From contig JAFGHD010000084.1 in assembly GCA_016939365.1 (NCBI GenBank), forward strand, positions 576 to 64,575: 64,000 nt of DNA, given 5' to 3'. The stretch comes from Bacteroidales bacterium. Lineage in GTDB: Bacteria; Bacteroidota; Bacteroidia; Bacteroidales; JAFGHD01. Shown piece by piece: positions 1-64,000 of the stretch (positions are counted from its first letter, which is position 1; the number at the start of each line of letters is the position of its first letter). Under the pieces are notes generated by a model, which did not search any database, had not been told where the DNA came from, and was given only the letters and a program-made list of their open reading frames with translations. A program made the translations under genes and the position numbers.

Positions 1-155
1 ATCTTGTCATAACGGATATATTTTTTCAGTTGCTCATAAAGCCTGGTATGATCCGGTACCACATTGGTCTTGTCGAAAACAACCCGTTTATCGTTTCTTT
101 CCAGGATTCGGTAAATGCAATCGGGATTGAGTGTTTTGATGTTTTCTTTTTTCAT
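1..155 (-). CDS. hypothetical protein, N-terminal part only (gene runs off the left edge)
   Basis: ATG at 155..153 on the minus strand, then an open frame to position 1 (MKKENIKTLNPDCIYRILERNDKRVVFDKTNVVPDH...). It begins 4 nt after the stop of the upstream M1 peptidase gene on the same strand. No motif recognised. Confidence 0.35.
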   Translation of the reverse strand, partial: MKKENIKTLNPDCIYRILERNDKRVVFDKTNVVPDHTRLYEQLKKYIRYDK

Positions 156-159
156 GATA

Positions 160-2568
160 TCAGGGTGATTCTTCAATCAGCTTGAATATGGTATTACGTT
201 CGGATGTGGATAAGGTCATCTCCCGGCATGTTTGTACGATGGTTTCCCGGTGACGGTTTTGTTTTGAGAAGTATTTCAGATGTTCCCGGGCAGCCTGGTT
301 CAGCCTGAAATTGAAATAGAGGCAGGCATCAATCAGGTGTGCGGCGGCTGATCCGTCGAGATAGTTGAGACGTTGCAGGGCGGCCAGTGCATTTTTGCGG
401 GTTTCGAACTCATAACTGCTGCTGCAGTAAGAGACCAATTCCGCGATATGCTCTTCATTTCCGGTACCGATGGCGATCTCCAGCCATTGGATCCGGATGT
501 TCATTCCCCTCCATCCCGTCTCATGGCTGGTGAGGTCAAGATAGCGCCCTGTCTCTTCCGGGAAAGACCGGCAGAGGAGGGACAGGGCCAGTCCGGTATT
601 GATGTAGCAGGAGTCCTGAAGCATCTTTTCATATGAGGTTTTCATGGAAGACGGTATCGAATCGGTGGATTCCAGCAAGGCCCGGCGCACCAGGGCGTCC
701 GGATCGCGCGCAGCCCAGGTCATCAATTCCACCGAGAGACTGTCACCGGACAGTTGCCGGATGATCTCACCTTTGTTCAGGTGGAAAGATTCCCTGAGAA
801 AACACTGCTTCAGCAGGTCGCGCTTGTCATCTGGTGCATATGCATCCAGTGCCAACAGCGCTTCGTATCTGTCGATCATCCCGGGGGCCCGGAGGGCCTG
901 GGCGGACCACTCTTCCCTGGTCTTGCCGAAGATCACTTTCTTTAGCAGGTGATGCCCTGGGTCAAATAATACATAATCTATCGTTCTTTCCTGTGGATTG
1001 GGGATGATGATCTCATGGATGTCCTGTTCGATCCACTCCTTTCTGTTCTCAAACGTTCCATCGATGTAGTGTACCTCTGACTCCACAGGCATTCTGAACA
1101 GACCGGTAAGCGAACCTGTTTCTTGAGTCTGGCGGACTGTGATACGTATACATGGTATACCGTCCGCCCGGATAAAGGTCTCACGGGCAACCTGGTAATG
1201 AGGTTCACCCCCCCTTCTGATCCACTGATCAAAAAACCAGTCCATCGGTATCCCTGTAGCCCCGAAGATGGCTTTCTCCAGGTCGGTGGTCTGGACTATA
1301 CCAAACTGGAAGGATTCCAGGTAGTGCTTAATGGCTGTTTTGAATTCTTCGTCTCCCATCACATATCGCATCATATCCAGCACCAGCGAGCCCTTGAAAT
1401 AGATCCGTGCACGTCCGCCGGATGAATGTCCTACCGGAAAGCCATCCTTTTCTGATGCGGCAAGGACTTCTTCCATTTCCTTCAGCCTTACATACTGGTA
1501 CTGTTCCTCACCCAGCATGTATCTTTCAAACAGCTTGGCGTAATAGGTTGCAAAAGATTCCGTAAGCCAGACATCCGAAGGTTTCATATGGGAGATACAA
1601 TTGCCGAACCATTGATGGACGAGCTCATGGGCATTCACGTTGATGAAATTCCTTCCCCAGAAACCGCGCGGATCGATGAGAAGGTAGTCGCCGAAAACAG
1701 TGGAAGTGGTGGTTTCCATGGCGGCGTAGGTATAATCTGTGACAGGAGCCTCCCGATACAGCTCATAGGGATAAGGGAAGCGCAGCTCCGATTGCAGGAA
1801 TCCGAACATCTCCCGGGTATACCGGTAAGTCGGCTCGAAATGATCCTCCCAGCCCGGATAGTACCACAGCTCAAGAGGGGTGCTGTCAGCCGCTGTAAGT
1901 GAACGGTATTCGTATTCACCGATCACCAGGGCGGTGGAAAAGAACGGATGCTCCCGGTTCATCCGGTAATGCCAGGTCAGATTGCCGTTGCCATCATCCG
2001 TTACGGAGACCCTCTCGCCGTTAGTGAAGACTTTGTATTGACTGTCGAATGTCACCCGGATATCACATGTAAGCCGGTCATCCCGGTAAGGTATCCATCC
2101 GAAGGGTCTGTGGGCCCAGATCTGTTTCCTTTTGATATCTGCCGGATCATCCCAGCCGATGAAGTTGCAGTGACCGGAAGGAGCGCCGGTATATACGAAT
2201 GTGAGTCTCTGAAACCCCTGCGGGATAATATGCCGTGGGAGATATACGATGGTCTGGTCTCCCGATGAGATAAACCGGCATCCGGTGTCATCCATGATAA
2301 TTGAAGATATGGCCATCCGGGGTGTATAAAAGGCAAGGGAATCGATTTTCCCGCGCAGCGGAAGGAAGGAGAAAACAGCCCTACCTTCGATAACGCCCTG
2401 GTCGGACAGTGGCCGGATGTTCAGGTTCAGATGGAGGATGTCAACTTCTGTGGCTGCCGGAGAGTCATGCCGGTCATAGAGCCAGGTGACGGTTTTTTCC
2501 TGTCCTGACAGCCGGAAAGGCAGTATTCCGGCAATAATCAGATATGCTACGATCCGTTTCACAGACAT
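160..2568 (-). CDS. M1-family zinc aminopeptidase (aminopeptidase N-like), secreted, with a helical-repeat C-terminal region
   Basis: 802-aa ORF. N-terminal signal peptide (MSVKRIVAYLIIAGILPFRLSGQE). Gluzincin signature HELVHQWFGN...WLTESFA (HExxH-x18-E). GxMEN-like exopeptidase motif as AAMETT. Long alpha-helical tail typical of M1/HEAT fusions. Confidence 0.9.
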   Translation of the reverse strand: MSVKRIVAYLIIAGILPFRLSGQEKTVTWLYDRHDSPAATEVDILHLNLNIRPLSDQGVIEGRAVFSFLPLRGKIDSLAFYTPRMAISSIIMDDTGCRFISSGDQTIVYLPRHIIPQGFQRLTFVYTGAPSGHCNFIGWDDPADIKRKQIWAHRPFGWIPYRDDRLTCDIRVTFDSQYKVFTNGERVSVTDDGNGNLTWHYRMNREHPFFSTALVIGEYEYRSLTAADSTPLELWYYPGWEDHFEPTYRYTREMFGFLQSELRFPYPYELYREAPVTDYTYAAMETTTSTVFGDYLLIDPRGFWGRNFINVNAHELVHQWFGNCISHMKPSDVWLTESFATYYAKLFERYMLGEEQYQYVRLKEMEEVLAASEKDGFPVGHSSGGRARIYFKGSLVLDMMRYVMGDEEFKTAIKHYLESFQFGIVQTTDLEKAIFGATGIPMDWFFDQWIRRGGEPHYQVARETFIRADGIPCIRITVRQTQETGSLTGLFRMPVESEVHYIDGTFENRKEWIEQDIHEIIIPNPQERTIDYVLFDPGHHLLKKVIFGKTREEWSAQALRAPGMIDRYEALLALDAYAPDDKRDLLKQCFLRESFHLNKGEIIRQLSGDSLSVELMTWAARDPDALVRRALLESTDSIPSSMKTSYEKMLQDSCYINTGLALSLLCRSFPEETGRYLDLTSHETGWRGMNIRIQWLEIAIGTGNEEHIAELVSYCSSSYEFETRKNALAALQRLNYLDGSAAAHLIDACLYFNFRLNQAAREHLKYFSKQNRHRETIVQTCREMTLSTSERNTIFKLIEESP

Positions 2569-2572
2569 TGTT

Positions 2573-3721
2573 TTATTTCCTGATCATTCTGCCCTTCCAC
2601 CTGTATCTTCCGGTAATACCCACTGCACCGGCCAGTACGACATACACCGGGTAGAGAATGATCATCGGGGTGGCGAACCACAACAGATTCATCCTGTTGA
2701 CGAACCGGGTGATGCCCAGAAGGATCGGTAGATCGGTCAGCATCTTGGCAGTATAAAATATCAGGAAGGTGTTTAGAAAAGAGGGGTTAGTCAGTGTGAA
2801 GACGCCTCCTGCGACCACCAGAAGGTTGGTCAGATAGACGGTAAACGAAACAAAAAGGATCTTGAAATGGTATCCCCTGTTTTTCGAGGCCCATCGTATT
2901 CTTTGACTGAGAAATTCACCCGGTGATTTTTTTGCACGGGTGAATACCATGGCATTTCTGTTTTTCAGAAATGTTACCGATCTGGGGCCGAATTTGCGCC
3001 TGATTTTCAGCAGCAGAAAGACGTCGTCTCCTGAAGAAAACGAATCATAGGAGAATCCTCCGGCCTGATTGAATGCTTCCCGGCTGTATGCCAGGTTGGC
3101 CCCGTTGCACATGATGGGCCGGCCTGAACGGATGGCCCCCGCAGTAACTGCGATCAGGCTGAGGAACTCAATGGTTTGCATCTTCTCGAAAAGAGAAGTC
3201 TCTTCATGAAAACTTACCGGTCCGACGATCATGCCCGGCCGGTTTTCTTCAAAATAATCTACCAGCGTGGAGAGCCATTTATTCCCCATTCTGCAATCTG
3301 CATCCGTGGTGACGATAAGCTCGCCGGTGGACTCTGCAATGGCATGGCTGATGGCTTTCTTTTTAAACGCACGGAATGGACGGTCTTCACGGATGGTGAT
3401 CAGTTTCAGGTTCCATTCCGGCAGGCGGGAGGCAAATTCCTTTACCACTAAAGGTGTCATATCCCCGGAACTGTCATCCACAACAATGATCTCTGTAAGG
3501 CCGGACGGATAGTCCTGATCCTTAAGGTCGGTCAGCAGTGCTCCGATGGTATCCTGCTCATTACGCGCCGGAATAATGATCGTGACACGCGTGCGGGATT
3601 TCCTTTCCTTTCCTTTTGGTTCGTAGGCCCGCAGAGCGTACCAGCCTGCAGTATACATGGCGATCAGAAAAAGGTATACCCCTCCCGTCAGGATCATGAA
3701 CCATTGCAGAATCACCTCCAT
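2573..3721 (-). CDS. family 2 glycosyltransferase, processive type (D, DxD, QxxRW), integral membrane
   Basis: 382 aa. N-terminal TM helix, IIIPARNE, VVDDSSGD, TTDADC and QRIRWA (QxxRW) motifs, and C-terminal TM helices. ATG at 3721 lies 1 nt after the upstream stop. Confidence 0.85.
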   Translation of the reverse strand: MEVILQWFMILTGGVYLFLIAMYTAGWYALRAYEPKGKERKSRTRVTIIIPARNEQDTIGALLTDLKDQDYPSGLTEIIVVDDSSGDMTPLVVKEFASRLPEWNLKLITIREDRPFRAFKKKAISHAIAESTGELIVTTDADCRMGNKWLSTLVDYFEENRPGMIVGPVSFHEETSLFEKMQTIEFLSLIAVTAGAIRSGRPIMCNGANLAYSREAFNQAGGFSYDSFSSGDDVFLLLKIRRKFGPRSVTFLKNRNAMVFTRAKKSPGEFLSQRIRWASKNRGYHFKILFVSFTVYLTNLLVVAGGVFTLTNPSFLNTFLIFYTAKMLTDLPILLGITRFVNRMNLLWFATPMIILYPVYVVLAGAVGITGRYRWKGRMIRK

Positions 3722-3722
3722 C

Positions 3723-4760
3723 TCAATCCTCCCTTGGTCTTTTGCTGAAAAACTTAAGCCGGTATACGAAAAAGGTTCCCATCAGTGCCGGGATGGCCAG
3801 GTTGATGAGCCAAAGTGCCGAGGCTGCTGACACGATACCCATGTTGAGGCGGTCTGTCAGTATCCCGAAATGGATGAAATAATTGCCGATGAAATACAGG
3901 GAAACAGATCCCCGGATACCCAGCTCAGCCAATGTAACTGTCGGAATGGCCGTCATTACAAAAAATACGATGGAGATTAATAACAGACCGTGAAAAAGCG
4001 GTATCTCCACGGAAAAGAGCAGCAGCAGCAGGTAGAACTGCAGCGCAAAGATGCAGTATCTTAAAAAACTCAGCAAAAGGACTGTACCAAGCTCGAAGGA
4101 TGTGTAGTAGGAAATTACCGAAAAGTACTGATAGATCCGGGCGAACTTCTGTTTGATGAACCGGCCTACGATACGTGGAAGTACCGAAACATTGACAAAG
4201 ATGAGCACCAATGAGACCACAATGAAAAGTACCAGCAGGATCAGACCTGCCAGCAGGTAATGTGAATAAATGTTTGAATGGCTGAAATACAACGGAAAAT
4301 AGAAGAGAAAACTCAGCGACCCGGCGATGATGGTGATCAGCAGTTGACTCATGCTGCCAATGATCGTGATAAAGACCCCTTTCCAGGGATTTGCTTTTTC
4401 AAGGATGAATACCCTGCCGAAATATTCCCCGACACGGTTGGGGGTAAAGACGCTGACCGACACTCCGGAAAGCACGGCCGCGAAAGACCTGCGGAACGGC
4501 ACTTTTTCAATTTTGGAGATGAGGAATTGCCATTTCAGGGATTCTACTCCCCAGTTTACGATCATAAGGGAAATCACCCAGGCGGAAAGGATGTAGATCT
4601 CGGGGTTGTGCATCAGGTCTCCGATTAGGCTGATCACATCGTCAAGACGCCTTTTGTGGAAGATCTGCTTGTATATGAAACCATAGGTAGTAAGGATGAT
4701 GGCCGACCGGATGATAAAGTTATAGGTTCTGTTTTTATGTATTTTTGCAGAGATCCTCAT
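3723..4760 (-). CDS. UPF0104 / lysylphosphatidylglycerol-synthase-TM-type (flippase-like) polytopic membrane protein
   Basis: 345 aa, about 8 predicted TM helices. Positional pairing with a GT2 is typical of the LPG_synthase_TM family. The call rests on overall architecture, not on a catalytic motif. Confidence 0.65.
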   Translation of the reverse strand: MRISAKIHKNRTYNFIIRSAIILTTYGFIYKQIFHKRRLDDVISLIGDLMHNPEIYILSAWVISLMIVNWGVESLKWQFLISKIEKVPFRRSFAAVLSGVSVSVFTPNRVGEYFGRVFILEKANPWKGVFITIIGSMSQLLITIIAGSLSFLFYFPLYFSHSNIYSHYLLAGLILLVLFIVVSLVLIFVNVSVLPRIVGRFIKQKFARIYQYFSVISYYTSFELGTVLLLSFLRYCIFALQFYLLLLLFSVEIPLFHGLLLISIVFFVMTAIPTVTLAELGIRGSVSLYFIGNYFIHFGILTDRLNMGIVSAASALWLINLAIPALMGTFFVYRLKFFSKRPRED

Positions 4761-4788
4761 GCATCCACAAGATTAAGCCCTACTCCTA

Positions 4789-5340
4789 TTGGCAACCGAC
4801 CGGATCATACTGGGTATTGACCCCGGGACCACCATCATGGGATACGGACTTATTCATCAGAAATCTTCCGTCATTGAGATGATCAGCCTGGGGGTCGTTA
4901 AGCTGTCCCAGTATCACGACCAGGCAATAAAGCTAAAAAAAATATTCGAACGGACTCTGTGGCTCATCGACGAGTTCAAGCCGGATGAAGCGGCCCTGGA
5001 ATCTCCTTTTTACGGAAAGAATGTTCAGTCGATGCTGAAGCTGGGAAGGGCACAGGGTGTTGCCATGGCCGCGGCCCTTTTCAGGGAACTGCCCATTTTC
5101 GAATACTCTCCGAAGAAGATCAAACAATCAATCACAGGCAATGGAAATGCTTCCAAGCAGCAGGTGGCCGCCATGCTCATGAGCCTGCTTTCGCTCAGGA
5201 CAGCGCCCCGTTATCTCGATGCCACTGACGGACTGGCTGTTGCCGTATGTCATTACTTTCAGAAATTCAAGGGAATGGGGGAAGAAGGCTATTCGGGATG
5301 GAAGGGATTTATTTCGGAGAACCCCGACCGGATCACCTGA
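4789..5340 (+). CDS. ruvC: crossover junction endodeoxyribonuclease RuvC
   Basis: 183 aa. Opens with RIILGIDPGTTIMGYGLI and shows conserved RuvC blocks (ESPFYGKNVQSMLKLGRAQG, ATDGLAVAVCH). Apparent TTG start. Confidence 0.9.
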   Translation: MATDRIILGIDPGTTIMGYGLIHQKSSVIEMISLGVVKLSQYHDQAIKLKKIFERTLWLIDEFKPDEAALESPFYGKNVQSMLKLGRAQGVAMAAALFRELPIFEYSPKKIKQSITGNGNASKQQVAAMLMSLLSLRTAPRYLDATDGLAVAVCHYFQKFKGMGEEGYSGWKGFISENPDRIT

Positions 5341-5347
5341 TCCTGTA

Positions 5348-6523
5348 TCACATCAGTTTCTGGAAAGTTTGCCACCACCTGTCGGGGATATCATCCCTGC
5401 AGGCGGTTTCATAATCGGAATAGGAACAGGGAATGAGGTGATGCCGTTCGTAAATATTCCTCAACTGTGTTCTCACAGGTACATCCATCCACCAGCGGTC
5501 GCTTTTCTTGCTCTTGAAAAAAACCAGGCGATCCTTATGGTTTTTAATGGATACCGTGAATTTGATGTAGTTCTTTTTATCCTTTATCGGGTACTCGTGC
5601 TGTCTTCCTGAAAAACCCTCAAAAAAGTACCATATCATTTGTGCCACCAGATGTGCGGTTTGGTTATGATTGTCGTACCGGGGATTCAATTCATAGAAGC
5701 CTATGGATGAAAGCTTGTCACTCAGTCCGGCATACCTCATGATCTGACAGACTTCCTCCCCGTAAAATCCATTGGGCGAAGTATTGGCATTTCCCGGAGC
5801 ATCCGACTGTCTGACCGAAGAAACGTCGAAGGACAGGATATCGGCATTTCTTACCATGGGTTCCACCTCTGCGAGTGTTTGTCGCACCACTCCCAGACGG
5901 TACACATCGAAATAGAGATTCCTCATCAGCTCGACCGATTCGGGATCTACAAAGTAGGACTGGTATCCGATGTTGGTGTAATTGAACAGGAAATTGGGCT
6001 GATGCAGGATGATCTTGCTCAGGAATGACCGGGAGTGCAGGTCTTCCTCGCTTTGTCCCAGGTCGAACATCGGGTCCACGGAGACGATATTGACAATTTG
6101 CCCAAGGGTGGCATATGCAAGGTAATTGGCATAGGTCAGGTCATGGCTTCCGCCCAGGATAATGGGTACGATGTGATTGCCCGCCAGTTCTGACACGATG
6201 CTTTTGATTGCGAAATAGGTGTCGGAAAGGGAATGGCCTTTTTTTATGTTGCCCAGATCCGCAATGCAGGGATGATATTCATTCCTGTACAACTGATACA
6301 GGTATTTGCGGATATAGTCCGGTGCCAGAGAGCACCCTTCGTTTTCAAAGGCCCCTCTCTCCTCTCCTGCGCCGATAATCGCTATTTCCACATCGCCCAG
6401 GGATGGGAAGCGCCCCTCCTCATTATATGCCCGGACATGATCCCCCTGTTTTTTGCCCCTGTTTTCGTCATCGGGATTCAGGCCTGGCATGTCAAGCGGT
6501 TCAAAGTAAACGGAAAGATCCAT
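5348..6523 (-). CDS. arginase/formimidoylglutamase (ureohydrolase) fold protein with non-canonical metal-ligand motifs
   Basis: 391 aa. Ureohydrolase blocks are recognisable but altered: GGSHD, VSVDPMFDLG, LSFDVSSVRQSDAPG, FYELNP. Confidence 0.75.
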   Translation of the reverse strand: MDLSVYFEPLDMPGLNPDDENRGKKQGDHVRAYNEEGRFPSLGDVEIAIIGAGEERGAFENEGCSLAPDYIRKYLYQLYRNEYHPCIADLGNIKKGHSLSDTYFAIKSIVSELAGNHIVPIILGGSHDLTYANYLAYATLGQIVNIVSVDPMFDLGQSEEDLHSRSFLSKIILHQPNFLFNYTNIGYQSYFVDPESVELMRNLYFDVYRLGVVRQTLAEVEPMVRNADILSFDVSSVRQSDAPGNANTSPNGFYGEEVCQIMRYAGLSDKLSSIGFYELNPRYDNHNQTAHLVAQMIWYFFEGFSGRQHEYPIKDKKNYIKFTVSIKNHKDRLVFFKSKKSDRWWMDVPVRTQLRNIYERHHLIPCSYSDYETACRDDIPDRWWQTFQKLM

Positions 6524-6677
6524 ATGGTAATGGCTCGTTAATTATTACGGTACTTATACATATTTTCAAACGAAAAGGTTATGAAGCAGGCGGGAGGGCA
6601 GGTATCTGGATTTCGGGAAGGGTTCTGAATACCTTGGTTCAGTAACATGAATCGGTTTGGTAACAGCAGGTCCCGGG

Positions 6678-8978
6678 CTATTTTTTCCGTTTGCTACCCC
6701 GGGAAATGATATCGAGGCATTCCTCACGGGTCATCCCTTCCGGATCTGAGCCCTTGGGTATGCGATAATTCTTGCCGCCCGATGAGATGTAGGGCCCATA
6801 TTTCCCTTTCAGAATGGATATGGGCGGTTCTCCTTCGAACTGCCGGATTGTCCTTTCCTGGTCTTTTTTCCTTTTCTGTTCGATGATCTCAATGGCCCGT
6901 TCTTCGCTGATGGTGTAAGGGTCGTCCTGTTTGCCGAGAGAATAGAACTGGCCCTGATGCCTGACGTAGGGCCCGAATCGCCCGATGGCCACGGTGATTT
7001 CGGCGTCTTCGTATGAGCCCGCTTTTCTGGGTAGATTAAAAAGTGCAAGTGCCTGGCCGAGGCTGATCTCTTCAATGCTCTGCCCTTTTTGCAGTCCCGC
7101 AAACCGGGGTTTTTCGTTTCCCTCCGATTCGCCGATCTGCACAATCGGACCATACCTTCCGATTTTGGCATATACTTTTTTGCCGCTTACAGGATCCGTC
7201 CCGAGTAACCGTTCCCCGCTCTGCTTTCCGGAAACGGACATGGTCTCCTTGACTTTCTGGTGGAACGGTGTGTAGAAGCTTCTGATCATATCCCTCCATG
7301 CTTTCCGGCCGCCTGCGATCTCGTCGAATTCTTTTTCTACGGCCGCCGTGAAGTGATAATCCATGATGTTCTCAAAATACTTCATCAGGAAGCTGTTCAC
7401 TACTGTTCCGATATCGGTCGGAAAAAGCTTGCCTTTCTCATATCCCGTTCTTTCCTGCTTCACTTCAGAATCCATCCGGTTGCCCTCAAGGGTGATCTGG
7501 GTATAATTCCTGACCGATCCTTCCTTGTCTTTCTTTTCGGCATACTCCCTTTTCTGGATCGTTGAAATGATCGGTGCATAAGTAGAAGGCCTTCCGATTC
7601 CCAATTCCTCGAGTTTCTTGACCAGGCTGGCCTCAGTATAGCGGGCGGGAGACTGGGAAAAGCGTTCCGTTGCCCTGATCAGCTGCCTCATGAGCCGGTC
7701 TCCCTGCTTCAGCGGAGGCAGCATTTTACTTCCGGTGTCACCCTCTTCTTCATCGGTGGATTCCAGGTAGACCTTTAAAAATCCTTCGAAACGGAGGACT
7801 TCTCCCCGGGCGATAAACAATTCGGGTGAGTTGGACTGACTGATCTCTGCAACGGTTTTTTCCAATATGGCTTCACTCATTTGAGATGCAATGGTCCTTT
7901 TCCAGATCAGGTCGTACAGTCTTTTCTGGGAGGCATCTCCTGTAACCATTTCCTGTTCCAGGTAGGTTGGGCGGATGGCTTCATGGGCCTCCTGTGCAGA
8001 TTTGCTCCGTGTGGTGAACTGCCTGGTTTTGATATAATTGTCGCCGTATTTTTCAGCGATCACCTTTTTGGCCGTGGCCAGTGCCAGATTCGACAGATGT
8101 ACCGAATCGGTACGCATGTAGGTAATCCTGCCAGACTCATAAAGCTGCTGGGCGACCATCATTGTCTTGGCCACTGAAAAACCTAGTTTTCTGCTGGCTT
8201 CCTGCTGCAATGTGGAGGTAGTGAAAGGCGGGGCCGGTGATTTACGGGCTGGTTTGGTCTCTACTCCGGACACCTGGAATTCCGCACCAATACATTTTTC
8301 GAGGAATGCCGTAGCCTCCTCCCGGGTTTTTAATCGTTTGGCCAGTTCGGCCTCCAGGGTCACATCTTCCTTTTGCCCTGCCACCCTGAAAAGCCCTGTT
8401 ATCCTGAATGAAGATTCTGCGCGGAATGAACGGATCTCCTCCTCTCTCTCAACGATGAGCCTGACCGCAACGGATTGTACCCTTCCGGCCGAGAGAGCCG
8501 GTTTGATCTTGCGCCAGAGAATGGGCGAAACTTCATATCCCACCAGACGATCCAGGACACGCCGGGCCTGCTGGGCATCCACCAGATGGTTGTCGATCTG
8601 TCTCGGATTTTTGATGGCCTCCAGAATGGCCGGCTTCGTGATCTCATGGAAAACGATCCGCCGGGCATTCCCCTGGTCGATATTCAGGGCCTGTACAAGA
8701 TGCCACGAAATGGCTTCACCCTCACGGTCTTCATCTGTCGCAAGCCATACCACTTCCGCATCCTTCAACGCCTTCTTCAGCTCAGTGATCACTTTCCTCT
8801 TCTCGGGAGGGATTTCATATTCGGGCTCAAATCCCTTATCGATATCAATGCTCAGGTTGTTCTTCGAAAGATCCCTGATATGACCGAAACAGGACTTGAC
8901 CGAGTATTCCGACCCCAGGAACTTCTCAATGGTTTTGGCTTTTGCCGGCGATTCGACAATGACAAGGTTTTTTCCCAT
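6678..8978 (-). CDS. topA: DNA topoisomerase I
   Basis: 766 aa. TOPRIM N-terminus MGKNLVIVESPAKAKTIEKFLG, DEDREGE, active-site region ITYMRTDS, and C-terminal zinc-ribbon-derived repeats (GRFGPYV / GKYGPYI). Confidence 0.97.
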   Translation of the reverse strand: MGKNLVIVESPAKAKTIEKFLGSEYSVKSCFGHIRDLSKNNLSIDIDKGFEPEYEIPPEKRKVITELKKALKDAEVVWLATDEDREGEAISWHLVQALNIDQGNARRIVFHEITKPAILEAIKNPRQIDNHLVDAQQARRVLDRLVGYEVSPILWRKIKPALSAGRVQSVAVRLIVEREEEIRSFRAESSFRITGLFRVAGQKEDVTLEAELAKRLKTREEATAFLEKCIGAEFQVSGVETKPARKSPAPPFTTSTLQQEASRKLGFSVAKTMMVAQQLYESGRITYMRTDSVHLSNLALATAKKVIAEKYGDNYIKTRQFTTRSKSAQEAHEAIRPTYLEQEMVTGDASQKRLYDLIWKRTIASQMSEAILEKTVAEISQSNSPELFIARGEVLRFEGFLKVYLESTDEEEGDTGSKMLPPLKQGDRLMRQLIRATERFSQSPARYTEASLVKKLEELGIGRPSTYAPIISTIQKREYAEKKDKEGSVRNYTQITLEGNRMDSEVKQERTGYEKGKLFPTDIGTVVNSFLMKYFENIMDYHFTAAVEKEFDEIAGGRKAWRDMIRSFYTPFHQKVKETMSVSGKQSGERLLGTDPVSGKKVYAKIGRYGPIVQIGESEGNEKPRFAGLQKGQSIEEISLGQALALFNLPRKAGSYEDAEITVAIGRFGPYVRHQGQFYSLGKQDDPYTISEERAIEIIEQKRKKDQERTIRQFEGEPPISILKGKYGPYISSGGKNYRIPKGSDPEGMTREECLDIISRGSKRKK

Positions 8979-9009
8979 TACAATTTGTTCATTTCGCCAT
9001 TTGGGGGTG

Positions 9010-9017
9010 CAAATCTA
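9010..9017 (-). promoter_or_regulatory. candidate Bacteroidota sigma-A -7 box (TAGATTTG) for topA
   Basis: The minus-strand sequence TAGATTTG matches TAnnTTTG and lies about 32-39 nt upstream of the topA ATG. Confidence 0.35.
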
Positions 9018-9161
9018 AAAACATTTCACATTTCAGATTCTGAATGGTTTCCGGGAGCTCTGCTGCCCGGCCGGGTGCATTAGGACTAAAAGAAAGACGC
9101 TTCTGCTTGATTTGCAACCGGTTTTTGATTTTCTTTGTCTTGCCATTAAAGATCATTTCCA

Positions 9162-12100
9162 ATGAAAAGAAAGGCCCTTAATAATCCTCCTTTGCTTTCC
9201 GCTTTCATGGACGAGAAGGTATGGTTTGATTACCCGGGGCTTGCCCCGGAAAAGAGGGTCCAGGGTTTGCACTGGGGTTTGATACCATGTATTTTGAGTA
9301 TTTGTTTCCTGTGGGCAAGTTTGGGTATGACCCAGGACCTCGTCAAGGGCAAAGTCATTTATGATGCGCCTCCTTTGTCACCGGAAGATTCAGTGGCATT
9401 GTGCCGTTTGCCCGAACTGGTCGTGCCGGAGATTTACAAAGGGCCTGATGCGCCCCTCCTCCCGGTGGTGGTGGATAATTCACAGAATATATACTGGCGT
9501 CCCGTATTCGCCCAGGTAGCATATGAATGCGGCCAGGCCAGCGGTATAGGCCAGAATTTTACTTATGAGATCAACAGGCTGAGAAATCTGCCTTCGAACC
9601 TGGAAGACAATCAGTACCCGACACATTTTTGCTGGAATTTCGGCAATGGAGGCGACGGTTACTATGGTGTAAGCTATTTTCACAGCTTTGAGATTCTGAA
9701 GATGTGCGGAACCCCCAACGTAACCGATTATGGCGGGATGTCCGCTGGCGGACCCAAGAGATGGATGACTGGTTATCTGGATTACAATAAGGCGATGCAC
9801 AACAGGATATCCAAGGCGTTTCAGATCGATGTCTCCAATGAAGAGGGGGTGAATGCCCTGAGACACTGGATCCATGACCACCTGGAGGGCTCTGATTTTG
9901 GAGGAGTGGCGAGTTTTTACGCCTCATGTCCCTATGGAATGCCTACCCTTCCCCCTGGCACCCCGGAAGCCGGGAAATATGTCATGACCTCGTGGAGTTA
10001 CGCAAACCATGCCATGTGCATTGCGGGATACCACGACTCTATCAGATGGGATTACAACAGCGACGGGCAATACACAAACCACATCGACATCAATGGAGAC
10101 ATGAAGGTGGATGTACGTGACTGGGAGATCGGAGGACTGAAATTCTCGAACAATTACAGCGGAGGCCCTGGCTGGGGCAATAACGGATTCTGCTATATGA
10201 TGTACAAATCCCTTGCGGATGCGTACGGCAACGGTGGCATCTGGAATAACGCCGTCCATGTCCTCGATGCCCGGGCTGACACAGAACCCCTGCTGGCAGC
10301 ACGGATCACAATGAAACATGATTGCAGGGAAAAAGTCCGGGTGAGAATGGGTTATTCCCTTGATGAAAATGCACAGCAACCAGAGTTTCTCCTCAATTAC
10401 CCCATCGTTAAGTACCAGGGAGGCCCATACTATATGCAGGGTGGAAGCATGCCCGAGGACAAAACCATTGATTTCGGCCTGGACCTCGTCCATCTGTTGA
10501 ACATGGTGCCCAGTGGTATTCCTGCGAGGTGGTTCCTGGTTGTCGATGAGGATGACCCTTCCGGTCAGGGAACCGGGGAGATCGAATACTTCTCCCTGAT
10601 GGACTATACCAATGGCATCAATGAAATACCCTGCGCACAGACCAATGTCCCGTTGGTGGAGAACGGCCGGACCATTCTGTATGTCAATCACACGGTTACA
10701 TATAACCAGGTACTTGTGGAAACCGATGAGCTGCCCGATGCAACGGTCTTCGAGCCCTATGAGTTCCAGCTTCAAGCTGCCGGCGGAAGCTCCCCCTATT
10801 TGTGGGACTTCAACCTGAATTTCACCGAGACAGGAAATATCGGCACCTTTCCGGGCATCTCCGGCCAGCAGCTCATACCCACCAATTCCAGCGACGGATA
10901 TGCCATCCAGCAGCTCGGATTCAGCCTCCCATTCTATGGACATCTGTTTGATGAAATGAAGGTATATGTGGATGGATATATTATGGTGGATGAGTTGCTG
11001 TCCTGGCCCTACCAGGTGGATCCTTTTCTGGCCTTTACAAAAAACAGATATATCGCCCCCTTCATGTCCGACCTGAGGCTCTATTCTGACTTGGGAGACG
11101 GGATGTGGTACGAGGGAAACAACGAATATGCCATCTTCAGGTGGAAAGCTTCCGTTGATGGGCAGTATGGGACTTCTGCACTCAACTTCGCCGTGAAATT
11201 GCTGAAATCCGGAGAGATCAAATACTATTACGGCAACGGGAATTCCTTTTCGGATATTGAATGGGTTTCCGGGGTTTCGGCCGGCGACAATCATTACTAC
11301 CAGTTTACCGAGGTCTCCAATGATCCGGTGGTTCCGCCGAACAAGGTGATCTCGCTGAAAACTTCTGAAATACCTTCGGGTTTCCAGATTACCCGAGATG
11401 GGATCTTTTCAGGAACCCCCGTTCAGCCCTATTCCAATTTCGAGATCCGTTTCAGGGTCACTGATAGGGATAACATCACTGCCACCAAAACACTCTTCTT
11501 CTCGACCGATGGAACCAATTATCTGGTTATTGATGATGTTCAGGTGACCGCAGGAGACGACGATGTGATCGAGTACGGAGATACTGTCCGCCTTACGGTC
11601 TCAGTGAAAAACCTTGGGGATAATTTGATTACAGACGCAGTGATGAAGGTGTCAGAAGATGATCTTTTCATCATGCTTACCGATACCACTGAGTTCCTTG
11701 GAGATTTCAGCCCGGGCGAAACCAAAACCTTTCCGGATGCCTTTGTCTTTGAGGTAAGCCCTGAAGTGCCTGACAATCATGAACTGGACCTGAAGACCCT
11801 GATTGTGGCCGATTCGGGAGACGAATGGAGCAGCCATATTTATCTGAATGCATATGCCCCGGTCGTGACTGTGGGAAATGTGCTGGTTGACGACGGCAAC
11901 AACGGCGGACTGGAACCTGGTGAAACCGCAGACCTTTTGGTCACCCTTGTCAACTCAGGAGGTGCAGATGTTACTGACGCAACAGCATTATTGTCCACCA
12001 GCAATCCCTATATCACCATCAACACATCCACTGTACAATTACCAGTATTATCAGCAACCGGTTCAGCGGTGGCTGAATTCAGTATCACAGCATCACCGGA

Positions 12101-13235
12101 CACACCCCTGGGCACAATCATCGAACTCGGTATTTTGTTCACAGGTGCTCTCGGGTACAGCTCCTCTGACATGATCATCCTCTTAACCGGGTTGGATATT
12201 GAAGATTTTGAAACAGGTAATTTCCAGGCTTACCCCTGGACATTCAGCGGTGACGCCGACTGGATTATTGAGGAGGTCAATCCTTATCAGGGAATTTATT
12301 GTGCCAGGAGCGGCCAGATCACCGACAACCAGAAATCGGTCATGACGATTCAGCTCTGTTTCCTGACTGGAGGGAACATCAGGTTCTTCAGGAAAGTGTC
12401 CAGCGAAGTGGACTATGATTTCCTGAATTTTTATATCGACGGGGACCTCAGGGGCAACTGGGCGGGAGAAGCGCCCTGGGATGAGGTCAGCTATCCGGTG
12501 GATCAGGGATTGCACTACCTCTCCTGGTCTTATGAAAAGGACTATTCCCTGAACGGAGGTTCAGACTGCGGGTGGGTTGACCTGATCCGTTTTCCGGCTT
12601 TCGGCGATCCCTCACCCGTGTTGCAATTTGTTCCGGACCATTTTGACATCATCCTGAGTTCCGGTATGCAGGAGCAGTATTTACTTTCCTTGTCGAATGA
12701 AGGAACCGGGCCCATGACATATGAACTGTCCGTTAAGGATACTTCAGGGGTATCAGGGTGGCTCGAAGTCTCTCCTGTGGAGGGTGCCATGAATCCCGGC
12801 GAAACGGATGAAATAGAAGTGATCTGTTCTTCAGCCGTTCTGCAGACAGGCAGCTACGCTGCGGTGATCCTCATCAGGGATCATATGGGAAATGAATATG
12901 AAGTGCCGGTTTCTCTCCAGGTTACACCGGTATCGGGAAGCCTCGACGGATGGAGTGTTGTTGCAGGGCTGCGCGTCTTCCCCAATCCTTTTACCGAACG
13001 GGTTGAAGCAGAGTTCACCTTGCCGGAACCGATGCCGATAACCCTCAGGGTGCTCGGACCGGATGGGAAACTGGTGAAAAGTATCATGGAAAACCTGAAT
13101 CTGCCTGCCGGATTGTATAGAACCGTATGGGATGGATGGGGGCCCGGCATGACAAAAGCTCCGTCGGGAGTTTATTACATGGTACTCACTTCCCCGGAGG
13201 GCCGGACGGCGGTCAAAATGGTTTTTCTTCGCTGA
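9162..13235 (+). CDS. multidomain T9SS-secreted papain-like (C1-type) cysteine peptidase
   Basis: 1357 aa. Papain-fold blocks: QVAYECGQASG (Gln/Cys region), NHAMCIAGYHD (His block), FSNNYSGGPGWGNNGFCYMMY (NSWG..WG..GY-like Asn/Trp block). CARDB-like repeats (VSVKNLGDN, LVTLVNSGGADV). MAM-like domain (DIEDFETGNFQAYPWTF...). C-terminal T9SS sorting domain (VFPNPFTERVEAEFTL...GVYYMVLTSPEGRTAVKMVFLR). The hydrophobic signal segment sits about 40 aa in, so the true start may be downstream of 9162. Confidence 0.85.
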   Translation: MKRKALNNPPLLSAFMDEKVWFDYPGLAPEKRVQGLHWGLIPCILSICFLWASLGMTQDLVKGKVIYDAPPLSPEDSVALCRLPELVVPEIYKGPDAPLLPVVVDNSQNIYWRPVFAQVAYECGQASGIGQNFTYEINRLRNLPSNLEDNQYPTHFCWNFGNGGDGYYGVSYFHSFEILKMCGTPNVTDYGGMSAGGPKRWMTGYLDYNKAMHNRISKAFQIDVSNEEGVNALRHWIHDHLEGSDFGGVASFYASCPYGMPTLPPGTPEAGKYVMTSWSYANHAMCIAGYHDSIRWDYNSDGQYTNHIDINGDMKVDVRDWEIGGLKFSNNYSGGPGWGNNGFCYMMYKSLADAYGNGGIWNNAVHVLDARADTEPLLAARITMKHDCREKVRVRMGYSLDENAQQPEFLLNYPIVKYQGGPYYMQGGSMPEDKTIDFGLDLVHLLNMVPSGIPARWFLVVDEDDPSGQGTGEIEYFSLMDYTNGINEIPCAQTNVPLVENGRTILYVNHTVTYNQVLVETDELPDATVFEPYEFQLQAAGGSSPYLWDFNLNFTETGNIGTFPGISGQQLIPTNSSDGYAIQQLGFSLPFYGHLFDEMKVYVDGYIMVDELLSWPYQVDPFLAFTKNRYIAPFMSDLRLYSDLGDGMWYEGNNEYAIFRWKASVDGQYGTSALNFAVKLLKSGEIKYYYGNGNSFSDIEWVSGVSAGDNHYYQFTEVSNDPVVPPNKVISLKTSEIPSGFQITRDGIFSGTPVQPYSNFEIRFRVTDRDNITATKTLFFSTDGTNYLVIDDVQVTAGDDDVIEYGDTVRLTVSVKNLGDNLITDAVMKVSEDDLFIMLTDTTEFLGDFSPGETKTFPDAFVFEVSPEVPDNHELDLKTLIVADSGDEWSSHIYLNAYAPVVTVGNVLVDDGNNGGLEPGETADLLVTLVNSGGADVTDATALLSTSNPYITINTSTVQLPVLSATGSAVAEFSITASPDTPLGTIIELGILFTGALGYSSSDMIILLTGLDIEDFETGNFQAYPWTFSGDADWIIEEVNPYQGIYCARSGQITDNQKSVMTIQLCFLTGGNIRFFRKVSSEVDYDFLNFYIDGDLRGNWAGEAPWDEVSYPVDQGLHYLSWSYEKDYSLNGGSDCGWVDLIRFPAFGDPSPVLQFVPDHFDIILSSGMQEQYLLSLSNEGTGPMTYELSVKDTSGVSGWLEVSPVEGAMNPGETDEIEVICSSAVLQTGSYAAVILIRDHMGNEYEVPVSLQVTPVSGSLDGWSVVAGLRVFPNPFTERVEAEFTLPEPMPITLRVLGPDGKLVKSIMENLNLPAGLYRTVWDGWGPGMTKAPSGVYYMVLTSPEGRTAVKMVFLR

Positions 13236-13254
13236 TTCATGCCGTTTTATTTTC

Positions 13255-14892
13255 TCAACTGCCTGCATCGGGATGATCCTTTTCCAGGATGGTTTCCGAT
13301 TCGATCAGCAGCATTTCCTCCGGGGTGGCCTGGTAAAACCCTGCCATTTCAAGAATCCGCATGTATGTGGCCGTATCCCGCTGAAGCGAGTCCATAATGA
13401 ACGTCAGTCTTTCATGCACCCTGTAAAGTCCGGGGTGCTCATTCGCGAAGAGGTATCGGGCATCCCTGTTCAGTGCTGAATCCAGCGAAACACCCTGCTC
13501 CCGGGCTTTCTGTGATATTTTCTCCACCCATTTGCTGTCGGAACGTATCATCTGTTCATAGTGCCACTCCCCGACAAGAACCATGTAGCTGTTGAAGTCC
13601 TCCTGCCCATACTGGTAAAGGGCATTATTGTTGAGGATGACCTCAAGCGGTTTGTCCGTTTTCTGGGATTGCGAGACCAGGTCTTTGAACCACGGTTCAT
13701 AGCAGGTGATGTGCCGGAGGTACTGGGGTATCCTGTCGTACCGGGACACCGGCGCATACAGACCATAAAGGTCATCAATGAATCCCCACCCCAGCTTGTA
13801 AAGAAAACGGTCTGTTATCGTGAGGATGATCACCTCCTGTTTTTCCGTTTCCCGGCGCAGATCCAACTTTTCGACCCTCATGGGACTGTGATAGGATTCG
13901 GGAAACACCTCAGAATAGAAATACCAGAATACTTCACGTTCAAAGAGACGGGCGGGGAGTTTTGTGTTATAGATATTCCAGTAATAGCTGTCGCCGACGA
14001 CCAGGACAGCTGGCCGCTTCTTTCCGGGATTATCTTCGAACCGGAAGAGGGGATAGGCCAGTGGTGTCTTTTCCGGAAGCCAGCAGAGCAGGTTCAGTGC
14101 CCGGCCGATGTCATAGTCGGGCCTCCGTGCCTGGTATTCGATCGCCATGCTGTCGGTATCGATATCGTTGAGGTCCGTTCCCAAACGGTATTCCAGGTAT
14201 TTCACCAGAGTGTCCGCCGCCAGTGACATGCCGTAAATGCTCCAGTGGGTGCCATGCGGCGGGTACATGGGATATCCTGCCCGGCTCTTGCAGGACTGGA
14301 AGAAATCCTGAAGATCGAGAAAATCCACCCCCAGCTCCCGGGCCCGGCCGACAATGTACTCATAGTTGGTCAGGGAACGTTCCTCCGGCTCAAAGTGGTC
14401 GGGAATGTTTTCCGGCATAAAAGCTGCTTTGCCCGGCTCAATGACCAGAAGCAGGATCGTATGGTGTTCCTTTTCAAGCCAGGTCTGAAGGTACTTCAGT
14501 CGCCTGAGAAACCGGTCCAGGTTTTCACTGCCGATAAAATCAATCCCCTTGTGGGTCCTGATATAGTCGTATTCGAAGAGCTGTCCTTTTTTACCCACTA
14601 CCACCCCTTCCCCATGCGTTTTCCGGAACAGGCTGAAATCAACCTGATTCGATGTTCTGACCAACAGGTTGCGGAAACCGATGTGATGCTCCAGCCAGTC
14701 GCTGAAAGCGGACTGGTAAGTGCCGGAATAGACGGCTTTAAGGCACAGGTCAGGTTTTTCCGCAAGAACGAAATCTCCATCCAGTGGTTGTATCCTGAAA
14801 AGCCCTGTCTCCTTCTGAAGGGCCGGAAGGATGATTACTGCCAGTATGATCAGCAACAGGATCCGCTCCGTAATGTTGTATTGCCTTTTCAT
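13255..14892 (-). CDS. AlgJ/AlgX/DltD-like SGNH-type O-acyltransferase partner of the adjacent MBOAT, N-terminally anchored
   Basis: About 545 aa. Single N-terminal TM helix. GTHWS (DxHW-like AlgJ motif). VVGDSYYW (GDS block). The ATG at 14892 shares one base with the MBOAT stop (TGATG). The C-terminal third carries a degenerate three-fold repeat. Confidence 0.6.
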   Translation of the reverse strand: MKRQYNITERILLLIILAVIILPALQKETGLFRIQPLDGDFVLAEKPDLCLKAVYSGTYQSAFSDWLEHHIGFRNLLVRTSNQVDFSLFRKTHGEGVVVGKKGQLFEYDYIRTHKGIDFIGSENLDRFLRRLKYLQTWLEKEHHTILLLVIEPGKAAFMPENIPDHFEPEERSLTNYEYIVGRARELGVDFLDLQDFFQSCKSRAGYPMYPPHGTHWSIYGMSLAADTLVKYLEYRLGTDLNDIDTDSMAIEYQARRPDYDIGRALNLLCWLPEKTPLAYPLFRFEDNPGKKRPAVLVVGDSYYWNIYNTKLPARLFEREVFWYFYSEVFPESYHSPMRVEKLDLRRETEKQEVIILTITDRFLYKLGWGFIDDLYGLYAPVSRYDRIPQYLRHITCYEPWFKDLVSQSQKTDKPLEVILNNNALYQYGQEDFNSYMVLVGEWHYEQMIRSDSKWVEKISQKAREQGVSLDSALNRDARYLFANEHPGLYRVHERLTFIMDSLQRDTATYMRILEMAGFYQATPEEMLLIESETILEKDHPDAGS

Positions 14893-16358
14893 CAAAATCT
14901 GAAATAGATGAATGGATTGAATCCGCTGGAAGTGATGGACGACAGACAGATGATAAATGATATTGCCGAAGCAAGGGTCATGATGAGGAGTGTAACCGGT
15001 TTTTTAGATTTGGCAAAAATGTGTTCCTGGAGTGGCTCGATACCCCGGAATATCGCCACGAAGGAGAAAAAGCCCCCGAGCAGGAGCATGAACCGCATTT
15101 TCGCGTCGAAGTAATACTGGTCTGCCGCTGGTGTGAAGGCATACATGTTTTTTATATAAAACCAGGCCTGTGTTATATTGTCTGCACGGAACAGCACCCA
15201 TCCGTGGAGGGTGATAAGGAAGGTGAATATAATGGAGGGGATTTTACCTGCCTTTTGGAGTACTTTCAGCAGGAAGAGCCGGTCGGCCACGAGGAACAGG
15301 CCATGAAAAGCTCCCCATATCACGAAATTCCATGCCGCTCCGTGCCAGAGGCCCGAGATAAGAAATACCACCCAGAGATTGAAGAACATGCGGGCTGCGG
15401 GAACCCGGTTACCTCCCAGAGGTATGTAAAGATAGTCCTTCATGAATCGTCCCAGAGTGATATGCCAGCGTCTCCAGAACTCCGAGATGCTTCCGGCAAT
15501 GTAAGGATTGTTGAAGTTCTCGGGAAAGTCGAATCCGGCCATCCGGCCCAGGCCGATGGCCATGTCGGAGTAACCGGAAAAATCATAATATATCTGGAAG
15601 GCATAAGCCACAATACCCAGCCATGCAGTGCCGCTACCCAGTTCCTCCGGGGGCATTGAAAATATCGCATCCACCTGTTCCCCCAGAACGTTGGCGATCA
15701 GCACCTTTTTGGCCAGCCCCACCGTGAACCGGAAGAACCCGGTCAGCCTGTTGTTGTGGTTCTCATTGGCGGAACGGTCTTCGATCTGGTGAGCGATCTC
15801 GTTGAACCGGACAATGGGTCCTGCCACCAGCTGCGGAAACATCAGGATATAGAGCGCATAGTCCCGGACATGCCGCAAGGGAGGATTTGTTTTTCTGTAA
15901 ACATCTACAGTATAAGTCAGCTTCTGGAATGTGAAGAAAGAGATACCGATCGGCAAAGCCACCTCCACCCAGACCGCAGGCCGGATACCCATGGCCGACA
16001 ATATACAATTCAGGTTGTCAACCATGAAGTTGGCATATTTGAAATATACGAGCAGACCAATGTTCAGTATCAACGACAGGGCAAGCAGCAGGTTCCGTCT
16101 TACGCCTGCGGAACGGCTCATTTCCCTGACCAGGTAAAAGTCTGTCACAATGGACCCGAGTACGATCAGGATGAAATCGGGGGCACCCCAGGCATAAAAA
16201 ACCACGCTGGCAACAAGTGCATACATGTTTTTCCATCGGCGGGGCAAAAGGAAATAGACCACCAGAAAGGCCGGCAGAAAATAGAGGAGGAACAGGCTGC
16301 TGCTGAATACCATGACCCTGGGTTCCCAAAGTGTTTGCGGAAAGGGCAAATTTAGCAA
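14892..16358 (-). CDS. MBOAT-family membrane-bound O-acyltransferase (AlgI/DltB/PatA-like)
   Basis: 488 aa, polytopic. Conserved MBOAT blocks: FWRRWHITLGRFMKDYLYIPLGGNR and the WHGAAWNFVIWG histidine motif. Confidence 0.92.
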   Translation of the reverse strand: MLNLPFPQTLWEPRVMVFSSSLFLLYFLPAFLVVYFLLPRRWKNMYALVASVVFYAWGAPDFILIVLGSIVTDFYLVREMSRSAGVRRNLLLALSLILNIGLLVYFKYANFMVDNLNCILSAMGIRPAVWVEVALPIGISFFTFQKLTYTVDVYRKTNPPLRHVRDYALYILMFPQLVAGPIVRFNEIAHQIEDRSANENHNNRLTGFFRFTVGLAKKVLIANVLGEQVDAIFSMPPEELGSGTAWLGIVAYAFQIYYDFSGYSDMAIGLGRMAGFDFPENFNNPYIAGSISEFWRRWHITLGRFMKDYLYIPLGGNRVPAARMFFNLWVVFLISGLWHGAAWNFVIWGAFHGLFLVADRLFLLKVLQKAGKIPSIIFTFLITLHGWVLFRADNITQAWFYIKNMYAFTPAADQYYFDAKMRFMLLLGGFFSFVAIFRGIEPLQEHIFAKSKKPVTLLIMTLASAISFIICLSSITSSGFNPFIYFRF

Positions 16359-16458
16359 TTCAGTTTATTTTTACCTGCTCAACGAAGGGATGCGGCCGGT
16401 CGGGAATTTCAATGAAAGGCAATACTTGATCTTTAAGCGTCGGGTTAACCCCAATGAG

Positions 16459-17343
16459 ATGTTCAAACGACTTTTCAATATTTTTCTTTACCTCTCCCTG
16501 GCATTTCTGGGCGGGTATCTGTACCGGATGGACTATTTCGATTTCCGCACCATCCGGCCGCAGTCTGAATTCCTGGTCTTATCGTTGCTTTTACTCTGGC
16601 TTGGATTTTTCATGAGTACGGTCAGCTGGTGGAATATCATGCGGCAATCCGGTCATGAAGAGACCGTTGGACGCGCACTGGTCTCGCATGGGCTTTCGGT
16701 TTTTGCCAAGTACATACCCGGAAAGATATGGGTGGTTCTGGGCCGTGCAGGATATCTTTCACAGGACAAATCCCTCTTCGGTAAATTATCCCTGCTTTCT
16801 CTGAAGGAGCAGCTCATTTATGTTTGGATGGGATTGATCATAAGTGTACTTCCCATGCTGTTCCTTTACGGGCTTTCCCGGTTCACCCTCTTTGTTCTCC
16901 TTTTGCTGATCTTTCTGACGCTGTCCCTTTATGTTCCGGTTGTGCACAAATGGGCCGGAAGGATGTACCACCGGGTTTTCCGGAAAGAGATGAAATGGCC
17001 TGTTCTGGAAATCCGCGGCATACTGAGGGTGATGGGATATATCGGTACCTACTGGATCATTTGGATCCTGGCGTTTTATCTTCTGGTGGCATCTCTTTCA
17101 GGCTCCGTTTCTTTTGGGGTTGGATTCGCATTTCCCCTCAGCGTGACCCTGGGACTGCTGGCCATAATTTTTCCGGGTGGATTGGGCATTCGGGAAGGGA
17201 TCATGACGGGTTATCTGGTCCTTGCAGGTATTCCTCTTGAGACAGCGGCTTCCATTTCGGTGTGCGCCCGCATATGGTTCATCAGCGGAGAGTTGTTTCT
17301 CTTCTTGTTATCCCTGGCGGTCAAATGGGCCGGGCGGGGTTAA
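16459..17343 (+). CDS. UPF0104 / LPG_synthase_TM-type (flippase-like) membrane protein, second copy in the window
   Basis: The ORF-track frame opens at 16312, but that start would overlap the MBOAT gene. The first ATG followed by a TM helix (MFKRLFNIFLYLSLAFLGGYLY) is at 16459. About 8 TM helices, with a C-terminal PGGLGIREG motif typical of this family. Confidence 0.65.
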   Translation: MFKRLFNIFLYLSLAFLGGYLYRMDYFDFRTIRPQSEFLVLSLLLLWLGFFMSTVSWWNIMRQSGHEETVGRALVSHGLSVFAKYIPGKIWVVLGRAGYLSQDKSLFGKLSLLSLKEQLIYVWMGLIISVLPMLFLYGLSRFTLFVLLLLIFLTLSLYVPVVHKWAGRMYHRVFRKEMKWPVLEIRGILRVMGYIGTYWIIWILAFYLLVASLSGSVSFGVGFAFPLSVTLGLLAIIFPGGLGIREGIMTGYLVLAGIPLETAASISVCARIWFISGELFLFLLSLAVKWAGRG

Positions 17344-17353
17344 GCAGATACTC

Positions 17354-18457
17354 CTATTTCAGAAGCCGTTCATTGTCCTGGAAATCCATCCACATGGCGA
17401 AAAGGAGTGATTGAAGCCCCGTGATGGTAAGGAAAATAAAAAAGATCAGGGATTGCTGCGGAGTGGAAAACCCTGGCTTCAGAGCGTTGGAAAGCATGCT
17501 GACCAGGAAGGGAAGGGCACAGGCTAAAAGAATTAATCCCAGGTGGTACAGAAGAAAAAGGGGATGAAAATCCCGGAACAGGTATTTGATCCATAATCTT
17601 TTGAAGAAGGAGCGGAAAAGCAGCCAGCCAATGGGAAACAGCACTTTGAATACTCTGAGTTTTGAGCGTTCGCCCACGCGATAAACCGGCTTGACCGTCA
17701 CCTCTCTAAGGGTACAGTATGCGATATTCAGCCTGACCAGCATGTCGTTGGGCATTCCATAGGATGGATAAATCCGGTATAGTTTTATGGAGTTCAACGC
17801 TTTTGCTGAGATGGCCGTATAGCCCGTCTGGGTGTCGGAAACGGACCAGTAACCGGAGGCCATTTTGGTCAGTATAGAGAGGATGGAATTTCCCCAGAAA
17901 CGCACCGCCGGTATGATTGCGAAAGCGCTGGGGTGTTTCAGCCGGTTTCCCTTGACATAATCCACTCCATCCCGTACCACCGGCATACAAATTGATTCCA
18001 GCTCCCCCGGATCCATCTGTCCGTCTCCGGCCATGACCGCGGTGCAATCGATACCATGGTCCTTACACCATTTGTAGCCCCGCGCAATGGCAGCCCCCAC
18101 ACCCGAATTCTTCGCCATGTCGATCAGTATGAGCCGGTCCTGCCACGGTGTCCGGTTGTATACAGCCGAAGGTTTGAAGAAACGGATCTCTTCCCGGTTG
18201 CGTTCCCAGATAAGTTCTTCGGCAGCACTGTATATTCCACGTGGAGGCGGTTTTTCAACATCATGGATCACGTGTGCGCTCCTGTTTCCCGGAGCATCTA
18301 CCAGCTTCCTCACCACTTCTGACGTTCCGTCCTTCGAATGGTCGTTGATCAGAACGATCCGGTCGACAAAATCCGGAATCCCGCCGATGACCATTTCGAT
18401 CTGATATTCCTCGTTGTACGCCGGGATCACAACCCCGATGGTCTTTCCCTCGAGCAA
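17354..18457 (-). CDS. family 2 glycosyltransferase of the polyprenyl-phosphate sugar synthase type (GtrB/ArnC/DPM1-like)
   Basis: 367 aa. IGVVIPAYNEE, LINDHSKDGT and MAGDGQMDP (DxD-type) motifs. Two C-terminal TM helices, as in GtrB/ArnC. Confidence 0.85.
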   Translation of the reverse strand: MLEGKTIGVVIPAYNEEYQIEMVIGGIPDFVDRIVLINDHSKDGTSEVVRKLVDAPGNRSAHVIHDVEKPPPRGIYSAAEELIWERNREEIRFFKPSAVYNRTPWQDRLILIDMAKNSGVGAAIARGYKWCKDHGIDCTAVMAGDGQMDPGELESICMPVVRDGVDYVKGNRLKHPSAFAIIPAVRFWGNSILSILTKMASGYWSVSDTQTGYTAISAKALNSIKLYRIYPSYGMPNDMLVRLNIAYCTLREVTVKPVYRVGERSKLRVFKVLFPIGWLLFRSFFKRLWIKYLFRDFHPLFLLYHLGLILLACALPFLVSMLSNALKPGFSTPQQSLIFFIFLTITGLQSLLFAMWMDFQDNERLLK

Positions 18458-18853
18458 TGGTCTGTGTCTTTTGGTTGTTTGGAATAAAAGTAGAAAAAAC
18501 TTCTATTACTCAAATCCGGATCAGCGGGTATCGGTTATTTTTGAAATGGGGTGCAGAAATCTGCATAACAATCTATTTGTCAATAGTATGGTCAGGGAAT
18601 ACTCATTTAGGAAGGAACCTGAAAATACTGCATTTTTCGTTTTTTTAGTTGCGATAATGATTATCGGACTGATGCATAAACGAAGATCCGGTCATAACTA
18701 AGAATCCGGAAGTTCTCCCCTTTTGTGTATACGCTTTATACTGGTTGGTTTATTCTCAATCTATCTGATTTATCCCGAACGACACCCTGCACCGGTATGA
18801 TCTGACCGGCAGGGCAAGTCTTGATTATGCAACGCCGTTCAGTAAAGCCGGCG

Positions 18854-20578
18854 TCAGTCGCTTTCCGGACCCGTGGTATCCCTTTTCGTAGTAGCCTTTT
18901 CATGCAGCCACTGGGCATCCAGCCGGATCATCTCTTCTACCGGGATATTCCTCTCCTTGGCCTTTTGTTTGACGTGAATATAGAATGCGTTATCTTTCCT
19001 GATCAGGTCCATATAATACAAGATGGAGTCCTCCCTCGAACTGAGGTTGTTGTAAATTGCCTTTTTCCTTTCACCATTGGTGATTTCCCTTTCCGTATAG
19101 TATTTTCCCTGTTTGGCCGTTTGGTAATCAGGCTGGACCAGAAGGTCGTAATACTCCGGAATGGGTTGGGTTTTGAGGAAGTGCATCCAGTAGGTCCTGC
19201 GTGTCATGGCAAAGGTATCCAGCAGGTTGTGCCGGGCTTGCCAAACCTGAAATCCGTTGAGAAACAGAAGGAATGTTATGATGAGAAGGAGACCTGCTCG
19301 CAGCGGCCATCTACGTTCTGTTGTATACTGAATGAAGGCGGTAAATGGTATCAGTAACAGGCCATAGGTATCTATCATTGCTCGGTGGCCAAAGCTGGCA
19401 CCAAACCACCACGACCACCATGAGGATACCAAATAGACCGTGAACAGCAGAAAGATCAGAACCGGGATCATGGCACCTCTCATCATTTTCCACAGCAGGG
19501 GGATTCCTGCCAGAGCGAAAAGCATCATGGGGGTATATAACAGCCAGCCTTTTCGGTAGCTGAACAGGACGTGAAATATCTGGGGATTGCCGAAGAAAAA
19601 ACGGGCCTCCTCACCGTAAGACCAGAAAAACGGGGATCCGCTCATTATTTTCCAGTATATCATCTGAGGAATCCAGACGATAATAGCAGTAATCACCATC
19701 ACTGACAGGTAATGCCACTGACGGGCAAGCCATTTGATTTTGTCCGGTATTCCTTTTGCGGAGGAGATGTTCCAGAATACAAAGCAGAGACCAATGATTG
19801 CGTAGGTGGGCCTGATGAGTGAAAGAAGCCCGGAAACAAGCCCAAGCAGTGCCGAGTACCTGAAGGTGGGCTGGTCATGCCACCGGTCGGTCAGATAGAT
19901 GAAGATCATGGAGAGTGCCACATTGTAGGTATGGGACATCACCGGCTGGGTGGTGAGGTAGTACAGAACGTTTGTCCCAAGGATCATTCCGGCGATGCCG
20001 AGGGCCACCGGCACATCCCTGAAGTGGCGCAGCAGCAGTTTCCTGAACCAGATCAGCCCGATGGTCAGATAAATCAGGGGGGTCATGAGAAGCATGAACT
20101 GGTAAGGCTCGGAGTATCCATCCAGGGGAAAAGGAGTAACCTGTGCAATCAGGTGAGCGATCAGAAAGAATGGGATGATCAGCAGCGCAAGCCCCATGGT
20201 GGTGGGTAATACCCATTGGCCTGAAGGGGATTTTTTGGGGAAGGAACCGTAATGGATGCGTGATTCGGGGCTTTCCGGATCATAATTACTTAAAGTCAGA
20301 TCGTGGTGGATAAAAAACGCCGTGATATATCCGTAATATGAAAGGCCGTCCCCTCCCAGCACTGCATTGGGCTTTTTCCAATCGGCCTGAATGATCTCGA
20401 TGACCATCACAACCAAAACCACTCCCAGCAAAAAAATCTTTGAACATCTCCCCGAAATGCAGGATATCCGGTTCACAGGCCTCAGTACTCCCTCTGAGAA
20501 ACTTGGCTTCAGATCAGAACTCTTCCTGCGTATCTTCGAAACGGAAGTTGTTTCGGGCTTCTTTATCATACTTATCAC
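18854..20578 (-). CDS. large polytopic membrane protein, candidate GT-C (ArnT/PMT_2-like) glycosyltransferase with a soluble C-terminal tail
   Basis: 574-aa frame with about 11-12 TM helices. The first loop is GGDGLSYYGYITAFFIHHD. About 130 aa of soluble C-terminus. The annotated start overlaps the PBP gene by 65 nt; an in-frame GTG at 20476 (MNRISCISGRCSKIFLLGVV...) is a plausible true start. The GT-C assignment is from topology and context only. Confidence 0.5.
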   Translation of the reverse strand: MISMIKKPETTSVSKIRRKSSDLKPSFSEGVLRPVNRISCISGRCSKIFLLGVVLVVMVIEIIQADWKKPNAVLGGDGLSYYGYITAFFIHHDLTLSNYDPESPESRIHYGSFPKKSPSGQWVLPTTMGLALLIIPFFLIAHLIAQVTPFPLDGYSEPYQFMLLMTPLIYLTIGLIWFRKLLLRHFRDVPVALGIAGMILGTNVLYYLTTQPVMSHTYNVALSMIFIYLTDRWHDQPTFRYSALLGLVSGLLSLIRPTYAIIGLCFVFWNISSAKGIPDKIKWLARQWHYLSVMVITAIIVWIPQMIYWKIMSGSPFFWSYGEEARFFFGNPQIFHVLFSYRKGWLLYTPMMLFALAGIPLLWKMMRGAMIPVLIFLLFTVYLVSSWWSWWFGASFGHRAMIDTYGLLLIPFTAFIQYTTERRWPLRAGLLLIITFLLFLNGFQVWQARHNLLDTFAMTRRTYWMHFLKTQPIPEYYDLLVQPDYQTAKQGKYYTEREITNGERKKAIYNNLSSREDSILYYMDLIRKDNAFYIHVKQKAKERNIPVEEMIRLDAQWLHEKATTKRDTTGPESD

Positions 20579-22796
20579 AGTCTATCTCAACAGACAGAGG
20601 CTTCAGCGGTTTCTCGAAGTCACCCAATAAAAAATTCAGGGTACTGTCGGAATAAACCTGTTTCATATAGAGGGCCCAGACAGGAAGGGCCATATTGGCT
20701 CCCTGACCCAGGGCCAGTGTCCTGAAATGGGCCGAACGGTCCTCACATCCCACCCAGACACCTGTGGTCAGATCGGGTGTGATCCCCATGAACCAGCCGT
20801 CGGAATGGTTGTTGGTTGTTCCTGTCTTGCCTGCGATGGGGTTTTCAAATTCGTATTTCAGCTTCAGGCGGATCCCGGTTCCATACTCCACCACTCCTTT
20901 CATCACTTCAAGCATCAGATAGGCAGTTTCTTCACTCATGGCTTCCTGCTGCCTGGGTATGAACGCCTCAATCACATTGCCATGACGGTCTTCGATCCGG
21001 GAGATAAAAACCGGCTCAATATAGATACCCTTGTTGGCAAATGTGTTCATGGCTCCCACCATCTCATAGAGGGAGAGGTCAGAGGATCCCAGCACGATGG
21101 CGGGTACAGGATCCATGGGGCTGGTGACACCCATTTTCTGGGCGATCTTCACCACCGACTGGGGTGAGAACCGTTTGATCAGGTGACCTGAAATCCAGTT
21201 ATTGGAAGTGGCCAGAGCGTATTTGAGGGTGACCTCCTGTCCCTTGTCCTTGTCTGCAGTGTTCTGTGGCTCCCATGTCTGACCGTTGTCAAGATAGATG
21301 ACCGGCTGGATATTGGATATCCGGGTACACGGAGACATCCCGTTTTCCATTGCCAGGGTGTAAAGGAAAGGCTTGAAGGTGGATCCCACCTGCCTCTTTC
21401 CCTGCGTGACGTGATCATACTGGAAATGCTTGTAGTTGATCCCGCCGACATATGCCCTGACATAACCTGTGGAGGGCTCCACCGACATCAGCCCGGCCTG
21501 CAGGAAGAACTTATAGTACCTGATGGAATCCATCGGGGTCATGATCGTGTCGATCTCGCCGTCCCATGAAAAGACACGCATCGGGACTGGGGTGTTGAAG
21601 ACCAGCCTGATGGAATCTGCGTCCATACCCGACTGTTTCAGTTTCCGGTATCTCTCGGACCTTTGCACGGCCTGTTGCATCAGGTTGCGTATCTCCTGCA
21701 CTGCATTCCGTTCGAAATAAAACGGCGCATTGGGATACCCCTTCCAATGTTTGAAAAACGCCGGCTGCAGATCCTGGCCCAGATGCTTAGCGATCGCATT
21801 TTCTGCGTATTGCTGCAGTCGTGAATCAATGGTCGTATATATCTTCAGCCCATCGCGGTAGAGATCGTACGGCGAACCGTCCGGTTTGTAATGATAGCTG
21901 CACCAGTCACGCAGCCGGTTCCTCAGGTATTCCCTGAAATAGGTGGCCAGTCCTGTGATATGATCCTGCCGCATAAAATGTGACATATCCAGGGGGAGTT
22001 GCTTCACCGAGTCGTAAACCTGGGAGTCGATGAATCCGTATTTCTGCATCTGGCCGAGCACGATATTCCTTCGGAACAGGACGGTATCCGGACGGCGGAT
22101 GGGATTGTAGTATGCAGGATTCTTCACCATGCCCACCAGCATGGCGGACTGTTCCAGGGTGAGCGAGTCCGGTGGCAGGTCGAAGTAGGTTTTGGCGGCT
22201 GACTTGATCCCGACGGCATTATTGATGAAATCGATCTTGTTCAGGTAGAGGGTGAGAATTTCATTTTTGGAGTACCGCTGCTCCAGCATCAGGGAGATGA
22301 TCCATTCATTTAGTTTCTGGCGGATCCTCAGCAACGCCGATTTGGGCCGTTCATGGAAAAGCAGTTTGGCCAGCTGCTGTGTGATCGTGCTGCCCCCGCC
22401 ACGGTTGGTGCCCGTCAGCACCCCTGAAAACGCCCTGAGCAAGGCCTTGAAATCAATGCCTGAATGGGAAAAGAACCGGATATCCTCAGTGGCCACAAGA
22501 GCCTGTACCAGGTGTGGAGACAGCTCGCCGAATACCGCATCGGAACGGTTTTCAATAAAGAACTTGCCCAACAGTACATGATCCGCACTGTAAACCTCTG
22601 ATGCCAGGCAACTTCTGGGATTTTCAAGCTCCTCGAAGGAAGGCATGTAACCCAGTCTTCCCGTTGCAATCATCGTAAAAAGGATCACAAGCAACAGGAT
22701 GAATCCCGCATATGAAATCCAGAATATCCACAGATATTTTCTGAATTTGCTGCTAATCCTACCCCGGATCAGATCATCCAGCCCTGGTCCCTTCAT
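20514..22796 (-). CDS. mrcA: class A penicillin-binding protein (PBP1A: glycosyltransferase GT51 plus transpeptidase)
   Basis: 760 aa. N-terminal anchor. GT51 motifs EDIRFFSHSGID and GGSTITQQLAK. Transpeptidase motifs GSTFKP (SxxK), SNN and KTGTT. Confidence 0.95.
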   Translation of the reverse strand: MKGPGLDDLIRGRISSKFRKYLWIFWISYAGFILLLVILFTMIATGRLGYMPSFEELENPRSCLASEVYSADHVLLGKFFIENRSDAVFGELSPHLVQALVATEDIRFFSHSGIDFKALLRAFSGVLTGTNRGGGSTITQQLAKLLFHERPKSALLRIRQKLNEWIISLMLEQRYSKNEILTLYLNKIDFINNAVGIKSAAKTYFDLPPDSLTLEQSAMLVGMVKNPAYYNPIRRPDTVLFRRNIVLGQMQKYGFIDSQVYDSVKQLPLDMSHFMRQDHITGLATYFREYLRNRLRDWCSYHYKPDGSPYDLYRDGLKIYTTIDSRLQQYAENAIAKHLGQDLQPAFFKHWKGYPNAPFYFERNAVQEIRNLMQQAVQRSERYRKLKQSGMDADSIRLVFNTPVPMRVFSWDGEIDTIMTPMDSIRYYKFFLQAGLMSVEPSTGYVRAYVGGINYKHFQYDHVTQGKRQVGSTFKPFLYTLAMENGMSPCTRISNIQPVIYLDNGQTWEPQNTADKDKGQEVTLKYALATSNNWISGHLIKRFSPQSVVKIAQKMGVTSPMDPVPAIVLGSSDLSLYEMVGAMNTFANKGIYIEPVFISRIEDRHGNVIEAFIPRQQEAMSEETAYLMLEVMKGVVEYGTGIRLKLKYEFENPIAGKTGTTNNHSDGWFMGITPDLTTGVWVGCEDRSAHFRTLALGQGANMALPVWALYMKQVYSDSTLNFLLGDFEKPLKPLSVEIDCDKYDKEARNNFRFEDTQEEF

Positions 22797-22865
22797 GATT
22801 TTCGGTCTCGGAAATAATGCGAATGAAAATAGTCCTCAACGAGGAACCCCAAAACTATGAAATTA

Positions 22866-24104
22866 TTATCTGATCAACTCAATTCTGAGCATATTCAGCG
22901 CAGATAGGGCTGCCTGGCGGATGTTTCTGCCGCGGTCGGTGCCGAACGAAAATTTCCGGGTGGAGCTTCCATGAGGCCCGGCCAAAGCGATCCATGTGGT
23001 TCCCACCGGTTTCTCTCCGGAGCCCCCGGAGGGTCCCGCGATTCCCGAAGTAGCCAAACAGTAGTCCGTTCCGAACAGTTGCCTGCACCCGGAGGCCATT
23101 GATGCAACGATCTGTTCACTCACGGCACCGAAGGTCTTCAGGATACCTTCATCCACACCCAGCACGCCTGTTTTGATGTCGTTGGCATATGCAATGGCTG
23201 ATCCCCTGAAATATTCTGAACTGCCCGGCACAGAGGTGATCAGGTGACTGATATATCCCCCTGTACAGCTTTCAGCTGTTGACAGTGTGCGTTTTTTTTC
23301 GAGGAGCAGCCGCCCAATCAGCTGTTCGAGACTGTCCGGTTCATACCCGATAATGAAATCAGGAATAATACGTGCCAGCTTACCGGTTTGTTCCTCAACC
23401 TCTCTTGCCAGTGCTTCATGATTTGTGCCGGTGGCGGTGATCCTGAGCCTTACGAGGCCGGGTTGCGGCAGGTAAGCCAGCCGGAAATGCCCTGGCAGTT
23501 GTACTTCCCAGTGCTCCAGCATTCCCGCCAGCGCGGATTCCCCGATACCATGGGTCAGGATCGTACGATGTATGATCTCTGCCGGAATGAAGCGTCTTTT
23601 CAGTTCAGGTAGGACAAATTCTGTTATCATGGGCCGCATCTCGAAGGGAACCCCCGGCATGGAGAAGCAGATTTTCTGATCCTTCTCGAGCATCATGCCC
23701 GGTGCGGTGCCATTTGGATTCCTGATGACGGTGCATCCTTGGGGTACCAGTGCCTGGCTCAGATTAAGAGGGTTCATGGGGATACCCCTTCGCCTGAACA
23801 TTGCCTCCACATCTCTCAGCACCTCATCGTCCTGAACGAGACGGGTGTTGAAGAACTGACACAGGGCCTCCTTGGTGACATCGTCCCGGGTGGGTCCGAG
23901 ACCACCGGTCATCAGGACGACCGGGTTCCGGTCAAAGGATTCCTGCAAAACCCCCAGGATATCCTCAGGGCGATCCGGTACAATGGTGATACGGCCTGTG
24001 ACAAATCCTGCCAGATTAAGCTGCTCGCCTATCCATGAGGCATTGGTGTTTACCACCTGGCCGATGAGCATCTCATCCCCGATGTTGACAATTTCTGCTT
24101 TCAT
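22866..24104 (-). CDS. cinA: CinA-family competence/damage-inducible protein (MoCF-binding domain plus NMN deamidase PncC domain)
   Basis: 412 aa. Begins MKAEIVNIGDEMLIGQVVNTNASWIGEQL. TGGLGPTRDD motif. C-terminal CinA domain LSTAESCTGG. Confidence 0.93.
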   Translation of the reverse strand: MKAEIVNIGDEMLIGQVVNTNASWIGEQLNLAGFVTGRITIVPDRPEDILGVLQESFDRNPVVLMTGGLGPTRDDVTKEALCQFFNTRLVQDDEVLRDVEAMFRRRGIPMNPLNLSQALVPQGCTVIRNPNGTAPGMMLEKDQKICFSMPGVPFEMRPMITEFVLPELKRRFIPAEIIHRTILTHGIGESALAGMLEHWEVQLPGHFRLAYLPQPGLVRLRITATGTNHEALAREVEEQTGKLARIIPDFIIGYEPDSLEQLIGRLLLEKKRTLSTAESCTGGYISHLITSVPGSSEYFRGSAIAYANDIKTGVLGVDEGILKTFGAVSEQIVASMASGCRQLFGTDYCLATSGIAGPSGGSGEKPVGTTWIALAGPHGSSTRKFSFGTDRGRNIRQAALSALNMLRIELIR

Positions 24105-24287
24105 TCCTTTAATGGTTCGAATGGTCAGGGATATATGTTTCCATGATTACCCAAAATTATTAATGAATATTTTTGTCCACTTCAGGCAGCAGACAGTCAA
24201 TCCGTAACAGAACCTCCAACCGGTCTGCCCTGCACCTTTGATGCGAAATTATTTTTTTTTGACCGAACCCTATAAAGCGGAAATAAA

Positions 24288-25160
24288 ATGAGCCACCTGT
24301 CGCCATCTGAACTGATCCTTCACCCGGACGGAAGTATCTATCATTTGAAACTGAAGCCTGACCAGCTTGCAGACACCATTATTCTGGTGGGTGATCCGGC
24401 CAGGGTATTGTTGGTTTCGGCACATTTTGACCGGATCACCCACCGCTCCGTCAACAGGGAAATTGCAGTGCACACCGGAATACTGAATAACCGGGGGATC
24501 ACTGTGCTTTCAACGGGGATGGGAACAGATAATATGGATATTGTGCTGAACGAGATTGATGCGCTCGCATCCATTGATCTGCAAAAACGGGAATATTTAC
24601 AAACCCCCAGAAAACTGAGGCTGATACGAATAGGCACTTCCGGGGCCATCCAGGCCGGGATTCAGCCCGGGACTCCGGTCATTTCGGAATTCGGGCTTGG
24701 CCTGGACGGCCTGATCCATTTTTACAAAGATTCAGGACGTGTGGTGGAGGAAGAGATGACAGAGACATTCATCAGGGAATCCGGCTGGCCCGGGAGGCTT
24801 CCCAGGCCCTATGCCGTAAAGGCACCCGGACATCTCTACAATCAATTGCACTTGGATTATACTTCCGGAATAACGGCGACCGCACCGGGTTTCTATGCGC
24901 CCCAGGGAAGGGAGCTCAGGCTCCATACGGCCTATCCCGATCTCAACCAAAGGATTAGCCGGTTTGAATGGAAGGGAAGAAAAGTCCTCAACTTCGAGAT
25001 GGAAACATCCGCGTTCTATGCCCTTGCCTCCATGTTGGATTACTCCGCTGTAACGGTATGTCTTATCGTTGCCAACAGGAAATCAGGCCAGTATGTGGAA
25101 GACTACCATGCCGGAATGGAATCACTGATCCGTGGTGTTCTGGAGCGCCTGGGCTACTGA
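24288..25160 (+). CDS. nucleoside phosphorylase, PNP_UDP_1 (uridine-phosphorylase-like) family
   Basis: 290 aa. ILVGDPARV, STGMGTDNMDIVLNE, RIGTSGA and FEMETSAFY blocks are typical of the family. Confidence 0.85.
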   Translation: MSHLSPSELILHPDGSIYHLKLKPDQLADTIILVGDPARVLLVSAHFDRITHRSVNREIAVHTGILNNRGITVLSTGMGTDNMDIVLNEIDALASIDLQKREYLQTPRKLRLIRIGTSGAIQAGIQPGTPVISEFGLGLDGLIHFYKDSGRVVEEEMTETFIRESGWPGRLPRPYAVKAPGHLYNQLHLDYTSGITATAPGFYAPQGRELRLHTAYPDLNQRISRFEWKGRKVLNFEMETSAFYALASMLDYSAVTVCLIVANRKSGQYVEDYHAGMESLIRGVLERLGY

Positions 25161-25244
25161 TAAGTATATTCGTGATTTTTTGTTATTTTGCATTTCAGGA
25201 CACATCTATCCTGAAGGAAAGGTGAAATTCGATCATTTAAACCT

Positions 25245-28200
25245 ATGGCTCCTCTGAAAATGGCCGTATGGACGCTTCTCAGCCTTTTCCTGATATCGGG
25301 CTTGACCGGCTTGCAGGGGCAGACTCCTGTCGGAAAGGATAACCTGGTGAACATCACCAGGCTGGAGGAGAATCTGTCCAACGCCTCGGTCAGTGAGAAA
25401 CTGGTCATATACAATGAGTTGTCCAAACAGTATCTGCCCATTTCTCCGGATCGGGCGGCAGAATATGCCCGCAAGGCTCTGGATTTTGCCGTGATCCTCG
25501 AAAACCGGCAGGAGGAGCTGTCCGCTCACTATTGGCTTGGACTGGCCTTGCTCGAGACATATGAATACCATGAAGCCCTGGACCACTTCGGCGAAGCATT
25601 GGCAATCTACAGACTCATGGGAAACAAGGTGGCGGTGTCCGATATTTTGCTGGCTGCAGGCAAAGCCTGGAGCGCTCTCGGAGATCAGCCGGTTGCTATT
25701 CAATGTCTCGAAGAGTCGGTAGAAATTGAAAAGGAAGGAGGGAGCCCGGAAAGACTCTCAGATCGCTTTGTTGAACTGGGAGATGCCTATTATGCAGATG
25801 GGCAGTACCTCAAATCCCTGGAGAGTTATCAGCAAGGCCTTGATCTGGAAACCGGCATCGGGCGTACCCAGAGGACGGCTGTTTTCCTGAATAAGATGGG
25901 GGTGGTTTACTTCGACCTGGGTAACTATGAAAAAGCCCTTGAGTATTACCTGAAATCCCTCAATCTGATGGAAGAACTGGATGACCGTCAGGGCATTGCC
26001 CGTGCCATGAACAATATCGGGCTGGTTTATCATGAATGGGGGAACAATGAAAAGGCACTTGAATACTATCACAGGTCCTTGCAGATTGAAGAGGAGCTGG
26101 GAAACATAAAGGGAATGGGAGCCTCGTACAATAACATTGGGATTATATACAGCGACTGGGGGCAGAATGAGCTCGCCATCGATTATTACCAGAAATCCCT
26201 GGAAATCGATCGCAGATACAGGGACATAACAGGGATCGCACAGTCATTGAACAACATCGGGGAGAGCTATTTTGAGCTGGGTGAACATGAAAAAGCACTG
26301 GAGTACCTCATGGAATCACTCGGTATGGAGCTTGAGCAGAACAACCGGATGGGAATCGCCCAGTCGTACCAGACCATCAGCGAAATTCATTACCGGCTTA
26401 AAGATTTCCCGCAAGCCATGTCATATCTTCAGAAAAGCATGGCCATTTCCGATTCCCTCAAGCTGATTCCGGTCATGATGGATAATTATAAGTTGATGTA
26501 TCTGATACAATCTGACCAGAATAATCACCGGGAGGCACTGCGATCATATCTCCGTTATTCCAGCCTTAAAGACTCCATATACACCGCCGACTTCCACAAG
26601 AAGCTCGCAGATGTTCAGGTGGCTCATGAGATGGAGCTTCAGGACCGGCAAACCCGCGAACTGAGGGAGGATAACAGTCAAAAAGAGCGTGAAATAAGGA
26701 TGCAAAGACTTTATCTTTTCATCATTTTTTCCCTCATGATTGTCTTTGCATTCCTCGTTTATTTTGATATCAGGGCTAAGCAACGTGCCAACAAGGCACT
26801 TCAGAAGAAAAACGATGAAATCCTCGATCAGCAGCGGCAACTGGAATCAGCACTCGAAAAGCTCTCAAACAGCGAGAAGAAATACAGGAATCTGGTCATG
26901 AATGCACCTACGGGTATTTTATATATGGATGTGAGGGGAAATATTCTGGAGATCAACAGAATGCTTCTTGAAATTCTGGGTTCCCCAGGAGAGACGGAAA
27001 CCCGGCGCATCAATTGCATGGAATTCCCCCCCCTGGTGGAAGCAGGAGTGGCCGATGACATCCGGAAGTGCATCAAGACCAGGAAAACCATATTCAACGA
27101 AAAGCCCTATACCTCCAAGTGGGGAAAGAAAATTTACGTCAGGTATTATCTGACGCCGGTCAGTAATGAAGAAAATGCGGTTACCCACATCATTTTCAAC
27201 GTAGAGGATTTTACTGACAGAAAAAATGCAGAACAAGCCCAATTCGAATCGGAGAAGAAATATCGTCACCTGGTGGAGAATTTTCTTCAGGCCATGTTTG
27301 TGATCAGGGGGGGAATGTTGCTTTTTGCCAATGCCCGGATGACAGAACTGGCGCAATACTCGCCAGAGGATCTGTATGCGGAAGGAGCCGACTGGTTGAA
27401 AAAAATAGTGCACCCTGAGGATTATGCCCTGGCCCTGGAACAGATCCATGGCCGTATGCGCCGTGAAAGCAGTGTTGAGGTCACAGAGGTGAGGTTCGTT
27501 CGGAAGGACGGGGAAGTCCGCTGGGTCGAATTGCTGGTTTCCGACATGGATTGGCTGGACAGGCCCGCCGTGCTGGCGGTTGCCATGGACATCACAAGCA
27601 GGAAAATAGCTGAAAATATTTTAATGGAATCGGAGATGAAACTCCAGGAGGCCAATGCAGCTAAAGACAAGCTGTTTTCAATCATCGCCCATGACCTGCG
27701 GAATCCTTTCAACGCCATCACCGGTTTTGCCAGCCTTCTCTACGAGTCTTACGAAACGCTTGACGAACAGACCAAAAGGCAGTATATCAGGAATATATAT
27801 GATGCAGCAGACAACACCTTCAGGTTGCTTCAGAACCTTCTCGACTGGTCGTTATCACAGACAGGAAAGCTTGTTTTTAATCCGCAAGTACTTGATCTGA
27901 CCCCTATAGTCAGGGAAACGGTCAGCTATATGCTTCCCTCTGCTGAACGCAAAAATGTCAGGGTCGGAATTTCATTGCCGAAGGATATCAAAGTTTTTGC
28001 GGATGAGAATATGGTCAGGACCGTGATCCGGAACCTCTTTTCGAATGCGGTAAAATTCACCCTACCATCTGGCACGGTTAGCATCGAATACGGTATGCTG
28101 GACGGCAGGGTCCAGATCAGATTCACCGATACGGGAATCGGCATTGACCCTGAGGATCTGGATAACCTGTTCCGGCCTGACAAGCAATACAAGTCCTCAC

Positions 28201-28346
28201 GGACCAGCGGGGAGCAGGGATCCGGGCTGGGGCTGATGCTTTGCAAGGAGTTTGTTGAAAAAAACGGAGGAGAGATCACGGTGGAGAGCGTGAAGGGGCA
28301 GGGAAGTGTTTTCACATTTACACTTCCGCTTGCACCTTCCTCGTGA
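25245..28346 (+). CDS. TPR-repeat / PAS-PAS sensor histidine kinase (orphan; no adjacent response regulator)
   Basis: 1033 aa. Signal/anchor, about 8 TPR units (repeated ALEYY..SL.I pattern), a TM helix (LYLFIIFSLMIVFAFLVYF), two PAS-like segments, H-box FSIIAHDLRNP, N box NLFSNAVKF, and G boxes DTGIGI / GSGLGL. Confidence 0.9.
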   Translation: MAPLKMAVWTLLSLFLISGLTGLQGQTPVGKDNLVNITRLEENLSNASVSEKLVIYNELSKQYLPISPDRAAEYARKALDFAVILENRQEELSAHYWLGLALLETYEYHEALDHFGEALAIYRLMGNKVAVSDILLAAGKAWSALGDQPVAIQCLEESVEIEKEGGSPERLSDRFVELGDAYYADGQYLKSLESYQQGLDLETGIGRTQRTAVFLNKMGVVYFDLGNYEKALEYYLKSLNLMEELDDRQGIARAMNNIGLVYHEWGNNEKALEYYHRSLQIEEELGNIKGMGASYNNIGIIYSDWGQNELAIDYYQKSLEIDRRYRDITGIAQSLNNIGESYFELGEHEKALEYLMESLGMELEQNNRMGIAQSYQTISEIHYRLKDFPQAMSYLQKSMAISDSLKLIPVMMDNYKLMYLIQSDQNNHREALRSYLRYSSLKDSIYTADFHKKLADVQVAHEMELQDRQTRELREDNSQKEREIRMQRLYLFIIFSLMIVFAFLVYFDIRAKQRANKALQKKNDEILDQQRQLESALEKLSNSEKKYRNLVMNAPTGILYMDVRGNILEINRMLLEILGSPGETETRRINCMEFPPLVEAGVADDIRKCIKTRKTIFNEKPYTSKWGKKIYVRYYLTPVSNEENAVTHIIFNVEDFTDRKNAEQAQFESEKKYRHLVENFLQAMFVIRGGMLLFANARMTELAQYSPEDLYAEGADWLKKIVHPEDYALALEQIHGRMRRESSVEVTEVRFVRKDGEVRWVELLVSDMDWLDRPAVLAVAMDITSRKIAENILMESEMKLQEANAAKDKLFSIIAHDLRNPFNAITGFASLLYESYETLDEQTKRQYIRNIYDAADNTFRLLQNLLDWSLSQTGKLVFNPQVLDLTPIVRETVSYMLPSAERKNVRVGISLPKDIKVFADENMVRTVIRNLFSNAVKFTLPSGTVSIEYGMLDGRVQIRFTDTGIGIDPEDLDNLFRPDKQYKSSRTSGEQGSGLGLMLCKEFVEKNGGEITVESVKGQGSVFTFTLPLAPSS

Positions 28347-28406
28347 AGTCGGCTTATCTTTGCTCCTTCAGGGTAATATTTTATCATTAGCCCTGTTAAT
28401 CAATCC

Positions 28407-29285
28407 ATGTCCGCGGAGAGGAACCATATGGAACTTGATGCACTGATTCGTTTACTAGACGAACCTGACCAGATGATCTACGGAAAGATCCGGGAAAAGA
28501 TCCTGTTATATGGAACGGAGGCCATTCCCCGGCTGGAACACGCATGGGACAATTCCTTTGAAGGGATCATTCAGGACCGTATTCTTGAGATTATCCATCG
28601 AATTCAGATGGAAAACCTTTTCGTGGAGCTTGGTCGATGGAGGATGCTGGAGAGTCATGATCTCCTCAGGGGTTATTTTCTGATCAGCAGGTATCAGTAT
28701 CCTGATCTCAGGGAGAAGGATATCCGTGATCAGATCGACCAGATCCGGAAGGATATCTGGCTTGAACTTAACAGCAACCTTACGGCCCTGGAGAAGGTAC
28801 AGGTGATCAATCACATACTGTTTGACATACACCAGTTCAGCGGCAACAAAACCAATTTCGAGGCCCCTTCCAATTTCTTCCTTAACGAAGTGCTTCAAAC
28901 ACGAAAAGGCAATACCCTGTCCCTGGGCATTTTGTATATTTTGTTGGCCAGAAGTCTGGATATGCCGGTATTCGGTGTGGACCTTCCGCAGTATTTCATC
29001 CTTGCGTATGCCGATTTGGAATATGAAGGTGCGCTTGAAATGGTCAGGGATGACGAAGTGCTGTTCTATATCAATCCGTTCAACCGTGGCGCGGTCTTTA
29101 CGCGCCGCGAAATAGAGCTGTTCATCAGGCAGATGAAGATTACGGAACAAAAGTCTTTTTTTATTCCCTGTGATCATCTGACCATCATCCGGCGGGCCAT
29201 GGAGCAACTGATACATGCCTTTGAGAAAAGTGGAAATCCCCAGAAGGCGGAAGAACTCAGAAAGCTCAATCAGGCACTTGATTGA
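28407..29285 (+). CDS. SirB1/UPF0162-type transglutaminase-like protein
   Basis: 292 aa. Core KGNTLSLGILYILLARSLDMPVFGVDLPQYFILAY resembles the SirB1 N-terminal transglutaminase-like fold, followed by a helical tail. Confidence 0.65.
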   Translation: MSAERNHMELDALIRLLDEPDQMIYGKIREKILLYGTEAIPRLEHAWDNSFEGIIQDRILEIIHRIQMENLFVELGRWRMLESHDLLRGYFLISRYQYPDLREKDIRDQIDQIRKDIWLELNSNLTALEKVQVINHILFDIHQFSGNKTNFEAPSNFFLNEVLQTRKGNTLSLGILYILLARSLDMPVFGVDLPQYFILAYADLEYEGALEMVRDDEVLFYINPFNRGAVFTRREIELFIRQMKITEQKSFFIPCDHLTIIRRAMEQLIHAFEKSGNPQKAEELRKLNQALD

Positions 29286-29880
29286 TCCGGCTTTGGCGGA
29301 ATACCCTTCCCAGTGTCTTTAGAATCACGGAAAGATCCTTGAAAAAGCTTCGGTTTTCGATATATTTGAGGTTCAGTGCAATTTTGGAGGGCATGATTTC
29401 TTCGATGTAGGCCTTTTCAGGATCGGCATAACGTTCAAGGATCCCGTTTTCATCTGCAAAAGCTATGGATACCGGATCGGTGAGACCCGGCCTGACGGTG
29501 AGAACTTTCTTTTGGGATTCTGTGTACAATTCAACATATTTCCTGACCTCAGGACGGGGGCCGACGAAACTCATCCGGCCGGAGAGGATGTTGACCAGTT
29601 GAGGCAGTTCATCCAGTTTATGCTTTCTGAGCCATCTGCCGGCCCCGGTGATCCTTGGGTCTCCGGGCAGCGTCAGAAGTCCCTTGTTCATGGAGTTACG
29701 GTGCATCGACCGGAACTTCAGCAACCAGAACTCCTTCCCGTAGCGGCCTACCCGACGTTGCCGGAAGATGACCACTCCCGGGGAATCGATTGCTATCCAA
29801 ATGGCGATTACCATGAAAAGCGGCAGGAGGGCTATGATACCCAGCAGGGAGCCTGCTATGTCGAAAAGCCTTTTGGCCAT
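29266..29880 (-). CDS. small monotopic phosphoglycosyl transferase (bacterial sugar transferase, PglC/WbaP C-terminal type)
   Basis: 204 aa. MAKRLFDIAGSLLGIIALLPLFMVIAIWI re-entrant helix, KFRSM, DELPQL and VGPRPE motifs. The 3' end overlaps the convergent upstream gene by 20 nt. Confidence 0.9.
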   Translation of the reverse strand: MAKRLFDIAGSLLGIIALLPLFMVIAIWIAIDSPGVVIFRQRRVGRYGKEFWLLKFRSMHRNSMNKGLLTLPGDPRITGAGRWLRKHKLDELPQLVNILSGRMSFVGPRPEVRKYVELYTESQKKVLTVRPGLTDPVSIAFADENGILERYADPEKAYIEEIMPSKIALNLKYIENRSFFKDLSVILKTLGRVFRQSRINQVPD

Positions 29881-29901
29881 GTGTATGAGGAAAAGAAGGG
29901 A

Positions 29902-30927
29902 TCAGCCGTGCATGCTGCGGAACTGCCTGATGAACCGGACGTCGTTTTCAAAGAAAAGCCGGATGTCGTCAATCTGGTACTTCAGCATGGCGGTTCTTTC
30001 AATCCCGATACCGAAAGCAAACCCGGAATATTTTTCACTGTCAATCCCGCAGTTCTCCAGTACATTCGGGTCCACCATGCCACATCCGAGGATTTCCACC
30101 CACCCTGAGTACTTGCAAACGCGGCAGCCTTTACCACTACAGATGAGGCAGGAAATGTCCATTTCTGCCGAGGGCTCTGTAAAAGGAAAGTAGGATGGCC
30201 GGAACCGGATACCGATTCCTTCCCCGAAAAGTTCTGACGCGAAATAGTACAGGGTTTGTTTCAGATCTGCAAATGATATATCCTCGTCGATATAGAGGCC
30301 TTCTATCTGGTGGAAGATACAGTGTGCCCGGGCTGAAATTGCCTCGTTCCTGAAGACCCTGCCCGGGAAAATGTTCCGTATCGGAGGCTTTTGTCCTTCC
30401 ATGACCCTTATCTGGACAGATGAGGTATGGGTTCGCAGCAGAATGTCAGGACTTTTTTCAATGAAAAAGGTGTCCTGCATATCCCTCGCCGGGTGGTCGG
30501 CAGCGAAATTCAGTGCGGTGAAGTTATGCCAGTCATCCTCTATCTCAGGCCCCTCCTGGATCGTAAATCCCATCCTGGAAAAGATACCGTTCATTTCACG
30601 GCCGACGATAGAAACCGGATGCCCCGCGCCCAACTCAAGGAAATTTGCCGGCAGTGTAAGATCCGTGTCCCGGTCGGCCTTCCGGGGGTCCTGCTTCTTC
30701 AGTTCTGAATGCTGTTCGAGCTTCAGCAATACAGCCTGCTTCAGAGTGTTCACCATTTGCCCTGCCTGCCTTTTACGGTCGGCGGGAAGGTCTTTCATCT
30801 CTGAAAAAAGACCGGTGACGATGCCCTTCTTGCCTAGCCAATGCACACGAAACGCTTCCAGTTCCTCCCTGTTCGAGGGGGAAACCCCGGATATCTCTTC
30901 CAGGTATTGGCGGATGATTTCTTCCAT
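29902..30927 (-). CDS. pheS: phenylalanine--tRNA ligase alpha subunit
   Basis: 341 aa. Class II aaRS motifs (HPARDMQDTFF, FPGRVFRNE, GFAFGIGIERTAML). Confidence 0.97.
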   Translation of the reverse strand: MEEIIRQYLEEISGVSPSNREELEAFRVHWLGKKGIVTGLFSEMKDLPADRKRQAGQMVNTLKQAVLLKLEQHSELKKQDPRKADRDTDLTLPANFLELGAGHPVSIVGREMNGIFSRMGFTIQEGPEIEDDWHNFTALNFAADHPARDMQDTFFIEKSPDILLRTHTSSVQIRVMEGQKPPIRNIFPGRVFRNEAISARAHCIFHQIEGLYIDEDISFADLKQTLYYFASELFGEGIGIRFRPSYFPFTEPSAEMDISCLICSGKGCRVCKYSGWVEILGCGMVDPNVLENCGIDSEKYSGFAFGIGIERTAMLKYQIDDIRLFFENDVRFIRQFRSMHG

Positions 30928-30930
30928 TAT

Positions 30931-31566
30931 TTATTCAAGGATCTTGATCGTCATGGTCACCGGCTCCACGGGGCGGTCACTGGCGTCGGTTTTTACCGAA
31001 GCGATCTTATCGATCACATCCATGCCATCAACCACTTCTCCAAAAACGGTATAGGCGCCGTCGAGGAATGGCGTTCCGCCAGAATGGATATAGGCCTTTT
31101 TTTCTTCTGATGAAAACTCCCTGCCGGTATTGGCTCCCATCATATACAGATCCGCATCCGTGTATGTTTTACCCTGCACAATATAGAACTGTGAACCGGA
31201 AGAGGCTTTTTCCGGATTCACCTGGTCGGCCTGACGGGCGGCAGCCAGGGCTCCTTTTTTATGGAAGAGGCCCGGTACGAACTCTGCGGGAACCTTATAA
31301 CCCGGGTCCAATCTTCCGTCTGCATTTTGTCCTCCCTGGATCATGAATCCCTTGATTATGCGGTGAAACGGAGAGCCCTCGTACCAGCCTTCATTCACCA
31401 GCTTGATGAAATTGTCCCTGTGCTGGGGTGTTTCATCGTACAAAACCGCCTTTATATCCCCAAAGGATGTGCTGATCAGTATCATGGTGCGTTCCTCGTT
31501 TGGTTTATCCTGGGAATAGCAGGTTGCAGCCACAAGTGTGGCCAGGATCAAAAGTGACTTTTTCAT
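30931..31566 (-). CDS. cyclophilin-type peptidyl-prolyl cis-trans isomerase, periplasmic
   Basis: 211 aa. Signal peptide. FHRIIKGFMIQGG, GSQFYIV and YTVFGEVVDGMDVIDKI blocks. Confidence 0.93.
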   Translation of the reverse strand: MKKSLLILATLVAATCYSQDKPNEERTMILISTSFGDIKAVLYDETPQHRDNFIKLVNEGWYEGSPFHRIIKGFMIQGGQNADGRLDPGYKVPAEFVPGLFHKKGALAAARQADQVNPEKASSGSQFYIVQGKTYTDADLYMMGANTGREFSSEEKKAYIHSGGTPFLDGAYTVFGEVVDGMDVIDKIASVKTDASDRPVEPVTMTIKILE

Positions 31567-31575
31567 ATTGAATTG

Positions 31576-32334
31576 TCATTGGGGTTTTTTTTCAATAATA
31601 CGGACATTCATTTTCACATCCTTGAGCGGCTTGTCCATGGCATCTGTCTGAACGGTTGCGATCCTGTCGATCACTTCCAGACCATCAACCACTTCTCCGA
31701 AAACCGTATACTGGTAATCGAGAAATGGGGTGCCGCCGATAGTCCTGTAGATTTCCCGCTGTTCATCGGAATACTTGAATTTACCCTGGTTCTCGGTCAT
31801 GGTGATCTCCTCGTCAGTGACCTTTCTCCCCTGTACGATGTAGAACTGGCAGCCGGAGGATTCGCGGGCGGGATTCACATGATCGCCCGTCCTGGCTGCG
31901 GCAATTGCCCCCTTTTTGTGGAAATACTCCGGGACGAATTCTGCCGGGATTCGGTAATCCGTATCCAATCCGCCCTTGCCGGCTCCGCCCTGGATCATGA
32001 AACCGTTGATCACCCGGTGGAAGACCGATCCGTTATACCAGCCCTCCCTGGTCAGCTTGATGTAATTATCCCTGTGATGCGGTGTCTCCGGGTAAAGGAT
32101 CGCCTTCATGTCACCGAATTCAGTACTGATCAGGATCATGATATCCTCTTCGGACTGATCCGGGGTCTCAGTGCCTGTTGTCAATTGTTGTCCGGGTATT
32201 TCTTCCTTTTGTTCCATTATGGAAGTATCCGCCGGTGCATTGTAGGGATCATTTCCTTCTGTTCCGGCAGGTCTGTTGCATCCGGACCAGATCAAAACCG
32301 GGATCCATACTGATAAAAACAAGTACCTCTTCAT
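31576..32334 (-). CDS. cyclophilin-type peptidyl-prolyl isomerase, lipoprotein paralog with a low-complexity linker
   Basis: 252 aa. Lipobox-like LIWSGC. About 60 aa of linker rich in acidic, Thr and Pro residues. Then FHRVINGFMIQGG, GCQFYIV and YTVFGEVVDGLEVIDRI. Confidence 0.9.
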   Translation of the reverse strand: MKRYLFLSVWIPVLIWSGCNRPAGTEGNDPYNAPADTSIMEQKEEIPGQQLTTGTETPDQSEEDIMILISTEFGDMKAILYPETPHHRDNYIKLTREGWYNGSVFHRVINGFMIQGGAGKGGLDTDYRIPAEFVPEYFHKKGAIAAARTGDHVNPARESSGCQFYIVQGRKVTDEEITMTENQGKFKYSDEQREIYRTIGGTPFLDYQYTVFGEVVDGLEVIDRIATVQTDAMDKPLKDVKMNVRIIEKKPQ

Positions 32335-32416
32335 TTTTTTCTGGATGATGGTGATAAACGATCCGCAAAGTTAGAAAATATCCGTTCTGGTTTTTCCCAA
32401 GAGGCAATGGGCCTGA

Positions 32417-32992
32417 TCAGGGATTCCTGGCTTTATAGCATCTTCGGCAAAGCGGCACATAGCTGTCGGTTTCTCCCAGAAGCACGAGCTTTTTTTCAGA
32501 TGCGGTTCTGAAGGAATAGTGAGCCAGATTGCCACACTCCATACAGATGGCGTGCACCTTGGTAACGAATTCTGCGGAAGCCAGGAGGCTGGGCATCGGA
32601 CCAAAAGGCTTCCCCTGGAAATCCATGTCCAGTCCCGCAACGATGACCCGTATGCCCTGGTCTGCGAGGATGTCACAGACGGACACCAGCTCGATATCAA
32701 AAAACTGGGCTTCGTCAATTCCCACGACATCCACCCCGGATGCCAGCAGAATGATCTGTGAGGCGGCTTGAACCGGGGTCGATTGGATCATCGTTTCATC
32801 GTGGGAAACAACATGCTGCAGGTCGTAACGTACATCCAGGGCTGGTTTGAATATCTCCACCTTTTGCCTGGCAATGCGTGCGCGTTTCAACCTGCGGATG
32901 AGCTCCTCAGTCTTGCCCGAAAACATGGATCCGCAGATTACCTCTATCCATCCGCGCCCATGCATCTCACCCGTAATGTGCTCCATGTACAT
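32417..32992 (-). CDS. tdk: thymidine kinase
   Basis: 191 aa. P-loop [22 protein letters not shown], and zinc-knuckle cysteines (CMECG...CRRC). Confidence 0.95.
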
Positions 32993-33131
32993 CTTTCAGT
33001 CAGGAAATCAGTATTTTTGTGGTCCGGTGACATGGCGCTACCCTTGCCCGGAGGCTTCTGACGCCAGATGTTACGGGACTCGCTAAGTTAGTCTATTTAA
33101 TGATTATGGAAAAAGTGACCCTGGGATTATA

Positions 33132-33242
33132 CTGATGCTGTTTGATTTTGCCTGTCTGCCTGTCCAACGATTTATCTGCCTTCCTGGAGGAAGACAGGTC
33201 GAAGTCATGACAGGCAGGCGAAGCAAAATCAAACAGCATCAG
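33132..33242. repeat. long imperfect palindrome / rod-like hairpin (about 110 nt) in a divergent intergenic region
   Basis: A perfect 19-bp outer stem (33132-33150 pairs with 33224-33242). A perfect 9-bp stem (33156-33164 CTGCCTGTC pairs with 33209-33217 GACAGGCAG). An inner CTGCCTTCC-TGGA-GGAAGACAG hairpin at 33176-33197. Pairing was worked out by hand. Confidence 0.7.
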
Positions 33243-33295
33243 CATATTTCAGACGATAAATGTCTGAATTTTAAAACTAACGAAATCAGACAGTT

Positions 33296-33303
33296 TAAAT
33301 TTG
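33296..33303 (+). promoter_or_regulatory. candidate -7 box TAAATTTG for the 33343 gene
   Basis: Exact TAnnTTTG match 40 nt upstream of the ATG at 33343. Confidence 0.4.
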
Positions 33304-33342
33304 CAAACCTGATTTCCGTCAGTATAAATTCATTTCAGCAAG

Positions 33343-34029
33343 ATGAAAAAGGAAGACACGCTTCATAAAATGTCGAAACTCTCCTCAGGAATTCATGAGT
33401 TGCTTCAATCCTGGAGCAGTGGAAAGGTTGAGATCCACCGGATCAGTGTGGACCTGATGATGCAAAAATTGCGTGATCTGTATGATCTGGCAGGGAGTCT
33501 GAAGGATGTCGTGAGTGCCGGTTCCGGTGTTACACCTGACAGTGGGGAGGAGCCCCCTGCATCCCCTCCTTCAATAACCGGGAAAGCAGCAGAAATGAGG
33601 GACAAACAGGATGGCGGTGAGCCCGCACCGCCCAGGGAAAAGGAAGACCGGTATACAGGCTCCAGCAGTCAGGATCTTTTCTCTGGGGTAAGCCTGGCAG
33701 ACCGTTTTTCAGCGGGAAGCCCCACCGTTGTGGATTCTCTTGCCAGGGATCAGAAGGGCAAATCTGTAGGTGAGGTTGTGAAGCCCGGTCAGCACCGGGA
33801 CCTGAAATCCCTGATCGGTATCAACGAAAAGTTCTTTTTCATCAATTACCTTTTCAATGGGAGCATGAAAGACTACCAGGAGGCCATCGCTGAGGTGGAA
33901 TCGGCATCGGGACATGAGCATGCCCGGATTCTGCTGGAAGGGCTCTCCAGCCGTTACGGCTGGTCACCGGACAGTGAAGCTGTGTTACAACTGAAAAAAC
34001 TGGTACTGGAGGTCTGTTTTGAAGAATAA
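33343..34029 (+). CDS. hypothetical protein (disordered acidic/Pro-rich centre, conserved-looking C-terminal helical domain)
   Basis: 228 aa. ATG start with a -7 box upstream. The C-terminal INEKFFFINYLFNGSMKDYQEAI segment looks like a folded domain. No function recognised. Confidence 0.6.
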   Translation: MKKEDTLHKMSKLSSGIHELLQSWSSGKVEIHRISVDLMMQKLRDLYDLAGSLKDVVSAGSGVTPDSGEEPPASPPSITGKAAEMRDKQDGGEPAPPREKEDRYTGSSSQDLFSGVSLADRFSAGSPTVVDSLARDQKGKSVGEVVKPGQHRDLKSLIGINEKFFFINYLFNGSMKDYQEAIAEVESASGHEHARILLEGLSSRYGWSPDSEAVLQLKKLVLEVCFEE

Positions 34030-35305
34030 CCATCACCTTCTCCCGCCCATCAGGCGCATCCTCTCGGTTTTCCTGGTTCTGCCCATTGTGTATTGTCGAA
34101 CCGGAGCGCAGGACCTGGGATATGTCCGTTCGTTGATGGACACACTTACATCGGAGGTTATGTGTGGCAGGGGTTGTTCCGGTTCAGGCGATCTGAGGGC
34201 CGCCCGATTTCTGGCCTCCGAATTTGCCAGGCTGGGGATGCATCCGTTCAACGGGGAGTATTGCCAGCCTTTTTCGCTGCAGATCAACACCTATCAGGAT
34301 TCGATCCATGTGGCGGCGGATTCCGAATGGCTTGACCCGGGCAACGATTTTGTTGTCCTGCCGTATTCGCCCACTGCAGAAGGAACATACGAGCTGACCT
34401 GGTTTTTATCTGACAGCAGCGGAAAGCCAAATCCACCGGAAGAAACGGGCTTGACGGATCTTACCGGCAAGGTGATCATCACCGACCTTGAGGAAAAGGA
34501 GTTTTGCGATTCCGCGCTTCAAGCAGCCGGTATCATTTTCATCCTGCCTCCTGAAAGGGATGTCTGGTGGCATGTGGCCCAGGCTGGGGAGGTAAAAGAT
34601 TATTTTGCCCTCAGGGTGCGTTCAGGCAGCATTCCTGAAGGGACCAAAACCGTCACAGTCTCGTGGCGGAACCAGTTTTACCCGGATTATAAGACTCAGA
34701 ATGTGATCGGATATCTGCCCGGCAAAGCCCGGCCCGGCCGGTTTCTGGTTGTCACCGCACATTATGACCATCTGGGAGCCATGGGACAGGTAGTATTCCC
34801 CGGGGCCCATGACAATGCGAGCGGAACTTCCATGATGCTTGATCTGGCAAGGTATTTCAGCACACCGGAACACAGGCCTGATCTTTCAGTGGCCTTCATG
34901 GCCTTCGGAGCGGAGGAGGCCGGATTGCTGGGATCCATGCATTATATCGGTCATCCCTTGTTCCCAATGGACAGCATCTCTTTTCTGGTAAACCTCGATA
35001 TGGTTGGATCGGGCAGTGAGGGGATCATGGTTGTGAACGGCAAGGTTCACAGCCAGGAATTCAGCCGGCTTGAAGAGCTCAACCGCAGGCACGACTATCT
35101 CGTTTCCGTCCGTTCAAGGGGCGAAGCCGCCAACAGCGATCACTTTCCATTTCATGCAAGCGGTGTCCCGGCCTTTTTTATTTATACTCTGGGCCCAGAA
35201 TGTACTGAATACCACACCATTCATGATACCCCGGAGAAGGTTCCCTTCACGGAATATGAATCTTTTTTCAAATTGCTGACCGGTTTCATTGAAACCTTCA
35301 GATAA
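34019..35305 (+). CDS. M28-family zinc aminopeptidase, secreted
   Basis: 428 aa. TTG start followed by a signal peptide. M28 metal-ligand blocks TAHYDHLG, GAHDNASG, GAEEAGLLGS and NSDHFPF. Confidence 0.9.
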   Translation: MKNNHHLLPPIRRILSVFLVLPIVYCRTGAQDLGYVRSLMDTLTSEVMCGRGCSGSGDLRAARFLASEFARLGMHPFNGEYCQPFSLQINTYQDSIHVAADSEWLDPGNDFVVLPYSPTAEGTYELTWFLSDSSGKPNPPEETGLTDLTGKVIITDLEEKEFCDSALQAAGIIFILPPERDVWWHVAQAGEVKDYFALRVRSGSIPEGTKTVTVSWRNQFYPDYKTQNVIGYLPGKARPGRFLVVTAHYDHLGAMGQVVFPGAHDNASGTSMMLDLARYFSTPEHRPDLSVAFMAFGAEEAGLLGSMHYIGHPLFPMDSISFLVNLDMVGSGSEGIMVVNGKVHSQEFSRLEELNRRHDYLVSVRSRGEAANSDHFPFHASGVPAFFIYTLGPECTEYHTIHDTPEKVPFTEYESFFKLLTGFIETFR

Positions 35306-35309
35306 AGAC

Positions 35310-35987
35310 ATGGGCAAACTGACCATCGTACCGACCCCTGTGGGGAATCTTGCCGATATGACCTTCAGGGCAATAGCGGTCCTCAGGGATGCGGACCTGA
35401 TCCTGGCTGAGGACACCCGGATCACGGCACGTCTTCTGAAGAAATACGGCATCACTACACCCATGCAATCCCATCACAAGTTCAATGAGCACAAGACGGT
35501 TGAGGCGATCACCGGGAAACTGGCGGCGGGTATGAATGTTGCGCTCGTCAGTGATGCCGGAACACCGGGGATTTCTGATCCGGGATACCTGCTTATCAGG
35601 GCATGTCTGCAGGCTGAGGTGGAGATAGAGTGCCTTCCGGGCCCGACAGCACTCATCCCCGCCCTGGTCGTATCCGGGTTACCCTGTGACCGTTTCACCT
35701 TCGAGGGTTTTCTGCCCCAACGGAAAGGGCGGGCGGCACGGCTCAGGCTGATGGCCGAAACCCCACATACGGTAGTCTTCTTCGAATCGCCGTTCAGGCT
35801 TGTCGCAACCCTCCGGCAACTGGCAGAACTCTGTGGCCCGGACAGAAACGCATCCGTTTCACGCGAGTTGTCAAAGATCCACGAAGAAACCATCCGGGGA
35901 ACCCTTGGAGAACTGACAGAATACTTTAGCAACCGTCAGATCAGGGGAGAGATTGTGGTGGTGATCCAGGGAACCGGCAAGCCCTGA
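35310..35987 (+). CDS. rsmI: 16S rRNA (cytidine1402-2'-O)-methyltransferase RsmI
   Basis: MGKLTIVPTPVGNLADMTFRAIAVLRDADLILAEDTR, SDAGTPGISDPG and FESPFR blocks. The ATG at 35310 lies 4 nt after the M28 stop. Confidence 0.93.
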   Translation: MGKLTIVPTPVGNLADMTFRAIAVLRDADLILAEDTRITARLLKKYGITTPMQSHHKFNEHKTVEAITGKLAAGMNVALVSDAGTPGISDPGYLLIRACLQAEVEIECLPGPTALIPALVVSGLPCDRFTFEGFLPQRKGRAARLRLMAETPHTVVFFESPFRLVATLRQLAELCGPDRNASVSRELSKIHEETIRGTLGELTEYFSNRQIRGEIVVVIQGTGKP

Positions 35988-36244
35988 ATCCGGCTGACCC
36001 GCCTGTCCGGGGACGTACACAGGTGTTGTATTCCGAACGGTATTTCATGCTTATTTTTCAGGAAGCAGAAGCTTAAAGATCACATATCCTGATTTTTCTT
36101 CTCCATGGCATGGTATTCGATGCTTCATTTTTGTAATGTCAAACAAATCACATTTTGAACCTCTTCAATATAATGAAATAAGGTATTCACTCCTCTAATC
36201 CTCTTTTTTCTCCCACCTTTGATGTTGGATGATGCATTGCGCTG

Positions 36245-36278
36245 AAGTCCCGGTACCTGCCGGGACTTTACTTTTTAT
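36245..36278 (+). terminator. rho-independent terminator-like hairpin
   Basis: AAGTCCCGG (36245-36253) pairs perfectly with CCGGGACTT (36260-36268). The loop is 6 nt. TACTTTTTATC follows. Confidence 0.65.
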
Positions 36279-36282
36279 CTGA

Positions 36283-36290
36283 TAAATTTG
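36283..36290 (+). promoter_or_regulatory. candidate -7 box TAAATTTG for umuD
   Basis: Exact TAnnTTTG match immediately after the terminator and 68-100 nt upstream of the candidate umuD starts. Confidence 0.4.
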
Positions 36291-36390
36291 ATCTGACATG
36301 GGATGATGTAGCTGAAGCGGTTTTTGTAAATTAGCCCATTGGAAGTTGAGCAGAAGAATGCCTTATAAACCAGCACAAGATGTTTTGATC

Positions 36391-36834
36391 ATGAGCAGGA
36401 AATCCACAAAGAACCCGGAATTTTTCATTCCCATGCCGGAAAGCGATGGTCAGCTGCCTCTTTTCAGCCATACCATTCCTGCCGGATTTCCCTCTCCCGC
36501 AGAGGATTTTCTTGAAAAACGCCTTGATCTGAACGAGCATCTGGTCACCAACGGACCGGCTTCCTTTCTGGTCAGGGTGAAAGGGGAATCGATGGTGGGC
36601 GCCGGAATTCAGGATAACGACATCCTGGTGGTGGATCGCTCCCTTGATCCCCTTCCGGGGAAAGTGATCCTGGGTGTCCTCAACGGGGAATTCACGGTTA
36701 AAAGACTGGAGAAGGCCCATGACCGGATATTCCTGGTGGCGGAAAACGAACGTTTCCCGAGAATCGAACTCCGCGAGGGAATGGACTTTCAGGTTTGGGG
36801 GGTGGTTACCTGGGCATTGCACCGCATGACCTGA
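36391..36834 (+). CDS. umuD: UmuD-like S24 self-cleaving peptidase (translesion polymerase V accessory subunit)
   Basis: Aligns by eye along its length with E. coli UmuD. Cleavage site AGFPSPAEDF (E. coli has CGFPSPAADY). Ser nucleophile in KGESMVGAGI. Lys in GEFTVKRLE. No HTH domain, so it is not LexA. Alternative starts at 36346 (TTG) and 36358 (ATG). Confidence 0.9.
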   Translation: MSRKSTKNPEFFIPMPESDGQLPLFSHTIPAGFPSPAEDFLEKRLDLNEHLVTNGPASFLVRVKGESMVGAGIQDNDILVVDRSLDPLPGKVILGVLNGEFTVKRLEKAHDRIFLVAENERFPRIELREGMDFQVWGVVTWALHRMT

Positions 36835-37275
36835 TCAATTGTGGATGATGAGGAGCTCGCCGTCAAAATCCGTACGGTATTGTTTCAGGGGGAGAGTTGC
36901 CGGCCCGTCGAAAGGACTGCCGTCGATCAGATTGAAACGGGACATGCAGCAGGAATCAATGGCGGTAATGCCCGAGGGCTCCACCTCCACACGGGCACAT
37001 TCACGTTCCGGATCGTAAGTGCATGTTCTTTCATATGCTGAGAAGGAATAGGTATCGTTCCTGTATAGGATGATCCCGCGGTATCCATGTCCGTTGATAT
37101 ACTTGAAACCTCCGATATTGATGAAATCGAGGCTGTTTGGATATAAAGTCACATAGACGTATACATTGGGTATGTCTGCCTTGGTACCATCGTCTTTTTT
37201 TCCGCAGGAGAACAGGGTAATGGTCAGGATGGCGGCCAGCACTTCAGCCCATTTGGCAATGGCTCTTTGGGGCAT
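36835..37275 (-). CDS. small lipoprotein, possibly a Rieske-like fold lacking the His ligands
   Basis: The ATG at 37275 gives MPQRAIAKWAEVLAAILTITLFSCGKK (lipobox LFSC). The segments ERTCTYDP and DSCCMSRFNLIDGSPFDGPATLPL resemble CxH...CxxH Rieske boxes with both His replaced. The upstream 138 codons of the ORF-track frame look non-coding. Confidence 0.55.
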   Translation of the reverse strand: MPQRAIAKWAEVLAAILTITLFSCGKKDDGTKADIPNVYVYVTLYPNSLDFINIGGFKYINGHGYRGIILYRNDTYSFSAYERTCTYDPERECARVEVEPSGITAIDSCCMSRFNLIDGSPFDGPATLPLKQYRTDFDGELLIIHN

Positions 37276-37347
37276 GATGAAGAGGCGATTTGATAACAAA
37301 GTTACGTTATTAATGCAAACTGTCGTTGTCATCTCAGCAATATCCGG

Positions 37348-37647
37348 ATGAAAATTGCAAGAATCCCTAAAAGGGCAATCCTTCTCTTCCTGACCGTGGT
37401 TATACTGATCCCAACCATGGAAAATTGCAGGAGCCATCAGGTGCTGGCAGCCCAACGACAGGCTGAAAGGGTTCAGCGCAATCACATCAGAGAGGAAGAG
37501 AAAATTCATCGTGCTGAACTGAAACAACACTGGAAAATGCAGGACAAGGAAACCCGGAAGCGGATGAAGAAATCGAAACGAAAGGCACGAAAGATGAACC
37601 GGAGGCTGAGGTACGAATTCTTTCTGTGGAGATGGCTGGGTTTTTAG
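37348..37647 (+). CDS. small bitopic, highly basic protein
   Basis: 99 aa. ATG start, N-terminal hydrophobic helix (AILLFLTVVILIPT), then a Lys/Arg-rich predicted helix (KETRKRMKKSKRKARKMNRRLRYEF). The stop lies 18 nt before the sensor kinase ATG. Confidence 0.5.
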   Translation: MKIARIPKRAILLFLTVVILIPTMENCRSHQVLAAQRQAERVQRNHIREEEKIHRAELKQHWKMQDKETRKRMKKSKRKARKMNRRLRYEFFLWRWLGF

Positions 37648-37665
37648 TTCAGCCGGAGGAACATC

Positions 37666-40600
37666 ATGGCCTGTTTTACGTACAACCATCCGATGCTTTC
37701 ACTTTTCCACAACAGGCTACTTCGCCACTTCACATCACAGGTTTGGATCATCAGCCTGTTGTGTCTGACGGCATATTCGCAGCAGCAGTTGACGGATACT
37801 AAATTCCAGAGATTATTCTCCGAGAACAGCAAGCTGGAAAAGGGCCTTTCCCAGAACTGGGTTTACTGCATTCTGCAGGATCAGATGGGCTACATGTGGT
37901 TCGGCACATGGGAAGGCCTGAATAAATATGACGGGTACAGGTTTATTATCTATAATGTCGATGACGGATTATCGGATCATACGGTCAATTGTATTCTTGA
38001 GGATATGGACGGGTATCTTTGGGTGGGTACGGATAATGGCCTGAATCGTTTCGACAGGAAAAGCAGCCGGTTCATTCAATTCTTCAATCAACCCGGGGAT
38101 TCGGCCTCCCTGGTGGACAACAAGGTGAATGATATCGTCCAGTCCCGTGACGGCCGGATTTGGATTGCGACGGCTGCCGGATTGAGTATGCTTGAACCGG
38201 GCTCTCATCAGTTCAAATCTTATTTTATCGCCCCCCAGGACTACAATAGCCTGAGAAGCAACTATTTTATAGATATTTATGAAGATTCCGGAGGTATCCT
38301 GTGGATTTCATCCACTTACGGCCTGATCAAATTCAATCCCATCCGGGGGCGCTCCACACGGTATTACAATATTCCTGGCGACCCCAATTCCCTGAGCAGC
38401 AATAATGTGAGGTGTGTCATTCAGGACAGGAATTCCAATTTTTGGATCGCTACCACCCGGGGGCTCGACTTCTTTTCACGGGAGGATCAGCACCTCAGTC
38501 ATTACAGGCAGGATCCTTTGAATCCGTCAAGCCTGAGCGGTAACTGGGTACGTGTCCTTTATTCAGACAGCAGGGGAAGGATCTGGGCGGGAACCAACGA
38601 AAACGGACTGAACCTCTTTGATCCGGCCACAAACAGCTTTATCCGGTTCCATCATCACATCAATGATGAAAGCAGCATCAGTAACAATAAGATTTACAGC
38701 ATTTTTGAGGACCGTTCATCCAATATCTGGGTGGGAACATTCAATGGTGTCAATAAGATCAGCAGTTATTCCAATGATTTCAACACGATCAGAAGGCTGT
38801 CAAATGATGAATACAGCATGAACAACAATATTGTCTGGGGTTTTGCAGAAGACAACCGAAATGACCTGTGGATATGCACTTCCGGAGGGATCAATATTTA
38901 CGACCGGTCTGGAGGGACCTATTCAAGTATCACTGCGGAAGGGAATAACGGTAATTCTTTATCCGGGAATGATACACGTTCCATTCTTTATATATCTGCG
39001 AGGAATGAATTCTGGGTAGGCACATACGGATCGGGCCTGAACCGGGTGGACGCGTTTACCCTCAGTGTGTCACGGTACCGGCAAGATCCAAATGCCAACT
39101 CCATCAGCAGTGATTACATCAACCAGATCATACTTGACCGGGCCGGACAAGTATGGATGGCGACCGGTAATGGTGTTTGCAGGTTTGATCCGGCCGACCT
39201 CCGTTTCAGGGTGTACCGCCATGATCCGGGAGACACCCTCAGCCTGGGCCATAACATTGTCATTTCCGCACTGGAGGATCAGAGGGGAATCCTATGGTTC
39301 GGTACCAACAACGGGATCAGCTGCCTGAACCTCAGCACAGAAAAGTTTCGCAGGTATCTGTCCGGGCCCGACCCTTCTGTCAACCACATTGTCTTTTGTC
39401 TCCACCAGGACCGGACAGGGAAGATATGGGCGGGCACATCGGGCTCCGGCCTTTTCAAGCTGGATTCCACCGGTCAGGTTCTCAGGCATTATTCAACGGT
39501 CGATGGGATGCCTAACAATATCGTTTATGGAATACTGGAAGACAAGGAAGGGAACCTTTGGCTCAGTACCAACAGGGGTTTATCGAAATTTTATGTCATC
39601 GGGGAGCGGTTTGTCAATTATGATGTCACCGACGGACTTCAAAGCAATGAATTCAACCTGGGTGCAGCCTTCCACGGAACCGGCGGAGAATTGTATTTCG
39701 GGGGCATGAACGGGTACAACGTTTTTTATCCGGAACGGATCATCCATAATCCCAACAAGCCACAGGTGGTGATCACTGCCTTCCGGAAGTTCAATGAGAT
39801 ACAACCCGGGGAGTTCCTTCACCAGGATACCGTGGTGTTAAGCCACGACGACAATTTCTTTTCTTTTGAGATCTCCGCACTCGATTATACCAATCCCTCA
39901 AGGAACAGATACAGGTATATGCTTGAAAACTTTGACGGGGAATGGACCTACACGGATGCCGGCAACCGCATTGCCGAATACAAGAAGGTAAGGCCCGGAA
40001 CCTATGTATTCCGTGCCAACGGCACCAATAATGACGGGGTCTGGGCAAACGAGGACATCCGGGCTTTTGTCATTGTGAAACCACCCTGGTTTCATTCCTG
40101 GGCATTCAGAATCCCATCCGGCATCATTCTCCTCGTCGCCGGCTGGTGGCTGGTTCATAACCGGATACGCCGTATCAGGCAAAAACATGAAGTCGAAAGA
40201 CATATGCTCGAGATAGAAAAACAAAAGTTTGACCTGGAGCAGAAAGCGCTCAGGTTGCAGATGAATCCCCATTTCATCTTCAATTCGCTGAACTCCATTC
40301 AGAGCTATATCATCGAACATGATTCACAGTCTGCCATTCTCTATCTATGGAAATTCTCACAACTCATGAGGCTTATTCTGACCAACTCGGCCAATAAATT
40401 CGTCCCCCTGAAGGATGAACTCAAATCGCTCACTTATTATATGGATCTGGAACAGCTCCGGTTTGAAGGCAAGTTTGATTATGAGGTAATAGTGGCACCG
40501 GATATCGATGAAGAGTTTGTTGAGATACCCCCCATGATCATTCAGCCTTATGTTGAGAATGCCATCATTCATGGGATTGTCCACAAATCCGGGAAAGGTC

Positions 40601-40869
40601 ATCTGAAGTTGCAGTTCACACATGAGGATGGCCGTTTGCTCTGTGTTGTGGAGGATAATGGCATCGGCAGGGAAAAAGCAGCCGAGATCGCCCTGCAGGA
40701 TGGTCTTAAAAAGAAGTCACGCGGTATGATGATCACCAAGGCAAGACTCGATATACTGAAACATCAGACCGATGAAGCCTACGAGGTGAAAGTACTGGAT
40801 CTCAGGGATCAATCCGGAGCTCCGGCCGGCACACGTGTCGAACTGGTCATTCAATTTCATGAGGGATAA
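37666..40869 (+). CDS. beta-propeller (two-component regulator propeller / Y_Y_Y) sensor histidine kinase of the LytS/His_kinase (PF06580-like) type
   Basis: 1067 aa. Signal peptide. About 14 repeats of the W.GT..GL..(F/Y) propeller blade motif. Y_Y_Y-type Ig domain (YRYMLENFDGEWTY). TM helix. LQMNPHFIFNSLNSIQ H-box typical of LytS-family kinases. HATPase region (QPYVENAIIHG, DNGIG). Confidence 0.92.
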   Translation: MACFTYNHPMLSLFHNRLLRHFTSQVWIISLLCLTAYSQQQLTDTKFQRLFSENSKLEKGLSQNWVYCILQDQMGYMWFGTWEGLNKYDGYRFIIYNVDDGLSDHTVNCILEDMDGYLWVGTDNGLNRFDRKSSRFIQFFNQPGDSASLVDNKVNDIVQSRDGRIWIATAAGLSMLEPGSHQFKSYFIAPQDYNSLRSNYFIDIYEDSGGILWISSTYGLIKFNPIRGRSTRYYNIPGDPNSLSSNNVRCVIQDRNSNFWIATTRGLDFFSREDQHLSHYRQDPLNPSSLSGNWVRVLYSDSRGRIWAGTNENGLNLFDPATNSFIRFHHHINDESSISNNKIYSIFEDRSSNIWVGTFNGVNKISSYSNDFNTIRRLSNDEYSMNNNIVWGFAEDNRNDLWICTSGGINIYDRSGGTYSSITAEGNNGNSLSGNDTRSILYISARNEFWVGTYGSGLNRVDAFTLSVSRYRQDPNANSISSDYINQIILDRAGQVWMATGNGVCRFDPADLRFRVYRHDPGDTLSLGHNIVISALEDQRGILWFGTNNGISCLNLSTEKFRRYLSGPDPSVNHIVFCLHQDRTGKIWAGTSGSGLFKLDSTGQVLRHYSTVDGMPNNIVYGILEDKEGNLWLSTNRGLSKFYVIGERFVNYDVTDGLQSNEFNLGAAFHGTGGELYFGGMNGYNVFYPERIIHNPNKPQVVITAFRKFNEIQPGEFLHQDTVVLSHDDNFFSFEISALDYTNPSRNRYRYMLENFDGEWTYTDAGNRIAEYKKVRPGTYVFRANGTNNDGVWANEDIRAFVIVKPPWFHSWAFRIPSGIILLVAGWWLVHNRIRRIRQKHEVERHMLEIEKQKFDLEQKALRLQMNPHFIFNSLNSIQSYIIEHDSQSAILYLWKFSQLMRLILTNSANKFVPLKDELKSLTYYMDLEQLRFEGKFDYEVIVAPDIDEEFVEIPPMIIQPYVENAIIHGIVHKSGKGHLKLQFTHEDGRLLCVVEDNGIGREKAAEIALQDGLKKKSRGMMITKARLDILKHQTDEAYEVKVLDLRDQSGAPAGTRVELVIQFHEG

Positions 40870-40871
40870 AC

Positions 40872-41666
40872 ATGAACATGCAGGAAACAACTGAAAAAAG
40901 AAGCGAACCCACCCTGATCAGGGCGGTTGTGGTGGAAGATGAAAAGAAATCCAGGGAAACCCTTACCGGGCTCATACGACTGTTTTGCAAGAACGTGGAG
41001 ATCGTGGCTGAAGCCGACGGTATGCAAACGGGCATTGAAGCTGTGAGAAAACACCTTCCGGATATCATTTTTCTTGACATCCAGATGCCTGACGGAAGCG
41101 GTTTTCGTTTGCTGGAGGAGCTGGCTGGTGTGGATTTTGAAGTGATCTTTACCACTGCCTATGACCAGTTTGCGATCAAGGCATTTAAATACTCGGCCAT
41201 CGATTACCTGCTCAAGCCTATCTTCCCCGATGACCTTATGGATGCCGTTCGCAAGGCGGAGCACAAAATGAAAACCAAGCAGAATGCGCGTAAAGGGATC
41301 GAGGTATTGCTTGATAATGTCCGCAGGGCCGGGGACCAGCCCCCGAAAATCGTCCTCTCCACACTGGAGCAGCTCCACGTGGTTGGCGTGGATGATATCA
41401 TCCGGTGCGAATCGGACAATTACTATACCGTTTTTTTCTTCACCAACGGCAAGAAGCTCATTGTTTCCAGAACCCTCAAGGAGAATGAGGAGCTTCTGTC
41501 TGAATACAACTTCATCAGGCCTCACAAGTCACACCTGATCAATGTAAAGTATATCAAGGGATTCCTGAAATCCGAACATGGTCTGATCCTTATGACTGAT
41601 GGCAGCCGGGTTCCCGTTTCCAGAAGGAAGCGGGAATACATCATGGAAATATTGAGCAGCCTTTGA
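40872..41666 (+). CDS. LytTR-family response regulator (REC plus LytTR DNA-binding domain)
   Basis: 264 aa. REC domain (VVVEDE, phospho-acceptor context IIFLDIQMPDGSGF). C-terminal LytTR domain (IIRCESDNYYTVFFF...FIRPHKSHLINVKYI). The ATG lies 2 nt after the kinase stop. Confidence 0.93.
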   Translation: MNMQETTEKRSEPTLIRAVVVEDEKKSRETLTGLIRLFCKNVEIVAEADGMQTGIEAVRKHLPDIIFLDIQMPDGSGFRLLEELAGVDFEVIFTTAYDQFAIKAFKYSAIDYLLKPIFPDDLMDAVRKAEHKMKTKQNARKGIEVLLDNVRRAGDQPPKIVLSTLEQLHVVGVDDIIRCESDNYYTVFFFTNGKKLIVSRTLKENEELLSEYNFIRPHKSHLINVKYIKGFLKSEHGLILMTDGSRVPVSRRKREYIMEILSSL

Positions 41667-41691
41667 CTTTTTCTGCAGTCATTAGGTTTAA

Positions 41692-41725
41692 GCCGAAAAC
41701 TGATTTCAGTATGCCGAAAACTGAT
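41692..41725 (+). promoter_or_regulatory. perfect 13-nt direct repeat GCCGAAAACTGAT x2 with 21-nt periodicity; candidate LytTR operator
   Basis: Copies at 41692-41704 and 41713-41725. They lie 26 nt downstream of the LytTR regulator stop and about 18 nt upstream of a -7-like box. The repeat itself is certain; the operator function is inferred. Confidence 0.5.
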
Positions 41726-41742
41726 CGGCGCTTTTCATAGTG

Positions 41743-41750
41743 TAAATTTA
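41743..41750 (+). promoter_or_regulatory. candidate -7 box (TAAATTTA, one mismatch to TAnnTTTG)
   Basis: Located 30 nt upstream of the ATG at 41780. A second TATATTTA is at 41754-41761. Confidence 0.3.
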
Positions 41751-41779
41751 ATGTATATTTACCCGGAATTTTGTCAAGA

Positions 41780-42238
41780 ATGGAAGATTTCCTTATCATA
41801 TTACTCGGCCTGGCGTGGATCCTTTATTCCTTTTACAGCCGGGGCAAGAAAAGGAAAAAGGCATCAGCCCGAAAGGCAAACGAGGCACCCCGGGAAAAGC
41901 GTGACCCATCTCCGGAGAAGATCATCCAGGAACTGTTCGGGATTCCCTCAGGGGAACCGGTTTTTGAGCCCCCCCTGGATGATTCATATGAACCGGAGCC
42001 TTCTTTTAAGCCCAAACCGGAAGAGACTGCCAGGAAAATGAAGCCATTTCTGGATTCTGAAATTGAGCAATATCTTGGCGGCCGTTTTGCGGGCGAATCC
42101 CATTTCACAAGAGTCAGCCCCGTGGGATCGTTCATGCCGGAATCCCCTGAATCTGTGGATTTTGATCTCCATCGGGCGGTAATATTATCTGAAATATTAA
42201 GAGCACCATACATACATTCAGACGGGCATTTTTTTTAA
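41780..42238 (+). CDS. small bitopic protein with a basic juxtamembrane patch and a short EP/KP proline-rich spacer
   Basis: The ATG at 41780 gives MEDFLIILLGLAWILYSFYSRGKKRKKASARK..., then ...YEPEPSFKPKPEE... and a C-terminal AVILSEILRAPY segment. The ORF-track frame starts at TTG 41771. Confidence 0.55.
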   Translation: MEDFLIILLGLAWILYSFYSRGKKRKKASARKANEAPREKRDPSPEKIIQELFGIPSGEPVFEPPLDDSYEPEPSFKPKPEETARKMKPFLDSEIEQYLGGRFAGESHFTRVSPVGSFMPESPESVDFDLHRAVILSEILRAPYIHSDGHFF

Positions 42239-42335
42239 TTCGGCAGTAAAAAATTTTGGACGGTAAAATTTTTATTTCATAACTTTACCCACCTTTTGGA
42301 GGCGCAATGTATCATCTAACATAAATCTTCATGAT

Positions 42336-45300
42336 ATGTTTAGAAATTTACTATTGACGTTTGGAGTCATACTGGCGGCCAGCGTGATGGTTTTTTCGCA
42401 AACCGGTACTTTGAAGGGGAAAATTGTTGACAAAGAGACCAAGGAACCCATTCCGTTTGCGAATATTGTTGTTGAACTTGGCGGAACGCTGATCGGGGGA
42501 GCCACCTCTGATTTCGAAGGCAACTACATTATCAAGCCCATCACTCCCGGAAAATACGATATCCGGGCATCCTATGTGGGCTTCAGCCCGCTGTTGGTAC
42601 AGGGCATGGTTATTTCCGCCGACCAGATCAGGTTCTTCGACATTGAGATGCAAAAGACAGCGGAGGAGCTGCCCGAGATCATCGTGGAAGAATATGCCAT
42701 TCCGCTGATCAACAAGGACGAAACGGTGTCCGGCAACACACTGACCTCAGAGGATATTCAGAAGATGCCCAACAGGTCGGCCAATGCCATTGCTGCAACA
42801 GCCGGAGGTGTGGTCTCCCTTGACGGTGGTGTGAGCAACATCCGTGGTGCACGTGCCGACGGAACCATCACCTATATTGATGGTATCCGGGTTCTCGGAA
42901 GCGCCACACTACCACAGTCTGCCATTGAACAGGTATCCGTCTTCCTGGGCGGTCTGCCTGCTCAATACGGAGATGCCAGAGGCGGTATTATCAATGTCAC
43001 CACCAAAGGTCCGTCCAGGAAATTCGGGGCCGGTATAGAACTGGAGTCATCCCAGTTCCTCGATGCTTTTGGCTATAACCGATTGGGATTCAGCATCCAG
43101 GGACCGCTCATCAAGGGAAGGAAACAGCAGGAGACCTCCCTGCTCGGATACTTTATCGCCGGAGACCTGAATTACAACATGGACGGACGTCCCACCCACG
43201 ACGGGATCTATGTGGCTACGGATGCCACCCAGCAAAACATTGAACAGGTACCCCTTCGCCCCACCGGACTCGCCTCGGGAGGGGGAACATTCAGAAATGC
43301 CGAATTTGTCCGCCTGAGCGACCTGGAAAAGGTGAAAACCACACCAAATACATCGAATTACGGCGCCAGCATTTCAGGAAAGATTGACGTCAGGACTACC
43401 CAGACAACCAACCTGACTTTCGGGGGGCAATACAACTATACCTACGGCAATAATTACAGCTACTATTATTCCATGTTTAACAGTGACAAGAATACCATTA
43501 CAGAGAACACCACATGGAGGGTTTTCGGCCGTTTCACGCAACGCTTCCCAACAAGCCAGGAAAGCAAATCCCTGATCAAAAACGTATACTATACCCTGCA
43601 GGCCGACTTTTCGAAATCTCATGGCAGTTACATGGATCCGGATCATAAGGACGACATCTTCAAATACGGTTATCTGGGGAAATATACCACATATAAAACA
43701 TCAACCTATGAACTGGGTGACGAAGTGGTGAATGGAGTGCAGTATACGGATGTGCAGATTCTGAACAGCTGGGATTTTGATACACTTTACACCTTCCAGC
43801 CCGGACAGTATAATCCGCTCATTGCCAATTATACATCGCAGATATACGATCTTTTTCCGCTCCCGGGTGCCATACAGAATGAAGATGACCTGCAACTGAA
43901 GGGCGGCCTGCTGAACGGGCAGGGTCCCCCATCGGTCTACGGATTGTGGGGATCTCCCGGAGCTCTCCAAAGCGGGTACGGAGAATCAGACAATACACAG
44001 ATATCACTGAATGCCTCCGCGGCCGCAGATATCGGGAATCATGAGATCCGTTTCGGTTTCCAGTATGAACAGCGGATCAGCCGCGGATACAATTATGCCG
44101 CCGGCGCCCTCTGGACACACATGCGCGGTCTGACCAACTATCACATCCAGGATCTGGACAAGGCAAATCCTTACCTACTGGAGGAAGATGGCGTATTTCA
44201 GGGTTATATCAATTATCCGAGGCTTTATGTCGACTCCCTGCACTATGACTTCGACAAGAACCTCAGGAGAAAGCTCGGCCTGCCCGTCAACGGACTCGAC
44301 TGGATACTTGTCGATTCATGGGATTTTGAAAGCAAAACCATCCAGTATTATGACAAGGACGGCATCCTGAGGACCATCAACGTCGGTGAAGACCTCTTCA
44401 CCATTGATATGTTCAGCGCCGATGACCTCCTTTGGGACGGAGCCTATTATGCCAATTATTTCGGTTACGATTACAAGGGCAACAAACTTAAGGAAAGACC
44501 AAGCTTCGATGATTTCTTCACCGCAAAGGATGAAAACGGACTTTTCACAAGGGAGATACCTGCTTTCGAACCCATCTACATGGCTGGATATATCCAGGAT
44601 AAGTTCTCTTTCCGGGATCTGGTTTTTAATATCGGGGTGCGTGTCGACCGGTTTGATGCCAACCAGCCGGTGCTGAAGGATCCGTTCCTTTTCTATCCGG
44701 CATATACCGTGGGCGAAGTATCCACTCTTCCCAACGGCGAAACAGTGCAGCACCCGGGCAACATCGGCAGCGACTATGTGGTTTACATCGACAACAAGAA
44801 CGATCCCAGGAAGATCATGGGATACCGTTTTGAAGACACCTGGTACAACGCCAGCGGGATTGAGATCCAGGACCCCTACATCCTGGACGACGGCAGCGGG
44901 ATCACCCCTTATCTGAAAGATCCTGACCAGAAGAAGGTCAACAGTTCAGCCTTCGAGGATTACGAGCCCCAGTGGAGCGTCATGCCGCGTATTTCATTCT
45001 CCTTTCCCATTTCAGACGAAGCCCTGTTCTTTGCTCATTATGACGTGTTGACCCAGAGACCTACCAGCAGCGTTTACGCTGATCCCTCCATTTATTACTT
45101 CATCAATACGATCGGAGGATCGATCAATAATCCAAGCCTGAAGCCCACCAAGACGATCGATTATGAGCTGGGCTTCCAGCAGAAGCTGACCAATTCATCC
45201 TCCCTGAAGCTAACCGCTTTTTACCGCGAGATGAGAGACGATATCCAGTTCTACCGTTTCAACGGAGCCTATCCGAGGGATTATTATTCGTTTAATAATA

Positions 45301-46055
45301 TTGACTTCGGGACGGTGAAGGGACTCACAGTGACCTATGACCTGCGGCGTACCAATAATGCCAGGATCAATGCGAGCTACACCCTGCAGTTCGCCGAGGG
45401 CACCGGTTCCTCTACCACCACGGCACAGGCGCTGGTCGCTTCCGGACTCCCCAACCTGAGAACCACGAACCCGCTCAACTGGGACAGGAGGCACAACTTC
45501 AGCATCCTGATTGATTACCGGTTTGCCGAGGGCAAGGAGTACAACGGTCCCACCGTCAACCGGAAGATCAAGGGAACCGACAATGTGAAATCCACGCAAC
45601 TGCTCAAGAATACCGGTGTGAACTTCACCGTGACCGGTGGTTCGGGCATTCCCTATACCGCTCAGGAAAATATCCTGGCCTTCAATTCGGCCGGAACCCG
45701 GATCCTGAGGGGAACGATCAACGGATCCAGGCTCCCCTGGCAGTTCAGGGTGGATATGCGTGTGGACAAGGAGATTTATCCCAACTGGGGGAAGGAAGGA
45801 AAGAAAACCAATGCCTATATCGATGTGTATCTCCAGGTGCTGAATGTGTTCAATACCAAGAACGTGATGGCAGTCTATCCTGCCACCGGGAACCCGGATG
45901 ATGACGGATACCTTGCTGCCGCCGAATGGCAGAGACAGATCAATGAACAGATTGACCCGCAGTCATACCGCGACCTGTATGCCATCAGGATCAATTCTCC
46001 GGGCAACTACAGCGCACCGAGACAGATACGCATGGGGCTGCTTCTCAATTTCTGA
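42336..46055 (+). CDS. TonB-dependent-receptor-like outer-membrane barrel with an N-terminal CarboxypepD_reg domain and a plug; unusually long; no SusD partner
   Basis: 1239 aa. Signal peptide. GTLKGKIVDKETKEPIPFANIVV...GNYIIKPITPGKYDIRASYVGF (carboxypeptidase-regulatory-like fold). TonB-box-like PEIIVEE. Plug (NIRGARADGTITYIDGIRV...GGIINVTTKG). Long beta-rich barrel ending in the aromatic OMP signal ...RMGLLLNF. Confidence 0.88.
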   Translation: MFRNLLLTFGVILAASVMVFSQTGTLKGKIVDKETKEPIPFANIVVELGGTLIGGATSDFEGNYIIKPITPGKYDIRASYVGFSPLLVQGMVISADQIRFFDIEMQKTAEELPEIIVEEYAIPLINKDETVSGNTLTSEDIQKMPNRSANAIAATAGGVVSLDGGVSNIRGARADGTITYIDGIRVLGSATLPQSAIEQVSVFLGGLPAQYGDARGGIINVTTKGPSRKFGAGIELESSQFLDAFGYNRLGFSIQGPLIKGRKQQETSLLGYFIAGDLNYNMDGRPTHDGIYVATDATQQNIEQVPLRPTGLASGGGTFRNAEFVRLSDLEKVKTTPNTSNYGASISGKIDVRTTQTTNLTFGGQYNYTYGNNYSYYYSMFNSDKNTITENTTWRVFGRFTQRFPTSQESKSLIKNVYYTLQADFSKSHGSYMDPDHKDDIFKYGYLGKYTTYKTSTYELGDEVVNGVQYTDVQILNSWDFDTLYTFQPGQYNPLIANYTSQIYDLFPLPGAIQNEDDLQLKGGLLNGQGPPSVYGLWGSPGALQSGYGESDNTQISLNASAAADIGNHEIRFGFQYEQRISRGYNYAAGALWTHMRGLTNYHIQDLDKANPYLLEEDGVFQGYINYPRLYVDSLHYDFDKNLRRKLGLPVNGLDWILVDSWDFESKTIQYYDKDGILRTINVGEDLFTIDMFSADDLLWDGAYYANYFGYDYKGNKLKERPSFDDFFTAKDENGLFTREIPAFEPIYMAGYIQDKFSFRDLVFNIGVRVDRFDANQPVLKDPFLFYPAYTVGEVSTLPNGETVQHPGNIGSDYVVYIDNKNDPRKIMGYRFEDTWYNASGIEIQDPYILDDGSGITPYLKDPDQKKVNSSAFEDYEPQWSVMPRISFSFPISDEALFFAHYDVLTQRPTSSVYADPSIYYFINTIGGSINNPSLKPTKTIDYELGFQQKLTNSSSLKLTAFYREMRDDIQFYRFNGAYPRDYYSFNNIDFGTVKGLTVTYDLRRTNNARINASYTLQFAEGTGSSTTTAQALVASGLPNLRTTNPLNWDRRHNFSILIDYRFAEGKEYNGPTVNRKIKGTDNVKSTQLLKNTGVNFTVTGGSGIPYTAQENILAFNSAGTRILRGTINGSRLPWQFRVDMRVDKEIYPNWGKEGKKTNAYIDVYLQVLNVFNTKNVMAVYPATGNPDDDGYLAAAEWQRQINEQIDPQSYRDLYAIRINSPGNYSAPRQIRMGLLLNF

Positions 46056-46106
46056 CCTGCCTGATCTTATGATGTTGCAATTGATGATAAAAAAAATCGG
46101 CATACC

Positions 46107-49100
46107 ATGAAAAGAAAGTTACGCATTCTCGCTATCTCGTTGTTCAGCCTGATTTTGATCCTTCCGGGCTTTTCCGAGGAGTATCGTTTCGGTGAATACA
46201 AGTCCACGGAAAGCATCAAATCAACGGCGGCGGGGTGTGCTGCTCCATCGGGTTTCAGGTTCCTGCAAATCAATAATGTCAGGGCCAGGATCAACACCGG
46301 AGGCGATATGTGGTGGGATCTTCCCGGTGGCATCGGATCACAGTATTATGTTCCTGCCAACGGTTCAGCCACCTCCCTCTTTTCGGGATCGCTCTGGATC
46401 GGGGGGCTTGATATCAACAACCAGCTGAAACTGGCCGCCCTCAGGTTCCGCCAGGTCGGCCAGGACTATTGGACGGGTCCGCTGACCGTCGACCGTTCCG
46501 CATCCGTGGATGAAGAGACATGTTCCAAATATGACAAGCATTTCGTGATCAAAAGGGAGGAGGTGGAAGAGTTCGTCAACTGGTTTAACAGTGAAAACCC
46601 CGACGAGGAGTATCCCGGTTATTCCATACCCACATCCATCCTGGAGTATCCTGCTCACCCTGATCAAACCCTGCAGCAGAATAAATACCTGTCAAAATAC
46701 CTGGCACCCTTCTTCGATGTGGACGGGGATGGGGAGTATATGCCCAAGGAAAGCGGCGATTACCCCTATTACGACTTTGCCAACAACCTGTGCCCGACGA
46801 ACCTGTATCCCTATTACCTGGGGGAGGAAACCATCTACACGGGTGTTGTGGATGAAGACGGAAAGAAAGTGCTTGTACCCAAAGGTTCCCAGTATTTCCC
46901 GATCCGGACCAGTGAAACATATTATTATCCTACCGATGAAGTTCCGGTGGATTACTTCAACGGCCTTCTTGTCGACCAGGTGCTGAAGGGAGATGAGACT
47001 TTCTGGTGGATTTTCAACGACAAGGGAAATTTCCACACCGAGACCGACGGTTCGCCGATCGGGATGGAGATACGTGCCCAGGCCTTTGCCTTCGCTACCA
47101 ATGATGAGATCAACAACATGACCTTCTATAGTTATGAGATCATCAACCGCTCCACCTATGAATTGACCAAGACCTATTTCTGTCCCTGGATCGATGCCGA
47201 CCTGGGGTATGCATGGGACGACTATGTCGGTTGTGATGTGAACAGGGGACTGGGGTATGCCTACAACGGCAATGCCGTTGACGGGGGCGGCCAACCGGAA
47301 GCTTATGGCGACCAGCCGCCTGCCGTGGGTGTCGATTTCTTCCAGGGACCTTACATAGATCCCGATGGTTACGACAATCCCTCCTTCAGGGGTGACGGGT
47401 TATTGGGCCCGACATTCAACGGCGACTGCAGCATCGTATCCTTCGACTCCACCGTGATCAGCATGACATACGGACCAGCCGATTCCCTGGTCACGGGCAA
47501 TTTCATGGTGATGGCTGCCGCCATCAACGGCGTGAATTTCGGGAACGGCATCATCGACGATGAACGCTTCGGTATGAGGGGGTTCTCCTATCATGACAAT
47601 GAAGGGGGTGCGCAGGGCGACCCGAGATATGCCGTTGAATACTACAATTACCTTCAGGGTTTATGGCGCTATGGCGAACCCAGGCTTTACGGAGGAACGG
47701 CCTATCCGAATACACCCGGGGTGGTAGGCCCTGAGTGCGACTTCATGTTCCCGGGGGAAACAGACCCGTGTAACTGGGGAACGCATGGTGAGCTTCCCAA
47801 TGGTGGATTTAACCAGGGTGACCTCTACTGGACGGAGGAACAGGTGGGCAACAATCCCGACGACCGCCGTTTCATGCAATCGGCAGGCCCCTTCACACTG
47901 AAATCAGGTGCCGTAAACTATATCACCGTGGGTATCCCCTGGGCCAGAGCCATCGCAGGCGGTCCGTGGGCCTCAGTGGAACTCCTCAGGGTGGTGGACG
48001 ACAAATGCCAGGCCCTTTTCGACAACTGTTTCAAGGTGATCGACGGCCCGGATGCACCGGATCTCTCTTTCCGCGAAATGGACCGTGAACTGATCCTTTA
48101 CATTTCCAACAGCAAAGGCACCAACAACTTCAGGGAAGAATACCTGGAACTGGATCCCAGGATCAAGGCACTCACTCCCGATTCCCTCCTGGGAACGCCC
48201 GATGCCTACGATCCCTATTACCGCTTTGAGGGATATCAGATTTACCAGTTGAAGGACGCAACCGTATCTTTGGCTGAAAGCAAACATGATCCGGACAGAT
48301 GCCGTCTTGTCGCACAATATGACGTCAAAAACGGTGTTACCAAGCTGGTGAATTACTACTATGACCAGTCCATTGGTGCCAATGTCCCTGTTGTTGAAGT
48401 GACCGGCGGAGACAACGGGATCGTTCACGCATTCACTGTGACCGAGGATAAATTCGCTTCAGGCGACCGCAGGCTCGTGAACCACAAACAGTATTATTAC
48501 AGTGTCATAGCCTATGCCTTCAATAATTATAAGGATTATGACCAAACCGTGCCGACTGCCCTTGACGGACAGAAGGAACCCTATCTTTCAGGCCGGAAGA
48601 ACATTCAGGTTTACACGGCCATTCCACACAAGCTGATCAATGGTCTGGTGATGAATGCCGCCTTCGGCGACGGCCCCCAGATCACCCGGATCGAAGGGAA
48701 GGGAAACGGAGGACAGTATATTGAGCTGGCGGAAGAAACCATCGAAGAAATTCTCTCCAAACCTCCCGCTCTTACTGAAAATGACACCATGGGCAGCGAT
48801 ACTTATCCCATCGCTTACCGGGCCCGGTACAAATATGGATATGGCCCGGTCGACATCAGGGTCATTGATCCGCTCAATGTCAAGAAAGGTACCTATACGA
48901 TCTTCATCAGCAGCATTTATGATACGGTTTACCGCGAAGTGACCGGTGAGCCCATCCTGGGTGATACGGTTGTGGCATCTACCGGCAAATGGAAGATCAG
49001 GCTCAATGAGACAGGAGAGGTTTTTTATTCTGACAAAAAGATCGACACACCGAATGAACAGATGTTCCCGGAACTGGGTATTTCCATTAATGTATCCCAG

Positions 49101-50624
49101 CCGTTTGACCCAGGTCCATTCAAGGTAGGTGATACGGATCAGGGTACTGAAAGCCAGCCGGTCTGGAGGATTTTTTCCGATAATAACGGTTTGATCGATT
49201 CATATACGGAATATGCCGACAGCTCCCGGAGATGGCTTTCAGGAGTGCCGGACAATGATGTACCCGGCAGTTCGCAGAATTGGATCCGTTCGGGGGACTA
49301 CCAGGACCAGGATATTGGAGGCGGCACCTTTGACGATTACAATATGCCGAACAATCCGCTTGACCCGAACGAAAACTGGGAAAAGATCGAAAACGGCACC
49401 TGGGCACCCCATGTTCTATGCGCTACATACCTGCAGGACGAAAACGGGCCGGTATATGCCATTACCGGAGCAGCAGCCAAGCAGGATTTCCATTTGAGAA
49501 GGATGGCAAGTGTGGATATTGTTCTGACACCTGACAAGAGCAAATGGACCCGAAGCCTGGTGGTTGAAATGTGTCCCGATCCCGTTCTTGCCGAAGGCAA
49601 TACCCCCAGGTTCCACCCAAGAAACTCGCCATCCGTGGATAAGGAAGGCCGGCCGGCAGAAATGGGCGATACCATCCCCAGTACCAACCCGAACGATCCC
49701 GATTACCTGAAGACCACCGGGATGGGCTGGTTCCCGGGATACGCCATCAACCTTGAAACAACCGAAAGGCTTAACATCATATTCGGGGAGGATTCCTGGC
49801 TGGTGGCGGAGAACGGAAGGGATATGCTCTTCAATCCTTCTCCCAACATCTTTGAAAGTCCTTCCGGCAATCCCCTTTTCGGCGGCAAGCATTTTGTCTA
49901 CCTGATGGATCACAACCTTACTGAGGTCACCTATGGCCCCAATGCCAGTGATACCCTGCGTGCAGCCTTCCCGGCCTACGACGGCTGTATAGAGCTATCC
50001 AGGTGGATCGGTTATGACACGATCCTTCCCATTCAGAGGATCTACAACCTTCTGGCCTACCGAAGCGCTATGTATGTGGGCATCCCCCTGTCGGTGAAAG
50101 ACGAAGAATGGCTTTCCAACGAGGTCAGTATAAAGATCCGCGTTGCGAAACCCTACAAACGGCATTTTTCCAGCGATCAGGATACGGTCAATCAGTTTTA
50201 TCAGATTGATGGGACAGTTTATGCGCTGCAAAACAATAATTATCCGATGTATGAGTTTACCACCGATGCCATTGCAACCGTTGCGTCTGATCCTAACAAG
50301 AAGGAAACAGATCTCGATCTGATCGGTGTAGTCCCGAATCCCTATTACGCTTACTCGGATTATGAGACAGCCCCACTTCAAAATTGGGTCAGGATCATAT
50401 ACCTGCCCGAGAAGTGTACTGTGACCATTTACAATGTCAGCGGCACCTTGATCCGGAGGTTCACCAAGGATGATCCGGTCACTTATATTGACTGGGATCT
50501 TAAGAACCATGCAGGCATCCCGATCGCAGGAGGTATTTATCTGATCCATGTCAAATCGGACGCTGGCGAACGGATCGTCAAGTGGTTTGGCTCCCTGCGG
50601 GTGGAAGACTTCAACGAGTTCTGA
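46107..50624 (+). CDS. giant secreted protein of unknown function with a T9SS C-terminal sorting domain
   Basis: 1505 aa. Signal peptide MKRKLRILAISLFSLILILPGFS. Calcium-type DVDGDGEY motif. FEGYQIYQL FN3-like strand. C-terminal 90 aa match the T9SS type-A CTD pattern (VVPNPYY...TVTIYNVSGTLIRRF...IDWDLKNHAGIPIAGGIYLIHVKSDAGERIVKWFGSLR). I found no HExxH, GDSGG or other catalytic signature. Confidence 0.85.
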   Translation: MKRKLRILAISLFSLILILPGFSEEYRFGEYKSTESIKSTAAGCAAPSGFRFLQINNVRARINTGGDMWWDLPGGIGSQYYVPANGSATSLFSGSLWIGGLDINNQLKLAALRFRQVGQDYWTGPLTVDRSASVDEETCSKYDKHFVIKREEVEEFVNWFNSENPDEEYPGYSIPTSILEYPAHPDQTLQQNKYLSKYLAPFFDVDGDGEYMPKESGDYPYYDFANNLCPTNLYPYYLGEETIYTGVVDEDGKKVLVPKGSQYFPIRTSETYYYPTDEVPVDYFNGLLVDQVLKGDETFWWIFNDKGNFHTETDGSPIGMEIRAQAFAFATNDEINNMTFYSYEIINRSTYELTKTYFCPWIDADLGYAWDDYVGCDVNRGLGYAYNGNAVDGGGQPEAYGDQPPAVGVDFFQGPYIDPDGYDNPSFRGDGLLGPTFNGDCSIVSFDSTVISMTYGPADSLVTGNFMVMAAAINGVNFGNGIIDDERFGMRGFSYHDNEGGAQGDPRYAVEYYNYLQGLWRYGEPRLYGGTAYPNTPGVVGPECDFMFPGETDPCNWGTHGELPNGGFNQGDLYWTEEQVGNNPDDRRFMQSAGPFTLKSGAVNYITVGIPWARAIAGGPWASVELLRVVDDKCQALFDNCFKVIDGPDAPDLSFREMDRELILYISNSKGTNNFREEYLELDPRIKALTPDSLLGTPDAYDPYYRFEGYQIYQLKDATVSLAESKHDPDRCRLVAQYDVKNGVTKLVNYYYDQSIGANVPVVEVTGGDNGIVHAFTVTEDKFASGDRRLVNHKQYYYSVIAYAFNNYKDYDQTVPTALDGQKEPYLSGRKNIQVYTAIPHKLINGLVMNAAFGDGPQITRIEGKGNGGQYIELAEETIEEILSKPPALTENDTMGSDTYPIAYRARYKYGYGPVDIRVIDPLNVKKGTYTIFISSIYDTVYREVTGEPILGDTVVASTGKWKIRLNETGEVFYSDKKIDTPNEQMFPELGISINVSQPFDPGPFKVGDTDQGTESQPVWRIFSDNNGLIDSYTEYADSSRRWLSGVPDNDVPGSSQNWIRSGDYQDQDIGGGTFDDYNMPNNPLDPNENWEKIENGTWAPHVLCATYLQDENGPVYAITGAAAKQDFHLRRMASVDIVLTPDKSKWTRSLVVEMCPDPVLAEGNTPRFHPRNSPSVDKEGRPAEMGDTIPSTNPNDPDYLKTTGMGWFPGYAINLETTERLNIIFGEDSWLVAENGRDMLFNPSPNIFESPSGNPLFGGKHFVYLMDHNLTEVTYGPNASDTLRAAFPAYDGCIELSRWIGYDTILPIQRIYNLLAYRSAMYVGIPLSVKDEEWLSNEVSIKIRVAKPYKRHFSSDQDTVNQFYQIDGTVYALQNNNYPMYEFTTDAIATVASDPNKKETDLDLIGVVPNPYYAYSDYETAPLQNWVRIIYLPEKCTVTIYNVSGTLIRRFTKDDPVTYIDWDLKNHAGIPIAGGIYLIHVKSDAGERIVKWFGSLRVEDFNEF

Positions 50625-50667
50625 TACGGAAGAAAAAACTGGTTTATAACGATAAAAAATCAGAAAC

Positions 50668-51732
50668 ATGAAGAATTTTTACAGATACCTGGTCGCGCTG
50701 ATACTGGCAGGGCTGCTGATGGCCCCCATACCGGATCTTCTGGCAGGGAACAAGGACCGGTCAGGTCAATCCGGTGCCAGCGAGTTGCTGATCAACCCGT
50801 GGGCCAGGAGCTCAGGATGGGGAACTGCCAACATTGCCGGGGTCAAAGGATTGGAAGCCATATTCGCAAATGTGGCGGGTATCGCCTTCACCCAGCGTAC
50901 GGATCTGATCTTTGCCAACACCGATTGGCTCAGGGGGGCGGATATCAATCTCATGTCCTTTGGTTTTGCACAGCGGATTGGCCCCGCAGGAGTGCTGGGT
51001 CTCAGTGTGATGTCGATGAACTTTGGCGATATCGAGATACGAGAGGTCGATCTGCCTGAAGGCGGTATCGGCACATACTCGCCCAATCTTCTCAATATCG
51101 GGCTGGCATATGCAAAGGCCTTTTCCAACAGCATCTATGGCGGCATGACCTTCAAGATCATATCAGAATCGATTTCTGACGCATCTGCCCAGGGGATTGC
51201 TATCGATGCAGGCATCCAATATGTGACCGGTGAGCAGGAAAACGTGAAATTCGGCATCTCCCTTCGCAATGTGGGACCCAAAATGAAGTTTACGGGAGAC
51301 GGCTTTTCCCTCAGGGCAATGATCCCCGGTCAGGACAACCTGTTTTCCATGAACCAGCGCAGCGTGGCCTTTGAATTGCCGGCACAGCTCAACATCGGGG
51401 CTTCCTACGATTTCCTGTTTGAAAGGTCCCGGTTCACCGTTGCCGGCGCCTTCACATCCAATTCCTTTACCAAGGATCAGGTGACACTGGGGGGTGAATA
51501 TTCCTTCAGGGATTATGTGCAGCTCAGGGCCGGATATACCTATGAAAGCGGCATTGAAAAGGATATCGAGGATGAAGACCGCTCCAATGCCCTGAAAGGC
51601 CCCAGCGCAGGTTTTTCTGTCCAGGTGCCTTTAAACAAGGAAAAGGGATCAGTTTTTGCTGTGGATTATTCTTACAGACACACAGACCATTTCAACGGCA
51701 CACACAGCATCGGAGTAAGTTTCTCATTCTGA
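50668..51732 (+). CDS. PorV/PorQ-family outer-membrane beta-barrel (T9SS shuttle/attachment family)
   Basis: 354 aa. Signal peptide. N-terminal block GASELLINPWARSSGWGTANIAGVKGLEAIFANVAGIAF follows the PorV/PorQ pattern (..FLL...DARAAGLG...VA.....NPA..A). Alternating beta pattern. Ends in an aromatic signal ...IGVSFSF. Confidence 0.75.
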   Translation: MKNFYRYLVALILAGLLMAPIPDLLAGNKDRSGQSGASELLINPWARSSGWGTANIAGVKGLEAIFANVAGIAFTQRTDLIFANTDWLRGADINLMSFGFAQRIGPAGVLGLSVMSMNFGDIEIREVDLPEGGIGTYSPNLLNIGLAYAKAFSNSIYGGMTFKIISESISDASAQGIAIDAGIQYVTGEQENVKFGISLRNVGPKMKFTGDGFSLRAMIPGQDNLFSMNQRSVAFELPAQLNIGASYDFLFERSRFTVAGAFTSNSFTKDQVTLGGEYSFRDYVQLRAGYTYESGIEKDIEDEDRSNALKGPSAGFSVQVPLNKEKGSVFAVDYSYRHTDHFNGTHSIGVSFSF

Positions 51733-51763
51733 GCTGTCAAAAAACAGGTCATTCCATACAATA

Positions 51764-51803
51764 AGATAAAAGGACCCTAATGTAGGGTCTTTTTATCTTT
51801 TTG
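51764..51803 (+). terminator. strong intrinsic terminator closing the 42336-51732 gene block
   Basis: AGATAAAAGGACCCTA (51764-51779) pairs with TAGGGTCTTTTTATCT (51783-51798), 16 bp including one G-U. The loop is 3 nt, with an A-tract before and a T-tract after. Confidence 0.75.
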
Positions 51804-51821
51804 ATGTCAATTTCAGAAGTT

Positions 51822-52307
51822 ATGTCTAAGATCAGGTACTACACCAAAGAAGGCCTGGAGAATATCAGGGAAGAGCTTGAGCATCTTATAAAAGTCGAAA
51901 GACCCGCCATTTCACTTCAGATTGCGGAAGCCAGAGATAAGGGAGACCTTTCGGAGAATGCTGAATATGTAGCGGCCAAAGATGCACAGGCCTTGCTCGA
52001 ACTGAAGATCTCCAGGCTCCAGGATATGATCATTCACGCCAGGATCATCGACGAATCCAAGTTGGACAACTCCAAAATACTGTTGCTTTCCACCGTGAAG
52101 ATCAAAAACCTGAAAAGCGGTTCCCTGATGACATATACCATTGTTCCCGAACAGGAGGCCGATGTAAAATCTGGAAAAATTTCCGTATCTTCACCCATTG
52201 CACGAGGCCTTCTGGGAATGAAGGTGGGCGATAAGGTCGAAATCCGGGTGCCCGCCGGCGTAATCCCCTTTGAGGTGATGGAAATATCAAGGTCAACCGA
52301 GGATTAA
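51822..52307 (+). CDS. greA: transcription elongation factor GreA
   Basis: MSKIRYYTKEGLENIREELEHL..., with the acidic tip ARDKGDLSENAEYVAAKD and SVSSPIARGLLGMKVGD. An alternative ATG is at 51804. Confidence 0.93.
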   Translation: MSKIRYYTKEGLENIREELEHLIKVERPAISLQIAEARDKGDLSENAEYVAAKDAQALLELKISRLQDMIIHARIIDESKLDNSKILLLSTVKIKNLKSGSLMTYTIVPEQEADVKSGKISVSSPIARGLLGMKVGDKVEIRVPAGVIPFEVMEISRSTED

Positions 52308-52329
52308 CAAAACCAACAACCATATAGTC

Positions 52330-52734
52330 ATGGCGAGTATTTTTTCCAGGATCGCTCAGGGGGAAATACCATCCTGGAAGGTTGCGGAAGACGAAAAGCA
52401 TTATGCCTTTCTTGATATCAACCCGTTAACCGAAGGACACACCCTGGTGATCCCCAGGAAAGAAATTGACTATGTCTTCGATCTGGACGAACCTGCCTAC
52501 AGCGAACTGTTTCTGTTTGCCCGCAAGGTGGCACGGGCCATTCAGAGCCAGGTGGACTGCATCCGGATGGGAATGGTGGTTTATGGCCTTGACGTGCCTC
52601 ATGCACATATTCACCTGATCCCACTGAAAGGCCAGAACGATATCGATTTCTCGAAGCCAAAGGTCCAACTCTCCCAGGAACGCTTCCGTGATATCGCATC
52701 AGCGATCCTGAAGGCCTTTCAGGAACTGGATTGA
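52330..52734 (+). CDS. HIT-family (histidine triad) nucleotide hydrolase
   Basis: 134 aa. The HAHIHLIP histidine triad and the EGHTLVIPRKE block. Confidence 0.9.
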   Translation: MASIFSRIAQGEIPSWKVAEDEKHYAFLDINPLTEGHTLVIPRKEIDYVFDLDEPAYSELFLFARKVARAIQSQVDCIRMGMVVYGLDVPHAHIHLIPLKGQNDIDFSKPKVQLSQERFRDIASAILKAFQELD

Positions 52735-52737
52735 TAA

Positions 52738-54639
52738 TCAATAAGCCCGTACATTCCGTCCTTCGATATAGTTGATGAAGGAGCGGTTGACCACCATATT
52801 GCCCCCGGGTGTAGGATAGTCCCCGGTAAAATACCATACTCCCCGGTGACCGGGGATGGCTTCATGCAGATGTTCGATGGTCTGGTAAATGACCTGGATC
52901 GTGGCATTGATCTCTCCCGTGGTCAGCATACGGCTGATTTTTTCTGAGATCTGCCCTGCAGAGAAGGGTGCATATATCTCCTTCACAAGGTTGATGATCC
53001 GGTCTTTCGGTTGGTTCACCTGAGCCAGGCATTTTTTGTACACCTGGTTGATAACGTGTGTCTGACGGGTGTCATGGAGCAGTTCCATGGCCGCCCTGAA
53101 CGCGATGAAATCCCCAAGCTTGGCCATGTCAATGCCGTAGCAGTCGGGGTACCTGATCTGCGGAGCGGAGGAGGCCACGATGATTTTTTTGGGCCCAAGC
53201 CGGTCCAGGATGCTTATAATGCTTTGTTTGAGGGTTGTGCCACGCACAATGGAGTCATCAATCACCACCAGGTTGTCAATGCCCGGCCTGATCACCCCGT
53301 AAGTCACATCATACACATGCCCCACCAGATCATCCCGTTCGTTCTCCTGGGTAATGAAAGTCCGGAGTTTCAGGTCCTTGACTGCAATGGTTTCTATCCT
53401 CGGACGCAGATTGAAAAAACCCTTCAGTTTTTCTGATGTCAGATCACCGCCCGCCTGAAGAATCTTTTCTGAGATGACCTGGTCGCAGAAATTCTGCAGT
53501 GCATCAACCAATCCCTGAAAAGCCACTGCAGCAGTGTTGGGAATATAAGAGAACACAGTATTCTCAAGGTCCCAGTCGATGGCCCTGAGAATCGCCGGCG
53601 CCAGAAAACGACCCAGCTGCTTTCTTTCCTGATATATGTCCTTGTCGGTTCCACGGGAAAAATAAATGCGTTCAAAGGAGCATGAACGTTTCTCGAGAGG
53701 GTTGCGGCAATTATGTTCTGCGCATTCTCCGTTTTTTCTAATGATCAGGCTGTATCCGGGCTTAATCTCATTCACCGGTCCGGACTGTACATTGAATGCG
53801 GTCATGATCACGGGTCTCTCGGATGCCACGATCACCACCTCTTCATCCCGGTAATAGAAAGCGGGCCGGATACCGGAAGGGTCGCGAAGTACGAAAGCAT
53901 CACCATGCCCAAGAAGCCCGGCGATGGTATAGCCACCATCCCATTGCGCCGATGATTGTGTCAGGATCTTTTGAAGATCAAGGGCTGATGCGATCCGCTC
54001 CGATATTTCTTTTCTGGAATAACCTTCCTTTTTGAATTGCTGGTAAAGGTTTTCATTCTCTTCGTCAAGAAAATGACCGATTTTTTCCAGGATGGTGATG
54101 GTATCTGAAGTCTCCACCGGATGCTGGCCATATTCCACCAATCCTTCAAACAACTCTCCGACATTGGTCATGTTGAAATTACCGGCCAGAACCAGGTTCC
54201 TTGTTTTCCAGTTGTTCTCCCGCAGGACCGGGTGGAGGCTTTCCGGATCATTTTTACCGTAGGTCCCGTATCTGAGGTGACCAAGGAACAACTCTCCAGT
54301 GAAGGGCATATTCTGTTTCAGCCACATGGGATCCAGCAGCCGCTCCGGATTTTTCTCCTTCAGAGCCCTGAAGGGTTCATATACCTGGCTGAAAATGTCC
54401 TTGATGGGTGCCTCGGAATTGGACCGGATCCTGTGGATATACCTCTTGCCCGGCTCAAGATCCAGCTTGATGGATGTAATCCCCGCCCCGTCCTGACCGC
54501 GGTTTTGCTGCTTCTGCATTAACAGGTGAAGCTTGCCGATGCCGTAAAGAGGCGTACCGTATTTTGAGAAGTAGTATTCCGGCGGTTTCAGAAGCCGGAC
54601 CATGGCAATACCACACTCGTGTTTGATCAGTTCACTCAT
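52738..54639 (-). CDS. purF: amidophosphoribosyltransferase (long Bacteroidota form)
   Basis: 633 aa. N-terminal nucleophile context MSELIKHECGIAMV (class II Ntn amidotransferase). PRTase loop VVIDDSIVRGTT. Confidence 0.9.
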   Translation of the reverse strand: MSELIKHECGIAMVRLLKPPEYYFSKYGTPLYGIGKLHLLMQKQQNRGQDGAGITSIKLDLEPGKRYIHRIRSNSEAPIKDIFSQVYEPFRALKEKNPERLLDPMWLKQNMPFTGELFLGHLRYGTYGKNDPESLHPVLRENNWKTRNLVLAGNFNMTNVGELFEGLVEYGQHPVETSDTITILEKIGHFLDEENENLYQQFKKEGYSRKEISERIASALDLQKILTQSSAQWDGGYTIAGLLGHGDAFVLRDPSGIRPAFYYRDEEVVIVASERPVIMTAFNVQSGPVNEIKPGYSLIIRKNGECAEHNCRNPLEKRSCSFERIYFSRGTDKDIYQERKQLGRFLAPAILRAIDWDLENTVFSYIPNTAAVAFQGLVDALQNFCDQVISEKILQAGGDLTSEKLKGFFNLRPRIETIAVKDLKLRTFITQENERDDLVGHVYDVTYGVIRPGIDNLVVIDDSIVRGTTLKQSIISILDRLGPKKIIVASSAPQIRYPDCYGIDMAKLGDFIAFRAAMELLHDTRQTHVINQVYKKCLAQVNQPKDRIINLVKEIYAPFSAGQISEKISRMLTTGEINATIQVIYQTIEHLHEAIPGHRGVWYFTGDYPTPGGNMVVNRSFINYIEGRNVRAY

Positions 54640-54977
54640 CCGCCAGGTGTAAAGGTTTTGTGGAATGAAAGTAATGTCTTACTTTTATTTCGTTCTGCCA
54701 CATGAATGATTTCGTCTTGAGGAATTTGCATCTGTGCGAGAACAGGTTCACGCCCGGAATAGTGGAAATATCCTGGAGCAGCCTTTATCTACAGGTTTTT
54801 CGCACCATTCGGGGTTTTGTAAAATTAGTAAAAAAATGCCTGTGCATTGCAAAAAGAACCGGAAGCCTTGCCGTTCTGTCGTTATGGCAGGTGGTCATTA
54901 TATGATATATGAATTTACCCGGCCGCGAGCTGGTGTTTCCTCAGGAAAGTGCCGGATTGTTTTCAAAACCCGATGAT

Positions 54978-56579
54978 ATGATAAAGAGCGTTTGTTTGAT
55001 TTTGAGTGTATCTGTATTCAGCCTGATGAAACTGGCAGGCCAAACGGACAGAAGTGACTGGGACGGCGGGATGCCCGACGGTTGTACATCATTCACAGCC
55101 GGACGTCTGGCCACGGCCGACGGGTCGGTGATCACTTCACACACCGATGACAGCCACCGCACCCGTTCATGGATCAATATCGTTCCTGCAATGGATCATC
55201 TACCCGGGTCAACCGCCACGATGTACCGGCGGGATGCCTGCGACACCCTGGCCATGCCCACCTACGCACATATCCCGATCGGTGAAATACCCCAGGCATC
55301 ACATACTTATGGATTCATCAACACCGCCTATCCCTGCATGAATGAAAAGCAGCTGGCCATAGGCGAATCCACCTTTGGCGGCAGGGAGATACTTCAATCC
55401 GATGCCGGACTTATCGACTGTCAGCGCCTTTGCCGGCTGATGCTGGAACGTTGTGCCACGGCCCGTGAAGCGATTGTGCTGGCGGGAGAACTTACGGCAC
55501 AATATGGCTGGAATGATGCCGGAGAATGTCTGACGATTGCCGATAAGAAGGAGGTATGGCATTTTGAGATTCTCGGACCGGGGAAAGGCCTCGTTGGTTC
55601 CATCTGGGCGGCACAACGCGTACCTGATGATCATGTGGGCATCAATGCCAATGCGAGCACCATCAGGGAGATCGATCTGGACGATCCGGACCATTTCATG
55701 GCCTCCGAGAATATCTTCGATGTAGCCCGGGACAGTGGATGGTGGAAACCCGATGAAGAGCCTTTCCGTTTCTGCTATGCCTATGCCCCTGAAAGCAGGA
55801 CCTCCCTGGCCGCCCGCCGGAGGGAATGGCGGGTTTTCGACCTGCTGGCCCCTTCACTGAAACTCGATCCCAATTCCGAGAACTACCCCTTCTCGGTGAA
55901 ACCGGATACGCTGGTGACCCTCGATAAGCTGGTTGTTATTTTCAAGGACTATTACGAAGATACCCCCTTTGACATGACAAAGGATCTGACCGTAACGGAC
56001 GAATCCGGAAAAACCGTGATCTCCCCCCTGGCCAACCCGCACATGCCTTACGATGCCAACAAGCTCTTCAGGATCAACGGAGGATGGGGCTGGCGGGGGG
56101 AACGGACCATTGCACGGTGGTACACCATGTACGCCACCATCATCCAGTGTCGCGACTGGCTGCCGGATGAGGTGGGCGGCGTCACCTGGCTGGCCATGGA
56201 TAACGTGGCCACATCAATATACGTACCTGTCTATTGCAGTGTGACCGATCTGCCGGAACCCTACAAGACCCCGGGACGCCCCGATGGATATACCACGAAA
56301 TCGGCCTGGTGGGCCTTCAACCGCCTGGGTACCCTTGCAGCACAACGCTGGGGAGATATGCGGCATGATGTGGATGCCGTCTGGAATCCCTGGCAGCAGG
56401 AGCTGTTCAGCAAACAGACTGAGGTGGAAAAACATGCCATGGGTTTGATGCAGAGCGGCCACCGGGACGAAACGATTATGTTCCTGACAGGTTATACCGG
56501 CGAATGGGGCAGCAGGGTGGTCCAAAAAGCCTGGGAACTGGGCGATTTCCTCTGGACAAAATATGATGAATTGTTCTGA
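54978..56579 (+). CDS. C69-family dipeptidase, secreted
   Basis: The ATG at 54978 gives a signal peptide MIKSVCLILSVSVFSLMKLAGQ. Ntn-type nucleophile context GCTSFTAGRLATADGSVITSHTDD. The ORF-track frame opens at 54909. Confidence 0.85.
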   Translation: MIKSVCLILSVSVFSLMKLAGQTDRSDWDGGMPDGCTSFTAGRLATADGSVITSHTDDSHRTRSWINIVPAMDHLPGSTATMYRRDACDTLAMPTYAHIPIGEIPQASHTYGFINTAYPCMNEKQLAIGESTFGGREILQSDAGLIDCQRLCRLMLERCATAREAIVLAGELTAQYGWNDAGECLTIADKKEVWHFEILGPGKGLVGSIWAAQRVPDDHVGINANASTIREIDLDDPDHFMASENIFDVARDSGWWKPDEEPFRFCYAYAPESRTSLAARRREWRVFDLLAPSLKLDPNSENYPFSVKPDTLVTLDKLVVIFKDYYEDTPFDMTKDLTVTDESGKTVISPLANPHMPYDANKLFRINGGWGWRGERTIARWYTMYATIIQCRDWLPDEVGGVTWLAMDNVATSIYVPVYCSVTDLPEPYKTPGRPDGYTTKSAWWAFNRLGTLAAQRWGDMRHDVDAVWNPWQQELFSKQTEVEKHAMGLMQSGHRDETIMFLTGYTGEWGSRVVQKAWELGDFLWTKYDELF

Positions 56580-56595
56580 TTCAAATCAAGACGCA

Positions 56596-59256
56596 ATGAA
56601 CCGTATTATGGTATTCCTCCTGACCGTTCTGATGTGGACGGCCGGGATACAAAGCAGGCTTCCGGCTCAGGAAGCCGGATTGACCGATCCCGAAACATGG
56701 TTCGGATACCCTCCGGGCGCCGATGGGAAACTGTTTACCTATGAGGAGCTGACCGGGTACCTTCAGCATCTGGATGCAGGCTCCGGGCGGATGCTTATGC
56801 AACCCGCAGGTACCTCTCCCCTGGGCAGAACCATTTACATCTGTTTCATTTCTTCGGAAGAGAACATCAGCCGTCTGGATGAGCTGAAGGAGATCAACCG
56901 CCGGCTGGCGCTGGATCCGGAAATACCTGATCCGGAAAGGTCGCAGCTGATTGAAAACGGTCGTGTGTTCTTCCTGGCCACGCTGTCCATGCATTCCACT
57001 GAGGTCGGCCCCTCACAGTCGGCCCCGCTGATCGCATGGGACCTGGCCACGACAAAGGACCCGCAAAAGCTCGAATGGCTGGGCAATGTGGTGTACATGA
57101 TGGTACCGTGCCACAACCCGGACGGTATGGATATGATCGTGGAACATTACCGGAAATATGACGGCTCACGCCTGGAAGGTAGCTCCATGCCCGGCCTCTA
57201 TCACAAATACGTCGGGCACGACAACAATCGCGATTTCATCATCCTGAGCCAGGAGGATAACCGGGCCATCGCCCGGATATATAACCTGGACTGGTTCCCG
57301 CAGGTAATGGTCGAGAAGCACCAGATGGGCTCGCGCGGAGTACGCTACTTCGTGCCGCCGCCCCATGACCCCATCGCTGAAAACGTGGACGCAGGCATCT
57401 GGAACTGGATCGGTATATTCGGCTCCAACCTCATGACCGACATGACCGCCGACAGCCTCTCCGGCGTGGCCCAGCATTACCTCTTCGATGATTACTGGCC
57501 GGGTTCCACCGAAACCTGCATCTGGAAGAATGTGATCGGGTTCCTGACGGAATGTGCCAGTGTCCAGATCGCCCGACCGGTATATATCGAACCCAACGAA
57601 CTGGGAGCGCATGGAAAGGGACTGGCCGAATACAAGAAGAGCATCAACATGCCCGATCCCTGGCCAGGCGGCTGGTGGCGGCTGGGAGACATCATCAGTT
57701 ATGAGATCTCATCTACCCTCTCCATCATCAAAACCTCTTCCGCTAACAGGAAGGAAATCCTGGCGTTCCGGAATGACCTGTGCCGGAAAGAGGTACAGAA
57801 AGGAATGTCTAAGCCTCCGTTTTATTATGTCCTGCCGGAAGACCAGCATGATCCGGGCGAATGGGCAGGCATCGTCAACCTGCTGATGGAACACGGCGTA
57901 CGCTGTTACCGTCTGGAACGGGAGATCAGGAACGGGGGACAACTTTTCATGCCCGGGGATATCGTAATCCCCCTGGCACAGCCGTTCCGGGCATTCATCA
58001 AGGAGGTGCTTGAAACCCAGGTATTCCCCCTGAGACACTATACCCCGGGAGGCGAGATCATCAGACCTTACGACATCACCAGCTGGTCGCTTCCACTCCA
58101 CCGTGGCGTTGATGTAAAAGAGATCAATACCAGATTGCCGGACCTGGAATCGTCATGTACGGAGATTACCGGATCGTTCCGTCTCAGTCCGGGAAACGAA
58201 GGGGAATTTGCAGTTGCGATCTTCTCCTCCCGGATCAACGAAAGCTATAAGGCAGCCTTCATGGCCTCCGGAATGGGCTTGAAGGTGGAACGCATCCCCT
58301 GGGAAATAACAACCGGTGAGAAGTCCATTCCTGCCGGCAGTTTCCTGGTATACCCCGGTGAAGGCTGGGATGAACTGGCCGGACGGCTGACCGTTGCACC
58401 GCATTATCTCAGCGAAGTGCCTGAAGTAGATAAAGTTTCCTTCAATGTGCCGCGGATCGCACTGGTGGAATCCTGGTTTCATGATATGGATGCCGGATGG
58501 GCAAGGTATGTCCTCGACCAGTATCACATCCCGTTCACCATGCTCAGGCCTGCTGACCTGGAAAAGGAAACCCTTGCAGGCCGGTTTGACGTGATCATCT
58601 TTCCTGACGAGGATAAATCGGTATTGACCGAAGGAAGGTACAAATCGGACGGAGAATATTACATCTCAAGCTACCCCCCCGAGTACGCCAAAGGGATGGG
58701 GAAAAAGGGCATGGAACAGCTGATGGATTTCCTTGACCGTGAAGGCATCATTGTTTCCTGGGGCCAGTCTGTGGAGCTGTTCGACCAGAACCTGGCCATC
58801 ACCAGGGGAACACCTGAGAAAGGGAAAGAGGCGGAAACGGAGAAGGAGGAGTTCAGGCTGCCGTTCCGTGTGATTTCGGAGCGCCTCAGCAAGCAGGGAC
58901 TATACTGTCCCGGTTCCCTCGTGCGTGTCAGGCTTCGCACGGATCATCCACTCACCTACGGGATGCCGGAGGAGACAGGCGTCTTTTTCCGAGGCCGGGA
59001 AGTCTTTTCCACATCCGTCCCGGATTTCGACATGGACCGTAGGGTGATCGCCCGTTTCCCGGAAAAGGACATCCTGATGAGCGGCTATTGTGAAAAGGAA
59101 GAGCTACTGTCGGACAAAACCGTCATGGTATGGCTCAGAAAAGGGCAGGGACAACTTGTCCTCTTCGGGTTCAGCCCCCAGTTCCGGGCCTCCACGCAGG
59201 CCACCTACAAGCTGCTGTTCAACGCGCTGCTGCTGGGCCCGGTTGAAATCAGGTGA
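56596..59256 (+). CDS. M14-family zinc carboxypeptidase-like protein with a large C-terminal extension
   Basis: The ATG at 56596 gives a signal peptide MNRIMVFLLTVLMWTAG. HSTE zinc motif (LSMHSTEVG), NPDGMD and the later EKHQMG block. About 890 aa. Confidence 0.8.
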   Translation: MNRIMVFLLTVLMWTAGIQSRLPAQEAGLTDPETWFGYPPGADGKLFTYEELTGYLQHLDAGSGRMLMQPAGTSPLGRTIYICFISSEENISRLDELKEINRRLALDPEIPDPERSQLIENGRVFFLATLSMHSTEVGPSQSAPLIAWDLATTKDPQKLEWLGNVVYMMVPCHNPDGMDMIVEHYRKYDGSRLEGSSMPGLYHKYVGHDNNRDFIILSQEDNRAIARIYNLDWFPQVMVEKHQMGSRGVRYFVPPPHDPIAENVDAGIWNWIGIFGSNLMTDMTADSLSGVAQHYLFDDYWPGSTETCIWKNVIGFLTECASVQIARPVYIEPNELGAHGKGLAEYKKSINMPDPWPGGWWRLGDIISYEISSTLSIIKTSSANRKEILAFRNDLCRKEVQKGMSKPPFYYVLPEDQHDPGEWAGIVNLLMEHGVRCYRLEREIRNGGQLFMPGDIVIPLAQPFRAFIKEVLETQVFPLRHYTPGGEIIRPYDITSWSLPLHRGVDVKEINTRLPDLESSCTEITGSFRLSPGNEGEFAVAIFSSRINESYKAAFMASGMGLKVERIPWEITTGEKSIPAGSFLVYPGEGWDELAGRLTVAPHYLSEVPEVDKVSFNVPRIALVESWFHDMDAGWARYVLDQYHIPFTMLRPADLEKETLAGRFDVIIFPDEDKSVLTEGRYKSDGEYYISSYPPEYAKGMGKKGMEQLMDFLDREGIIVSWGQSVELFDQNLAITRGTPEKGKEAETEKEEFRLPFRVISERLSKQGLYCPGSLVRVRLRTDHPLTYGMPEETGVFFRGREVFSTSVPDFDMDRRVIARFPEKDILMSGYCEKEELLSDKTVMVWLRKGQGQLVLFGFSPQFRASTQATYKLLFNALLLGPVEIR

Positions 59257-59296
59257 ACATCGGTTCCCCAGGATTGTTCTCCTGTGAAACAGTCTG

Positions 59297-60457
59297 GTGA
59301 TGAAGGGATTTCAGTTTGCGATCTTCCTTTCGGTAGTGCTGCTGGTGTACTACCTGGTCAACCTTTATATCTGCCACCGGGGCCTGCAGGCCCTGCCTGA
59401 CGGATCTCCGATGCGCCCGTGGTTCAGGGCGGTTTTTCTGACACTCGCATTTTCCTATCCGGCCGCACGGATTCTGGAGCGCATCTGGCTTTCACCGGTC
59501 AGCGATGTACTGACGTGGGTGGGCTCCTTCTGGCTGGGGGCCATGCTCTATTTCTTCCTGATCGTCCTTGCCATTGACCTGGTCCGGGCAATTGATTTTT
59601 TCATACCTTTCATTCCGGGGGCCCTGCGACCCGATGAGGCATTACGAACCTATCTGTTGTTTGGTGCTGTCGCCCTTACGTTCACGGTGCTTCTGGCCGG
59701 TCATATCAATGCCGTCCGGCCTCAGGTGCGGCATCTGGCGCTGACCGTGAACAAGCCCCTGGTGGCTCGTGAGACACTCCGCCTAGCCATGGTTTCCGAC
59801 ATCCATATGGGAACCCTGGTCGGCCCGCGGAGGACAGCCCGGATGGTGCGGGACATCAATGCCCTGGAACCCGACCTGATCCTTTTAGCCGGGGATATCG
59901 TAGATGAGGATCTCGCTCCGGTCCTGCGGTTCAACCTGGGGGAGTCCCTCAGGAAACTGAAAGCCCACATGGGCGTTTACGGCATTACCGGCAACCACGA
60001 GTATATCGGAGGGGCTGAGGCTGCCTGCCGGTACCTGGAAGAGCACGGCGTCACGATGTTGCGCGACTCGGCCGTTCTCGCCGATGGATGGCTTTATATC
60101 GCCGGCAGGGAGGACCGTGACAAACCCAGGTTTTCAGGCATGCCCAGGGTCTCCCTCGATACCCTGCTGAAGGACATCGACTTCAGCCGCCCGGTGATCC
60201 TGATGGACCACCAGCCCTTCCACCTCGACAAGACCGCCCGTTTCCCCGTCGACCTTTCCCTTTCCGGACATACCCATCACGGACAGATGTGGCCGTTGAA
60301 TTACATCACCAGGGCTATATATGAAATTTCCCGGGGATACAGGAAAATCCGGAACACGCATGCCTATGTCTCCAGCGGTTATGGCACATGGGGACCTCCG
60401 GTCAGAACAGGAAACCGGCCGGAAATCGTATTAATTGAGTTGAGGTTTGTCCGGTAA
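59297..60457 (+). CDS. membrane-anchored metallophosphoesterase (calcineurin-like, YkuE-type)
   Basis: 386 aa. Four N-terminal TM helices. VSDIHMG, GDIVD, GNHE and GHTHHGQ motifs. GTG at 59297 or ATG at 59300. Confidence 0.88.
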   Translation: MMKGFQFAIFLSVVLLVYYLVNLYICHRGLQALPDGSPMRPWFRAVFLTLAFSYPAARILERIWLSPVSDVLTWVGSFWLGAMLYFFLIVLAIDLVRAIDFFIPFIPGALRPDEALRTYLLFGAVALTFTVLLAGHINAVRPQVRHLALTVNKPLVARETLRLAMVSDIHMGTLVGPRRTARMVRDINALEPDLILLAGDIVDEDLAPVLRFNLGESLRKLKAHMGVYGITGNHEYIGGAEAACRYLEEHGVTMLRDSAVLADGWLYIAGREDRDKPRFSGMPRVSLDTLLKDIDFSRPVILMDHQPFHLDKTARFPVDLSLSGHTHHGQMWPLNYITRAIYEISRGYRKIRNTHAYVSSGYGTWGPPVRTGNRPEIVLIELRFVR

Positions 60458-60574
60458 TATCTTGTCCTGGCTATCGTTTCCTACTGCGTAATATATGGAT
60501 CATAGACAGGTAGACTCCGTATTCGTATGAAATGGGTACCTGCCGCTGTGATCCAAACGGATAATGAAGCGAAA

Positions 60575-60979
60575 TCAAACCGCATCATTAAAGTCTCTCC
60601 GGCCCAGCCGGGTGACGGTCTTATGGTATGTGTCGGTGGTCTCGATGAACGATGTATGTTCCTGCCGGATCAGCAGGAAAAGTTCCCCATCTTCCTGCTT
60701 CATTGTATCGTGTGGTGCTCCTCCCCTTTTTTTCTGATTGCTGAGGATCACCTGGTATGCCTCCTCACTGAGCAGAAGAATCTCTTTCCATGGATGGTAC
60801 TGAAGCGGATACATGTCATCTTCCAATACCTCGGGTACGGACATTCCCTCCGACCGGACCAGGAAATAGCTGATCCGGGGAGGCTCCCAGGGATATGGTC
60901 TGCAGGGGCACCATTTGGGCGGGATCGGGTATTCCTTTCCGCATAAAGGGCATATGTAAGGATGCGGTTGCTCCGTCAT
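60575..60979 (-). CDS. hypothetical protein with an N-terminal Cys-rich (zinc-ribbon-like) segment
   Basis: 134 aa. ATG at 60979, 24 nt after the upstream stop. CPLCGKEYPIPPKWCPC motif. Its composition is more protein-like than the mirror ORF on the plus strand. Confidence 0.5.
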   Translation of the reverse strand: MTEQPHPYICPLCGKEYPIPPKWCPCRPYPWEPPRISYFLVRSEGMSVPEVLEDDMYPLQYHPWKEILLLSEEAYQVILSNQKKRGGAPHDTMKQEDGELFLLIRQEHTSFIETTDTYHKTVTRLGRRDFNDAV

Positions 60980-61003
60980 GACGATCGGTTGTGGGGTCCT
61001 GTA

Positions 61004-62059
61004 CTAGTGGAGGAATTCATTCAGCAGGTCAGGGATTTTGTACCGGTTGTCAATCACCATCCTGGCGGTGAAATTTCCGAAGTTCCCATGCTGGACTATG
61101 ATTACCCCGAAATTATGCCCCAGTTTCTCCAGTTCATCCTGGGTATATTCATTTTCCGACGAAACCACAAGGAACCGGTCTTTCATCAGCTGGGCCGACC
61201 AGGCTTCCGGAATTTCATCGGTCACTTCCGTGGTGGATGGAAAAATGTTCCGGTATGCTTCCATGAACTTCTCCCCCGGGTCCTGGTCATGACCGATGAA
61301 GATCATGCCGCCGGGATCTGCCCAGATGAGGTGTGCGGCCACAGGCTCCTGTTGCAACGCCATGTAGCAGTTGGTCATGGCCGGATAGAGCGGGCAGGCG
61401 TACAGGGTGGCCTGGTTATCGGTCCGGATGTTGCGGCCCGGCTCCGGGCCGGTGTCCCAGTAAGGATCGTTGACGATCTGGTCCGGGCCGAGCACTTCGA
61501 AGCGGACATCATATTTCCGGAATTCCCCGGTGATTGAGTCCAGGAAACGGATCAGCTTCTGTTGCCTCAGGGCCACCTGGTCCAGGATTTGCATCACCTC
61601 CTCTTCCGTGATATTGATGCCGCCTTTCATGGTGCGGAAGTATGCCTGGCAGCATTCGCGGGCCTGCCGGCGGAGTTCCTCCGGAATCGCCGTGTTGCCG
61701 GCCGCGCAGCGGCCGGCAACCTCCGCGAAAATGTCGCGGAGACAAGCCCGGAAAACCGATTCGGCTTCCCGTACATAATCACCCGTGGCCTCCCGGCCTC
61801 CGGTGATCCGCTGATCCTCATGTCTTCTTTCCGCTTCCATCACAGATTTGCCTGGACGGCAATCCGTTAACAAAGATAATATCACAATACATCCGAGAGA
61901 GATACGGATAAAATTTCGCCCGGGAAATGAACCGGCTGCCGTCACACTTTTATTATTGACAGAAAGCTTGACTGATCGTTTCCTTTTCAAAAATAGGCAT
62001 TCCTTCAACAAAATGGCACGGAAATGTGATCCGGGAAACAGTGGTCCCAGGGATTTCAA
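61004..62059 (-). CDS. hypothetical protein, probably membrane-anchored or lipoprotein; start uncertain
   Basis: 351-aa frame opening at TTG 62059. A hydrophobic segment ISLGCIVILSLLTDC lies about 55 aa in. An in-frame GTG at 61945 would give a normal signal sequence. No motif recognised. Confidence 0.55.
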   Translation of the reverse strand: MKSLGPLFPGSHFRAILLKECLFLKRKRSVKLSVNNKSVTAAGSFPGRNFIRISLGCIVILSLLTDCRPGKSVMEAERRHEDQRITGGREATGDYVREAESVFRACLRDIFAEVAGRCAAGNTAIPEELRRQARECCQAYFRTMKGGINITEEEVMQILDQVALRQQKLIRFLDSITGEFRKYDVRFEVLGPDQIVNDPYWDTGPEPGRNIRTDNQATLYACPLYPAMTNCYMALQQEPVAAHLIWADPGGMIFIGHDQDPGEKFMEAYRNIFPSTTEVTDEIPEAWSAQLMKDRFLVVSSENEYTQDELEKLGHNFGVIIVQHGNFGNFTARMVIDNRYKIPDLLNEFLH

Positions 62060-62126
62060 TAATTACAAAGTGTCCGGAAAGGAAGTGCGAGTCAAATGGA
62101 TATACCGCAAGCATTCAAGCCAGGGA

Positions 62127-62157
62127 CAAAAAATGGAAAAAGCACCTGAAAGGCGCT
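62127..62157 (-). terminator. intrinsic terminator-like hairpin after the C10 peptidase gene
   Basis: On the minus strand, AGCGCC-TTTCA-GGTGCT (6 bp with one G-U) is followed by TTTTCCATTTTTTG. It starts 2 nt after the stop codon. Confidence 0.5.
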
Positions 62158-62158
62158 G

Positions 62159-64000
62159 TTACTGTTGCACCACCACCCTATGGGTGACGGTTCCGGCATC
62201 TCCGGTGACCTGCAACAGGTAGCTTCCCGGTGTTAAGCCTTCCAGCCCGAGTTCCAGTGTGTTCCGGCCATCCTCAACTTTGCGTGATTCTGATAACAGG
62301 AGTTCTCCCGACAGAGAGAACAGCCTGATATCGGTCTGTCCTGAGGAAATGCTTCCCGTTTCAATGTACAGTCTGTCCGTGGCAGGATTGGGATACACAC
62401 TGCAGCCATCCCCTGTATAGCCGGTTGGGTTTGTGATTCCTGTGGAAGTGGTGGAATAGTGGGCGCTCCAGCCTGTCGCTGTGACGCTGGAATTGGTCGC
62501 AAAGGCAACGAACATCTTGCCGCTGCCGGCGGTTACCGGTTCAGGCAGTGCATCCGGAGGGAAGGATCCAGAGTATTCCGCCAGCAACTCCTGTGTTTCG
62601 AAGTCATAGATCAGCACCCGGTCATGATCCTGTTCCGTATTGAAGTGGGTGAATTGCAGGGTGACATGATCCGCACCGGGAGGCAGTATCTCCCAGAAGC
62701 ACACCGTGCTGTTGTGGTAATTGAAGCTGCCGCTGCCATCGGTGAACGAGCCTTCATTTCCTTCCATGATGACCACGCCCTGGCAGAAGTCCGCCGCCTC
62801 ACCGGTGTATTCCAGGAGCCATCCGTTGGCTGTTCCGCTGCCGTCGGATATAAATTCGATAAGCGCCTGATCGTTCGTAGAGGTGATGGCTGCCGGCAAC
62901 TGGTTACCCGAAAAGACCGCCAGCACAGGACTCTGTGCCGTCGGGCCGTCGTATATCGTCAGCTTGTCGCCTGCTTGGGTGTCGAACCGCTCGAACCGGA
63001 ATTTGATGCCGCTGATGGAGTCGCCGCTGCCCTGCAGGTCGATCAGCCAGGTGCAGGAGGCATTGTCTTCGTATGGCGCAACGGGGCCGCTGCCGTCCTC
63101 GATGGAGCCGCGTTTCAGGGTCAGGACATGGTTGCCGCTGCAGTAATAGGGGTATCCCGATCCTGGGTAGGTGTCTAACACCGCGCCCTGGCCGTCGTTG
63201 AACCCGGCCACGGTCAGCAGGGTGTAATAGCCGTCGGACGACCCGCCCCAGCCGAAGTTGAAATGAAAATAGTCGTCCTGGTAGCCGTCGCATACAAAGG
63301 CGTGGCCGCCGGAGCTGCTGTAACCTGAGTAATACATCGGCCAGCCGTTGTCGAGGTTGTTCTTCAGCATGTTGATCCACTCGCTGTTGGTGTGGTCGTC
63401 TTTCCAGGTGTAGTAGCAATCGGTGTCGTATCCGAAGAAGTTTTCCAGAGCCTGCGGCACATCGGAGCTGTAGGCTCCGGAGCCGTTCGGGCCGTACATC
63501 ATGTCCACCCCCACCCCGCAGTGGAACTGCAGCTCGGCGATCGGGACAGGATCATCATATGTAATGGAATGTTGCATACCCTCCCACTGGTAGCTGGTGG
63601 CGCCGAAGTTGGCCGAAATGTTGCCGTAGGGGGGATAATAGTAAGAGTGGCTGCCCGTGCCCTGAAGCGGATAGCGCCAGTAATACATCACCTGCGACAT
63701 CGCCGTGGCCACGCAACCGGCATATACATGTCCGCCCGGTCCGGCCGGATCGGCGGGACACATCACATTGTAAGGCGCGCCCTGGTTCCACTGGCAGGGT
63801 ACCAGCGGAGCCACTGATTTACCGGATGATTCCGCTGCAGGCGGCGTGTATCCCTCGTTGAGGTAATATGACCACATTTCACCGGTCTCTGTGGCCTGCG
63901 CTATCTGGTTTAACCGGATGTATTCCACAGCATCGCAGTAAGTCTGCATGAAGTTCCGGTATGAATCGGGCTGGTTGTCATCCTGATATGTGCCTGTAAC
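62159..64000 (-). CDS. C10-family (streptopain/SpeB-like) cysteine peptidase with tandem CUB-like domains and a T9SS C-terminal sorting domain; 5' end outside the window
   Basis: Catalytic Cys block YAGCVATAMSQVMYYW. His block SSGGHAFVCDGY. FGWGGSSDGYY. Two CUB-like modules (CTWLI...LTIYDG...FISDGSG..NGWLLEY and CFWEI...VLIYDF...ATGWSAHY). CTD CSVYPNPATDRLYIE...GSYLLQVTGDAGTVTHRVVVQQ. The frame stays open from the listed Met at 63949 to the window edge. Confidence 0.9.
   Translation of the reverse strand, partial: VTGTYQDDNQPDSYRNFMQTYCDAVEYIRLNQIAQATETGEMWSYYLNEGYTPPAAESSGKSVAPLVPCQWNQGAPYNVMCPADPAGPGGHVYAGCVATAMSQVMYYWRYPLQGTGSHSYYYPPYGNISANFGATSYQWEGMQHSITYDDPVPIAELQFHCGVGVDMMYGPNGSGAYSSDVPQALENFFGYDTDCYYTWKDDHTNSEWINMLKNNLDNGWPMYYSGYSSSGGHAFVCDGYQDDYFHFNFGWGGSSDGYYTLLTVAGFNDGQGAVLDTYPGSGYPYYCSGNHVLTLKRGSIEDGSGPVAPYEDNASCTWLIDLQGSGDSISGIKFRFERFDTQAGDKLTIYDGPTAQSPVLAVFSGNQLPAAITSTNDQALIEFISDGSGTANGWLLEYTGEAADFCQGVVIMEGNEGSFTDGSGSFNYHNSTVCFWEILPPGADHVTLQFTHFNTEQDHDRVLIYDFETQELLAEYSGSFPPDALPEPVTAGSGKMFVAFATNSSVTATGWSAHYSTTSTGITNPTGYTGDGCSVYPNPATDRLYIETGSISSGQTDIRLFSLSGELLLSESRKVEDGRNTLELGLEGLTPGSYLLQVTGDAGTVTHRVVVQQ

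Follow-up and report, generated by a model that had tools for sequence, protein, structure and literature searches.

The 64-kb window, by which is meant the whole stretch of 64,000 nucleotides that was analysed, contains three closely spaced genes for a TonB-dependent-type barrel (A), a very large type IX secretion system (T9SS) cargo protein (B) and a barrel of the PorV/PorQ family (C). The locus raises the question of why these three products are encoded together, and whether they function together at the cell surface.

Layout and conservation of the locus

The A gene (42336..46055; 1239 aa) is followed after 51 nt by the B gene (46107..50624; 1505 aa), and this in turn after 43 nt by the C gene (50668..51732; 354 aa), all three being co-directional on the + strand. 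A hairpin and T-run forming an intrinsic terminator lie downstream of C (51763..51799, + strand), and the layout is therefore as originally predicted. The promoter-like region 5' of A was supported by consensus-level evidence only, and no Rfam match was obtained over positions 41600-52400. The reported lack of a SusD-like gene after A also held, as neither B nor C matched any SusD family.

Synteny of the trio in related genomes, which had been put forward as a check, was found in every locus where the contig permitted the test (85 of 85), usually with greA as the next gene. These loci span two orders (classes in the NCBI taxonomy), Bacteroidales and Chitinophagales, and include Chitinophagales isolates, with Taibaiella soli and Polluticoccus soli as cultured carriers. 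Across 80 loci the A-B gap was 18-65 nt and the B-C gap 18-66 nt, and no terminator was found between the A, B and C genes. In addition to greA, a gene of the HIT family is a conserved neighbour of the trio, and neither has an obvious functional link to it.

Judged by mean p-distances, the conservation of A, B and C falls only a little below that of greA. The module is usually single-copy and set among housekeeping genes, and where additional copies of B occur they remain inside the same locus. No description of the trio was found in the literature on PorV-like proteins, PorV paralogues and complexes of a TonB-dependent transporter with T9SS proteins. On sequence comparison, A-B-C is an uncharacterised module that has been deeply conserved among environmental Bacteroidota.

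Predicted surface proteins

Protein A includes a signal peptide, a CarboxypepD_reg-like NTE domain (Pfam CarbopepD_reg_2; residues 26-117, 52 bits), a plug (PF07715; residues 128-217, 26.7 bits against a cut-off of 23.9) and an unusually large barrel (about 1000 aa) with a terminal aromatic residue (...GLLLNF). The Pfam barrel PF00593 was not called in A itself; matches to it are recorded for the A orthologues in loci L081 and L085, and residues 927-1078 of A share partial similarity with NCBIfam models of TonB-dependent transporters. A single-sequence search of the PDB with A returned nothing, and a family profile was needed to find matches, which were to the plugs of Cir (E=5.6e-12), PfeA, PirA, YncD and PqqU, and also to NTE domains. 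The plug motifs IRG and GGxPAxYGDxxGGxI are conserved among the orthologues, and a TonB-box-like stretch, LPEIIVEEY (about residues 112-120), is located upstream of the plug and shows weak-to-moderate conservation in 80 orthologues. The predicted arrangement of NTE domain, plug and barrel was thus recovered. However, its designation as SusC-type was not, as no match to TIGR04056 (SusC/RagA) was obtained at E<=0.01. By these matches, A is a genuine TonB-dependent transporter that falls outside the SusC/RagA family.

The signal peptide of protein B (residues 1-23) precedes an N-terminal region that is conserved (24-650); then come beta-sandwiches of Ig-like type (about 650-1000), a stretch that varies, a second conserved region (1131-1400) and a C-terminal domain (CTD; 1401-1505). 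Although B had been described as an orphan, it belongs to a very large unannotated family with >7000 full-length homologues, comprising 1704 clusters (at 50% identity) at E<=1e-30 and found in at least 594 species genomes. Family members are roughly 1400 residues long, and the NCBI name for B is T9SS type A sorting domain protein. Outside the CTD, no known family was matched in Pfam, in NCBIfam or in a Pfam scan of each family member, and PDB searches using the single sequence and profiles of 14 and 35 sequences found nothing beyond the CTD. The earlier impression that B lacks a recognisable catalytic motif was borne out, as no characterised enzyme or adhesin family was matched, and no invariant catalytic-type residues stand out in the family. 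An S-layer protein or a fast-evolving adhesin was also considered, and is unlikely given how close B comes to greA in conservation.

Foldseek searches using an AF2 model of B residues 860-1505 (pLDDT 82) produced matches to CTDs only, and residues 860-1400 of this model showed no similarity to PorZ or PorU. The NCBIfam sequence models of PorZ and PorU also did not match B outside CTD-level scores. In a second AF2 model (residues 24-1200, 43-sequence alignment), the N-terminal 620 residues had a mean pLDDT of 45.6, which is below 50, and only insignificant Ig/Fab-like matches were returned by Foldseek, both models having been built without the more diverse Chitinophagales homologues.

The CTD of B (50307..50621, + strand) was scored at 20 bits by TIGR04183, which is under the cut-off of 23, whereas the C10 peptidase cargo encoded in the same window scored 44 bits. 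The PorZ model NF052228 gave 23 bits for B, and PF18962 was matched by 11 of 35 members of the B family. However, Foldseek with the AF2 model of the CTD identified the CTDs of PorZ (5m11, E=8e-6), PorU (6za2, E=1.6e-3) and NucA (8glk_D); hence the predicted CTD is upheld by its fold, though not as the clear example that had been claimed. On this modelled fold, it is a real T9SS sorting domain, type-A-like but atypical, with the CTDs of PorZ and PorU as its nearest relatives. It bears a conserved extra tail, KWFGxLRPxDLNxF, and is the most conserved part of B (conservation score 0.63, compared with 0.37-0.51 in the other regions). A comparison of the paralogues B1 and B2, in which the CTD was only slightly more conserved than the remainder, is not decisive. 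The CTD may be retained in mature B and bound to C, for which its high conservation and its rate covariation with C (below) are indirect evidence.

Protein C matched the PorV/PorQ family model NF033709 with 151.3 bits (cut-off 90) over positions 3-326 of 326, but scored under the thresholds of both equivalogs, with 70.1 bits for PorV (NF033710; 250 required) and 80.6 bits for PorQ (NF033711; 220 required). By these models it is therefore a paralogous third type and not a housekeeping PorV or PorQ, consistent with its original assignment as a paralogue in this family. The PorP/SprF model TIGR03519 gave 18.9 bits, under its threshold of 90.55, and Pfam PF11751 (PorP_SprF) was marginally above threshold (28.7 bits against 22.3). 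A PDB search with the single sequence of C found nothing, a family profile again being needed, and this matched PorV of F. johnsoniae (6h3i_F, E=9e-12). A PorU-like gene was not found in the 64-kb window.

In mirror-tree correlations, which are confounded by shared phylogeny and region-specific constraint, the best partners of the B CTD among 20 regions were the three thirds of C (0.49, 0.47 and 0.41, with 0.16 as the best value within B), residues 901-1060 of A and 24-150 of B ranked second of 210 pairs (0.48), and in a coarser partition the CTD-C and B N-terminus-A barrel pairs were the top two of 36 (0.57 and 0.58). The rate of the B CTD thus tracks that of C, and the rate of the B N-terminus that of the A barrel, which suggests an interface in each case. 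A, B and C probably form one surface complex.

Upstream genes and unit boundaries

Genes for a sensor histidine kinase (37666..40869, + strand; 1067 aa) and a LytTR-family response regulator (40872..41666, + strand; 264 aa) are located upstream of the trio. The kinase matched Pfam Reg_prop (5e-61), Y_Y_Y (2.5e-16) and LytS-type His_kinase (1.3e-21), and its Reg_prop beta-propeller and Y_Y_Y domain are extracytoplasmic, flanked by two hydrophobic segments that visual inspection placed at about residues 25-38 and 810-830, with His_kinase following. Reg_prop and Y_Y_Y domains also make up the sensors of the hybrid two-component regulators that serve polysaccharide utilisation loci in Bacteroides. 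The regulator matched Response_reg (2.7e-20) and LytTR (1.2e-17) and, ahead of the trio, is found together with the kinase. A kinase is present at this position in 33 of 80 loci, and more than half lack both kinase and regulator.

Between the stop codon of the regulator gene and the next open reading frame, two 16-nt direct repeats of the form TA[AT]GCCGAAAACTGAT were found (41689..41725, + strand), spaced 21 nt from start to start. The motif CCGnnAACTG-N11-CCGnnAACTG was present in 15 of 30 loci with the regulator and in none of the 46 without it. It occurs once in the 64-kb window and 17 times in 3.74 Mb, and 15 of these matches are at the trio position. Among the trio loci it is restricted to those carrying the regulator, and the repeats are a putative LytTR operator.

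The small open reading frame that follows, orfZ (41780..42238, + strand; 152 aa from the ATG), encodes a small putative membrane protein, in which a hydrophobic helix at the N-terminus (MEDFLIILLGLAWILYSFY) is joined by a linker rich in K, E and P to a C-terminal part with the conserved motif FDLxxAVIxSEILxxPY. Its product matched nothing in Pfam or NCBIfam, but is 31% identical (E=1e-14) to that of an open reading frame at the same position in locus L081. An equivalent was found in about 41 of 77 loci, mostly 100-130 nt 5' of A, and was absent from a rumen-type clade and from Chitinophagales. The unit may begin with orfZ.

At the other end, the terminator hairpin ends 22 nt before the greA ATG (51822), and is therefore also inside the greA leader, such that the greA mRNA must contain it. 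A hairpin was found at this site in nearly all of 75 distinct loci examined, and RNAalifold predicted 10 pairs, of which 8 show compensatory changes. The strong terminator reported after C is therefore present as a hairpin and T-run, but does not represent a simple operon end. The proposal of a self-contained unit can likewise be retained only in part: the rate covariation fits a complex, but the boundaries of the unit require revision, given orfZ and the LytTR operator upstream in this lineage.

Proposed role and comparison with known systems

We propose, as a tentative reading only just short of an even chance, that A, B and C, possibly with orfZ, form one transcription unit in which B is held by C via its retained CTD and serves as a capture partner over A for TonB-dependent import. 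Sec would take B across the inner membrane and the T9SS would take it across the outer one, and its CTD, instead of being removed, would stay bound to the dedicated barrel C, as PorU does on PorV and PorZ on PorQ. C would anchor B on the cell surface and sit beside the A barrel, with the conserved N-terminal domain of B contacting the extracellular face of A. B would then be a capture or processing partner for A, the role that SusD-like lipoproteins play for SusC, and A, powered by TonB, would take up the captured ligand; a glycan, a peptide or another polymer is guesswork. In this lineage, the periplasmic propeller-type sensor kinase and LytTR regulator would switch the unit on via the direct-repeat operator. 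Among these steps, we infer the retention of the CTD, both protein interfaces and the direction of transport. The best-documented role of PorV is that of a shuttle, not an anchor.

To our knowledge, the extracellular partners of TonB-dependent transporters are SusD-type lipoproteins and Slam-exported lipoproteins. The trio could represent a third way of providing such a partner, old and widely distributed among environmental and rumen Bacteroidota, with C belonging to a third functional clade of PorV/PorQ, a broader view to which we would give somewhat less than an even chance.

In a different reading, the trio would be no nutrient importer but an accessory module for surface biogenesis or of the T9SS attachment type. 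In its favour, the CTD of B best matches those of PorZ and PorU, and a PorV-family gene directly behind that of a large CTD protein recalls porU-porV. B and C would then be a PorZ-PorQ-like or PorU-PorV-like pair that processes or delivers a surface glycolipid or cargo, and A would take the part of PorF (PG0534), a TonB-receptor-like T9SS outer-membrane protein required at a late step of type IX secretion (PMC5445135, PMC12704123). The deep conservation of the usually single-copy trio among housekeeping genes could equally indicate a role in envelope biogenesis. However, residues 860-1400 of B are unlike PorZ and PorU and B fails their sequence models, while A (about 138 kDa), compared with PorF (92 kDa) by description, is about 45 kDa larger and matched no T9SS model. 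An environmental sensor kinase in many loci suits conditional uptake better than core machinery, and the T9SS literature searched names no such component. This reading is considered unlikely.

Were the CTD only a transient signal, it would hardly be expected to be the best-conserved stretch of the 1505 aa of B, and this argues against C being a dedicated shuttle only, one that collects B from the SprA translocon for cleavage by PorU and release or attachment to A-LPS, with A as a physically separate, co-regulated transporter. The shuttle role of PorV is established (Glew 2017 via PMC12578637; PMC12618676), F. johnsoniae has specialised shuttles for particular CTD classes (PMC12618676), and a tight operon fits co-expression of a cargo with its shuttle. 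Such a role appears improbable, as it would leave unexplained both the covariation of the A barrel with the B N-terminus and the invariable linkage of A to B and C. As greA and the HIT-family gene are conserved neighbours too, conserved order alone proves little, and the three genes could be adjacent by ancestry without a common function. This is very hard to credit, as the gaps are of 18-66 nt and free of terminators, all three products belong to the outer membrane or surface and are of compatible types, the rate covariation is specific to particular regions, and extra copies of B stay in the same locus.

If the capture-and-import reading is true, PorV-family barrels would, beyond the core machinery, serve generally to anchor type A CTD proteins on the surface in a cargo-specific way, and many environmental and rumen Bacteroidota would have a conserved TonB-dependent system based on a principle other than SusCD. 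The B family is among the larger well-conserved uncharacterised families, with only the sorting signal represented in Pfam and no solved relative, making it a good structure target. As Taibaiella soli and Polluticoccus soli are cultured, the proposal is directly testable.

Among known systems, PorU and PorZ of P. gingivalis keep their CTDs, bound to PorV and PorQ (PMC10202324). The likeness lies in a large T9SS surface protein paired with a PorV/PorQ-family barrel, and porU and porV are adjacent as are the B and C genes. However, C fails both equivalogs, the trio includes a TonB-dependent barrel, and by the tests applied B is neither a C25-type sortase nor a PorZ-like double propeller. SusC/SusD and TbpA/TbpB are similar in that an NTE-bearing TonB-dependent transporter, A, is encoded directly beside a large surface protein, B. 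In contrast to SusC, A fails TIGR04056 and its plug is nearest to those of the Cir/PfeA type, leaving only the NTE domain in common with SusC homologues (9hfj). In contrast to SusD, B would reach the surface via the T9SS and be held there by a third protein, C, with no lipid anchor.

SprF, a FadL/PorV-like barrel dedicated to one cargo, is encoded beside the giant SprB and anchors it on the surface (PMC9143113), whereas C belongs to the PorV/PorQ and not the PorP family, the CTD of B is type-A-like where SprB and other cargo of such barrels have type B CTDs, and the known pairs of this kind do not include a TonB-dependent transporter. In BamA-BamG-BamH, the loops of a 14-strand barrel of FadL/PorV-like type bind a surface protein, and this barrel packs on a larger one (PMC12578637). 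The families and function are unrelated, and BamH is a lipoprotein and not T9SS cargo, but this complex provides, by analogy only, a structural precedent for a C barrel that bridges A and B.

Arrangement, setting and distribution of the A–B–C trio

ORFs for a predicted TonB-dependent transporter (A, 1239 aa; 42336–46055), T9SS cargo protein (B, 1505 aa; 46107–50624) and PorV/PorQ-family barrel (C, 354 aa; 50668–51732) were found on the forward strand exactly where the original prediction had placed them, with intergenic gaps of 51 nt (A–B) and 43 nt (B–C). Identical A, B and C proteins are recorded in an NCBI Bacteroidales MAG. The rest of the window is typical housekeeping DNA of the chromosome (topA, PBP1a, cinA, pheS, two PPIases, tdk, greA and several peptidases), and no core T9SS genes were found among the other genes of these 64 kb. 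The host uses the T9SS, as shown by a canonical cargo of that system encoded on the reverse strand at 62159–63949: a C10 (streptopain-like) peptidase that combines two CUB domains with a Por_Secre_tail (TIGR04183, 44 bits). A 1357-aa protein (9162–13235, forward strand) gave weak BACON/Ig-like matches and a weak FlgD_ig match at its extreme C-terminus (residues 1280–1344); as the C-terminal sorting domain (CTD) of B gives a weak match of the same kind, this may be another T9SS cargo.

B had been regarded as an orphan, but more than 7000 homologues were found in a 90% clustered database, the best 120 all full length and sharing 54–71% identity. When B was compared with 1.84 billion representatives at 50% identity, 6681 clusters were matched at E≤1e-3 and 1704 at E≤1e-30. 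Most of 150 listed homologues were 1250–1550 residues long, none of those among the matches listed carried a precomputed Pfam domain, and a close relative is encoded in at least 594 species-level genomes. The 80 best loci come from Bacteroidales, Lentimicrobiaceae and Prolixibacteraceae MAGs of sediments, digesters and ruminant guts; in these, the order and orientation of A, B and C were kept wherever the contig permits, with greA next in approximately 75. Gaps across the relatives' loci were 18–65 nt (A–B) and 18–66 nt (B–C). The order A–B–C–greA–HIT was also present in long-read assemblies and in Taibaiella soli and Polluticoccus soli, two isolates of the Chitinophagales, indicating that the arrangement is older than the split of these orders (classes in the NCBI taxonomy).

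Four loci (L008, L009, L011 and L036) carry a second B copy directly after greA (16144–20283 in L008; 14879–19012 in L011), with no second A or C beside it. The two copies in L008 and L011, the only loci compared, are 72–76% identical and most divergent at residues ~800–1300. A trio locus labelled 'Omnitrophica WOR_2' (JBLMZZ010000017.1) and a C homologue with 68% identity (P0161) labelled 'Chlorobi bacterium' probably come from Bacteroidota contigs that were mis-binned or mis-named. Known types of part are combined here in a module that is widespread, conserved and uncharacterised, and the searchable literature yielded no description of the trio.

Properties of the three proteins

Judged by its sequence, A is a genuine TonB-dependent transporter. 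Pfam identified a CarboxypepD_reg-type N-terminal extension and a Plug domain, and the profile of 28 A orthologues matched the plugs of Cir (E=5.6e-12), PfeA, PirA, YncD and PqqU, as well as isolated N-terminal extension domains from one TonB-dependent receptor and one SusC homologue. The orthologues keep the classical plug motifs and the C-terminal NF, and include PF00593 barrel matches. The barrel part of A, at ~1000 residues, is several hundred longer than in typical TonB-dependent transporters. The SusC/RagA model did not match A, and its earlier description as SusC-type was wrong.

C scored 151 bits on the NCBI PorV/PorQ family model (cut-off 90), but only 70 of 250 bits on the PorV equivalog and 81 of 220 bits on the PorQ equivalog. 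The C-family profile found F. johnsoniae PorV in the PDB (E=9e-12). These matches place C in the PorV/PorQ family as a third type beside PorV and PorQ.

B begins with a signal peptide and matched no Pfam domain. It scored 20 bits on the generic T9SS CTD model, under the 23-bit cut-off, and 23 bits on the C-terminal part of the PorZ model. The AF2 model of residues 860–1505 was good (pLDDT 82, pTM 0.77), and its only significant PDB matches were CTDs, led by PorZ (E=8e-6) and followed by PorU and NucA; sequence profiles of B searched against the PDB recovered the same two weak CTD matches and nothing more. Residues ~650–1000 appear to resemble Ig-type sandwiches. The CTD (residues 1401–1505) is atypical, as the C10 peptidase scored 44 bits on the same generic model, and it bears a conserved extra tail, KWFGxLRPxDLNxF. 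It is also the most conserved region of B (0.63 versus 0.37–0.51 elsewhere in a diverse 35-member alignment), which is not expected of a disposable export signal. Its closest likeness is to the CTDs of PorZ and PorU, the two T9SS proteins known to retain the CTD, which sit on PorQ and PorV, respectively (PMC10202324).

Flanking regulatory features

A sensor kinase with extracytoplasmic Reg_prop/Y_Y_Y domains and a LytS-type kinase domain is encoded upstream of the trio together with a LytTR response regulator, and 33 of 80 loci contain both. The propeller/Y_Y_Y sensor hints at a possible oligosaccharide-type signal. Between the regulator stop codon and orfZ lies a putative LytTR operator (41689–41725) of two 16-nt direct repeats whose start points are 21 nt apart, as in classical LytTR sites (for example, those of AgrA). 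The pattern CCGnnAACTG-N11-CCGnnAACTG occupies this position in 15 of 30 loci with the regulator and in none of 46 without it; only 17 matches occur in the 3.74 Mb searched, one of them in the window.

The first gene after the putative operator is not A but orfZ (41780–42238, forward strand; 152 aa), whose product has a hydrophobic helix conserved at the N-terminus, then a K/E/P-rich linker, and at the C-terminus the conserved motif FDLxxAVIxSEILxxPY. No match was obtained in a family search. Equivalents occur in ~41 of 77 loci, mostly 100–130 nt upstream of A, but are missing from the rumen-type clade and Chitinophagales. As the operator precedes orfZ and orfZ recurs upstream of A, the regulated unit in this lineage is probably orfZ–A–B–C, larger than the three genes originally delimited, and orfZ may be a fourth component. 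The 97-nt orfZ–A gap contains an AT-rich overlapping palindrome (AATTCGGCAGTAAAAAATTT / AAATTTTGGACGGTAAAATT; 42237–42273), which might serve as an internal promoter or as a regulatory site. Further upstream, the long reverse-strand ORF at 36835–37689 is probably over-called, with a real extent of only ~36835–37275; the conserved part is a ~145-aa lipoprotein with a lipobox (TLFSC) and a Cys-rich C-terminal domain, for which a family search returned no match. In most Bacteroidales loci its gene precedes the module in divergent orientation, whether or not the kinase and regulator intervene.

Between C and greA, a 17-pair hairpin followed by a T-run (51763–51799) recurs in nearly all of 75 distinct loci examined, with compensatory changes at 8 of 10 predicted pairs. 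In Bacteroidales the stem keeps the core GACCCTT/AAGGGTC, of which compensatory variants occur elsewhere, and a TAnnTTTG-like box (TATCTTTGCA) lies just upstream in many loci. The hairpin stops only 1–23 nt short of greA, and in the window 22 nt short of the ATG (region 51763–51822), so the greA mRNA must contain it. It looks both like the end of A–B–C and like a leader terminator or attenuator for greA, comparable with GraL of E. coli (PMC2836576). A search of Rfam gave no match.

Rate covariation and the proposed surface complex

Covariation of evolutionary rates was examined in ~70 orthologous trios, with correction for the mean divergence of all the remaining regions. In a coarse partition, the top two of 36 region pairs were inter-protein, the A barrel (741–1239) with B 24–650 (0.58) and the CTD with C (0.57); no intra-protein pair exceeded 0.39. 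In a finer, rank-based analysis leaving out the Chitinophagales loci, the top three of 20 partners of the CTD were the three thirds of C (0.49, 0.47 and 0.41), its best partner inside B reaching 0.16, and A 901–1060 with B 24–150 (0.48) ranked second of 210 pairs. A simple saturation artefact is unlikely, as no such pairing is seen among other slowly evolving regions (for example, −0.28 for the N-terminal region of B with the CTD). The method is nevertheless no more than suggestive of part-to-part fit. A, B and C diverge only slightly faster than greA, which points to a conserved molecular function and away from an adhesin that is under diversifying selection.

The best-supported reading of these sequence data is a T9SS-assembled, TonB-dependent surface complex. 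B would be exported by the T9SS and held on C by its retained CTD, on the PorU–PorV/PorZ–PorQ principle, and would be positioned over A with its N-terminal domain coupled to A, serving A as SusD-like lipoproteins serve SusC. BamA–BamG–BamH (PMC12578637) shows that a FadL/PorV-like barrel can link a protein on the surface with a barrel of larger size. A rival reading is that A, B and C are merely co-located. C could instead be a dedicated shuttle only. The trio might also be of a surface biogenesis or attachment type with A as a PorF analogue.

The observation of the trio in the original prediction thus stands, and its interpretation as a self-contained surface module is partly supported and sharpened, apart from the points on B, A and the extent of the unit. 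The module is of solid interest for T9SS and Bacteroidota outer-membrane biology.
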